DNA of 64,000 nt from contig OY740785.1 in assembly GCA_963514005.1 (NCBI GenBank), positions 68,014,001 through 68,078,000 of the forward strand, given 5' to 3'. The position numbers and the translations under genes were made by a program. This DNA is from Raja brachyura (taxonomy: Eukaryota). Shown piece by piece: positions 1 to 64,000 of the stretch. The notes below the pieces were generated by a model. The model had not been told where the DNA came from, searched no databases, and saw only the letters and a list, made by a program, of their open reading frames with translations. Each line of letters opens with the position of its first letter. The stretch's first letter is position 1.

Positions 1-364
1 TAGATGCAAGGGGAAAAGCAAAAGACATTTGTGCCATGTCCCGATGGACATTTGTCCATAGATATGGAGCTAAAAATGGAAGCTCTGCAACATTATATTA
101 AAATTGTACTTGAAGTTTAAATAGTGAGAGAAAACCAAGTAATCTGTTTATCATCAAATATTTTCATCAGTGACACTTCAACAAGATAAATTACTGCAGG
201 TCTTCCTGGATTAGTATCTACAGGTATCAGCACCACAGTAACACTTTTAGTCCCCTTGCCCATTCTGTGCCCTATACATCAGATGCACAACGGGACAAGC
301 GGTGAATTTGCCTCTCATTGCCACACTAGAACTAGGCTTCCACTGCTCAACACGGAGAATGCCT

Positions 365-560
365 GTGTAGGAAGAGACTGCAGATGCTGGTTTACACCAA
401 AGATAGACACAAAAAGCTGGAGTAACTCACAAAAAGCGAGTCAGGCAGCATCACTGGAGAGAAGGAATGGGAGATGTTTCAGGTCAAGACCCTTCTTCAG
501 ACCCTTCCTCTCCAGAGATGCTGCCTGTCCCACTGAGTTATTCCAGCGTTTTGTGTCTAA
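365..560. mobile_element. Penelope-like terminal-repeat (pLTR)-derived short repeat, partly inverted
   Basis: Family motif ctgcagatgctgg...ctggagtaactc...gacccttcttcagac, shared with the 3' end of the GIY-YIG Penelope copy at 3684-4406. Confidence 0.7.
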
Positions 561-670
561 CAGAGAATGCAGTTTTGTGTCTAACAGAGTTGATCAATCG
601 ATCAACATCTAGCAAAGGGAACTGGAGTTTTTGTACGTTTGAACATCAGGTTGCTAAATATTCTGATGAC

Positions 671-2616
671 CAGGTAAAAAGGCATAATAAAATTACAATA
701 AGGCTCAAAAAAGGCATTTATTGACAAAAATAAGCATAAATGGCATGTATTTCAACCTCCAAAATACGGTTACAAATGATAATATAAAGGTATAACCCCA
801 TTAAACGACCAAAGTTGCCTGGTTGCACATAATTACTAACATTTGTTTTCAAATTATCTGGTGTTAAACTATGCCATCTGTCAGACAGAATATGCTTCAG
901 TTGTGAATAACTTCTTTCCACCTCAGCAGAAGTCACTGGTGCATACTCGAAACAAGCTAGTCTCTATATTCATGTCGATATCTTGTGCATTACAACTACC
1001 TTTGAGAACTTTAGTTATGTTTTGTGTTTCTTCAAGATCTTTGTTAGCTCAAATCACTCTCTCACATTTTTCCTTGTATGTCTTTACTTACATCGCCAGG
1101 AACTTTACGAATATCATCAGTTACTTTGTTGAAAACCTGCAAGTTATTCACTAATGTTTCGCCACATTTCTCAAGGGAAGTGATAGCTTGGGGAAAGTTT
1201 GCAAAATTGGAAGCAATAAACACAAGATCGCGGTGGAGGAACTTTTTCTGCATGATTTCATTGATGATCCTGATTGCAGCAGATTCTTCTTCTTCAAAAC
1301 AGTTGATGATTTATTTTATCTTTTCAAAATTTGCAGCATAGTAGAGTACAGCAGAGAGCCATGTACCCCACCTAGTCAAAATGGGCAGAGGAGGTGGCAG
1401 AATCTCGGGTGCCATTTCCTTGAAACACTACACACGTGGCGGTGCTTTGTGGAAGAAGTGTGTGGGCTGGGAGGGAAAATGCAACATTTTGGGGATAAAA
1501 AAAACTTTAAGAGTACGAGCAGCTTTTTTCATGTACGGAGCTGCAAACAGAAGAACATTCTCGTGTTTTATACCTTCGGGCCAAAGTACAGCAAGTGAAG
1601 ATGTAAACAACTGAGCAATAGTTGAGCTGTTTGACTTCTCCAATACTCCCGATGTCAACAAATACTCCTTTGATGGTTGACCTGCCTCCAGTGTACCGAT
1701 GACCAGATTGGCAACATATCTCCCCACAGCATCAGTTGTCTCATCTATTGAGATCCGTATTTTGTTGCATGTAACTTCATCCCTAATTTTCTGCATACAA
1801 TGTTAAAGTTGCAGGCAACATAATTTTTCCGTAATGATGACTCGCTTGGTATATGTTCCTCTGTGCATTTCTCTAAAAAACCTCTGAGAGATTTGTTTTC
1901 CAATTTCCACAGTGGAATTCCAGCATCAATGAATGCCTCGCACAGCTGACTCAAAAACTCAGATTTGCAACTGGAGCCAGCAGTAAACGTAGTGAGGCGA
2001 CAAGCTTGGGTATTTCACTTGGGTAGTCTACACCCCAGCTGTATCAACATTGACTTCTCTAGATTTAGATGGCCCTTGTCTGCTCCCTCCTCCCCTGCCA
2101 TGCTCTCCTTCTAGTCCTACTATCTCCGCCTCTTCCTTTCTCCCCCCCCCCCCCCCACATCAGGCTGAAGAAGGGTCTTGACCCGAAACGTCTCCTATTC
2201 CTTCTCTCCATAGATGCTGCTTCACCCGCTGAGATTCTCCAGCATTTTTTGTCTACCTTTGTCTTTTCCAACATCTGCAGTTCTTTCTTAAATAGATCTT
2301 GGAGAAGACTGAACCAGCAGGCAGCAGAACGAACAAATGAACGACTGACGGTGGTGCCCCGGTTTTGCCCCGGTGGTGGAAATTTTCTCCTAAGTTATAC
2401 TATGTTAACACGTTAATAATAACATTAATATTAACGTGTTAACATAGAAAATGTCATTGTAATCACAGTCAACTAGAGAAAAAAGCACAACCTTTCAGCA
2501 AAACAGCAGAAAAAGGCAGATTTAGGCACTCAATCGTGAAAAAGGCATTACCTTGGTGAAATCATCAAAAAAGGCATGAAAAGGCGCATGGCATTTATGG
2601 CAAAATGCTGGCTCTA
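671..2616 (-). mobile_element. Decayed hAT-like DNA transposon with transposase pseudogene
   Basis: 8-bp direct repeat CTGATGAC at 663-670 and 2617-2624. Minus-strand ORF pieces LCEAFIDAGIPLWKLEN, ISIDETTDAVGRYVAN, AAPYMKKA and C-terminal TSAEVERSYS. AAAGGCA repeats near both ends. Confidence 0.8.
2019..2292 (+). mobile_element. Penelope 3' fragment nested in the hAT-like element
   Basis: Matches the 3' part of the Penelope copy at 3684-4406; contains CTGAAGAAGGGTCTTGACCCGAAACGTC. Confidence 0.7.
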
Positions 2617-2769
2617 CTGATGACATTAAGATAGAAAGTAAAATAGGTTAAGAGGACATAAGGATACTACAAATAGCTGTACATTGGTTATGTGAGGGGC
2701 AAACATTTGGCAAGGGGTGTATAATGTGTGGAAATTGGAAATTGTTCAGTTTGGCAGGAGAAATGGGAA

Positions 2770-3090
2770 AGTCCATTATCGAACTAGTGATAAATTGCAG
2801 AAATCTGTGTCCCAGTGATTCGCAAGCATATAGGAAAGCTAACGGAATGTTGTTGTTTACTGCCAGGGGATGTAAAGACAAGAAAAATGGTCAGGCGTCA
2901 GTCATACAGGGCAATGGTGAGGCCACAATTGGATTACTCTGTAGGGCATTGGCCTTCTGGTTTAAGGAAGGATGTTCATGCATTGGAAATACTCCAGGAA
3001 AGGTTTACTGGACTAATATTTGGAGTGAATGAGTTGTCCCCATAGGAAAAGGTTGAACATACCAACCATGTATGCATTGGAGTATAGAAG
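2770..3090 (+). mobile_element. Old CR1 LINE RT C-terminal fragment
   Basis: Degenerate YRAMVRPQLDY...LEILQERFT, homologous to the CR1 ORF2 tails elsewhere in the window. Confidence 0.65.
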
Positions 3091-3093
3091 AAA

Positions 3094-3490
3094 CTAGACT
3101 AAGAGGGACCCGCTGGGTCCCAGTCACACGGGAGGCCTGGTCCCCCAACACAACCGATTCCCCAATGCAATATTCCACCACTCACTCATAGCCCCTAACT
3201 GCACAGGCGCGGCTCATTTCCCCTCATCACCCCAGCACTCCCTACTCCTCCTCTTTATGTGTGGGAGGAGAGGAAGGGAGGGGGGAGGGAAGTGGGGTAT
3301 GTGGCGGGGAAGTGTTGGGTGCGAGGGGATGAGGGGAGGGGGAGGGTGTGTGGGCGGGGAGGTGTGGGGGGGGAAGGTTGGTGTGGGGAGGGGGAATGTG
3401 GGGGAGGGGGGGATGTGGGGAGGGGGGTGTGTGGCGGGGGTGTGTGGGCTGGGAGGGGAGGTGATTATGTGAGCGTGAGGGGAGGAGGGA
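3094..3490 (-). mobile_element. Non-autonomous Helitron, 3' portion
   Basis: CTAG at 3094-3097 (followed by T on the minus strand) next to hairpin GGGACCC-gct-GGGTCCC; homologous to the 3' ends at 10140-10197 and 62720-62850. Confidence 0.7.
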
Positions 3491-3683
3491 CAGCACAGAT
3501 GCAGCGGGCCGAAGGGCCTGTTTCCACAGTGTATCTATAAACCTAAAAGGAAGTTTCCTATTGTGGAAGAACTTTGAATTAGGAGGGGGAGTTTTCCGTT
3601 TCAAAATGAGTCATGTACACCTCCACATGTATATTAAATATTATTATTGTACCTGCCTTAACTACTTCATCTGGAAGCTTGTT

Positions 3684-4406
3684 CCACATAGTTTCCCACC
3701 CAAACCACCCCCTCCCAAGGTACCTTCTCCTGCAAGCGCAGGAGATGCAACACCCGTCTCTATACCTCCACCCTCGACTCTGTCGATTGACCTCGACAGT
3801 TCTTTCAGGTTATGCAGAGGTTCATTTCCACTTCCTCGAACCTCATCTACTGTATCCGTTGTTCAAGATGTGGACTCTTATACATCGGCGAGACCAAACG
3901 TAGACTTGCCGATCGTTTCGTTGAACACCTTCGCTTAGTCCGCCTGGACCTACCTGATCTCCTGGTTGCTAAACACCTTAATTCTCCTTCCCACTCCCAC
4001 ACTGACCTTTCTGTCCGAGGCCTCCTCCATTGTCAGAGTGAGGCTAAACGCAAAGTGGAGTAACAGCATCTCACATTTTGCCAGGGCATGTACATGAATA
4101 TTGATTTCTCTAACTTCAAGTAACCCCTGCATTCTCTATTTCTCCATCCCTCCCCCATCCAAGCCGCACCAACTTCTCGTTCTCATCCAACAAACAGCTA
4201 ACAATGGCCTTTCCTTTATCATCATTAATTTTTTGTATATCTTTCATTCATTGTTCTTATCTCTCTACAAAATTGTCTATATCTCTCATTTCCCTTTCCC
4301 GTGACTTTCAGTCTGAAGAAGGGCCCCAACCCAAAATGTCACCCATTCCTTCTCTCCAGAGATGGTGGCTGTCCTGCTGAATAACTCCAGCTTTTTGTGT
4401 CTGTCT
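3684..4406 (+). mobile_element. Penelope-like retroelement 3' part with GIY-YIG endonuclease fragment
   Basis: ORF 3812-4063 SSNLIYCIRCSRCGLLYIGETKRRLADRFVEH, followed by the pLTR-type repeat. Confidence 0.9.
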
Positions 4407-4477
4407 ATAGAACCAGAGTTCAATATACCCAAAACATCAGGCAGCACAAGAGAATGATGACGCTGGAATCTGAAATA

Positions 4478-6012
4478 AAATATGTTATCTAAATACTTGG
4501 AAAAAAATGCAGCAAGTGACCTTTTCAAACTTAAATGAAGAATGGATTTAAGTTGCATGAATTGATTTCCTGACTCTCTATTCTCTTCCCGTTTCCTTTA
4601 CCTCCTATGCGTTCTCTATAGTTAACTTTAGTATGCTTTGTTCACATTGTCTCTCGGATACTGAAATCACAGCTGGTCGAAACTTGCTTCGAATTCTTCG
4701 TGGAATAATCAGTAGCCTTAATAATATTTATTGGAACACAAGTTGCAAGGAAAAAGGTTGGTAGAATGGGATTGTACCATGGACTAAATGGCTTTATTCA
4801 GTGTTGTGAGGAAATAAAGGACAATCTGAGATGGAGGATCTAAAACTTGACGTTTGCCACCGAAAACAACTTAATTTAAAATCAGATGTATTACAAATAG
4901 AAACATAGAAAATAGGTGTAGGAGGAGGCCGTTCGGCCCTTTGAGCCAGCACCGCCATTCATTGTGATCCCCAATCAATAACCCGTGCCTGCCTTCTCCC
5001 CATATCCCTTGACTCCACTAGCCCCTAGAGCTCTAACTCTCTCTTAAATCCATCCAGTGACTTGGCCTCCACTGCCCTCTGTGGCAGGGAATTCCACAAA
5101 TTCACAACTCTCTGGGTGAAACCGTTTTTCCTCACCTCAGTCTTAAATGGCTTCCCTTTTATTCTAAGACTGTGGTCCCTGGTTCTGGACTCGCCCAACA
5201 TTGGGACCATTTTTCCTGCATCTATCTTGTCCAGTCCTTTTATAATTTTATATGTTTCTATAAGATATCCCCTCATCCTTCTAAACTCCAGTGAATACAA
5301 GCCTAGTCTTTTCAATCTTTCCTCATATGACAGTCCCGCCATCCCAGGGATCAATCTCATGAATCAATGTTGTGACTAACATTTTAATAGCTCGAATGTT
5401 GGGCGTACAACAAGCAGCTCCAATGAAAATAAACACAATCGGATTTGCACGTTCAAGGGACTGAGTCGACAGCAGCAAGTTGAGGCCAAAACGCAACCAT
5501 TAGGAAGTACTGATATCTGGAACACAAAGTGAGCTTTACTTAGCTTCTGTGTGGGGATCAAAATCACATTCTGGCTGAGGGAGAATTAAAATATACTATA
5601 TAGTCTTGTATCTCATATTTTCATATAGTCCTGCATCTCATATTTTTTATATCATATTTCCTCACCAAATTAAGCCAATCAGTCCAGCAAATCCACGGTG
5701 GCCCACAAAGCAATCCTATCAATCCCATTCTCCCACTTATTTCCCTGTAACTTGTGTACCAAAAAACATCATTAAGACTACTGACTATTCCACAAAGAAA
5801 TTGAAGCAGGTTTCGGCCAGCTGTGATTTCAGTATCCAACAGGCACCATGTTAACAATGTTTGCTAAAGTTATCTGTGGAGCACACAGAAGCAAGTAAAG
5901 GAAATTAAAAGAGAAGAGAGTCAGGGAATCAAATCGTTCAACTTAAATCCTTCTTCATTTAAGTTTGAAAAGCTCACTTGCTGCATTTTTTCCAAGTATT
6001 CTGATAATATTT
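4478..6012. repeat. Diverged inverted repeat pair of about 350 bp (4478-4818 and about 5650-6012)
   Basis: aatacttggaaaaaaatgcagcaagtgaccttttcaaacttaaatgaagaa and ggatactgaaatcacagctgg recur as reverse complements. Confidence 0.8.
4897..5362 (-). mobile_element. CR1 LINE 3' fragment
   Basis: ORF GLSYEERLKRLGLYSLEFRRMRG...FTQRVVNLWNSLP; agaaacat tail repeat. Confidence 0.9.
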
Positions 6013-8909
6013 TTGTGCTAAAAGATATATAATTTATTGAACATAAATGGGTATCAAATATATGATAGGAGAATTTAATTATCTATGTCTGCAAATAAGA
6101 TTGTTCCAAGTTCTGACTTCGACACAGAATTTAAGATAACTGCAGCATTCTTAGATTATTACATAATCAGTAATAAATAGTCTTTGGAGTACCAGTTTGT
6201 ATTTTATATTTCCTCCACCATAGATTACTAATCCAGCATCTCTGGAGAAAGTTGCTGAGGTGATGCTCAAGCAGTTGTGAATATTAAAGTATTATTGACT
6301 TCCAATTCTACTGTTTCAAGTCTGGCCAATATGTCATGGATTTTTCCATTCAATACTTTCTGAAATGATTCCAAATGGCAGAGCTGCAAACCTTCATCAT
6401 TCAGATCTGGTACTGAACATCAGTTTACTGCTTTCTTCACTAAACGTTGCTTGCCAACATCATTTCTTGGCAAATAATGCACATGCAACTTGTGCATTAA
6501 CAGGTTTAATGTAGTGACTGCTGGCAGTGCCTCTTTTGATTGCATTTAACTTGTTGAGATACAAATTGGAATTATTTTTCCGATTACTAACATGAATCTA
6601 ACTAAGCCTTCTGGCATTGTTCCATCTGCCTTGATTAATCCCCCGTCTCAAAAATCTCCAATTATTTGTCTAAGCTTCACAGAAATATTCCATGAGGGAT
6701 CAAAGACTACCAAATAAAATGGAAAATCAAATGAAAAGTGAGAGGCTGTCAGATTAAATATATATATTTATCTGTAATCTACAAGTGTGCTTGAGAGGTT
6801 TTAGACATTTAGCTAACATAACTATTTCTTATTCTTGGACTCTCCCCACAAGCTTTCTTACAAGTAATTACGAAAGATTCAATCCTGGCAATTTCAAAAC
6901 AATGACTTGTTTCTCATCACCGTATCCAGTCTATTTAATTGGGCATGATTTTATCTAATGTGCTTGTGATGCTGACCTATTTTAAAGGCAATCCATGAAT
7001 GGAAGTTGATGTCATCATTATACTGATGCTTGTGAAGTGTGTTTATTGCACACAGAGTACCTCCTACATCCTCCACTTCAATTGCTATTTCTGTACTACA
7101 CCTACATGTATGATGCTGGCTCACGTATGGGCGTCAGGCTTAAAGCTTCTTTTCGAATTGGTAGATAGGTAGCAGTGGAGGTCAAACAAATCTTTGAGGA
7201 CAATATACAGAAAATATCATGAATTGGTGCAGAATAATTAAAAATGATAGTGAATGTTGCCTCCTGATGTTAAAGAAATATTGAACAAGGCAAGGTAAAC
7301 ACTAAAAGCTAGAGTAACTCAGCTGGTCAAGCAGCACATCTGGAGAAAAGGAATAGGTGATGTTTTGGGTTGAGACACTTCTTCAGACTTGAACAAGGCA
7401 ATATGGGATCCCAGTGACAGATCTGCTAAGAAATAGTAGAATAAGGACAAGAGGCTAAATGGCTGATTTCTGATCCCACATTATCCCATGATGTGTTTAA
7501 CTAACTCGATTACTTCTACTGCTTCAGTTTCAGAAAAAAAACAAATAATACATTTAAGAAAACTTCCACATCACCTTGATTTTACAATTGTGTGTCATAT
7601 TTGTCAGTGTATATATATCCTTCATTTGAACCATAAAGTGACAGTTCTACACAGAGCTCCAAATTAACGGTTGCTGGGGTGCCAATGGCAACCTAAAGTC
7701 CCGCCGGGCAACCTAACAGCCGTGCCATTTTGCCCAGCTTGGCAAGCACCCAGGACACCTGCCATTCAACTCTGAGCGCCCCCCCCCCCCCCCCCTCTAT
7801 CTCTCTCTCTGTGTCACTCTCTGCCTGGGCCGCCGGGCTCTGCCCTAGGATCTTTAGTCGGGTCTCGGTTCTCCGCTCTCCGGCCGCTCCTCATCTGCCA
7901 GCACGGCCGGCCGCCTTCCACATGCACACTGCCACGGCCTGCACATCCTCCCCCTGCACACGTGCACCACCACTGCCAGCAAATCGTCAGCCGCCCTGCA
8001 CATGCGCACTGCCACGGCAATTGGTCTGTGGCGGGCACTTTCTCCCTCCCTTTGATTGTGGGAGATCAGGCTGCCATTGCTGTCCTGTCGCCGCCTCGTC
8101 GCGACAGCTGATAACCAACGCAGAATCACTCCCTGGAGCTGGAGTAACTCCCTGGAATAACTCTTGCTTCAGGGAGCAAGAGTTACTCCAAAAATATTCC
8201 AAATGGAATTTAAACTGGAGGTGGTGAAGGGTCCATCACCAAACTCCAAACTCTGAACAATAACAGTCTATTGCACTTTATCTGTTTATTTATTGTGTAT
8301 ATATATGGTCTATGGTATATAGACACACTGAACTTTTATCTCCTGTTCTGTATTATGTTCACATATTCTGTTCTGCTGCAGCAAGCAAGAATTTCATTGT
8401 CCTATCTGGGACACCTGACAATAAAATTCTATTGACTCTTGACTTGGACTTAAGCAAAAAAGGGTTCTTGGGGAAAAAAGAGATCCCTTAAATTTAGTTG
8501 CATCTTGTTGGGTAACTATGGTAGGGTGAAGATTCCATGCTTTAATTCCATGCCTTAATTGGGCAGGGGGACTCCATGGAGCAGCCAGCATCTCTGGATA
8601 GAAGAAATTGGGTGACGTTTTGGGTAGAGGCCCTTCTTTAGACTCCCTCTGGTTTTAGTGTTTTTAGTTTATTTTAAAGATAAAGCGTGGAAACAGGCCC
8701 TTCAGCCCACCGAGTCCACACCGACCACACGTACACTAGTTCTATCCCACACATTAGCGACGCAAGTCAAGAGTCAAGAGTGTTTTATTCTCTCACGTCC
8801 CAGTTAGAACAATGAAATCCTTACTTACAGCAGCACCACAGAATATGTAAACATAGAACTCTGTAAACAATGTTATAAATGAGAAAACAAAACAGTGTAT
8901 ATTTATATA

Positions 8910-10197
8910 TCAATATTATATTACTAAAAGTCTGATCTTGACCACTTCATGTTTTTCTGTATATTGATTTTAGAAAAAACGCTCCCACTTACGGCTGTGA
9001 TTTTTGGCCATCTTACTCAGAGTCCCCCTCCGCTGTGCAGGACAAGAGGATTTTTACCATCGATGAAAAGTAAAAGATTTATTAGTGTTTAAAAAATGTT
9101 GAGATTATCTCTCCCGAAGGCCACGCCCCTTCCGGAGGGACTATAAAACCCGGAAGTGTTGAGTGCCTCAATCAGTCTTTGCAAGAAGGGGGAGTGAGAG
9201 GGTCACGCCTCTCAGTCTGAGTTGTGAATAACACTGAACACATGTCTATTAAACTGTGAGTGGTTTTACTGACCTGTCAGTGCCCTTAATGTGGTTTGAA
9301 AATATAGTTTGGAAATGCTAAAGCTGTGTTGCCTTTGGTTTGGAAATGCTAAAGCTGTGTTGCCTTTGCTTTGGAAATGCTAAAGCTGTGTTGCCTTTGG
9401 TTTGGAAAAGCTAAAGCTGTGTTGCCTTTGGTTTGGAAATGCTAAAGCTCTGTTGCCTTTGGTTTGGAAATGCTAAAGCTGTGTTGCCTAATTAGAGTTG
9501 CCTTACCTAATTAGAGTTGCCTTGCCTAATTAAAGTTGCCTTGCATAATTAAAGTTGCCTTGCCATTTATATAATTAAAAGTCTAATCTTGACCACTTTG
9601 CTTTATATTGATTTTAGAAAAAACACTACCACGTACGGCTGTGATTTTTGGCCATCTTACTCAAAGTCCCCCTCCGCTCATCAGGTGCAGAGGATTTTTC
9701 GCATCGATGAAAAATAAAGGAGTTTAGTGTTTTAAAAATGTTAAGATTCTCTCTCCTGTCAATCACACCATGAAGGCCATGCCCCCTCTGGTGGGAGGGG
9801 GGGAGGGACTATAAAACCCAGAAGTGTGGGCATGGCTCAATCTCTGCAAGATGGAGGAGGGAGAGGTCATGACTCGCTGTCTTTAGTGGCCTTGCACCCA
9901 GCTTGAAATGGTATGACAGCCCAACAGCCATGAGTGAGTGAGCTGCCAGCACAACAGGCTTGAGTGACTGAGCTGCCAGCCCAAGAATCCATTCGGCCCA
10001 CAAATGTCTATACTGGCCCTCTGGAAACCAGTCCCTTCAGCCAACAACACCCATACTAACGCTCCAGAAAGATTCCCCCCCCCCCCCCCCCGGACCACTG
10101 GCCACCAATATTGGAATTGGTGGAGAGGTGGAATATAGCGTTGAGGGGCCAGCCCTCCCGTGTGATTCTTGGACCCAACAGGGCCCACTTAGTCTAG
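8910..10197 (+). mobile_element. Non-autonomous Helitron, composite with internal duplication
   Basis: A|TC 5' end; 3' hairpin GGACCC...GGGCCC then CTAG|T; no TSD; 5' segment repeated from about 9572. Confidence 0.8.
9307..9565 (+). repeat. Minisatellites inside the Helitron: about 6 x 31 bp, then about 4 x 20 bp
   Basis: Unit gtttggaaatgctaaagctgtgttgcctttg at 9307, 9338, 9369, 9400, 9431 and 9462, followed by cctaattagagttgccttg-type units. Confidence 0.95.
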
Positions 10198-10423
10198 TAT
10201 AACTATATAAATATGTGTGTGCGTGTGCGTGTGTCATATATATACCCACACACACACAATTTCCCTCCTGGGATTAATGAAGTTCTATCGTATAGTATCG
10301 TGTGTGTAGGAAGGAACTGCAGATGCTGGTTTAAACTGGAGATAGACACACAAAGTTGGAGAAACTCAACAGGTCAGACAGAAACTCTGGACAAAAATAT
10401 TACGTTTTGGGTTGGGTCTGAAA

Positions 10424-10572
10424 TAGATTCCTGTACACGTTTGGAATGTGGAAGGAAACAAGAGCACCCGGAGAAAACCCACGCGATCTAAGAGAAGAGA
10501 AGCAAGCTCCATACGGACAGCACCCATATTCAGGATCAATTTCAGGTCTCTGGCACTTTTAGGCAGCAACTT
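10424..10572 (-). mobile_element. tRNA-derived SINE fragment (V-SINE/HE1-like)
   Basis: Reverse complement contains cgcgtgggttttctccgggtgctc...ttccttccacattccaaa, matching the body of the copy at 10892. Confidence 0.6.
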
Positions 10573-10700
10573 TATGGCCAATGTACTGCCCCATAGTCTT
10601 GAACTGAATTAAAACATACAGTAGCTGTAAAGGAGGACATAGTGTCACTTAGAGATTTAAGACTGAAAATGGATAGTTTCTTATTTTTAGTAACCAAAGT

Positions 10701-10754
10701 GGGGTGGGAGATTGCAAACTTCATGTGGTCCGCCCTGTTTCGACAAATGCAATC
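10701..10754 (+). ncRNA. Minimal HDV-like self-cleaving ribozyme fold
   Basis: P1 GGGGTGG/CCGCCCT with G1-U wobble; P2 GATTGCA/TGCAATC; P3 AAC/GGT (one mismatch); L3 TTCATGT; mini P4 T-TTCG-A; J4/2 CAAA. Confidence 0.75.
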
Positions 10755-10839
10755 AACCCAGCATGCACAATCAAATAAGATCAAATAGAACAAGTTGTCC
10801 GACAACTTTAGGCTGCGCATGCCATACGAAAGAAGGAGA
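10701..10839 (+). mobile_element. Short non-autonomous retroelement (Ingi/Vingi-like or RTE-like) with (AAG)-type tail
   Basis: 12-bp TSD AGTAACCAAAGT at 10689-10700 and 10840-10851; ends ccatacgaaagaaggaga. Confidence 0.8.
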
Positions 10840-10891
10840 AGTAACCAAAGTTAGCAACATACAATTTTTTGTGTGTTGGAAAACAAAATAT

Positions 10892-11115
10892 AGTGGCACA
10901 GCTGGTAGACTTGTTGCCTCACACACCAGAGATCTGTGTTCGATCCTGTTCTCGGGCACTGTGTTGAATTTGCACATTCTCCCTGCAAGCGTGTGGGTTT
11001 CCTCCCACATCCCAAAGACTCATTGACTTTGTAGGTTAACTTGTATCTGTAAAATTGCCCCTAATGTGTAGGGAGTGTGTGAGGAAAGTGGGATAACAGA
11101 ACTTGTGTGAATGGG
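10892..11115 (+). mobile_element. tRNA-derived SINE (V-SINE/HE1-like)
   Basis: Pol III A-box tggcacagctgg, B-box gttcgatcc, then gtgggtttcctcccacatcccaaagac. Confidence 0.7.
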
Positions 11116-11560
11116 TAGACAAAAATGATGGAAAAACTCAGCGGGTGAGGCAGCATCTATGGAGCGAAGGAAATAGGCGACGTTTTGGGTCCAGATCCTT
11201 CTTCAGACAGATGTGAGGGTGGGAGGAGTGTGAAGAAGGAAGAGGCGGACAGTGGGCTGAGGGAGAGCTGGGAAGGGGAGGTGAAAGCAGGGACTACCTG
11301 AAATTGGAGGAGTCAATGTTCATACCGCTGGGGTGTAGACTGCCCAAGCGAAATATGAGGTGTTGCTCCTCCAATTTACGGTGGCCATGGAGGACGCCCT
11401 CACTCTGGCCATGGAGGACGCCCAGGACAGAAAGGTCGGATTCGGAATGGAAGGGGGGAGTTGAAGTGCTGAGCCACCGGGAGACCAGGTTGGTTATTGC
11501 GAACTGAGTGGAGGTGTTGTGTGAAGTGATCGCCAAGCCTGCGCTAGGTCTCACTGAGGT
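11116..11560 (-). mobile_element. Penelope 3' fragment
   Basis: ORF ...DLSVLGVLHGQSE...KLEEQHLIFRLGSLHPSGMNID followed by pLTR repeat. Confidence 0.8.
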
Positions 11561-12091
11561 TGATCATACGCTGAATATTCAACTACATATTTGTTTGGAA
11601 GCGGAAAGAAATAATAGAAATTGCATTCATTGCAACGTGTAAAAAGAGTTGAGATACTGGTTTATAATTTTGCTGCATGTCATTGTGGTATATATCATGT
11701 CTTGATTGGTGAATAAGTTTAGTTTGTGACTTTATTTGAAGCAGAAATAATATGTGAATGCTTCATTGAGTTTATTCCGACTGGTAACTACGCACTATCG
11801 TCCGAGCACATTATCGCACGCGTCATGCAAGCCGTCTTAGATGACCACGTAAACTGTCATTTGCCAACCTAAAAATCTGCCTAGGTTGCTCAGCTAGAAA
11901 CAGAGAAAAAAAGTTAAGTGAGAGCCCTGCTACACCCTTCCCCCGAGGTATAGAATGCAACGTTCTCCCAACCTGAATGAGTACATTTTATGCATCTTTA
12001 TTATGCTTATTGGAATTATTGCAATCCTTCCTGCGTTTCAGATTGTATAATGTTTTGTGTGTTTTTCCTGCAGTGCTAGATACTGAAGAGT

Positions 12092-12320
12092 ATAGAAACA
12101 TAGAAACATAGAAAATAGGTGCAGGAGTAGGCCATTCGGCCCTTCGAGCCTGCACCGCCATTCAATGTGATCATGGCTGATCATCCAACTCAGTATCCCG
12201 TACCTGCCTTCTCTCCATACCCCCTGATCCCTTTAGCCACAAGTGCCACATCTAACGCCCTCTTAAATATAGCCAATGAACTGGCCTCAACTACCTTCTG
12301 TGGCAGAGAATTCCAGAGAA
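12092..12320 (-). mobile_element. CR1 3' end
   Basis: LWNSLPQKVVEASSLAIFKR plus (agaaacat)n tail. Confidence 0.85.
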
Positions 12321-14635
12321 TTTGTGGTTTTATTGACATTTTTCTTGATAACAAATACTCACTTAAATCACCATGCTTTTTAATTTCACTGTCAGACCAA
12401 ATCGTCCACTTTATTATCACTAATGAAGGCTATTACTTTATTTTTTGCTCTATCCATAGTGTAACAGAAATCACAAACATCAAGAAGTCATGATGCGACT
12501 TTATAAACTTTGGTGAGGCCACAGTTCTGGTCACCCAGTCACACATAGGATGTGGAGGTTTTGGAGACGATGCAACAAAGGCTTGACAAACTGCATTTTG
12601 TGTCTTTCTTCGGGTAAACCAGTGTCTGCAGTTCCTTCCTACACTTACCAAAATGCTGCCAGGATTAGATGCTATGAGCTACAAGGTGAGGTTGGACGGA
12701 CATGGATTGTTGCTTTATTTTGCTTTATTTTGAATTTGCAGCACCTGCAGATTTTGGTTCCATGCATGTCAAATGGCATCATTAGTACTGCAGTTACATT
12801 GCCATTTTAAATACTGTGCAATGGGCTTAAGACAACGAAATTGCTCGTTCTTTATGGGAAACCCGCCAACAGAAAACTATTCTCATTGGTGAGTGTTGAG
12901 GAGATCTGGAAGTCTCAGGCGAATTGAATTGTTCGTGACTTTCTTTATTTAAAAAAAATATAAATTTTATTTTTGAGCGTGAAAAACTCTGTGATCAGCG
13001 TGAGAATTGTGTGAAATGCGTAATTCTCACACTTAATGCATGGCAGCCCTGTGGAAGCAGAGTCAATAATGACATTTAAGAGGTTTCAGATAGGCAAGGA
13101 ATGGAGGGGTATGGGTCATATGCAGGCAGAGGAAATTAACTGGGCATAATGTTTTGCACAGACATTGTGTGCATAATGGCCTGTTTCTGTTCTGTACTGT
13201 TCTATGCTCTAACTATCACTTCAGGTTGAGAAGAGTCAAACATCATTGCAGGGTTGAGAGTAAAACCCATTGGCCTTTCTTTAATTCTGCTTCATACTCT
13301 CTTGTGCTCTGTATTACAAATGTTTCACTTGGACCAAGACAGTTCAGTTCAGTAGTTAGCAGACATCAAAATCAAAATATTGATTGCATTTGAAGACTAT
13401 CATTTAAGCAAATAGCTAACATAAAGTCTAGTTTTTTTATAATGTAAATCTAACATGGTCAATCAATTGCGAGTATAATATGAACAAAAAATGATTTTGA
13501 ATTGTACAGAGCTCAAACTTTGTGGCTGGCTGGGTAATAAATGGACATGGTACTGATTGGCTGCTCGTTGTGGTTTCAGCTGTCTGTGATCAGCATTTTA
13601 AATTCTCCTGATTGATATTCAATAATTACTGCTTAAAAGGTTATTCATTGGCGTTAACAGAAGACGAATGAACAGAAATTCAACTAAAATGACTACGGTG
13701 GTTTCAGCTGCCATTGTTCTTCCCTCCCACTACTGGGTTCCTTTAATGATATAATGGAAGGGGAGTACAGAGGGTAAACAGTTGCTTAGCACCAGTGGCC
13801 AAAATGAAATCTCTTCCACTCCACCATTATCTGCTGCAGGTGTGCACTGCTTGCATTCACCCATGAAGAACAGCAACTCAAAATAAAGGAGGTGCAGGTG
13901 GCTGTAGAACTGCAAATATTCTGAAAACTCTTTTTCAACCAAACTTTCCACATTGGTTGCTGTTTGATCCTATCTTCTTGCCTTCTCCAAATTATCTTAT
14001 GGCATTGTAAGAACAGCAGAACAAATGCTAAGTCAGTATTCAGGCAGCCATTTATGAGCCTAAAGGGCCTGTCCCACCAGCATGCGACTACATGCGGTGA
14101 GCGCGACCAAACTGGATGCTATATTGCTTTAATGCTATATTGCTTTAATATAACAGAGTGCATATAATACTAATAATAGTTGTTTTTTATCCAAACGTAC
14201 CCATTTTCTGAAATGCCCACGTTCACAACAGCTCACTTCATAGTCAATTATAAAACCACAAAATGCTGGAGTAACAGCGGGTAAGGCAGCATCTCTGTAC
14301 GTGAATGGGTGATGTTTTTGGGTTGAGATCTTTCTTCAGACTGTTTGTATTAGGAGAGAGAAAGCAGCACAAAGCCTGGCATGTGACAGGTGGATCCATC
14401 AGCTCCATCACTTAAGTGTTTTTTTGTAAACCAATTTTGGCAGTTCCTATTGTCTTCATATTCAATTCTGCTTGGTTTATGTTAAGAATTTTATACTACA
14501 TATGTTACCCAAAAAAAGTCTTTGTTTAGGGCTTTTGTGGATCTCGAGTCATGGCAATGTCAATTGGTTCATGACTGAAGAACCAATGAAATACTTCAGA
14601 GTGTGGTCATTGTTGTACAGCCAAATAGTGTGTAG

Positions 14636-14668
14636 GAGAGGGAGAGAGGGAGAGAGGGAGAGAGAGAG

Positions 14669-14711
<43 letters not shown>
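14636..14711 (+). repeat. (GA)n microsatellite
   Basis: Directly visible. Confidence 0.95.
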
Positions 14712-14715
<4 letters not shown>

Positions 14716-15936
14716 AATTTCAAATTTATTATCACATCAAATAGATATATAAATCACAATAAACTAATGATTATACTTTCAAATACTGAAAGAAACTAAA
14801 TTAAAACTACTGAATGGTTTAAAGCATTAGCAATATAAGGTCTAGCAAATAAATATTTAATGATGTGAGCAGTCAGCTCAGGCTTTTCCCTAAAATAATC
14901 AATATTAAACACTTTATAATAGGTTTAGAAATTACCTCTTGCCACATTTATAAATCAGCAAGGTCTCTCTTTCCTCAATGGGCACATCTTGTGTGTTTGT
15001 AGAACGGCATTAACATTGTTAATGTTTGCCCACAAACTGTTTAAAGTTAAATGAAAATGTGTCCGGCGACAGACTCTAAATGAACTATAACCCTAGACCA
15101 CAGAGGATCGCAGCGCTGGACTACTTTAGGGGAATAAATAAATCACAAATGGCTGTAATTGAGCTTCCACTGCTGAAGTTAATGTATTAAAAAGAACACA
15201 ATGGAGGACATTCATAATGTATTACATTCTAAATATATAGTCTATACTGCTGACTGAACCATAGCAATTGTCCGAGTTTAACACATGCCAAGGGAGATGC
15301 ATTTTGAGTGAGGTTTATGCCTATAGTTGGTCAAAAATGAGCACTGAAACAAGCCATGCATTTGGACAAGAGACAAAAGAAACTTTGGTGCTTCAACCAT
15401 ATTTGGGTTGCTGAAACGCTCTGTGGCAAGGAGTCGACTGCTTAAGGGACAGTGAAATCACACTGGGGATCAAAATATTATTATTAGAATGAGAGCCTGG
15501 AGAACAGCCAAAAACAATTTTACCCCTGCCTTCCTACCACCCACTTCCCATTTCTCAAGAGTATCACTAGTATAATCTGAAGTAAATTCCCTGTGAATCT
15601 AAAAATCTCACCTTGTTAAAGTTTAGTTGATACGCAAATCATTCTCCTCCCATAACCAAATAGCTTTCAGCCAACTCGGTCTCATCCACAGTAAATGTAA
15701 ACTGCCAAGAAAATGTCAATGATCACAAAAAAGCTGCACTAATTTAGCCAGCAGAGACAATTTAAAGCTTTGACCAACGTATGAAAAAGAATGCATAAAA
15801 TTTGTAGTCTTTTTTTATTCAATAAAACAAAGAATGTTGCAAGTGCAGCTACTGTTTTTTTCAGAAAAATTTGAACCCCTGATTTTGCAACATCTCTTTA
15901 TCCAGCATCTACAGTCTTTTGGGAGGCAAAATATAC

Positions 15937-17205
15937 GCATTTAGAGGGACAATGGTTGATTAGGGATAGTCAGCATGGTTTAGTACATGGAAAGTCGTGT
16001 CTCACGAATCTGAGATTTTTGAAGATGTGACCAAAAATGTTGATGAGAGCAGAGCTGTAGATGTTATACATGTGGATTTCTGCAAAGCATTCAACAAGGT
16101 TCCACAAATTAGGCTGCTCTGGAAAGTTGGATCGCATGGGAGAGATAGCTGAACAGATAGAAAATTGGTGGAAGGTTGCTTCTTGGACTGGAAGCCTGTG
16201 ACAAGTGGTGTGCCATAGGGTTTGGTGCTGGGCCCGTTACTGTTTGTCATCTATATCAATGATATGGATGAGAACATAGAGCACATGGCAAGATTATCAA
16301 GCTTGCAGATGATACAAAAGTGGGTGATATTGCAGACTGTGAAGATGATTGCGAAAAATAGCAGCAGGATCTTGATCACTTGGCCTGGTGGGCAGAGGAA
16401 TGGTTGATGGAATTTAATACAGTGAAATGTGAGGTGTTGCATTTTGGAAAGTCTAACATGGGCAGGACCCACACAGTGAATGGTAGGGCTCAGGGGAGTG
16501 TTGTAGAGCAGAGCGATCTAGGAGTGCAGGGACATAGTTCCTTGAAGGTGGAGTCGCAGGTAGATAGGGAGGTCAAAAAAAGCTTTTGGCACATTGCCCT
16601 TCATCAATCAGAGTATTGAGAATGGAAGTTGGGAGGTCGTATTGCAGTTATATAAGACATTGGTGAGGCTGCATTTGGAGTATTGTGTTCAGTTCTGGGC
16701 ATCATATTATAGGAAAGATGTTATCAAGCTGAAAAGGATACAGAGAAGATTTACAGGGATGTTGCCAGGATCCGAGGGTCTGAGCTATAGGGAGAGGTTG
16801 AGTAGGCTTGGAGCACAGGAGGATGAGGGGTGATCTTATACAGGTGCATAAAATCACGAGAGGAATAGTTCAGGTAGATGCACAGAGTCTCGGCTAGAGT
16901 AGAGGAATCAAGGATCAGAGGACATAGATTTAAGGTGAAAGGGAAAAGGAATTAATAGGAATCTGAGGGGTAACTTTTTCACACAATAAGTGGTGGGTGT
17001 ATGAAACGAGCTGCCGAAGGAGGTAGTTGAGGCAGGGACTATTGCAATGTTTAAGAAACAATTAGACAGGTACATGGATAGGACAGGTTTGGAGGGATAT
17101 GGACCAAACAAGGGCAGGTGAGACCAGTGCAGCTGGGACATGTTGGCCGGAGTGGATAAGTTGGGCCGAAGGGCCTGTTTCCATGTTGTACGACACGATG
17201 ACTAT
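15937..17205 (+). mobile_element. CR1 LINE, 5'-truncated and decayed (RT to 3' UTR)
   Basis: Fragments VLGPLLFVIYINDMD, WAEEWLMEFNTVKCEVLHFG, LYKTLVRLHLEYCVQFW. Confidence 0.9.
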
Positions 17206-17729
17206 AAAAACAGAAAATACTGGAAACATGCAGCAGGTTGGACAACATCTGTGGAAAGAGAAAATGTGTCTCTGGCATTTTTCTTTTTTTCTTTCAGATT
17301 TCCAGCATCTACAAAGTTATGATTTTCAGCCTTTGAACTATGTCCTGTCCTCTCAGCCACCAATGACTAATATGAGGAATCCACACAATGGAAAGAGAAG
17401 ACAAATAAACCTAGTGCATAAAAGACAATTATAATTAACTTGGAAGACCATATAAATGATTCCACCTACAGAGTTGATTTTTGGATGTACGCAAATTGTA
17501 GACACCACACACAAACCACATGTACCAGAAAACCTCAGACAGTGCATTCACAATCTGCAGGATGTATAGGTAAAATAAACAACCTTTTGGAGGCATTCTA
17601 GATATTCTGAAGTTGAGATCTATGCTGCTTTGCCTGCATTTAAATAAATTAAACAAAGCATTTTCAGCTGCTGTCATTTTATAAAAAATCAAAAAATGTA
17701 TTTTGGGCTGTCAAAGTATCAAGGACTAA

Positions 17730-18152
17730 AGGGCCTGTCCCCTTATGCGAATTACGCGACCTCGTGGTCACTTGAGGTGTACGGGCACCGTATGGCCGTG
17801 CGGGGCCGGTCCCACTTAGAAGCGTGGAGTTGTGCGGGGCTGGTCCCGACATCGTGCAGGGCTCCGAAATTCTTGCAGTGACTGAAACCTGTCGGCAAGC
17901 AGGCGCATTACGGTCGTATGCAGCGTCTTGACGGCGTACGGAGCATCTTGACGGCGTACGCTTAGCGTGTGGCATTGCGCAATGACGTCACCGCCCGGCG
18001 TGGCGTTGCGTGATGACGTCACCGCCCGACGCCCAAATTCAGTCGGCCCGCCTCCTGCCCAGCAGATTGGTAAGCATGACGTAAATGACGTCAGGTGTAA
18101 ACTTAGCGTGAACTCCGCTTCCGGTTGGTCGCGTCAAACGCACACAGGCCCT
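17730..18152. mobile_element. PIF/Harbinger-type MITE
   Basis: TIR AGGGCCTGT...ACAGGCCCT; TAA TSD at 17727-17729 and 18153-18155. Confidence 0.8.
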
Positions 18153-18624
18153 TAACATGCCTATCAATTAAGGTGCTAAGTTGCAAACCATTGTTGCTTG
18201 TTTTTAAATCTGCATAATTTACTGTTTAAGTGATGATTAAAATATTGCAATAAATTGAAAGACTGACAAAGGCGCAACAAGTACAGAAAGGCACAAATGT
18301 TACCATGTCGCCTCTAGCTTTAGACACTCCACTAACAAAATGCATAAACGAATGGACAAACATGGAGATAAAGTGGATTACAACAAATGAAAATGAGAAA
18401 TCGGTAGAATGAATAGATAAACAGATTGGTTAAATAGCAAAAAAAAACAACTGTTGGTACACTGGAATCCGGCTGAATGGTATATAAAAAGCTATGCATG
18501 CAAATTCACCAAGGAATTGGGAAAGCAATTTGCACATTTCAAGATGGCTAAAGTTAAAAAAGTAGGGAAGTCTTGCTGTGTTGTAGAGAACATTAGTGAA
18601 TACAATAAACATTGAATAATACAA

Positions 18625-18790
18625 TCTTCTTCTTATCGAGTCCACACACAAGATTAGAAGTTGTTCAGCCAGAGCTGAACACACTTCTCGGCATCTGCAT
18701 ACAATGGTGTCTGTCTTGCGCTTCTTGTGCGTGGTGGTAGAAAGATTGGTGAAAACAGGGCCGCGACGTGAACGATCTTTCCTTTACTTC
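18625..18790 (-). mobile_element. Short non-autonomous retroelement with degenerate HDV-like 5' fold and (AAG)n tail, inserted in an old CR1
   Basis: AATAATACAA at 18615-18624 and 18791-18800. Minus strand reads GGAAAGA-TCG-TTCACGT-CGC-GGCCCT-G-TTTTCA-CCAA-TCTTTCT and ends aagaagaaga. Confidence 0.7.
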
Positions 18791-20471
18791 AATAATACAA
18801 TAACATTGAATAATACAAGCAATTTTGGTCTCCATACCTTATCTGCCCAGTGGAGGGGACAGCATAGTTTCACTGATTGATTTCGGGGATAAGGGGGTTG
18901 TCCTATGAGGGCAGAGCGAGTGTGATTGGTTTTCACTTGCTAAAGTTTAGAAGAATGAGGGGTGATCATTAACACATACAAGATTCTGAGAAGGATTGAC
19001 AGGATGTATCTGATTGCAAAGTCGAGAAGACTTTGGTGTCAAGCCAGTAAGAACAATTGAAACTGAGATCAAGAGGTATTTGGATGCAATGAAAATGTGA
19101 GAGCTCAGAGATCAGGCAACAAATTCAATGAGGTATAGACTGGCCATGATCATACACATTGGTGCAGCAGTCAGAAGATCTAAATCTACTTTGATTCACT
19201 ATGTTCTTAAATTATAAGGGAAATTAAGAAATACTATTTCCAGTGATCAATAAATCAGTAAAACAAGAGCAAAAACTTTAAGGTCATCACCAAAGGAATT
19301 AAGGAACTGTGGATTGTTGGGTTTTAAGAAGCCCTAACAGTGCACCAATGGTGGACTCAAAATCATGGCTTCACCCAGAAGTAAAAAGTATAAATAGTTA
19401 AGCAAGGAAAACATTAAAAAAATCTTAACATTTTTGTTTTTCCTCTTTCTTGTGAATGCTCAGATGAGTAGATATTAAAGAGGGAAAGGACTTCATTGCA
19501 AGGTTCTCTATTTGAAATGTTATCAGTGACACAGACATGACAAGGCAAAAGGACTACTAATTGTGCTGTAATTCCTGTTATTCTCTGATAAAGAAATCCT
19601 GGACTTTGGCCAGTCAGACAGAGCACTGAACTGTTAAGCCCTAGTGAATGACAATGAGTAGAGTGCGTTGTTGACAAATGAATCTTTTTTAAAGTTTGGT
19701 TCATTTGTAATTTAATCATGACTGAAACCCTTTAAACCACACATAATTCTGAATGGGAAATAGTTGGGCAGACAACCACAGAATACACCTCGTTCAACAT
19801 AATACATACGGAGTAATATTTCTGCAATAGGCTAATATAAAATTCTGGAAGCACCCCCAAGAATAGAGGCCAAATAATGTTAAATGATTAATTATCATCA
19901 AATGACTGCTTGAACCATGTATTAGGTTTTAGCCTCATTAAAGCTATTATTTTAGAGCATTAAGTGTTGAATTACTTAGCAGAATTTTCAGTGATATTTA
20001 AATTTTTGCAACCAATAATATTATTCTTATAAATCAACATTTAGAATGGGGATAAATATATTTGAAAATTATGTGGATACTGAAAGATACATAAGAAATT
20101 GACTCAGTAGCCCAGAAATTAAATTGGAGTTAATAAACCCTGGACAGCTTCACAGCCCCTCTTGCCAAACAATAATCTACCTTCTCAGCAACATGCTTGG
20201 CTATATTGCAATTAGGTCAGACTTGAAAACAAGGTAAACTCCGTCACTACCCCTCACCACAGCCCCCAACATCAGATCAAATACCGTCCCATGTTGGGAA
20301 GTAGACATTTGAAATTTCAATGTAGTAATACTTGCTTTATGGTGCATGTAAAAAAAGTGCATTGGATCCATAAATATTGTATCAAATCTAGGTAGAACAG
20401 GCCCCTCATTCCTAATCCCAATCCATCCCCATAATCCTGCAAATTATTCCTTCAAATTTCCTTCCAATTCT

Positions 20472-20616
20472 ATGTGGCTAAAGGGATCAGGGGGTATGGA
20501 GAGAAGGCAGGTACAGGATACTGAGTTGGATGATCAGCCATGATTATATTGAATGGCCATGAAGGCTCGAAGGGCCGAATGGCCTACTCCTGCACCTATT
20601 TTCTATGTTTCTATGT
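20472..20616 (+). mobile_element. CR1 3' end
   Basis: gtggctaaagggatcaggggg...ttctatgtttctatg. Confidence 0.8.
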
Positions 20617-21979
20617 AAAGACAATGTTTGATTCTTTTCTATCTTTTTTCATATTCTTTACATAAGAAAAACGTTTTTTCTTTACATCTTCTTTGACCTT
20701 TGCCGGTTTTTAAAATCTGCTCACTTCTATTTACCCAACCTGTCATGGTCTTTTTCACTTCTGCTAAATTTCTTATTCACCTACATTGCTGCAGAGAATA
20801 AGTTCAGTTACCTCACTCAAATCTTATCTCTGAAATTCCTCGCTCCTAAATATGATTTAATGGCCATCTACAAAAGGAAATATTGCTGCATGACTCCTCC
20901 ATTGCAAATCTGTGCCCTAAAAAGCAAACGGCTATGTTAACACAAAACCAACCAATTCAAGCCGATTTGAACAACTAGCAGGTGATATGGTCCGCGTCAA
21001 AACGAAAGGCAACTGGAAGCCATTCAGCATTCTCCCCGGACGCTTAACCTTGAACAAACTGCTGGAAACTAAGAGAACAAATTGAAGGGTCAGACCTTCT
21101 TTGTGAACCATGGATAATCATAAACTATCCCAGAACAGATCCTGGTGGATGCTACACCTTTCTCTTCAAACGGAGGTTTACAGCATCCGCGTTGATTGAG
21201 TGCAAAGCGCTGAATCAGCCCCTGCAGTATAATCAGAGACCCAGAAGAGAAATCTGCAGGCGGTTTTGAAGGATATTCAAGCTCTTGAATCAGAAGTTCT
21301 GGTCTGGATATCTAACCCAGACATTCATGTGATAGTCATAAAATTAATCAATGATCAAACCAGAATACTGGTTATTTGTCTCAATGAATACAGCAGGTGA
21401 TTAATGACCAGACAACTGTTGACCCGGGACTCCTGGCTCATCTTTAAATCGCTTCAAATTGTTGACATCCTTCTGAAGGAACAGACAGGGCACTCGAATC
21501 AAGAGATAGCACATCCATTATTGCAAGAGTAAATCACAGATCCCAGCCTGGATTATGTGGATGTGGGGCTCAAATCTGCCTCCCAGCGTCAAACATATAT
21601 CAGACTGAGGAATTAAATTTAATAAACTTGTTTTAACTGTAGTGTTCATCCCAACTACAAATTCCTTAAGATAGAACTTAAATTACTCTGCACCGTCAAC
21701 AACCATTACACGTTTTCCATTGTAAGCTGCATATCATGAATTCCTTTTCTCCTGCGATGCCGCCTGACCCGCTGAGTTACTCCAGCGTTTAGTGTCAATC
21801 TTCGGTGTAAACCAGCATTTGCAGTTCCTTCCTACACATATCATGAAATTACTTTGGATCTTACAAGTGCGCAGAGTCTGGCGCACCCCCACCGTTAATA
21901 TCCCATAACAATGATGTTCCTCACTAAAAGGACACAACGTGCTGGAGTAATTCAGCGGGCCAGGCAATATCTCGGAAGA

Positions 21980-22257
21980 ATACGGGGAAGGCCATTTAGG
22001 ACTGAGATAACGAAAACACGTTTTCACCCAGAAAGTTGTGAATCTGTAGAATTATCTGCCACAAAAGGCAGTGGAGGCCAATTCACTGGACATTTTCAAG
22101 AGAGAGTTGGATTTAGCTCTTAGGGCTAACGGAATCAAGGGATATGGGGGAAAAAGCAGAAACGAGGTACCGATTTTGGATGATCAGCCATGATCATATT
22201 GAATAGCGATGCTGGCTCGAAAGGCCGAATGGTCTACTCCTGCACCTATTTTCTATG
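21980..22257 (+). mobile_element. CR1 3' fragment, preceded by inverted Penelope-derived repeats at about 21738-21975
   Basis: Homology to the other CR1 tails and pLTR repeats in the window. Confidence 0.75.
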
Positions 22258-22739
22258 AACATGATTTGTGGCCGAGACGCTCATGCAGACCCCCTTAACT
22301 TTGAACATGACTCGACTATATGCAGAGGCCAGTTGTCGAAACTGTGAAATAAGGTGGTCACTCTCCCGGGAAATCGGGGATTTAAGGTCGTTTCCAGCAC
22401 GCAAACACTGTGTCACTAAGTTCCAATGTTGTGAATATCGACTTCAGTTGCATCCTCTCCGCTATGAATTGCAACAGGAAAGATTGCAAACTTCCAAAGT
22501 CGCTGACCCGTTAACATCACTGTACTGAGGTTTATTCGTATCTGGTTACCCATAGTTTAAATTGCGTTTTTAAATCAAACCCCCAAGTAATCTGGATAAA
22601 AGGTCTGCCAAAAATCTTCCTCAAATATACTTTTCTCCGGATAACATACAATATTTCAGCAGTAAAGTTATTCCCACCGACCAAGCATATTGTTGCCGTT
22701 ATAATTCACCTCTCCTCCCCACCCTGAGACCCCCTCCAC

Positions 22740-23520
22740 CCACAGTCGGAATCCGGTGGCCTCTTGGTCCGGGTTGAGCGATAAACTGCACGGTTTGAGA
22801 CGCTCTGTACTTCGGGAGGCGAGAGGCTTGAGAGCGGCGAGCAAAGCTGCCGCTGGAGCCCACCAGCCGTGCAGAGGGGAGAGAGAGCGAAGCTCCGCAT
22901 CTTTCCCCACAGCCCGCTCGCAGCGAGGGGACACAGAACACTGAACTCGGGGCCAAGTTCCCATCTGGAGAGAGACACCTGGAATTAAAAGGAAGCCCCA
23001 GACCAGAGACACCTGGAATCAACAGGACGCTCCACAAACACCCAACTTCAAACACGAACCCGCGCCGTGGGTGCGCGACTTGGCTGCAACTCTGTGCAGT
23101 CCCCGGGAATGAGTGCGGGGACTTCACCCGCTACAACACCTCGACAGCCCCGTCCCCCTACCTTGGCTCAGCCGTGCCAGGGTCGGTAGCCGGAATTTGC
23201 CGACGACCATGTCTAGCGGTAGAGACACCGAGCTCCATTTGATATCAGTCGTGCCCGAAGACTTGTCCATTTTCCGGCATCATATCGTGTGCCGCGGGTT
23301 GGCAACGTGCGAGAGGCTCGCAGCTCCTGCAGACCCGGCCAGGCTTGCACCGCACGCCATGTTGCAGGCGGCCAGCGCCTCCCCCCGCAGCGCTGCGCTG
23401 CACTGCGCCCCCCTCGCCAGAGAGTACACCCCCTCCCCTCCCCTCCCCACCCCACCAAGCCCCGCCACTGCCCGCCCGCCCACCCTCTCCGCACCGGCGC
23501 TGCCCGGCACCGCCTACACT
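22740..23520 (-). promoter_or_regulatory. CpG island / promoter and first-exon region of the GAREM-family gene
   Basis: Locally GC- and CpG-rich, apparently non-repeat sequence around the exon, with GC boxes (CCGCCC) upstream. Confidence 0.7.
23162..23270 (-). CDS. GAREM2: First coding exon of GRB2-associated regulator of MAPK (GAREM/FAM59 family), most like GAREM2
   Basis: Translates MDKSSGTTDIKWSSVSLPLDMVVGKFRLPTLARLSQ(G), matching the GAREM N-terminal pattern WS...PLD...RLP as I recall it; RLPTLA favours GAREM2. aaaATGG start context; phase-1 donor CAAG|gtagg. Family is more certain than paralogue. Confidence 0.8.
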
Positions 23521-25639
23521 CCCCAGACCCCTACACTCACGGCATTCCCCACTCTATCCACGGAGACTCCCTCCCTACTCTAAATCTCCACAGAAACATC
23601 CATCCCAGCCCCCGGACTCTACCCACACACACCCTTCCCCTTGCACCAGACTCTCTCCCACCTAGACCCTACCAGCCCCAATCCTCTCCATAGAGACCCT
23701 CCCTACCCCAGTCTCCCCACAGACACCCACCCTACCCCCCCCCCTTACCAGACTCTCCCACTGACACCGCTTCCCACTGCACCCAACTCTATGCACCCTA
23801 ACACCACCAGCACTTTTGAGCCCCTCTTTACACCCAGACTCTGCTCAGCGTCCTGCTACCTAATACTTTTCCCCCAACATGACTACACAAACCACTGTCC
23901 CAATGAAGCTCACACCAGGCATCACCTCCTCTCCCCTACAATGCCCCTTCACACAGCTGCAAATGACTCCCCCCAAGACACAATGTTTCTAACAATCTCA
24001 CCCCAATAATGTTCTGCTGCTCGCCCTGACCCTCCTCACCCCTCACACAATTCTCTCACCCTTGGCTGTTCCCTCCACAGACACGCTGCCCCTTCTCACA
24101 CTCTAATGCACCCCACAACCCACTCTCCTCACAGATGACTGCCCCTCCTCACACCTGTCCCTTCATCAGGCAACCCCCTCTCACACTCAAATGCTTCCTT
24201 CTCACACATTCCATTTTCCCCTATCTCCCCATGCTGTTCCACTGCTCACATTCAGCTGCCCCACTCCCCATACCTGAATACCCCCTCCCCAACCAGAATG
24301 CCCCCAGTCTTCACACTCCCAACTCTCACACCTTGCTCCTGTCACAGATCTGCACTTTGCAATCAGCATGAAAACACGATGCGCTTTGAAGAAGCCAAAG
24401 ATCTATTGATTTCTTTGTGGTAAACCTTACCTTTTTCAATGTCAATTCCTACCAGGCAGCTTGAGGGAGAGATCTCTGATGCCCAACAGTTGTCAGTTTA
24501 AATTGGTTGAGCTGTCAATCATGTTGAACAATTCTTACAGACTGCAAACCAAGAACCATATGTTCAACAAGTATGTTAACATTATACACAAAGCTAAATC
24601 AAGTGTGGATCCTACAAATGAGCTTGAGGTGGAAGTTAAAATAAAAGTGGTTAAGAATGTTTACATTTTTATTTGTTTGTCTACATGAACAACAAACTAT
24701 AAAGATTTTTTCAAGCCACGGAGGTTGCTAAGCAGAGATCAGTACACTATATAGAATTCACTTACACCAAATGAAAGCATAATATGGTCAGGATAATTTG
24801 GAGGTAAAACGGCTTGTATGCATTAAGCTGTATGAGCTTTTTTTAAAATTGTGGTGGAGACGACTGCAAAATGGTCCACCCAGTGGAGGAACATGGAGTT
24901 GCTGCAAGCACATTTTTACTCTAATTACAATTGCAAAACCTAAGGCACAATCTAAATATGCTCTCCAGTTTTGGACATGAATTCTGGGGATCACTTACAA
25001 TAGATCTCATTCTGGTTAGTGACATTAGGCCTGAGAACATTAACAGGTTGCGTTCCTTATCTGTAGACACAAGGAACTGTAGCTGCTGATTTACCAAAAA
25101 AGACAAATTGCTGGAGTAACTCAACAGTTCAGGCAGCATCTCTGGAGAACATGGATAGGTGACATTTTCTGTCGGCACCCTTCTTCAGATGCTCGCTGGT
25201 GACCTACAAATGTGTTCATTTCACTGGGTTAAAAGATACCTAAAGCCAGACATATGGGAGATATATGGCCAATGATAGGAATTTAAAAAATATATTTAAT
25301 GAGAAAACTTCAAATTAAATACAACCTTTCCAGATATAAACTGGGCAATTGCAAGTTAGGATCTGATGGACAAGTAAGAGTGATAATAGCAGAACTCCCA
25401 AAAATTAATAGTAGAAAAATGTGAGGCACCTCAAAAATATTTAATGTTTGTTTTTACAGAGGGACGAATAAATAGTTTATTGGAAATTACTTGCAAAACT
25501 GTGGGACAATCATTCATGCAAATAAATATTAAGGGAGAGTTATAAGTATGTTAATGGGACAAGAAATTAGATGACCACATGATCAGTTGGCTCGCTTCCC
25601 AGAACAATAAATGAAGAAGACCTAGTCCCAATGTACCAG

Positions 25640-27020
25640 ACAGACACCCATCAATAGTGACATGCCTTGCTTGCGATAATGACTACAAAGTGAAGTCAGA
25701 CAGAATTGCTGGCAAAAACGCATCTCTCCCTGACAGTTCAACGTATTTATGTTCATTTTGAAAAGAAGGTCAGTGGAATTACTTCACCTATCCCGACAGC
25801 CTCAGATGCACTAGTACCCACAGTCATCATCTCAGTTGTCAAATTGACCAACCTGACAGCAAACCTACAGAAAGCAACTGGCCTGGATGTAGTCCTTGGC
25901 CACATCCTGAGGACTCATGTGGACCAGCTAGCAGGAGTGTTGAAAGCCATCTTTAACCTCCCGCTGCTCCAATCTGAGGTTCCGTAAAGAAGACCACTAT
26001 TGTGCCAGTGCCAAAAGAAAACAAAGTAGCAAGACTTAATGTCTAGTATCCATCTACCATTGTGAAGTGCTTCGAGGGGCTGGTCATGGTGCACATCAAC
26101 TCCAGCCTCCCAGTCACCCCTCACCCATTGCAATTAACATACCATCACAATGCGTCCCCAGCAGATGCAATGTCCCTTAGCCTCCATATCCCAGGAACAT
26201 CTGAATCACATGACACCCATGTCAGACTACATTTTATTGATTATAATTCCACCTCCAACACTGTAATTCCAACCAAACACATCTTCAAACCTCTGGACCT
26301 TGGGGTCAGCATCCCATTCTTCTCCTAGATCCTTGACCCAAAGACAATCCAAAAGGATAGGTGACAGAACATCCTCTACGATAATTCTCTCCAACAAAGC
26401 CCTGGAATGCTGCATTCTCAGCCCCTTATTATATTCCATGTACACTCAAAGGGTACAGGGAGTCAATAGAAGTAGAAATTTTGCTCAAACTCCATTTAGC
26501 ACAGGTAGGATTAGTACGGGTGTCATAGGTTATGGAGAGAAGGCAGGAGAATGGAGTTAGGAGGGAGAGATAGATCAGCCATGATTGAATGGCAGAGTAG
26601 ACTTGATGGGCCAAATAGCCTAATTCTATTCCTATCACTTATGATCTTATGATATATAATTTTCCAGATGTCACAATCATAGTGGGTGGATCTCAAACAA
26701 TGAAACAAAGAACAGAAAGGAGATAGAGTGCTTAAAATAGCATGGTGATGAGATTACAGCCTCCATTTCAATGTCAGCAAAGTGAAGGAGCTGGTCATTG
26801 ACTTTGAGATGGTCGAGAAATACAAGTTTGTAGGTGTAAATATCACCAACAATTTGTCCTGGTCCAAACACATTGATGCCACAGCCAAGAAAGCACACCA
26901 ATGCCTCTCCTTCTTCAGAAGACTTAGGAAATTCGGTAAATCTCCAATTATTCTTCGCAATTTCCACAGCTGCACCACAGCTTGGCATTGCAACTGCTCT
27001 GCTTAAGACCACACAAACTG
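25640..27020 (+). mobile_element. Rex1/Babar-type LINE, decayed RT fragments
   Basis: KATGLD...DQLAGV, KCFEGLVMVHI, YKFVGVNITNNLSWSKHIDATAKKAHQCLSFFRRLRKFG. Confidence 0.8.
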
Positions 27021-27227
27021 ATGTTAAAGCTACATAATTTATTTAAATCATTTCATCAAGGGCATATGAAGATTTGAAATTTGTTGATACCTTATTTTGG
27101 GATGCGGAAAAATTGCACAGAGTTAAGCAAGATGTAGGGTGGTTAATAGAATGGCCAACCAGTTGGCAGCCACTGTTTAATGCAAAAAAAAAATCAAGTG
27201 AAGTATGCTTGAAATTGGAAGTATTAT

Positions 27228-30200
27228 TTTTATTTTTATTTTAATATTTTTATTTATTAGAGGTAAATACATCAGTGTACATCACATATATATTATTACA
27301 ATCATTGTACCCCATAATTTTATTTTAAAGAAAAAGAATAGAAAGAAAGTGAAGTAGGTGAAAAGAGTTGTGAAAGTGAAAGAGCATGCCAAAGGGGAGA
27401 GAAAAAAAAACAAACCCTTGGTCAAAGAATTAGAGAAAGGGGATTAAGAGATAGACCCTAGAAAAGAAGATGAAAAGAAAGAGAGACAAAGAGAAATTAA
27501 AAGCCAGTTACTATATTATATATATCACTCAAAAGGAATCCACCAACTCGATAGTTTTTCATCCCTCCCACCAAGACCCGAGGTGCTCCTGCACCCTATC
27601 TTTGTAGCAATTCTATAAATATAGACCACGTCTGATAGAAGCGATCTGATTTTCCTGCCAGGCGGAGTCTCATATCTTCCAGATGTAATGTTTCAAACAT
27701 AGTTGAAATCCACATATTTAATGTTAGTATAGGAGCATTTTTCCAAAATTTTAAGATTAGCTTTTTTCCTATTATTAAGCCGTAATCAAATAGATTATTT
27801 TGATATACATTTAATTCCAAACTACCTTCTGTCATTCTGGCGGGGAAATTTGCAAAGGCCACTGGGGAGACTTTAAACTAGAATGGTTGGGGCGAGGGAT
27901 GCAAATAGCAAAAGCTAGTAGACAGAATGGGAGGCAGGAAGCAGAAAAGGGAAGCACTCGGACACAAGAGGAGAAAGAAAAAAAAGGAAATAAACAGAGA
28001 ATAAGAGATGGGGGGTTTCTTAAATGTGCATATTTTAATGCTAGGAGTATTGTAAGAAAGGTGGATGAGCTTAGAGTCTGGATAGACACCTGGAAGTATG
28101 ATGTTGTGGCAATCAGTGAAACATGGTTGCAGGAGGGCTGTGATTGGAAACTAAATATTCCAGGATTTCGTTGCTTCAGGTGTGATAGAATTGGAGGGGC
28201 AAGATGTGGAGGTGTTGCATTGCTAGTCAGAGAAGATATTACAGCAGTGCTTTGGCAGGATAGATTGGAGGGCTCATCTAGGGAGGCTATTTGGGTGGAA
28301 CTGAGAAGTGGGAAAGGTGTAGCAACACTTATAGGGGTATATTATAGACCGCCAAATGGGGAACGAGAATTGGAAGAGCAAATATGTAAAGAGATAGCAG
28401 ATATTAGTAGTAAGCTCAAGGTAGTGATTGTGGGAGATTTCAACTTTCCACACATAGACTGGGAAACACATTCTGTAAATGGGCTGGATGGTTTGGAGTT
28501 TGTAAAATGTGTGCAGGATAGTTTTTTGCAGCAATACGTAGAGGTGCCTACTAGAGGAGGGGCAGTGCTGGACCTCCTGTTAGGAAATGAGACGGGACAG
28601 GTGGCGGAGGTATGCGTTGGGGAGCACTTCGGGTCCAGTGATCACAATACAATTAGTTTCAATATAATTATTGAGAAGGACAGAACTGGGCCTAGGGTTG
28701 AGATTTTTGATTGGAGAAAGGCTTACTTTAACGAGATGCGAGATGATTTAAAAGGAGTGAACTGGGACATTTTGTTTTATGGGAAAAATGTAGAGGAGAA
28801 ATGGAGGACATTTAAAGGGGAAATTTTAAGAGTACAGAATCTTTATGTTCCTGTTCGGTTGAAAGGAACCAGTAAAAATTGGAAAGAGCCCTGGTTTTCA
28901 AGGGAAATTGGACATCTTGTTTGGAAAAAGAGGGAGATCTACAATAATTATAGGCAGCATGAAGTAAATGAGGTGCTTGAGGAGTATAAGGAATGTAGAA
29001 AGAATCTTAAGAAAGAAATTAGAAAAGCTAAAAGAAGATATGAGGTTGCTTTGGCAAGTAAGGTGAAAGTAAATCCGAAGGGTTTCTACAGCTATATTAA
29101 TAGCAAAAGGATAACAAGGGATAAAATAGGTCCATTGGAGAGACCGAGTGGACAGCTATCTGCAGAGCCAAAAGAGATGGGGGAGATATTGAACAATTTC
29201 TTTTCTTCGGTATTCACCAAGGAGAAGGATATTGAATTATGTGAGGTAAGGGAAACTAGTAGAGTAGCTATGGATACTATGAGTTTCAAAGTAAAAGAAG
29301 TACTGACACTTTTGAAAAATATAAAAGTGGATAAGTCTCCAGGTCCTGACAGGATATTCCCTAGGACATTGAGGGAAGTTAGTGTAGAAATAGCCGGGGC
29401 TATGACAGAAATATTTCAAATGTCATTAGAAACGTGAATAGTCCCCGAGGATTGGCGTACTGCGCATGTTGTTCCATTGTTTAAAAAGGGTTCTAAAAGT
29501 AAACCTAGCAATTATAGACCGGTTAGTTTGACTTCAGTGGTGGGCAAATTAATGGAAAAGATACTTAGAGATAATATATATAAGCATCTGGATAAACAGG
29601 GTCTAATTAGGAACAGTCAACATGGATTTATGCCTGGAAGGTCATGTTTGACTAATCTTCTTGAATTTTTCGAAGAGGTTACTAGGGAAATTGACGAGGG
29701 TAAAGCAGTGGATGTTGTCTGTATGGACTTCAGTAAGGCCTTTGACAAGGTTCCTCATGGAAGGTTGGTTAAGAAGGTTCAACTGTTGGGTATAAATGCA
29801 GGAATAGCAAGATGGATTCAACAGTGGCTGAATGGGAGAAGCTAGAGGGTAATGGTGGATGGCTGTTTTAATCGGGTTGGAGGCAGGTGAGTAGTGGGGT
29901 GCCCCAGGGATCTGTGTTGGGTCCTTTGTTGTTTGTCATGTACATCAATGATCTGGATGAAGGGGTGGTAAATTGGATTAGTAAGTATGCAGATGATACC
30001 AAGATAGGGGATGTTGTGGATAATGAAGAGGATTTCCAAAGTCTACAGAGTGATTTAGGCCAGTTGGAAAAATGGGCTGAAAGGTGGCAGATGGAGTTTA
30101 ATGCTGATAAATGTGAGGTTCTACACCTTGGCAGGACAAATGAAAATAGGACGTACATGGTGAATGGTAGGGAATTGAAGAATACAGTTGAACAGAGGGA

Positions 30201-32111
30201 TCTGGGAATAACCGTGCATAGTTCCTTGAAGGTGGAATCTCATATAGATAGGGTGGTAAAGAAAGCTTTTGGTATGCTAGCCTTTATAAATCAGAGCATT
30301 GAGTATAGAAGCTGGGATGTAATGATAAAATTGTACAAGGCATTGGTGAGACCAAATCTGGTGTATGGTGTACAATTTTGGTCGCCCAATTATAGGAAGG
30401 ATGTCAACAAAATAGAGAGGGTACAGAGGAGATTTACTAGAATGTTGCCTGGGTTTCAACAGCTAAGTTACAGAGATAGGTTGAATAAGTTAGGTCTTTA
30501 TTCTCTGGAGCGCAGGAGGTTAAGGGGGGACTTGATAGAGGTCTTTAAAATGATGAGAGGGATAGACAGAGTTGATGTGGACAAGCTTTTCCCTATGAGA
30601 ATAGGGAAGATTCAAACAAGAGGACATGACTTTAGAATTAAGGGACAGAGGTTTAGGGGTAACATGAGGGGGAACTTCTTTACTCAGAGAGTGGTAGCGG
30701 TGTGGAATGAGCTTCCAGTGGAAGTGGTGGCGGCAGGTTCGTTGGTATCATTTAAAAATAAATTGGATAGGCATATGGATGAGAAGGGTATGGAGGGTTA
30801 TGGTATGAGTGCAGGCAGGTGGGACTAAGGGAAAAAAGTTGTTCGGCATGGACTTGAAGGGCCGAGATGGCCTGTTTCTGTGCTGTAATTGTTATATGGT
30901 TATATGGTTATTCCGAAAATAATCCATTCTGGCTTTGGTGTCATTTTTATTTTAAACAGTTTTGTGAAAATTTCAAAGATTTCAATCCAAAACCTTTGAA
31001 TTTTTGTACAAAAGATGAATGAATGCACTATAGTAGCTTCTTGACTGGCATTTATCACAAATTGGCGAGGCGTTGGGGAAAAATTTATTTAATTTGGTTT
31101 TTGAGTAGTATAATATGTGTAAAATTTTAAATTACATTAAAGTGTGTCTTACGTTAATTGAGCATTTGTGCACATTTAATAAGTACTCTTTCTACCTTTA
31201 ATTGGAAATTTTTATGCTTAGTTCGTTTTCCCACTCACCTCTGATACCTTCCGTTGTTGGTATTACTGCATTTAGTATATAATATTATATATATGAAATT
31301 AAATTTGCTGATGCCGCCTTGTATTCATTACTTGACCTAGTAAGTCTAATGGCATATTTGGAAATATTTAAAATACTGATTGTTACCCAGCTTGTATTTT
31401 AGTTGTAATTGTTTAAATGATAATAGTTTTCCCGTATCATACAAATCTCCCAAAATTTTAATTCCTGCTCTTTCCCATTGTATAAATTGAGGGTTTAAAA
31501 GAGGGTTTTTAGCAATAGGAGATAGGAGAGATAAGTTTCTTAATTTCTTAATTTTAAGTTGTATTTTATTTGTTTCCAAATTCTAATTGTACTATGTATA
31601 ATTGGGTTTTTGTTGTAGTTTGTATTATTCACCATCTTTGGTGAAAGAAGGATCGCACCAATATTAAAGGGGGAGCAGTCCTCTTTCTCGATAATGATCC
31701 ATTCCGGTTGATGAAGAGAATTATCCAACAATTGAATCATATTTCTAATATTTACCGACCAATAATAATACATAACATTAGGGAGTGCTAATCCCCCTAC
31801 TACTTTGGGTTTATTCAGGTGTGGTCTTTGTATTCTATGGGACTTATAATCCCAAATAAAATTTGTAATATCTGAGTCCAATTAAAAAAAAAAACTTTTT
31901 GGGTAGATATAATGGGATTGATTGGAACAAGTATAGAATTTGTGGTAGAAAAATCATTTTTATGGCATTTATTCAACCTATTAAGGACATCAGAAGCGTT
32001 TTCCAGAATTTAATTAAATTATGTAGTTTCTTAAGTACAGGGTTATAGTTTGCTTTAAACATGTGTTAATATCTTCTAGTAATTTCAATACCCAAATATT
32101 TAAATTTTTCC
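27228..32111 (-). mobile_element. 5'-truncated L1-clade LINE interrupted by a CR1
   Basis: TSD GAAATTGGAAGTATTAT at 27211-27227 and 32112-32128; T-rich tail on the left; ORF2 C-terminal pieces FIWDYKSHRI, GGLALPN, KKLILKFWK. Confidence 0.85.
27836..30909 (+). mobile_element. CR1 LINE with near-complete but inactivated ORF2 (APE endonuclease + RT)
   Basis: [40 protein letters not shown]; stops at 29435 and 29843 plus a frameshift; (gttatatg)n tail. Confidence 0.95.
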
Positions 32112-32977
32112 GAAATTGGAAGTATTATAACAGGCTGATGGACCAGAGAGACGAGGAGTTGTAACAGACTGCAAACGAGGGATTCGAGCAAGAAAGATGA
32201 CAAGACGATCTAACTCATTTTTTGGTTTCACCCAAAAGAACATTGAAAGAATGAATGAATGATACTTAATTATCACATGTTCATGTCACAGTGAGATTCT
32301 TTGTTTTGCATATCCAAGGTATGAATGGGAGATTTATCAAAAATTAGATTCCTTTTTGTCAGAAAGTAATGTGCTAGCAGTAGCACCTTTATGGAAATGT
32401 ACATTGGCTGTGATATACTCGGAGGTGAAAGTGTAGGCGTTTGATTATGAGCATCAAGTTCAGCTGCAACAGGACCACCGGTCCTGCTTTAAAATTCAAA
32501 ACAGATAACAAAAAACATTGTTTATTGTTTATTGTCATTGTTTATTGTTTATTGTCATTGTTTATTGTATGCATAAAATCCCCCAGTGAGATGTTTATAG
32601 GAGATGTTACAATGGAGACACAAGTTAATTAAATCTGGCTGTCCGCTAAATGGATTGCTCAATCTCTGATGTGAACATAATTGTTCATTGGGGTGGCATT
32701 TCACAGAGAGGAAATAAAGGAATCGGTCCAGACCCAAGCATTCTCAGGGAATACAGCACTGCTGGAGATGCAGTCAACGAGATGTGGGGTCAAACCAAGG
32801 TCCTACCCGACTTCTCAAGATTCCAATTTTAAAAGGCTCTTGGGAAATTTCCCTGGGATCTTGGGAAATACTTAACCATCCACAAATATCAATCAAGTTT
32901 ATGTTGTTGTCTGTGAACAAACTAGTTGCCATGTTACCTACATTGCAATTTTGAATGTCATTTGCTGGTCATGAAAG

Positions 32978-33368
32978 GTGCTTGAAATATACAAAATTCT
33001 TAAGGGGTTGGACAGGCTATATGCAGGCAGATTGTTCCTGATGTTGGGGAGGTCCAGGACAAGGGGTCACAGCTTAAGGATAAGGGGGAAATCCTTTAGG
33101 ACCGAGATGAGAAGGACTTTTTTCACACAGAGAGTGGTGGGTCTCTGGAACTCTCTGCCACAGAAGGTAGTTGAGGCCAGTTCATTGGCTATATTTAAGA
33201 GGGAGTTAGATGTGGCCCTTGTCGCTAAGGGGATCAGAGGGTATGGAGAGAAGGCAGGTACGGGATACTGAGTTGGATGATCAGCCATGATCATATTGAA
33301 TGGCGGTGCAGGCTCGAAGAGCCAAATGGCCTTCTCCTGCACCTAATTTCTATGTTTCTATGTTTCTA
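32978..33368 (+). mobile_element. CR1 3' fragment
   Basis: YKILKGLDR...FFTQRVVGLWNSLP; ttctatgt tail. Confidence 0.85.
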
Positions 33369-35204
33369 CAACCCAAAAAAACTGCATATGCTGGAGATCT
33401 GAAATGAAAACAGAAAGGTCGTAAGTGATAGGAGCAGAATTAGGCCATTCAGCCCATTAAGTCTACTCCACCATTGAATCATTGCTGATCTATCTCTCCC
33501 TAATAACCACATTCTGCTGCCTTCTCCCCATGACTCCTGACACCTGTACTAATCAAGAATCTATCTATCTCTGCCTTAAAGTGTTGGAAAAACTCAGCAG
33601 TTCAGGCAGATACTGCTGTAAGTTTCCAACATTTTCTGTTTTTATTTATAAATGCAATGTCTCCATTCTGGAAATCAAGGAGAAATGAGCCAAACAAGCA
33701 AGGCCTCAGGAAACCATAAATCCACTTCAAAACTATTTTAATGCATAAAAGCTAATGTTTGAAGTTATCAAACTGTTACTTCTGCATGCAAAGCTCTGAA
33801 TTCAACAAAAAGCCCAACATTATATATATTTAACACTAATTGTGAGAGTATACTAGAGAAAGATGCAATTTAGCATTTCAAGTGTTCAATGAATCATCTC
33901 TAAGTAGTCTATGGATTCAATTTTAGCAACTTTTCAAAATTCCAACCAAACTCAAAAAAATGTTCTTTGCTCTTTTAACCTTCTGAAGCGTTCCTCTCTG
34001 AAGAGTTTTTTCCTCTCTGAAGAGTTAATCCAATCACTTAGTTTAATATTGGTGGAAATCTTGCAGAAATAGTAATAATAAACATTGACAATGTTTCTCC
34101 AATGTTTGGAAGAAAATTATGTTGGGTAAATACAAGATTCTCAAGTGGAATGTGCCCATCAGACTCTGAACAAAAATGTTTAAAAACTATATATTTAGAT
34201 CATTGGACTAGTTTTGTCATCTTAGCAACTGTTTCATTGCAGTAGCAGTATACACAATGTATCTTCCTCCTTCTATTTGGAACTAGTTACATGTTGGCTT
34301 TACCACTCTTAACATCAGCTGCAGAAACAAACCTCTGTATGTTCACAAATAACTAATGTTCAAATTTCTGGCTCGTAGTTTTATCCCTGATTTTTGTTCT
34401 TGATGCAAAAATTGGTATTTACACTTTTACCTTCCTCAAAATGTAGGTCCTTTAACATCAATGCCTCCATTATTTCTCCCTTGGGATTTTCAAATGCGAT
34501 GTCCCAAAGATTTGTGTCATTTATTTTTTACATTTAATTCTGAAAAAAATCCCCATCCAACTGATCACTTTATAAAATTAGAGCAGGTCTAAACTACACC
34601 AGGTTAAAAACTCTCTTGAAGATTCCTCAAAGCTGTCCACCTTCATCTTTTGGTGATATCCACTTATCTTAATTAGCTTCTTAATGTGGTGACTATTAAG
34701 GTTAAAATCCTTTGTTTTTATATTGTTTTCTAATTTAAAGCTACCCGCAGTCTATGAATGACATTTTTGCCTTGCAATTTATAATAATTAGAGAATTATT
34801 TTGTATGCTGCCCGCTACAGGAGATCTGAGACATGTAAAAAGTGACAATAACCATCTTAAGCACATCAGATAAAAGAATCCTCACTGAGTTGTACAGTGT
34901 ACACTGGAAATATGTGTTGAAATATTGAATTCAATAGAAAAATCAAATTATGCAAAATAGAGGGCAGAAATAAAGCAATGAAAGCATTGAACATGTAACA
35001 TTGGCAGGAATGAGGCAGCACATATACTGAAGCAGAATTATATTTTTCAGCAATAAGTAAAATATTTTAAAATTTGATCAATGTCCTTTTCTGGCATTTG
35101 TAGTGGTTTTCTATTGTGTAAATACTGCAACCACACCTTCCATATGTTTTAACCAAATGGTACTAAGTTCTACCAAAAAAGGACCAGAATAAAGAGAATG
35201 ATAA

Positions 35205-35725
35205 TTACGATACAATATGGTACGATAGAACTTTATTTATCTGATACGATAGAACTTCATTGATCTGCCAACAGTCATAAAACATAAAATCCATGAAACA
35301 AGAAATTAAAGTAACAAGTGAAAGGGCTTGGAATGTGCAAAGATTGGGTGGGGGGGGGGAGGGATAGTCAGTCTACCCCACAACAGAAGGGGGAGGAGTT
35401 ATACAGTTTTATAGCCACAGGGAAGAAAGATCTCCTGTGTCATTCTGTGCTGCATCTTGGTGGAACCAGTTTGTTGCCTAAGGTACTCCTCAGGTTGACC
35501 AGTGTGTCATGGAGGGAGTGAGCTGTATTGTCCAAGATGCTCCACAGTTTGAGGAAATCCGCCCCTCCAAGACCACTTCCCATGCATCCAATTCCTCCCC
35601 CAGGACTGAGCCAGCCTTCTTGATGAGTTTGTTAATCCTATTGGTGTCCGCGGCCTTCGCCCTGCTGCTCCAGCACATGACAGCGAAGAAGGTGGCACTG
35701 TTTACTATCGATTGGTAGAACATCT
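35205..35725 (-). mobile_element. Rex1/Babar LINE 3' fragment
   Basis: MFYQSIVNSATFFAVMCW...RINKLIKKAGSVLG. Confidence 0.75.
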
Positions 35726-37357
35726 GTGGCTAATGGACTGCATTGAAAAATGCATTGAAAGTGAACATATAAGTACTATGGGACTTCCATAATCTTCGTA
35801 AATGTAACAGTTCCTTGAATCACATCTCTATCTTTTATATATGTTAAATATGCATTTTATGATCTACTTGTTCTTTCAATATCTCACAGGGAAAGACCAG
35901 GTGATGTTGGGAGTTCAGATTTGTGAAATGTCTGTTTTATGGTCATTTTATGCCTTATTATCATTATTTTTGTGACCTTACTGATAAAATAATTCAATAC
36001 AACATTGACAAAATGAAAAGATTGCATTAACCCGTTATCTGAGCCGCTGAGGGAAATGAAACTTTTTTCCATTGACCTTCCATGTAGGGTGACTACGTGT
36101 ATTTACTTTTATGGCATAGTCCTAAACTAGAAAAATATCTGACCGAATCCTGTGCTGCATGACTGCAAGACTGATTCTCAAATAACTGTAAATTTCATAA
36201 AGCAGCTCATTTTTATGGTAACAGAAAATGGGATGAATCACAAGTTTACCTTTTATGGGGTTTTTTTGGAAGAAAGATAACAAAATACTGGAGGGCAATT
36301 TGATGCTCTCCCAAAGAGAAATTGTAGTTTTCTACCTCCACCTCACAGGGAGGCATGATTTGCATTAAACAGTTATAATGGGTGACTTCAATCTGCATAT
36401 AGATTGGGTGAATCAAATTGGCAGGGGTGCTGAGGAAGGGGATTTCTTTGAATGTATGCGGGATAGTTTTCTAAACCAACATGTAGAGGAACCAATGAGA
36501 GAGCAGGTTATTCTAGACTGGGTATTGAGGAATGAGGAAGGGTTAGTTAACAGTCTTTTTGTGCGTGGCCCCTTGGGCAAGAGTGACCATAATATGGTTG
36601 AGTTCTTCGTTAGGATGGAGAGTGACATTGTTAATACAGAAACAAGGGTTCTGAACTTAAAGAAAGGTAACTTTGAGGGTATAAGATGTGAATTGGCCAA
36701 GATAGACTGGCAATTGATTCTTAAAGGGTTGACAGTGGATATGCAATGGAAGGCATTTAAAGACTGCATGGATTAACTACAACAATTGTTCATCCCAGTT
36801 TGGCAAATCAGGGAAAGTAGTGCATCCGTGGATAACAATGGAAATCAGGGATAGTATCAAAACAAAAGATGAAGCATACAAATTAGCCAGAAAAAGCAGC
36901 CTACCAGAGGACAGGGAGAAATTCAGAGTCCAGCAGAGGAGGACAACGGGATTAATTAGGAAAGGGAAAATAAATTATGAAAGAAAACCGGCAGGGAACA
37001 TAAAAACTGACTGCAAAAGTTTTTATAGATATGTGAAGAGAAAAAGATTAGTTAAAACTAATGTAGGTCCCTTGCAGTCAGAAACAGGTGAATTGATCAT
37101 GGGGAACAAGGACATGGCAGACCAATTGAATAACTACTTTGGTTCTGTCTTCACTAAGGAAGACATAAATAATCTGTCGGAAATAGCAGGGGACCGGGGG
37201 TCAAATGAGATGGAACTGAGTGAAATCCAGGTTAGCCAGGAAGTGGTGTTAGGTAAATTGAATGGATTAAAGGCCGATAAATCCCCAGGGCCGGATAGGC
37301 TGCATCCCAGAGTACTTAAGGAAGTAGCCCCAGAAATAGTGGATGCATTAGTGATAA

Positions 37358-40300
37358 TTTTACTTCAGAGTCACGTTAGTGACTACGTGAAGAAGCCTCG
37401 TCAGGCGCATGCGCGTCATTATGTCCAACGCATGGCGCACCGACGGGCTGGGGAGCGCAGCTCCACCAGCGGTAAGTAGCAACCCGCAGGTAAGTCAACG
37501 TTAAACCTTCCCTGCGAGGATTTTAAACTCTGTAAGTCTGGCTCGGAAGCCAGCAAGGGTTAGTGCTATGGAGGGTGTTGCAAATGTAAACTGCTGTAGT
37601 AGGAGCGGAACGCGGGGGGACCGCGGTTACTGCTTATAGATCGGGTTGGGAGATAATGGTTGCACTAATGCCGGCTCCACGATTACAGCTTATAGATCGG
37701 GTTGGGAGATAACGGCTGCACCAATGCCGGCTCCGATACCGGCTACTGTTTCTATCTAATAGCTCAACTGCCTCCATCAGTTCCAGTGCTTCAGGGCACT
37801 GAGGCCACTCCACCAGGGAGGAAGGCGAAAACAAAGTCCTCTCAGGCCCATCTTATCTAATGGGCCTGATGATGTGGAAGACTCCCCTCCTTTTACTATA
37901 AAGGTATGGGGACGACTCAACCAAATGGGAAAAATGCTCCAAACTTAATGAACCATGTAAAATTTCAATCGGGGTCGAATGCCCCTAGGGATCCCCACAC
38001 AGCCTCTCGCAGAGGTCCATACAGCGAAGAAGAATACACCGCTTATGGATACCAGTGGGAATCACCCTCTCCAACACCTTGTTTAGGGCTGGAAGAGTCC
38101 TCCCTAGAGCAAGACTCGGGAGAGCCAGGGCAGGAGGAGTCTGACCCTGAAGCTGGTGTCACTGCTTTTGAGCACACACCAGAGTACATGATCCATGCTC
38201 CAGGTGTCCCGGGCGTAGCAAGGAACTTCGCTATTCCGGAAGGGATGTGAGGCCATGGAAGAAAACCTGGCCACCAATGTTAATTATATGGCTTCTCACC
38301 AGCTCCAGGATGAAGAAGACCTGTTAATTGTGCATCGCTCAAAGTGCCCACCGTGAACTCTGCTATATGGGCACAAATTAGTGCAACGATGCGTGGACAA
38401 GAAATCAGGCAGCGGCTCCTCAAGTTGGTGGCAGCAGGCATCACTGCATTTGTAAAATGGTCTGGGGGGGGCACCAATGTCTGGCACACAACAAGATATG
38501 CTGGCCCTGTTCTGTAACGCATATTTTGAGGTCAACTGCATAAAACAGTTATAAAGCCGATGCTGAACCCGAAATTTGCAGCTTTGTGTAGGTCCACCAA
38601 CATCCAAGCCCCAGATTATTTATTTGGGGTGGACCTCCTCAAACAAGTCAAGGACCTGGTGGAAGAGGCCAAAACAATCGGTCTCATGAAGACATACGTC
38701 CTTTCTGCCAGGATGCCACCTCGCAGGTCATTTTCAACGCGAAGGGGGTCGGATCCAGGGGCAGAGCCAAGCAGAGCGGGGCCAGTGGGACGACGGTATT
38801 ACCCACCTGTGTATCCCAGCTACAACCCCAATATGGGAAGAAGGAGGACTTTGAGGCCGATTGTAGAGGTACAGGCGATTCATTCTGTCCAGGATAAGAT
38901 TTCTGGGGAACATCCTCCGGTTGTGGGTAGGTTGCAATTGTTTTATGATGAATGGTGCTGCATAACATCTGATCGGTTTATACCACACACTGTGTCAGGC
39001 TCTCGAATAGAGTTTATGTCAGGAATTGTTCCGCCTGTACAAAATATGCCAAATAGAGTATTGTTTTTTTCTGCACCAGAAACTCAGCAGGTAAAAGAAG
39101 AAATTATGGTTTTGTCCCAAAAAAGGGTAATTGAGAGGACGACAAACCATCCTCAACAATTTGTGTCCAATATATTCCTCAGACAGAAAAAAAGATGGGG
39201 GAATGTAGAGTCATTCTGGACCTAAACCAGTTAAATTCCTATGTTCAGTATAGGCATTTTAAAATGGACACCTTCAATACTGCGAAAAAACTGTTATCAC
39301 AACGCTGTTATATGGCAACCATAAATCTGAAAGATGCATATTACTCAGTACCAATTCATCATCAGGATCGGAGATACTTGAAATTTAGTTGGATGGGACA
39401 GCTGTGGCAATTTAAAGCATTACCCAATAGGTTAACCTCAGCTCCTAGGCTGTTCACTAAATTGTTGAAACCAGTGCTGGCGCTACTTTGGGCCCAGAAT
39501 CACATTGTAATGGCTTATCTAGATGATATTTTAATCATAAGCAACACTCAGGAGACAACTGAGGGATCGGTTTCAACAACCAAACACCTGTTTGAAAGGT
39601 TAGGGTTTCTGGTCCATCCAACAAAATCCAAGTTAGAGCCATCCCAAAAAATTGATTATTTGGGATTTGTCATTGATTCAGTTGATACGTCAGTGACTTT
39701 GCCTACAGCCAAGGCTGTGGAGATCAGGGAGGTCTGTACTAGTCTCACTGAAAAACAATATCCCTCCATCTGGGAAGTAGCCAGTGTTATTGGTAAATTG
39801 GTGGCAGCTTTTCCTGCAGTGGAGTTTGGACCTCTGCACTATCAAAGTCTGCAACGACTAGAGAACAAGCACTTAAAGAACATGCAGGTCATTTTGATAG
39901 ACCTATGCAGTTACCAACCAGAGCCATAGCAGAATTACAATGGTGGATTATCAATATTGTACAAACTACCAAAAACATTTTGGTTCAGCAACCTTCAGTG
40001 CTTTTACAAACAAATGTGAGTGCTCTGGGATGGGGAGCTACGGACAGCGAGTCTAGCTATGGTAGTAGATGGAGTGTGAAAGAGGATTTAATCCTGCACA
40101 GGCATGGTATAAATTACTTAGAATTGCTGTGTGCATTCTATGGATTAAAAGCTTATTGTACAACAATGAGTAATTTACATGTTCAACTCCAGATTGATAA
40201 TACCACGGCTGTGGCATATATCAATCACATGGGAGGAATAAGGTCAGTATCATGTGATAATCTGGCTAACCTCATGTGGCACTGGTGTATTTCTAGAAAC

Positions 40301-41895
40301 ATCTGGGTCTCAGCTATCTACCTACCAGGGAGAGATAATGTGATGGCAGACAACAGGTCACGAAAATTTAATGACAACATAGAATGGATGTTAAATCCTG
40401 ATGTTTTTAAACTGATTGTCAGCCACAATGGTTTGCCAGATATTGATCTGTTTGCATCCAGGCTAAATCACCAGTTGCCTAATTACGTTGCATGGGAACT
40501 AGATCCAGGAGCAGTAGCGGTGGATGCATTCTCGCTACATTGGGGACGTACATTCTTTTATGTTTTCCCCCATTCTGCCTGATTAGGCAATGTCTCACCA
40601 AAATAGAGCAGGACTCCGCCTCAGGCGTTTTGGTGGTTCCGGACTGGCCTACACAGCCATGGTTCCCATTGGTGCTCAGAATGATGACTCAGCCATTCAT
40701 GGCTGTCCCCAACTGCAGTAATTTGTTGGTGCATCCAGTAACAGGAGAAAGTCATCCATTACATGATCATATTAATTTGTTACTCTGCAGGTTCTGACCA
40801 GAGCGTTCCAAGGCCTTGGACTGTCAAATAGGACCATGGATGTGATAACTGCAGCTTGGAGAGATAGCACCAAGAAACAATATGTGTCTCATATTAAGAA
40901 ATGGGAGATGTGTGTTTACAGTCAGGTATATCTTATCATACTGCAAGCATACCGGATATATTGGAGTTCCTTGCTACATTGCATTTTGATGAACACTTGA
41001 GTAATAGTGCCATTAATAGTGCTCGGAGTGCTTTGTCCTCCTATTTAGGGCAGTTTCAGAACAACAACCTATCGGGTCTCATGCATTAGTGTCCCGATTC
41101 ATGAGAGGAATCTTTAACAAAAATCCTCCTAAGCCTAGATATACAGAAATCTGGGATGTCAGTATAGTTCTCACACTGCTTCAGCAATGGGCTCCAATTA
41201 CGTCATTGTATTTTTCAGAAGTTAACACTTAAAGTGGTTAAGGTCATGGGGCTAATATCAGCGCAACGAGTGCACACATTGGAACAGTTACGACTAGATA
41301 GCATGTATTCTTCTGCAGATAACATTACGTTTTATGTGTATGATTTAATCAAACAAAGCAGGCCAGGAATGGCCAGAACCAAAGTAAGCTTTAAAGCATA
41401 CCCTGTTGACCAAACGTTATATGTAGTTAAGCACCTGAGTCAATATATCGAGGTAACTAAGAGTCTCAGAAACTCTTAGACAGCAATGCTCATCAGTCAC
41501 AAAAAACCTCATTAAAAGGTGTCAGTATAAACTATTTCTAGATGGTTAAAACAGGTATTGGATTCTGCTGGAGTAGACACTCATGTGTTTAAATCTCACT
41601 CCACCAGGGCGACATCAACATCCGCAGCGAGGCCGCAGGATGGTCTAAGGAATCAACTTTTTCTAAAATTTATGATAAACCTGTCCTGACAGTGACAGGG
41701 TTTGGGCATGCTGTTTTGGGTTCCGTTTGATTTGATTTGCTTTGTCTTTATAAATTTCATTTGTAATTTCCCCTGGGATAGAGGGGTTATTACTGTTTTG
41801 TTATTTAAAAAATGATTATTGGATAATTCAAAGCAATGTTCAATACATTATTTATTCACTACTGTGTCAACTGAAGCAGTGTGTCGTATGGACTT
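37358..41895 (+). mobile_element. DIRS-type tyrosine-recombinase retrotransposon, decayed, 3' terminus missing
   Basis: gag-like region 38200-38900; RT (HFKMD, LKDAY, AYLDD) 39195-39929; RNase H (HINYLEL, IDNTTAVAYIN); DLFASRLN and FPPF methyltransferase-like block; recombinase remnants (SAINSARSAL, ISAQRV, cactccaccagg = HSTR) 40830-41730. Confidence 0.9.
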
Positions 41896-42257
41896 TTCTA
41901 TGGATTTATAGAATTTTTCGAGGATGTAACCAGTAGAGTGGATAAGGGAGACCCAGTGGATGTGTTATATCTGGACTTTCAGAAGGCTTTCGACAAGGTC
42001 CCATTTAAGAGATTAGTATGCAAACTTAAAGGACACGGTATTGGGGGTTCGGTATTGATGTGGATAGAGAATTGGCTGGCAGACAGAAAGCAAAGAGTAG
42101 GAGTAAACGGGTTATTTTCAGAATGGCAGGTAGTGGGGTACCGCAAGGCTCGGTGCTGGGACCCCAGCTATTTACAATATATATTAATGATTCGGACGAG
42201 GGAATTGAATGCAACATCTCCAAGTTTGCAGATGACACGAAGCTAGGGGGCAGTGTT

Positions 42258-43051
42258 TGTAGATGATTATTGCATGTCCCTTTAATTGTAGTTACATAGC
42301 TCTGCTAACCACTCCCCTATAATCAAGTATATCTGTGTCTTCCCATCCCCTAGCTCTCTCTCTAATGAACGTGACAGACCATGTACAGCTATGGCAGTAA
42401 TGTGTGTGTAGTTAATAAAGCTACAGTAAAGAATTCCTTGTGTGCGTGCATGTTCTTGACATGGCGTCAGAAGCTTCTTTTCCTGCGTCTCCTGTATATC
42501 GGGTTTTGTTTCTTTAGTCCCAGTTACCCTTCCCTGACTGGTTATGGCTTCCTCCTGCCGTAAGCCAGACCCGCTGATCTTCGACGATGACATTGCTCAC
42601 CGCTGGAATGTCTTCCGTCGTGATTTTGAGCACTATGTCGCAATCGCCCACCCTGCGGTGGCCCCAGCTATTAAAGCCTCCCTCCTTCTAAACCTGGCCG
42701 GTCCGGAGGCTCTGGAGCGCTCCGAGTCGTTCGTTTACGGGCTCAACGAGAGCGCCCAGGACCCGGTGTGCCTGGTCGAAAAGTTTACCGAGATGTGTGA
42801 TGTTCCCACCAACTCCATTCTGGAGCGCTTTACGTTTTTCGCGCGCCGTCAGAACCCTGGTGAGTCTGTGGACAATTTTGTCACTGCTTTGCGGCACCTA
42901 GCTAGACGGTGTAACCTGGGTGCCGCGACAGAAACCCTGACCCGCGATGTCTTGGTGTATGGTCTACGGGACGAGAAACTGCGCTCAGACCTCCTGTGCA
43001 AGCCTGATTTAACTTTCCACGAGGCTTTGCACGCCTCCAGGCTGGCAGAGG
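42258..43051 (+). mobile_element. Truncated Gypsy-type LTR element: 5' LTR, PBS and gag
   Basis: LTR TG...CA at 42258-42461 with AATAAA; PBS TGGCGTCAGAAG; gag from 42544 MASSCRKP...RRQNPGESVDNFVTALR. Confidence 0.85.
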
Positions 43052-43597
43052 GTGTGAGGAGGATGCTAGGAGGCTGCAAGGTGACTTGGATAGGCTGGGT
43101 GAGTGGGCAAATGCATGGCAGATGCAGTATAATGTGGATACCAGACTGATTCCTTGGATGTCAGGACTTTCATATGAAGAAAGACTGGATAGACTCAGCA
43201 TGTACTCGCTAGAATTTAGAAGATTGAGGAGGGGTCTTATAGAAACTTACAAAATTCTTAAGGGGTTGCAGGAAGATTGTTCCCGATGTTGGGGAAGTCC
43301 AGAACAAGGGGTCACAGTTTAAGGATAAGGCGGAAGTCTTTTAGGGTCAAGATGAGAAAAACATTTTTCACACAGAGAGTGGTGAATCTTTGGAATTCTC
43401 TGCCACAGAAGGTAGTTGAGGCCAGTTCATTGGCTATATTTAAGAGGGAGTTAGATGTGGCAGTTGGGATCAGGGGGTATGGAGAGAAGACAGGTACGGG
43501 ATACTGAGTTGGATGATCAGTCATGATCATATTGAATGGCGTTGCAGGCTCAAAGGGCCGAATGGCCTACTCCTGCACCTATTTTCTATGTTTCTAT

Positions 43598-43978
43598 GGA
43601 AGCTCCAACGTCGCGGAAGGTTCCACCAGCCCCGACGCGAGGTTCGATCGCCCGGCGCGAAGGAGCTGACATTCCCCCCCCGATGCGGGAGCTTAATCGC
43701 CTCGACACAGAGGGCCCGAACGCCGCCGGCTACGGGAGTCAAGACCATCCTGTCAACGGGGGCTTGAGGCCCATGACCGAGGAAGAACTTAGGGAAGGGA
43801 CGAACTTTAGTTCGCCTTCCATCACAGTGAGGAATGCGTAGGAGTCATTGTGGTGGATGTTCATGTTAAAATATGTTTTTGAGTGATCTGTTGCTTTTAA
43901 TTGTATGACTGACCTGGCCAATGAAATTCCTCGTACGTTGCAAAACATACTTGGCGAATAAACTGTGATTCTGATTCC
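43598..43978 (+). mobile_element. LINE 3' UTR/tail fragment (Rex/Babar-like)
   Basis: aatgaaattcctcg...aataaactgtgattctgattc terminal pattern. Confidence 0.5.
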
Positions 43979-44299
43979 TTCGTAAGGACTGCACCTGTTC
44001 AAGAAGTAGTTCACCAAAAGCAATTGGGCATTAAAATCAATGCTTCCAGCAATGTCCTCATCCTGTGCAACAGGAATACAAGTACTAACATCTGAGTTGG
44101 TGGAAAGGGGAGGTAGTTATTGTTATGTGATTCCTTGTTAGTCACTTTCCTGGAACTACTCTTCTCCATTGATATGAAGTTTAATATTGCAATGTCTGTG
44201 CTGAACATGACGACAAATTAAACTAATCCCTTTTGCATGCACATAATCTATATCTCTTCATTTCTGACATATTCCTGTGCCTATCAATAAGTCTCTTAA

Positions 44300-45699
44300 A
44301 GGCCCTGTCTCACGGTGCGAGTTGACCCACAAGTGACCCAGAGTGACAGACTCGTGGTTGTGTACGATATTCCAAGTTGATGTTCAAGTGTTTGAGGCGA
44401 GTTCCCACGGGTATGGTAAGTTTGCCGTTTACTTGTACTTTCTGCGATGTTCCGAGTTCGTCTCCAGAGTTACCAAGTTCCCCTCCCGTTTGCTCTTGAG
44501 TTACAAGTTCCCCTCCTGCTCAGGGCGTGTGTTGTTGCCGCAGTCCGGGATTCGCATTTAAAGCATTCGGTTATCTTCAGCAGTTCAGGCGAGGACAGGT
44601 TTTGGGGGGGGGGGGGGGGGGGGGGGGGCGAGGGATGGTGGAATTGGGAGAAGGCAAAGACTATGGGTGGGGAGGAGTAAGAGGGGGGCTAGGAACGGCA
44701 TCTGCGAAACGGGTAGTCAACCTTTAGGGTCCCGGCCCGAAACATCCCTATACATTTTATGATTTCCCTCCAAAGATGCAGTCTCCCGTGGTTTGTTTGC
44801 ACAACTCTCTTCCCTCTCTCTCCCAACATTGGGGGGGGGGGGACGACGACAAGATAGTTTAAACGGACCTTACCCCCACTTCATGCTTCTGTTGCGCATA
44901 ATTCAGCAGTAAAACCTCTCTTCCCCTTACCCAGCGACGCCCGATTCCTCGCACCCCCACAAGTTCACATCGACGAGAGAAGAATGAGCGGGGAGTCTGA
45001 AGAAGGATCCCGACCCGAAACATCACCCATTCCTTCTCTCCAGAGGCGATGCCTGTCCCGCTGAGTTACTCCAGCATGTTTGTGTCTATCGTCGGTGTAA
45101 ACCAGCATCTGCAGTTCCTTCCTACACACGGACAGTGAAGTGCCTCGGCCAAATTACGAACATTAGGATTCTCTGATGTGAAGGTAGTCTGGTTTGCGTT
45201 TCTTACACTTGATCATATCCGAAACTAAAGTATAGATAGACACAAAATGCTGGAGTAACTCGGCGGGACAGGCCGCATCTCTGGAGAGAAGGAATGGGTG
45301 GCGTTTTGGGTAAGTCTGAAGAAGGGTCTCGACTCCATTCCCTCTCTCCAGAGATGCTGCCTGGTCCGCTGAGTTACTCCAGCATTTTGTGTCTATTAAA
45401 GAGTTCCCACGGTAGACGCACGAATCACTAAACTTAACGCACGGGCCACTACGATATAACTCTGAGTTTAAATGTTTCAATTTTAAACTTGACCTGAGAA
45501 ATTTGACTCGTGGAAAAAGTCAAACATGTTTTACTTTTTTCACGAGTTCACAAGTTTCACAGGTACCTGCCGTTAGCGCCACGAGTGGACAAGTTGATCG
45601 CGCGAGTTCCGACGTTCCCGTTACGTTGGCTGTACGTGATCACCACGAGTGAAAACTCGGGGTCACTCGTTGGCCAACTCGCACCGTGAGACAGGGGTT
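44300..45699. mobile_element. PIF/Harbinger-type non-autonomous transposon with nested Penelope repeats
   Basis: TIR ccctgtctcacggtgcgagttg at both ends; TAA at 44297-44299 and 45700-45702. Confidence 0.8.
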
Positions 45700-46788
45700 T
45701 AAACACCACTATTGTATCTACTTTCAACCACCCTGGCATTGTGTTTCGTATTTCCTCTTCAAACAACCCTCCACTTCAAAAATACAGAGTAATCAATTGT
45801 ACTTCTGGGAAGAATGATTGTAATTGGACAGTTCAACTTTTAAAATTTGGACTTGACTGGGGAACTTGAGATTTTTGTGGGGAGAGTAGGTAGTTTGAAG
45901 TTGCAGCCATGGCCATGTGAAAGAGCTCAGCCTCTGAATTCCCGGTGGCTGCATGTTTGTTGAATGGCATGGCATGGGACCTACTGCAGGCTGCAGCTGA
46001 GCAGTACACCAGGGAAGTGACATGTCAGATGATGCAGTCCAGTGCCATGCTGAAGGACACTGGGAGTCTGGGGCTCAGGTGAACAGAAAAAACAATAGTG
46101 CATTTTCATAAGCCATGTATCGGGTTGTGAAATGAACAGCCTAAGAATTGATAAGAAAATGTAAAGTGGGTAAATCCAATGCTCAAACTGGGACTGCAAC
46201 AAATTATAGGAAAATATATATTGGAATATGAATAAACAAGAGAATGTTTCTTTGTTATAGATTATAGGAACAATGAAAATATGAAGGGCCAAGAGTCCAT
46301 AGATGTAAAGGTTATTTTCTTTTTGGAGACAATACAAAAATATAGAATAAAAGGCTCAAGGTCAAACCTTTTGTGCTCTTTTAATTTAATTTCAAGCCTG
46401 ACGTCAAATGGTATACCAAACAGTTAGGTGCATTTTTGAAAAGGTAAGGATAGAACAGAGCACTGAACCTTCACTTCAGTTGGCACGTTGCTTGAAATAA
46501 CTATTGAAATCATAAAGCCCAAAAGTCTCACCTTCCTCTGGCGAGCAAAACCAAGCCTAAAATATTCCTCCTAGCATTCTTTTCCAAGTTTAAATTCTAG
46601 GTACAACCGGTGGCGCCATGTTTTAGGTGAGAACAGCGCCAGATCAGCTCCGTAAAAATCTGTTAAAAAAACGGGGCTAAAGGAGGGTGCTAACGCTACT
46701 TACCGCAGGAGATAGATTAAAAACGGCTCCGGTGCGATTGAAGGCTGTGTGACGTCATCAGGCGCGCGACTTCGGTAAGAAATTTAAA

Positions 46789-47922
46789 ATGCAGCCCTCC
46801 TCCCCTCCCCTGAAGAAAACGGGCCTAAGAAGAGAGGCTGGCACCACCAAAGCCTCGGGCTCGAGTCTGACTGCCTCCCAGGAAGAGATCTCACAGAGGA
46901 AAGTGGAAATGGAAGAGTTCAAAAATTCCTTGATAGGTGAGATGAAGAAACTGGTGAAAGAAATAAAAGATCTGAAGAAGGAATATAAAGATGAATTTAA
47001 AGACATGAAGAAAGAATATAAAGATGAAATAAAAAATCTAAAAGCGGAGATTCTGGTGTCTCAGGAGAGAATTAAAGTGGAATTAACAAAAGAAGTTACT
47101 GAGACGGTAAAGATTATGATGAGCGAATGGAAAAGTAAGACGGAGGCTGAATTTCAAAACCGATTCTCTGAGATAAACGACAAGGTTGCTGGGTTGGAAC
47201 AAATGCTGAATGATAAGATAGATCCTATTGCCATTACAATTGACCAACACAATGAAGCACTTAAAGAACTGGCTAATTTTGCTGTAACAAGTGCCAAGGA
47301 AAGTGAGAAGTTACGTGCCGAGAATAAACGCCTCTCAGAACTACTTCGCAAAATAAATGAGAAATGTATTGATTTGGAGGGCCGACAAAGACGTAAGAAT
47401 TTGCGAATTGTAGGATTGACCGAAGGTTGTGAAGGAAATCAAGACCCACGAAAATTTGTTGCAAAACTCCTAAAGGACATTCTGGAATTGGATGAAGAAC
47501 CATTGTTGGGCCGTGCCCACAGGGCTTTAAGACGGGTCCCTGGGAGAGGTGCACCACCCAGACAAATGATTGTAAAGGTGGTGTATGATCACGTCTTTGA
47601 AGATATGATGAAGATAATAATGAGAAAGAGAAATTTGAAATACGAAGGAAATAACATTAGTATCTTCAGAGATTACCCAGCGGAAGTTGCTAAGAGAAGA
47701 TCCTTATTCACTGAAACAAGAGGCATTCTACGGAATTTAAAGAATACAGTGGATCTCAGATATGGTTTGATGTACCCAGCAACACTGAGAGTGACCTATG
47801 ACAACGAGGAACACCGCTTCGTTAAGCATACTGATGCATTGAAGTTCGCTCAAGGCATACAGAAGAAGGCAGAAGAGGAGGAAGCAGACGATGAACCACG
47901 GGAGGAAGAAGACAACGACTGA
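46789..47922 (+). CDS. L1 ORF1p (coiled coil, RRM, CTD), intact
   Basis: 377 aa; DLEGRQRRKNLRIVGL, RAHR, IFRDY, YGLMYPATLRV. Confidence 0.9.
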   Translation: MQPSSPPLKKTGLRREAGTTKASGSSLTASQEEISQRKVEMEEFKNSLIGEMKKLVKEIKDLKKEYKDEFKDMKKEYKDEIKNLKAEILVSQERIKVELTKEVTETVKIMMSEWKSKTEAEFQNRFSEINDKVAGLEQMLNDKIDPIAITIDQHNEALKELANFAVTSAKESEKLRAENKRLSELLRKINEKCIDLEGRQRRKNLRIVGLTEGCEGNQDPRKFVAKLLKDILELDEEPLLGRAHRALRRVPGRGAPPRQMIVKVVYDHVFEDMMKIIMRKRNLKYEGNNISIFRDYPAEVAKRRSLFTETRGILRNLKNTVDLRYGLMYPATLRVTYDNEEHRFVKHTDALKFAQGIQKKAEEEEADDEPREEEDND

Positions 47923-48535
47923 ACATTTTGGACTTTTATCATTAACCTGCGGTTATGAATTATTCATTGAGAAAGAGGGGAAATAATGGGAATGTAGTAG
48001 TAGTTTGGTATCAATTTGTAGAATTTCAATAATTCCCCTAACATAGTATTATTTATTATAATACTAATTACAATAGAATAGTAATTAATAAATAGTTTCA
48101 TGAATAATAGAAATAATTACTAAATCCTTAAAGTTAGTACCCCACCCCAATATACACAGTATTCTAGTTGGGAGCTGGAATATTTAACATCTTCTTTAAA
48201 CACGGAAGTCATTAGATTAATCGCCACGTTAGTGTGGCGTTCACTAACACACACTACACAATCTATCAGTGTAGTCTTTTTTTTCTTTGGGCACCCTTTT
48301 AACACCCTTTTTTCTTTTTTCACTTACATTTTCTATTTTTTTTTATATATTAAGTATTTGAATTTATGTTATATATTATATGAATGTAATTATGAACAAT
48401 ACCGTATAACTATTTTAGGTAGACATGGATATGGATTATTGAGATTGGTAATTTTCGTCGTGTTGGCGTTTGGGTGCCTTGTTGAGCTGGAGGGGCCGAG
48501 AGGGCTACTCCAAAAAAAACCACCCTAATACTAAA

Positions 48536-51500
48536 ATGCAAGATATGAATTTGAAGACTGGGGATGATGGAATCACTTTCTGTAGTTGGAATGTTAAGGG
48601 AATTAATGAACCAATAAAAAGGGGTAAGGTGTTAGCGCAGCTGAATAGATTGAAATCAGACGTTATTTTCCTCCAAGAGACGCATCTCAAAAGAGATGAT
48701 CAATATAGATTAACAGCTAAATGGATTTCAAAGGTATATCATTCTTCATTTATACATAAATCTAGGGGAGTTGCAATAATTATTCGTAAAGGTATACCTT
48801 TTAAACAAAGTTCTATAATAGAAGATAAAGAGGGCAGATATGTAATAATTACAGGGGAATTATACTCAAAAAAAGTAATTCTTATGAATATATATGCTCC
48901 TAATTTTGATAACCCATTATTTTTTAAGAAAATATTCAATAATATTCCTATATCCACTCAACATAATTTAATAATTGGGGGCGATTTAAATTGCACTTTG
49001 GATAACTACTTAGACAGATCCTCAACAAAAAGGAAAGCTATTTCTAATTCAAGTAAACTTATAAATTCTTTCATTAATTCAACTAACGTTAAGGATATTT
49101 GGAGATTAGAGAACCCATTCGGACGAGAATATTCTTTTTTCTCGCCCGTATTCGGAACCTACTCGAGGATAGATTACTTTTTAATAGACTCAAAACTGCT
49201 TCCCTTTACGTACAATGCAAAATATCACAATATTATTATTTCAGATCATGCACCATTAACATTTAAGATAAAACTAAAAGATATATCTAATAAAACTATG
49301 ACTTGGAGATTTAATCCTCAGATACTGAAGGACAAGGATTGTTGTAATCATGTGACAGAACAGATTAAATTATTCTTTGAGACAAACGACACACCTGAAA
49401 TTTCACCATTGTTACTTTGGGATACATTTAAGGCATTCATGCGTGGTGCAATAATATCGGCACAAGCATATTTTAATAAAGAAAACCGAAAGAGGGAACA
49501 GAAGTTAGAAATGGAGATAAAACAACTAGACAATGAGAATATAAAACACCCTTCTAAGGAGTTAAGTAATAAAATTGCAATAGCAAAGTATAGACTAAAT
49601 AAAATATACTCTAATCAAGTCATCAAACTTTTTCAACAAACCAAACAAGTGCATTTTGAATTTGGTGATAAACCGCATAAATTGCTAGCACGACAATTAA
49701 GAAAATTAGACGATGAAAAAACGATACATGGAATCAGATCAATGCAAGGAAATATATTGACCATACCAAAAGATATTAATGATAGATTTTTACAATATTA
49801 CCAAAATCTTTACTCATCAAAGTTAACAGGACAAACAGATGGAATGGAAACATTTCTACAAGAATGTCAAATTAAGAGTTTAGATCAGGAAGGGAGACAC
49901 TTGTTAAATGCTGAAATATCAGTGAAAGATATCGCAGAATCAATTGGTTCATTAAAGAATGGAAAAGCTGCGGGGCCTGACGGCCTGAGTGCAGAATTTT
50001 ATAAAAAATTTCAAGATCTGATCTCTCCAAGACTACATACAGTGTATAGACATGCATATGAACAAGGAAAATTACCAGATTCTTTAAATGAATCCACAAT
50101 TACACTCATACCTAAGGTAGATAAAGATCTGGAGGATCCTGGTTCATATAGAGCGATTGCCCTTCTAAATACAGACCAAAAAATATTAGCTAAAGTTTTA
50201 TCTAGGAGACTAAGTTTGGTGATTTCTAAATTAATACATTATGATCAAACAGGTTTTATTCCAAAACGCTACTCATCTCATAATCTAAGACGCCTGTTTA
50301 ATATTATATATTCTAAAAGAATACGAGATACGGAATTAGCAGTCATATCGTTAGACGCAGAAAAAGCATTTGACCAGGTGGAATGGTTATATTTATTTAA
50401 TATAATGGAAAAGTTCCAATTGGGGGATCAATTTTGTAAATGGGTAAGAATCCTATACTCGGATCCTACTGCAAGAATTCTAACTAATCAAATACTATCA
50501 GTTAAATTTAAACTCTTTAGGGGATGTAGACAAGGATGTCCGTTATCGCCTTTATTATTTGCCTTGGCGATAGAGCCTTTGGCGGAAAGAATTAGATCAG
50601 AACCTGAAATATACGGTTATAATACTGATACAACAACTAATAAAATATCCTTATATGCAGATGATGTTTTGATTTACATCACAAAACCTGAAATTAGTAT
50701 TCCAATGTTGTTTGATGTTATAAATAAATTTAGTACATTTTCTGGATATAGGATTAATTGGAATAAAAGTGATATTATGCCAATAACTAATATAAATTTA
50801 AACATATTACAACAATATCCATTATCAATAGTTACTGACAAAATTAAATATTTAGGAATTAATGTATCTAAATCTCACAATTCATTAATTAGATCGAATT
50901 ATCCTCAATTATTAGATAAACTTAAAAAAAATATTTTATATTGGAAAACACTGCCTATATCTTTGATTGGTAGAATAAATGCTATAAAGATGGTTTTTCT
51001 ACCACAATTATTATATCTGTTTCAAGCTATCCCTTTTTTCCTTCCGAAAACCTTTTTAAAAAAAATTGATAATATTGTTAATAGTTTTATCTGGGATTAT
51101 AAAAATCATAGAATAAGTAAAAAACATTTATGTAAGTCAAAGATAAATGGAGAATTAGCACTTCCAAATTTTCTATACTATTTCTGGGCAGTACAGATTA
51201 AGAATATGAATTTTTGGTGGGTAAATACGGACCTGGAACCAACGTGGCTAAAGATAGAAAAGGAAGATTGTTTGCCTTTCAACGTAGATTCAATTATTTT
51301 TGCCCCAAAGGAAGTTCAAAAAAAAATTTATAGGGACAATCCAATCATTTATAATAATAGACGTATTTGGAAACAAATAGTCAAGACTTTACAATTAGAC
51401 AATCTTTCATTTAGATTACCAATTATGAATAACCCATTATTTAAGCCCTCCACATTGGATGGAGGGTTCAGACATTGGGATAATTTAGGAATTACAAGGG

Positions 51501-52326
51501 TAGAGCACCTCTATAGAAATGGAAAATTTCTTTCATTTCAGGAGTTACAAGATATCTACGGATTGTCTTCACAGCATTTGTTTAGGTATTTCCAAATTAG
51601 AGATTATATTAAATCTAATACACAGGATTTTAAAAATAAAGAACCAGGATTATTAGATGAATCGTTTAACTGGCATCCAACCACAGAAAAATTAATAGCT
51701 TATATATATATAACATCATTATGGATAAGGAGAATCCAATAACTGAAACATATCGTCAAGCATGGGAAAATGAAATTGGATCACCTATAACCAAAGAAAA
51801 TTGGGAAGAAAGTCTACAACGAATACACCGGTGCTCGTTAAATGCTAGACATATATTAATACAATTTAAAGTATTATACAGATTACATTATTCGAAAACC
51901 AAATTAAATAGTATATTTCCTAATCTCTCCTCTATTTGTGATAAATGTAAGAATTTAGAAGCAAATTTAACACACAGTTTTGTTACATGTCCTAAATTGA
52001 ATTATTATTGGACAGAAATTTTTTAAGTTATTTCTGAAGTTCTTAAAGTTCAATTAGAACCTGACCCAAAGCTAATAATACTGGGAATTCCAGAGGCTAA
52101 TTTGATATTTACACTAGATCAAAGAAATTTCCTTGATTATTGTTTGATATTAGGGAAAAAAATAATATTGAAATTTTGGAAGGGAACATTATCCCCAACA
52201 ATTAAAATGTGGGCATCAGAGATGTTGGAGACGTTGCAGTTGGAAAGAATCAGATTTGTCCTTTTGGACAAGTATAATTCTTTTGAACAGATATGGTCTC
52301 CATATATACAGTATTTAGAGAAGTAG
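48536..52326 (+). pseudogene. L1 ORF2p (APE, RT, CCHC) with one frameshift and one nonsense codon near the C-terminus
   Basis: SWNVKG, FLQETH, SDHAP, QGCPLSP, YADD, CDKC...H...C; extra 2 nt in the (TA)n run at 51701-51711; in-frame TAA at 52024-52026. Confidence 0.9.
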
Positions 52327-53939
52327 CTGTTCTTGGCATCACGGCTCCACTGGCACCCTGCGGGATTTGATGAAAATAATGTATTGGTATACCAGGATAT
52401 ATGCATGTCTTTACTGATATTATTATTTGTAGTTGTTTCATTTACAATATATTGTGTGGCTTTTAATTGATATATATACATAATATGTCTTTTTTCTTTT
52501 TCTTCATTTTTTCTTTTTCTTTTATACCAAATAATTATTAAGGAATTATAATTTTATTGATTAATAATGGTATTTCTCTTTACCCACTTTTATTTAAAAA
52601 AAAGAAGATAATAATCATTAGAGTACAAATATTGATTTAAGTTGATGTTTATAACTCAGTTTTAAACATTGAGAATTGTTTATTGCTAATAAAAAAATTA
52701 TTCAAAAAAAAATAAATTCTAGGTACAAGAAATTGCTTTCCTCTCTGTGAAAAATCCACAAAAAACTTCAGATGCGGGAACCACAACACAGCAAGTCAAG
52801 CAGTATCTGTGGAAAGAGAATCAAGTTTTGGATCTAAAGGGTTTTCAATCTGAAATGTTAACTTTCCCCATATGCTTCCAAACATAAGGAATATTTTCTG
52901 CTTTCTGTAAAACTTTCCTGGAACTACATTATGGCATGATTTCTGGTTCACAATATAAACAGGTTGAGGTGGAAAAATTATTCAGCATCAGAAATTATAT
53001 ACCTTTGATTTGACATGCATGAGAGCTGTAGAAAAGCAGCATTGGGGCAGAACCCACCTGTGGTTGTTCCAATTTATTTATACAATAGAGCGTGGTTTTC
53101 TGATAAGCAGAAATGCAAACGTCAGAAAAAGTTTCCTGTTCACCAACAAACAGCAAAAATTTGCATGTTGGTCACCACTTTGCCATGCAAGTACATTAGT
53201 GACATACAGTGGCAACTGACTAGTACTGCACAGTTCAACTCAGGAAGAGATCTCAAAGAAGCATACGATTTGGAATGTCTTTAAATCTGCTAATGTCACA
53301 AGAAAATCTTTCATTAGTCTGACATGGGCTGTCATTATCTGGATAACTTGAGTACAGGAGGCCTCAGTACACACCACTGGACTTAACCAATCATCGTTAG
53401 TGCTGTTTAATAGCAATTTGCCAGTGAGTCATCTGGGGGTTTACCTCTCGCAGTCTCTAAAGCGCTTTCGGGATTTGGTGAGAGGCTGAATGTGAGAGGT
53501 TGAATGGTGGCTGTGCGGAGCGAGAGTAAGCATGGTGCAGTGGAGGAGGGCATCGAGACCATCGCCTGACCAGGCCAACCCAACAACAACCCAGTTTTAC
53601 TGCAAGGACAACAGCCCTTAATGGCCAAGTTGAGACAATGAACTTGAAGGGTAGATCATGGCACCAGAAAGTGATGACCCTTATGTACTGCCTCAGTGTA
53701 ATCTACTATCTCTATACTCTTGCACTTATGATTGTGAATCTGTAAAGAAAGATTTTTATTGAAATATGAATGAAATATTTGTAAAAAGATAATTTCACTG
53801 TAGCTAGGCACATGATATTAAAGCACAATTGAACCATTGAACATGTTTCTCCACAACTCCATTCTGCCCCATTACTACCATGCATTTTTTGAAGATGGGG
53901 TTTGAGCAAACCTGCCAATATTTTATTTAATAGAAAGAT

Positions 53940-54100
53940 ATAAACATAGAAAATAGATGCAGGAGTAGGCCATTCGGCCCTTCGAGCCATTCAATATGAT
54001 CATGGTTGATCATCCAAAATCATTACCCCGTTCCTGCTTTCTCCCATATCCCTTGATTCGGTTAGCCCTAAGACCTATATCTAACTCTCTCATGAACACA
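53940..54100 (-). mobile_element. CR1 3' end
   Basis: aaacatagaaaatagatgcaggagtaggccattcggccc. Confidence 0.75.
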
Positions 54101-56981
54101 TCTTCTGCAGGTCAGAAGCATTTTCAATACGGCATCATAAAACAATCCACTCTTTCGGCTTTTTGGTTGCTCTGCTTTTGAGTTTATTTCGTATGGTTTT
54201 CATTGTGTATTTACAATCAAAGACATCTTTCCATTAACCAGATCAGCAGAGCAGTGTAATTGAAGTGCCATTTTAACATTCTAGCCAGAGCTACACGTTT
54301 CTTAGAAAATTCAGAGAAGCAATGTTATGATTAGCTCCATTCATGAAAGCAAAGCATTCAAAATAAAGAGGGTCATGAAGGCAAAGCATTCAAAATAAGA
54401 GGGTCAAGAACTCTATCCTGGTACATAATAGGATTCCAGCTGCATTGCATGTGGCAGAAAGGGCGACAGCAGAGCAGGTCACATTTGGATATCTTAGAGA
54501 AGTAACCAAGAATCGAATAGTGGTTGAAAAAACCCCATTTTTTTCTAACAGACATTCTTCGAGTCAGTTTGCTGATAATGTGATCAAAGAAAATAAAAGT
54601 ACAAATTTACAATATGTTTACAGCTATTTGCAAAATACACATTTACAAACATGAGATAGGAGTGGGTCACTAAGGCCCAAAAGACAGTTCTGACATTTGA
54701 TAAGGTCTTATGTGATCTGACATTGACCCGAATTCCACACAGTGACATTTCACCACTTTGCTTATCAAATATCGATAAATGTCTGCTTAAAAGCGAACCG
54801 GCCTTTCAGAAAGAAAGTTTCAAAGACCTCTATCTGCCTGTCTTAAATGGGTGATCTTTCAGCTTTAAAAAATGATCTATCTTTACATTCTCCCATAAAT
54901 GATGCATTCTATCCTGCTAACATTACTCAGCATCGTATACACTTCAAACAAGACCTCCCGTGACATTCATGCCTGCAAGCCGAGCCAATCTTGCCCCAGA
55001 ATAATCATCCCAGTCCAGACATCCAGTAAACCTGCTCCAAACCGCTTCCAATTCATTCATATTTGGCCTTCAATAAAGCAATACCATCGTGTTCCGGATT
55101 TTCTCACTGAAGTTTTGAAGGCTGATGAAGGCTTGAAGGCGGTCCCAAATCTATTGTCTATTGCCTATGAATGTATAAATATCCCAATTACTGTTTTTTT
55201 ACTTTTCTTTGAATGGTTCTGGGGTGGGGGAGAGAGAGAGCGATCGATCTATTTGAGTGATGAAACAGACTAGTTTCACAACTCTCTGCTGTTTCTTGTG
55301 GTCTTGGGCAGAGCTGTCCCAAGCAGTGATGCATCCAGATCAGATGCTTTCTATAATGCATTTACAGAAGTTGGTAAGATTTTCTTAGTCTATTGAGGAA
55401 GTGGAAGCATTGGAGTATTTTCTTGGCTGTAACTTTAATGTAGTTAGTCCAGGACAAATTGTTGGTGATATTTACACCTAGTAAGTAGTTCTCAGCCAAC
55501 TCCACTGTTCAAATTAATCTGAATGAATTTCAGGTGGAACACAAGATGCTGATGTAACTACGGCACTGATAACCAGGGGTTACAATTCTAGGCACTCATG
55601 CTCCAACTGTAATAAATTGATAAAATACTAAACTTGTGAAAATGAAAGCAGTCTACTGTATTCTTTTCTAAATCTCTATCAACTATATCCATTACCCTGG
55701 AGACAGGAAACTGCAGATGTTGGAATCTTATACAAAGATAAGACCCTTTTGCCCCAACCCGAAATGTCATCTGCCCATATCTCCAGATATCCAGATGTCT
55801 AATACTTGAAATACTACCTCAAAACTGAAATTATTTTTCAAGTGTTCAGTCATTGCTCCACAACAGACCATCCTTCATTAAAAAAAAATCAACATTACAT
55901 AACTAAGTCTTGAAACAATCATTTTGCATCAATACTACTACATATTTTAATAATTTCTTCACCTACTGCATTTAAAATCCTGGGGTTGAAACAATTGGGT
56001 TCTGATAATTGATAAGTCTTTGATTCCATGACATTGCATAATAGTTATTTTGCTTATCAAAATGTTGGCGAGTTTAATTCATCAGTGGGGTCTGTGGAAA
56101 GTCAAATCCACCACTACCTATGTAGACACAACATCATTTTTCAACAAGTCTGTCATTGCCTTGTTTTCATTTGCAATATTGCCTACTCCTTTTTTCACAG
56201 GGTGTGTAACAGCTGTTATATTGAAACCAAAGTCATGATGACTTTGTACTGAAAATTTGATTGTGTATGTGCACAAATGATTTGAAGAATTAAAATAAGA
56301 AAACTGATGGATACCTTGTAGAAACACAGAACTGCAGATGTAATTTTATCAAAAAAAAATCATAGTACTGGAGTAACTGCAGGTCAGGCAACATCCCTGA
56401 AGAAAGTGGATAGGTGACATTTCAGGTCCAAACACTTCTCCAGACCAATAATGGGAGGGGTGTTGGAAGGAGAAAGTTAGAAGAGAGGAAATGCACGACA
56501 AAGCATGTCAGGTAATAGGTGAACACATTTTGGGGGGGGGGGGGGGGGGGGGTGCGGTGGGGGTTGATCGGCTGATGGTTGGACAACGGTCAGATGCAAA
56601 TAAAATGGAGACCAAAAGATTGAAGAGTTGCAAATGGGGGTCAGAGGAAGGAATGAATGTGGAGGAGGAGGAATAGGTGCGAGTCCAGGTGGGAGGGTTG
56701 TTGGAGGGTAATTCTCCAACTTAACTGAATTAAATCGGAGAAATCCATGTTCAGATCAAATGATTGCAACTTTAAAGGCTGGTAGTCAGCAACTCAATAA
56801 AACTTCCTCCCCAACCTGAGAAATCAAGGGCATGTGGGTTCTCAACACTGGCAAAGTAAATTATAAATCACATATCTTACCCTCTTGGAAAAATAACACC
56901 TATCAGATGTGTCTTCCATGGCAAGGAATTGAACAAGGATTGTTGACTTTCCCCAGGGACAAGCGGTAAGAAAGAAATCCA

Positions 56982-57198
56982 AGGAGACAAAAATCCTGGA
57001 GAAACGCAGGGGGTGAGGCAATATCTATGGAACGAATGAAATAGGCAACGTTTCGGGTCGAAACCCTTCTTCAGACACGAGTCTGAAGAAGGGTTTCACT
57101 TCGGCCCGAAACGTTGCCTATTTCCTTCGCTCCATAGATGCTGCCTCACCCCCTGAGTTTCTCCAGGATTTTCCAGCATCTGCGGTTCCTTCATAAAC
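56982..57198. mobile_element. Palindromic Penelope-derived insertion carrying two hammerhead-type cores
   Basis: 13-bp TSD AGAAAGAAATCCA at 56969-56981 and 57199-57211; arms inverted around about 57078. Confidence 0.8.
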
Positions 57199-57320
57199 AG
57201 AAAGAAATCCAGATCCTTTTGCCCTTTCGCTTTTGTTTTGTTGCATTAAAAACTGAACTAAGAAATTCAACACGCCGTGCCGTTTTGTCCTTCAGTTAAG
57301 ATCATACCACATGCATTTTT

Positions 57321-60300
57321 GCATTAGTCTTCACAGTGGAAGACACCAGTAATGTGCCTGAAATTCAAGAGAGTCACGTGTGGAAGTTAGTGGAGTGACT
57401 ATTATTAGGGAGAAGATGCTTGGGAAGCTGAAAGGGCTGAAGGTGAATAAGTCACCTGGATTGGATGGACTGCACCTATGGGTTCTGAAAGAGGTGCCTT
57501 TAGAGATTGCAAATAAGCAAGTTGCAGAATCTGGAGTGCAAAGTCATCTTTAATCTGTACACATAGTATAGCGGTACAGCAGATTGTTAGTTGTTAGTTC
57601 ATTGTTACCGCTTCCAAGACTGACCAGTGTAGGAAGTGGGTGTTATTACAAAGCATACAGTAAGGTGGGGTTAGTGATGCTACTTCTATTATGATTGGTT
57701 CACATGCAATAACCAATCTACATCCTTCCCATAAAGAACGAATATAGTTAAACACACATGCAGCTAGAATTCAAACATACTCGCCATATCTGTCAGGCGG
57801 TCTACTAATGTGGCCCTAACGCGTATGGACCAACCTCTCTCCCTCCTCGCCAGAACGGTTAGTGGGAGAGGGAGGCAGTGAACCCGGATGTGACAAAGCA
57901 GCAGGGGACACTTGTGGTGACCGATAGGGGGAGCATGCGGGAGGGATAGTGTTGTTGTTAATCAGAGCTGCCAGTCGCGGTGCAGAACGGGACTTGCTGG
58001 GACTAGTGGTGGCCACGGCAGCATATGGCTGGAACAATAAAGGTGGAGTGAAAGGATCAGCTGGTGGGAGATGTGGTTCCTTCATGGGCAGCAAGTGTTG
58101 GCAGTTCCGTGAAGGAACCACGTCCTCCACCAGCTGATCCTTTCGCTCCACCTTTATTGTTCCAGCCGTCTCATAAATCTTCTGTTATCAGTCGGTGTTT
58201 GTCGTCTGTTGAAACCCGTCAGGTTTATGGTCTTCTTTTCAGAGTCAAGCTGTTCGTTTAATGGAGCAACAATTTCAGACATTCGACAGACATGTATTGC
58301 TTGCTCAAAGGTTAAATCAGCATTCTGCAGTAACTCGGTCCTTAGCTTTTGATCAGTCATACCACTGACAAGCTTGTCCCTGATTAATTCGTTCATCATG
58401 ATCTGAAAGCGGCACCGCTGAGCCGTATATTTCAAGTCACAAATAAATCTTTCCACCGGCTCATCGGGAAGCTTATGTCTCGCAAAGAACTTGGCTCTTT
58501 CTAAAATGCGGTTCGAGGGTAGGTCGCATAGTTCACGGAATTTACACAGTAAAACAGTAGGGTCACGCATAGACTCAGCAGGCACAACTACCTGATCGTT
58601 ATCATTGTGAACGGCTGGTGCGTATTCAAAGGTCCGTGCTCTCATCACGGTTTCAAGTCCCGCCAGGTTAAGTAGGAGGGAAGCCTTGACAGAGTCTGGT
58701 TCATTTCGGTGAACAATATTGATGTAATGTCGTAGTCAATTTCAAAGAGTCTCCAACGTTCCCCGATGTCAGAATGGACGATAAGCTGCGCAGGCTTTCT
58801 GCATGATTGAGCCATGGTGATGTGAGAAAAATTGATAAACAGAAATAAAACCCGATAAATGGATGCTGTGGGTTACTCCAAGCTTTCTGACACCCTGTAA
58901 ATAAGCAAGTTGCACAATCTGGAGTTCAAAGTCATCTTTAATATGTACACATAGTATAGTGGTACAGCAGGTTGTTAGTTGTTAGTTAATCGTTACCGCT
59001 TCGAAGACTGACCGGTGTAGGAAGTGGGTATTAGTACAAAGCATTCAGTATGGTGGGGTTAGTGATGCTATTTCTACTATGATTGGTTCACATGCAATAA
59101 CCAATCTACAGAGATTGTGGAGGCATTGATAATGATATTTCAAGAATCACTCAAGTCAGGAGTGGTTCCAGATGATTGGAACATTGCAAATATTATCCCT
59201 CTGCACAAAAAGGGAGAAAGCAGAATAGTGGGAACTATAGGCCAGTTAATCTGTCCGGTGGTTGGTAAGATTTTAGAGCCCATTATAAAGGTTGAATTTA
59301 CAGAGAACTTAGAAGTTCACGATAAAATAAGCCAAAGTCAGCATGGCATTGTGAAGGGAAGGTCTTGGTTGACAAATTTGTTGGAATTCATTGTAGAAGT
59401 AAATAGCAGGACAGACAAAGGAGAGTCAGTAGATGTTGTTTACCTACATTTTCAGAAAGCCCTTGATAATGTGCAAACAGGAGGCTGCTAAGGATACAGA
59501 GCCCATGGTATCAGAGGGCAGATATCAGCATGGATAGCAAGTTGGCTGGATGGCAGAAGGCAAAGTGGCAATAAAGGTTTTTTTTTTCTGGTTAGCTACC
59601 AGTGACTAGCAAGAGTTCTGCAGGGCTCGATGCTGGGGCTGCTGCTCTTCATGTTGTATCTTAATGATTTGGATAAGGGGATTGAAGGCTTTGTGGCCAA
59701 GATTTTGGATGATACTAAATAGGTGGAGGGGTAGATAGTATAGAGAAAGCAGGGACTCTACAGAAGGACTTGGACACGTAGGAAGAGAAGTGGCAGATTT
59801 AATATATTGTAGCAAAGTGTGGAGTCATGCAATTTGGTAGTAGGAATAAAGGCGTAAACTATTTTCTAAATGCAGAGAGACCCAGAAATCGAAGGTTCAA
59901 AGGGACTTGGGAGTGCTGGTGCAGGTTCCCAAAAAGTTAATCTGCAAGTCGAATCGGTAATAAAGGAAACAAATGCAATGCTAGCATTTATTTTGATAGA
60001 GCTTGTATACAAAAACAGGGATGCAATGCTGAGGCTGGTCAGGCCGCATTTGGAATATTGTGGCAATTTTGCGTAATATATTTAAGGAAGGATGTGCTGG
60101 CTCTGGAGACGGTCCAGAGGAGGTTTACAAGAATGATTCCAGGAATGAGTAAGGTAACATATGGTGAGCGTTTAACGGCACTGGGCCTGTACCCGCTGGT
60201 GTTTAGAAGATTGAGGGGGGACTTCATTGAAACATACATAATAGTGAAAGGCTTGGATAGAGTGGATGTGGAGAGGATGTTTCCACTGGTGGAAGCGTCT

Positions 60301-60575
60301 TGGACTACAGGTCATAGCTACAGAATTAAAGGACGTTCTTTTAGAAAGGAGATGAGGATAAATGTCTTTAGTCAGAGGGTGATGAATCTGGGAATTATTT
60401 GCCACGGAAGGCTGTGGAGGCCGTCAGTGGATATTTTTAAGGCAGAGATTAGTACAGCATTAGTGCAGGTGTCACAGGTGATGGGAAGGCAGGGGAAATG
60501 TGTTAGGAGGAATGGATCAGCCATGATTGAATGGCGGAGTAGACTTGATGGACTAATTCTTCTCCTATCACATGA
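57321..60575 (+). mobile_element. Decayed CR1 LINE interrupted by an LTR element
   Basis: KSPG...LKEV before 57507 resumes as EALIMIFQESL after 59115; RT and tail fragments follow. Confidence 0.85.
57508..59110 (-). mobile_element. Internally deleted Gypsy-type LTR retrotransposon (gag plus integrase-tail remnant)
   Basis: 215-bp LTRs at 57508-57722 and 58896-59110; TSD GAGAT; PBS-like GGGTGTCAGAAAG; PPT atgggaagga; gag from ATG at 58815 (MAQSCRKP, frameshifted). Confidence 0.92.
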
Positions 60576-62125
60576 TACACATTTCACTTTAGAGCTGTTT
60601 CTATGTGCTTTTGCTCGAATGCACACTTCAATAGCTGCCGTTAAGCAGGTTACAAGTGCAGATGGCTGTGAAGGACAGCTGGACCATTATGCCCCAGTTC
60701 CGACTTCTCTCTTCATGTGGAGTAGCTTGCGTGCTTGGCTAGCGCTGGAGTCCAACAATACCCCTATCAAGAACACATTTAAACCATCCAAACGCTAATG
60801 GAAGTATGTAATATGCAGAGATTGGGTATGATCACATCATGCTCATGTATTTCAGGTCAATTACTGGCTGATATCTGCAAAGGTGTTGTATTGTACAACC
60901 CATTAATATAGCAAGTACTTATCAGATTTTTTGCTGTATTAGGTTCAGTCATGGAATATTACTGTGGGTATCAATCCCACTGATGATATCCTCACTGCAG
61001 TACTTCATTTCTAAGCTCAGTAGTTTCCTGGGCCTAGATATCCCTGCAAACATTCATCTCTTCTATTGAGATTACCTGGACATGTAAACAAAGATCCGCT
61101 CTCAAAAGAGAAATCCCTTCCAGTATCCACCGCAGAGACCAATAGTGCTCCTTATATTCTTCAATTGACACAGGAAGCCACTAACGTAAACTATTAACTT
61201 GATGAATGACAGAAGAATTAAGCTATTAAGCTATTGAGCTATTAAGTAACTTCCTCACAACCTTTTGTTAGACGGGTCTGAGCTTTATGCATTTATTTCC
61301 ACATGGATAAGCCTCACAAAGCAGTTAATAAAGCTTTATAAAGCAAATGGGTTCCTAATTCTTTTTTGAGTCAAAAGGATGGAAACTTATGCTTGACATA
61401 ATTTTGATTCCAGTTGAAGAAAAAGCACAAAGTTCAGGAAGCAAATTATGGAGACGAACTGAAGCTGGTGCCATCCTGAGAGCAGAAAATGCCTAAAGAG
61501 GTGGTTCATAAATGTGAAGCAATTAAAGAAAATTAAGACAAAATGTCAAATGATTGACGAGTTCAAGTGAGAAGAGATTGAGAGTGAGTTACAAAAGAAT
61601 CAGAAACAAAAACCTTTATGCAATAACGACAAGGACATAGTCTGTCATAAGCAATTGGATGTATTTGGTAAACAAGATGCACAAACTGGGCTCAATTGTC
61701 ATAATTCTCAATATACTTGTGAACCATATGCTCACATCAACTTTTGTCCTTTGTTGACACTTTTACTTCCACAGTTTGAAACAATTTAAAAAGGACAGTT
61801 GAATGAAAAGAAATAACCCAATTAGAAACAAGGTTTTACACACAGGCAGTTGGTGAAAACTTGAAAACAAATGGAATATTGTAATTCACTTCTTGATGTT
61901 TGCGAATGATGGACCGACCAGAATTTGCAGCATATATGTATTTCTCCCAAAACCCATCTCAAATTAGTAAAGAATGCTTCAATTGAGACACTACATAATG
62001 AGTTAGTATCTTATTGCTTTTAAGTGATGTAATGACAAAGAAAATATGTAACCAAGCAAACCATCAACTTGACTAAAATAACCCAAAGCAAACACATTGT
62101 TATTCATGTGTATATAATCTATCTA

Positions 62126-62850
62126 TCTATACATAACTTAAACTCTGATCTTGGGCTCTTCCGGTTTGCGTGGATTTCTAGTTGCGCAAAAATGGTACAC
62201 GATAGCGCTACATTTTATCGCCAACTTACTCACCATTCTCCTGTGCTAACGTGCAAGTTTTGTTCAATGGTATAGTTTAAAAGTTATTAAGGTTTAAAAA
62301 TCTTTAAAAACGCACATGTGCAGATCCTCTCCCGTCAGCCACCCGGGACGGCGACGCCCCTTCTGGCGCACCATCACCGCACTGATTGGCCGGGTCCTCT
62401 GTCACTCACCGGCAGGGAGAATTGAAGGAGGGGAGTGAGCAGAGTTAGTGCATCACCGCCGGCTGGAGCTGGAGTTGTGTCGCCCAGAGCCTGGCTGACT
62501 CCGAGGCCGACTCCGACTCCTGCAACCTCAAGATCCTGGGGCAGTGAGGAGGGAGAGTGGGGGAATAGAGGGATAGGGAGGGAAGATGAATTATGGAGGG
62601 AGTGACTGAGGGTCTGAGGGCAGGGGAAAGGAAAAGGAGAGGTGAGGAAGGGATTGGGGAGGAGGAGAGGGGAAAGAGGGAGGATGAAGGGGGGGGGGGG
62701 AAGGAGTGCTAGGGGATGAGGGGAAATGAACAGCGCCTGCGCAGTTAGGGGCTATTGGTAAGTGGTGGAATATCACATTGGGGAATGGGTTGCGTTGCGG
62801 GAACGGGCCTCCCGTGTGACAATGGGACAACCTGGTCCCACTTAGTCCAG
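62126..62850 (+). mobile_element. Non-autonomous Helitron
   Basis: A|TCTATACATAAC 5' end; GGGAC...GTCCC hairpin then CCAG|T (variant of CTAG); homologous to 3094-3240. Confidence 0.75.
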
Positions 62851-63755
62851 TCATAGGTATTATTCAATTCTGTCTTCAATAGTGCAATCACACATTTCCA
62901 ATTAGTTTATCTGTATCTTATTGGTGACATTTGAACTTTTAATCAGACTTTATTGGACTTCAATGTTACATCTTGCACTAAATATTGAACCCTTTCTGAG
63001 CACTGCGGACAGCCTGATTGAATTCATGTGTAGTCTTTGCGTTTCACTGTACCTTGGTACACTTGACAGTAATAACCAAAACTAAAAACTAAACCAAAAT
63101 CTATATTTCTACTTAAGCTTGTGCTATTTTATTTTTGCTTACACGTCACATCCACCGACATAATATTTCAATTAGCACTCCAATGCCTAGTCTGGGAATC
63201 AGGCTTTCTAAAAACGGTCTTCAAACAATGGTAGGTGCACAAGTAGAGGCACAAAGATTTAAAGAATAATTGATAACATATGAATAAAACACCAGCTAAA
63301 TGTATTGAATCCTTCACTTAAAATAATTTAGAACGGCTTGTTTTATTACAGTGTTTTAGGTTATGGACAAATTGTAACAAATAAATCCATTTCTATAGAT
63401 TTACAAAACAAAATGTAATAAAGTTTTAAAATATAGCTTAAATACACCCTCTTAAATAGCCAATGAGGCCAACTACCTGGGATGTTTCAAGTTATTTATT
63501 AGTAAGCTTCAAACGGAACAGAATCTAGGAAATCAACCTATCATGTTAACTATTTATTACTCCAGTTTTTTTCACATGCTGAACATTAGCAGCATTTGTT
63601 GTCTTTCCTCAAACAATTTTAGATTAAGACTGTGCAAGTATTGAGAAATAAACATTAACCTTTTGTCTATTGATTGACAGGAAAATTATTAAATTAAGAC
63701 AAACAGTAACCCAATTCATAGAATGTAATGCCCAGTGTTAACGCTCACACAGTTA

Positions 63756-64000
63756 AGGGGCTGTCCCACAGCGGCGACCTGATACGCAAGTTAAGAAGAG
63801 TGTCTTCGAACTTCAAGCTCAAGGGCACTCACCAGGAAAACCTTGAGCTGGATCGACTGTCCGTGCTGAAACCACGAGCTGGATCAATCAACCGCACACA
63901 CGAACACATTGCAAAGGCGGTAGCCAGGGTAAGCAGGGGAGCGCTGTCTGAAATACACACCCGCGATGAAGAGGAAGGTAAAAAACGGCTGCACAGTGTA
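63756..64000. mobile_element. Harbinger-type MITE running off the window end
   Basis: TTA followed by AGGGGCTGTCCCAC, similar to the TIR at 17730. Confidence 0.6.

Follow-up and report, generated by a model that had tools for sequence, protein, structure and literature searches.

The HDV-like fold on the minus strand at 18790-18626 raises the question of whether it serves its host gene as an intronic ribozyme, comparable to that of mammalian CPEB3, or belongs to a mobile element that inserted there. We followed this question through the whole stretch of 64,000 nucleotides (hereafter the window) and through public contigs. We consider it probable that this is a copy, now dead, of a non-autonomous 165-nt retroelement built from both ends of a LINE, likeliest one of the Vingi clade.

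Anatomy of the element and its host intron

The element occupies 18790-18626 of the minus strand (165 nt) and is a single copy of a very high-copy short retroelement. The HDV-like parts that an earlier note had described for 18625-18790 were all found in their places. On the minus strand, the place of the P1 5′ strand (18785-18790) reads GAAGTA in the window copy and GGGGTC in the family, with the predicted cleavage site just 5′ of 18790. It is followed by a 2-nt J1/2 (18784-18783), the P2 5′ strand (18776-18782, pairing with 18745-18739) and P3 (18775-18773 with 18765-18763), which encloses the 7-nt L3 (18772-18766). The 6-nt P1 3′ strand (18757-18762) comes next, then G-T at 18756-18755 as P1.1 partner, a 5-nt linker between 18755 and 18749 where P4 would be, the C-C-A-A of J4/2 (18749-18746) and the P2 3′ strand (18739-18745), in which 18739 is a change private to the window copy. 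P2 crosses P1 and, in the window copy, consists of six Watson-Crick pairs and one G·T. P3 has two pairs and an outer T·C mismatch. The conserved places of L3 hold U, C and G; P1.1 is made of one C-G pair plus U·U. The presumed catalytic C, 18749, opens J4/2 and is followed by N-A-A; no variant reaches 10% of the depth at this position. P4 is absent, with 6 nt separating the P1.1 G from the catalytic C both here and in the second HDV-like element of the window, at 10701.

Downstream of the head, a folded body spans 18643-18734 on the minus strand. Its 12-bp closing helix (18734-18723 with 18654-18643), an inverted repeat, surrounds an inner hairpin (18688-18657). The body fold reaches -39.8 kcal/mol (z -4.67), and none of 200 shuffles was as stable. 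The 3′ terminus (18626-18642) ends in CGAT and then an (AAG)3 tail at 18634-18626. Two 11-nt copies of a target-site duplication (TSD) flank the element on the same strand, at 18791-18801 on the 5′ side, inside an 18-19-nt tandem repeat, and at 18615-18625 on the 3′ side. The 10-bp TSD claimed earlier is thus plausible (11 nt exact, or 10 if the first A belongs to the tail), but it is not unique: a duplication of 25/26 nt at the same site (18818-18794 versus 18624-18599) gives 25 matches and one gap, with 17 nt exact. The TSD length is ambiguous because the site is a tandem repeat and the longer duplication also fits. No tRNA-like head with Pol III boxes is present, the family beginning at G1 of the ribozyme fold with no room for one, and ARAGORN found no tRNA genes in the window.

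The host gene is GAREM2. Its first coding exon lies at 23162-23270 of the minus strand (36 codons plus one nucleotide), with a GT donor at 23161. The 36 codons (23270-23163) match GAREM2 of cartilaginous fish, best at 97% to a skate protein (E 7e-13; 11 matches among 18 candidates); no Pfam match was found in the 36-residue exon. With three of these 11 proteins as queries, tblastn retrieved residues 1-38 only and, in the rest of the window, nothing better than E 0.4; a short-motif scan of the window for exon 2 was also empty. Because tblastn finds only residues 1-38, exon 2 would lie beyond position 1 and both elements in intron 1. The position claimed earlier, sense in a GAREM intron 1, therefore holds, with the gene specified as GAREM2. 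Relative to this intron, the element at 18790-18626 is sense and the one at 10701 antisense.

The sister element covers 10689-10851 of the plus strand including its 12-nt TSD, and the element proper is 10701-10839. It has an intact 7-bp P1, no P4 and one P3 mismatch, followed by a closing helix, an inner hairpin, and CGA with an AAG-type tail. Its P3 mismatch is in the middle position, and a 1-bp P4 closed on a UUCG loop is possible. Reading the stems of both elements from coordinates, we find both bases changed and pairing retained in five of seven P2 pairs, which bears out the covariation proposed earlier; the inner P3 pair and the sixth P1 pair are also swapped. The whole elements align at a score of 62 versus a maximum of 50 in 300 shuffles, and the bodies alone at 18, which six of 300 shuffles reached. 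By these sequence comparisons, the two are related families. Rfam gave no ribozyme family on 10670-10800, and no second copy of either element was found in the window by blastn or nhmmer.

How far such a fold exceeds chance depends on the descriptor. The core without P1, in a form composed after both elements had been seen, matches only these two loci in the window and nothing in 60 shuffles; with P1 added as a requirement, only the 10701 element passes. With looser L3 descriptors, shuffles contained on average 0.047, 0.22 and, at the loosest, 2.04 matches per 64 kb. At the 0.047 setting, seven of 150 shuffles had one match and none had two, and at the loosest 133 of 150 matched. The loosest core by itself is not above chance, and the fold of a single copy is no proof alone; we take it as real because of the family evidence from contig depth and 5′ ends given below. 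Replacing the catalytic C in the descriptor left no matches with G and 0-1 with T. The corresponding control with A matched the same two loci and is uninformative, since the 5-nt junction option slides the register. The stability of the head is nothing unusual (z +1.74 in ViennaRNA, whose model excludes pseudoknots). Elsewhere, pattern scans of viral contigs gave no match in three of three scans, and prokaryotic genomes gave one, in a Bradyrhizobium MAG. The 26 pattern matches in metagenome contigs were taken as chance, since their flanks are unrelated and blastn aligned none of them to the element over more than 22 nt.

A dispersed family and its 5′ end

Contigs from four of 21 listed public runs were aligned to 18400-19000 at 80% likeness. 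In the three genomic runs, 4806, 4829 and 5748 contigs cover the element, which bears out the claim that it belongs to a family. Summed depth is 2.2-3.0 × 10^5 within the element versus 2-17 in the flanks, a ratio of 1.8 × 10^4 to 1.1 × 10^5 that is no copy number; we take it to mean no more than very many copies. On the 3′ side, contigs depart at 18625-18628 into random flank (agreement 0.34-0.36). The element is thus dispersed, multi-copy and non-coding, with a TSD and a 3′ tail, as expected of a non-autonomous derivative. In run X16, guessed to be RNA, 203 contigs lie over the element and none over the flanks, and these contigs show neither strand nor ends; 19 contigs from it, likewise without strand, continue past the predicted cut site. 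No empty-site joint was seen among 15 of the 21 joints; a further 596 loose-end rows and 15,592 pieces fall outside that set. One joint, 18584-18934, was considered as an empty site and rejected, its short side being only 20 letters.

At the 5′ end, 157, 136, 139 and 19 contigs depart behind 18784 among the loose ends listed for the four runs. In all four, the consensus of these ends opens with the complement of GGGGTC, 6-7 bases before 18784. Agreement over 30 letters is 0.47-0.48, compared with 0.34-0.36 in flank, as fits 6-7 conserved letters. GGGGTC at the loose ends therefore indicates that the family starts at G1, the HDV cleavage site. The earlier note had predicted exactly this, a family 5′ end near GGGGTC that restores P1, and other copies carry it in the exact register. 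In the family, GGGGTC pairs fully with the P1 3′ strand through four Watson-Crick and two wobble pairs, including G1·U. A hexamer that starts with G and pairs fully with this strand occurs at 74 of 127,988 window positions, a chance of about 6 × 10^-4.

Family depth also clarifies the other stems. At 18739, the base that the family carries in about 99% of depth makes a G-C pair and gives P2 seven Watson-Crick pairs. P3 forms only two of its three pairs, and at 18775 and 18763 alternative bases stay below 10% in the four runs. The P3 mismatch reported earlier is thus borne out as such, but not as a detail of this copy: T·C is the family majority.

Some contigs depart from the common pattern within the aligned region. 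Between 18642 and 18729, individual contigs of the family lack 32-90 bases of the body, as deletion derivatives would. At 18718-18719, each genomic run has 54-68 contigs whose sequence parts from the element behind 18718, a sign of at least one other subfamily. The stretch 18925-18987 holds another repeat fragment, of lower copy number (summed depth 100-700 versus 4-15 in flanks).

Proposed mechanism and parent LINE

We propose that a source copy would be transcribed inside a host transcript, where its P4-less HDV-like head would fold and cut just before G1, giving a unit-length 5′ end. The head would remain on the cut RNA, so each new copy would regenerate the whole ribozyme; the sharp 5′ end of the family would follow from this. 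The reverse transcriptase of a LINE would then bind the folded 3′ body and the AAG tail, and target-primed reverse transcription would insert the copy with a TSD of about 11 nt, as the anatomy suggests. The scheme is modelled on R2 and L1Tc as described in the available parts of PMC8256844 and PMC3383444. The P1 of the family is within the normal range, cleavage in this class mapping to the first base of a 6- or 7-bp P1 according to the part of PMC4908430 consulted.

Whether the heads still cut is another matter. Single changes strongly affect the 3-bp P3 of CPEB3 and HDV, as stated in the section of PMC9901934 at hand, and by that analogy the family-wide P3 mismatch argues for slow or no cleavage; the two wobbles in the 6-bp family P1 also count against an active head. 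The head could accordingly be a relic, kept as an internal promoter or a protein-binding site, with transcription start setting the 5′ ends. The mismatch in so little tolerant a stem, repeated in P3 of the 10701 copy, is consistent with this, as are two precedents in the portions of PMC3383444 and PMC4035085 available: the ingi/L1Tc head (Pr77) is both promoter and ribozyme, and some tested SIDER heads are inactive. However, P1, P2, L3, the P1.1 G and the catalytic C are all retained and the 5′ end is at G1, and the two-sided changes in five of seven P2 pairs between the families would be unneeded by a DNA promoter. We thus regard a relic head as unlikely, though it survives better than any other alternative to a self-cleaving one, and estimate cleavage activity of P4-less heads to be somewhat on the likely side.

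The parent of the element is the next point, as Vingi remains an inferred driver. Two-ended derivatives have been reported only for RTE, Ingi, Vingi and R2. The HDV-like core is printed in the supplement of PMC5786205 (Kojima 2018) over bases 2-74 of Vingi-2_Gav, right at the 5′ end of that element, and at Vingi-4_Crp 1-64 (decayed), Vingi-1_BF 8-69 and Vingi-2_SPur 395-451. By eye, the core of our element matches these four printed heads and P2 and P4 do not: all four keep P4, and the element shares nothing with them in P2. The Vingi link rests on the core, and function also constrains that core. Taking core and build together, the assignment is likely. The ribozymes from sea urchin and lancelet tested by Webb in 2009 reportedly correspond to these Vingi heads. 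We also presume that Vingi elements end much like the 10701 element.

A parent among RTE or Ingi elements, with the mechanism otherwise unchanged, is less probable still than a relic head. Ribozymes at the 5′ end and two-ended derivatives have been attributed to both groups. RTE ends in the supplement of PMC5786205, as far as it was consulted, typically have microsatellite tails, and the 8 nt preceding the tail of the window copy recur in BovB-type RTE 3′ ends. Yet the RTE ends seen there carry further conserved pre-tail bases that both window elements lack, and the 10701 sister is without the 8-mer. Moreover, the L3-P3 core stands in Vingi rows only, the L3 heptamer occurring three times, always in such rows, in a file that prints few extreme RTE 5′ ends.

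The build of the Vingi-derived element that we favour has close parallels. The Vingi-1_EE derivatives, RIME, NARTc and the R2 SIDEs are likewise short and non-coding, with a ribozyme-like 5′ end at the boundary, a folded 3′ end, a tail, a TSD of about 11-12 nt (11-12 nt in L1Tc) and a high copy number. Unlike the Vingi and Ingi derivatives and the R2 SIDEs, the head described here has no P4 and a 6-bp P1. SINE2-1_AMi of alligator, a tRNA head joined to a Vingi 5′ end, shares with the element the length and sequence of the P1 3′ strand, and with both window elements a short body and CGA plus a purine tail; in contrast, as printed in the same supplement, it has the tRNA head in front, keeps P4 and shows two changes in L3. 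Kojima labels its 3′ end ‘unknown’ in the entry of PMC5786205.

No autonomous element sharing both ends was found in the window, and the window LINEs share no end with the element. The window nevertheless holds several other mobile elements. A near full-length two-ORF LINE at 46753-52326 (+), presumably L1/Tx1-like, has a 389-residue ORF without a Pfam match, then an endonuclease-RT frame of 1096 residues. Another endonuclease-RT LINE, with stops, lies at 27815-30828 (+); many 3′ fragments occur elsewhere in the window, and we take it to be CR1/L2-like. At 38530-41479 (+) is a fragmented RT-bearing element (RVT_1, E 1.8e-18) whose neighbouring frames have no Pfam match and whose appearance strikes us as DIRS-like. 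A GIY-YIG fragment at 3791-4063 (+; E 3.9e-4, under the Pfam cut-off) probably comes from a Penelope-like element. Two similar gag-like frames without Pfam matches, at 42538-43149 (+) and 58154-58735 (-), are presumably LTR-retrotransposon remnants. Finally, the long inverted repeats at 45234-45396 and 401-559 are head-to-head copies of a common short repeat with weak miRNA-type Rfam scores, and 9307-9489 holds a tandem duplication of a unit of about 93 nt, the two copies being 97% identical.

State of the window copy and the link to CPEB3

The copy in GAREM2 has lost what the family retains. Its hexamer GAAGTA offers the P1 3′ strand one Watson-Crick pair, two wobbles and three mismatches, and no fully pairing substitute strand was found up to 600 nt upstream, only one weak one at 546 nt. 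The window copy is almost surely unable to form P1, as its letters stand, and so inactive, in line with the earlier view that it probably was. P1 is also the CPEB3 stem most sensitive to change in the part of PMC9901934 consulted. Apart from three of its first six bases (at 18785, about 90% of the family depth differs), the copy departs from the family majority at 18739 and at 18752 (67% of depth, run X1).

Three substitutions within 6 nt would arise by drift with a probability of 1.5 × 10^-4 to 3.8 × 10^-3 at 2-6% divergence, and drift alone is an unlikely cause of the loss. The head may have been inserted whole and changed later, the 11-nt TSD ending one base before the G1 register. Alternatively, truncation and fill-in from the tandem target may have produced the present end, 18801-18788 matching the 3′ flank at 13 of 14 positions. 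The same site is seen in organism D, where one contig spans the 5′ junction with 40 bases of the element and 216 of the flank; its flank differences are 8/252 and 9/256. A contig of organism E extends fewer than 31 bases into the family-shared part and is weaker evidence of a shared site than that of organism D. It has 14 gap letters within 18758-18798, their place hidden by family depth, which may bear on how the 5′ junction formed. In the order of events that we propose, the element would have entered GAREM2 intron 1 in sense orientation before organisms A and D separated. Its P1 5′ strand would have been destroyed at or after insertion, so that this copy would not cut the GAREM2 pre-mRNA.

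Nevertheless, the comparison with CPEB3 that had been drawn for this locus has a basis. The best Rfam match on 18690-18830 is the CPEB3 ribozyme (RF00622), at 10.7 bits versus a cut-off of 35 (E 2.8); over the whole window, Rfam returned five miRNA-type matches under their cut-offs, none of them at either element. The element shares with CPEB3 17 consecutive identical bases through P3-L3-P3-P1 and, after a one-base gap, the same U-G-U; L3 is identical to the consensus, P1.1 is likewise a single C-G plus U·U, and both lie sense in an intron. On the other hand, the element has another P2, no P4, a P1 of 6 rather than 7 bp and the outer P3 mismatch. CPEB3 is a single conserved locus, whereas the element is a dispersed repeat, whose window copy is without its P1 5′ strand. 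With 10.7 bits and a place in GAREM2 of a skate-like fish, not in intron 2 of mammalian CPEB3, it is no member of the CPEB3 ribozyme family.

A functional intronic ribozyme that tunes GAREM2 splicing in the manner of CPEB3 would be sense in intron 1, as this copy is, and the 17-nt identity and the same site in organism D speak for it. With three of six P1 positions mismatched in the most change-sensitive stem of CPEB3 (as worded in the accessible text of PMC9901934) and no full substitute strand within 600 nt upstream, we judge it very improbable. The functional likeness claimed earlier fails for this copy: P1 cannot form, the copy is one of many thousands dispersed, and no conservation is shown beyond that of the flanks. 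Equally improbable, and largely refuted by the family data, is a chance look-alike of the HDV fold in an ordinary SINE: 10.7 bits against a cut-off of 35, shuffles that match the loosest descriptor and a head z of +1.74 would fit it, but the P1 strand was predicted beforehand and found at the exact register (chance about 6 × 10^-4), there is no room for a tRNA head, and the fold persists in a second family whose stems differ.

The link between the Vingi-derived element and CPEB3 looks like one of shared ancestry through Vingi, not of shared function. By eye, the Rfam CPEB3 consensus and the gharial Vingi-2_Gav, as printed, agree at 36 of 38 bases (positions 2-39) and at 12 of 12 after P4, that is 48 of 50. 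Their numbering coincides from base 1; P2 and J1/2, both free to vary, are included in the agreement, P2 being identical. Since P2 varies among the Vingi families themselves, its identity points to descent and not to convergence. Homology between CPEB3 and Vingi heads is, on these alignments, very probable, and it suggests that the CPEB3 ribozyme is a captured Vingi head. SINE2-1_AMi, in its printed form, resembles the CPEB3 consensus too, P4 arms included. We did not find this origin stated in the literature searched, which included little subscription literature, and it may already be in print. According to a 2021 study, the CPEB3 ribozyme is not known from outside mammals and lacks outgroups (PMC8233481).

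The absence of P4 and the very short J1/2 and L4 recall the minimal HDV-like (drz-Mtgn) and theta ribozymes of about 52 nt (Kienbeck 2024, PMC10879173, in the part consulted). Tailed phages account for nearly 99% of these ribozymes, often directly beside tRNAs, whereas the element heads a vertebrate retroelement, in a vertebrate intron and a window with no tRNA genes, and is thus not a theta ribozyme. Among eukaryotes, that survey, in the part cited, screened human, mouse and protists. LINE derivatives that are non-autonomous and headed by a ribozyme are already known (NARTc, RIME, SIDE), and the literature searched held no paper on such element families in cartilaginous fish. A P4-less head in a vertebrate retroelement would be new, as far as searched; Repbase or Dfam may already name the family.

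If such heads cut, orientation should matter. Fast intronic ribozymes lower splicing yield (PMC10919898, as excerpted), which would favour broken heads in sense orientation. That sense intronic copies survive mainly with a broken head appears to us an evenly balanced proposition; the two copies of the window agree with it, and two copies are an anecdote. Taken jointly, at least two Vingi-derived skate families with working P4-less heads in tens of thousands of copies, an orientation filter and a P4-bearing Vingi head ancestral to CPEB3 make up a picture that we put forward tentatively, as somewhat less probable than its failure in one part or another.

The copy itself would be inert, and the interest lies in the minimal head and in the CPEB3-Vingi lead. 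P4-less minimal HDV-like ribozymes, almost only known from phages in the literature (PMC10879173, in the part consulted), gain a likely role in a vertebrate retroelement. The many thousands of natural copies amount to a ready-made mutational data set, with which the purging of ribozymes from the sense strands of introns can be tested directly. Vingi is in use as a gene-writing platform (PMC13708176, in its available part) and, if the Vingi assignment holds, these 140-165-nt passengers show the least cis sequence that Vingi may need.
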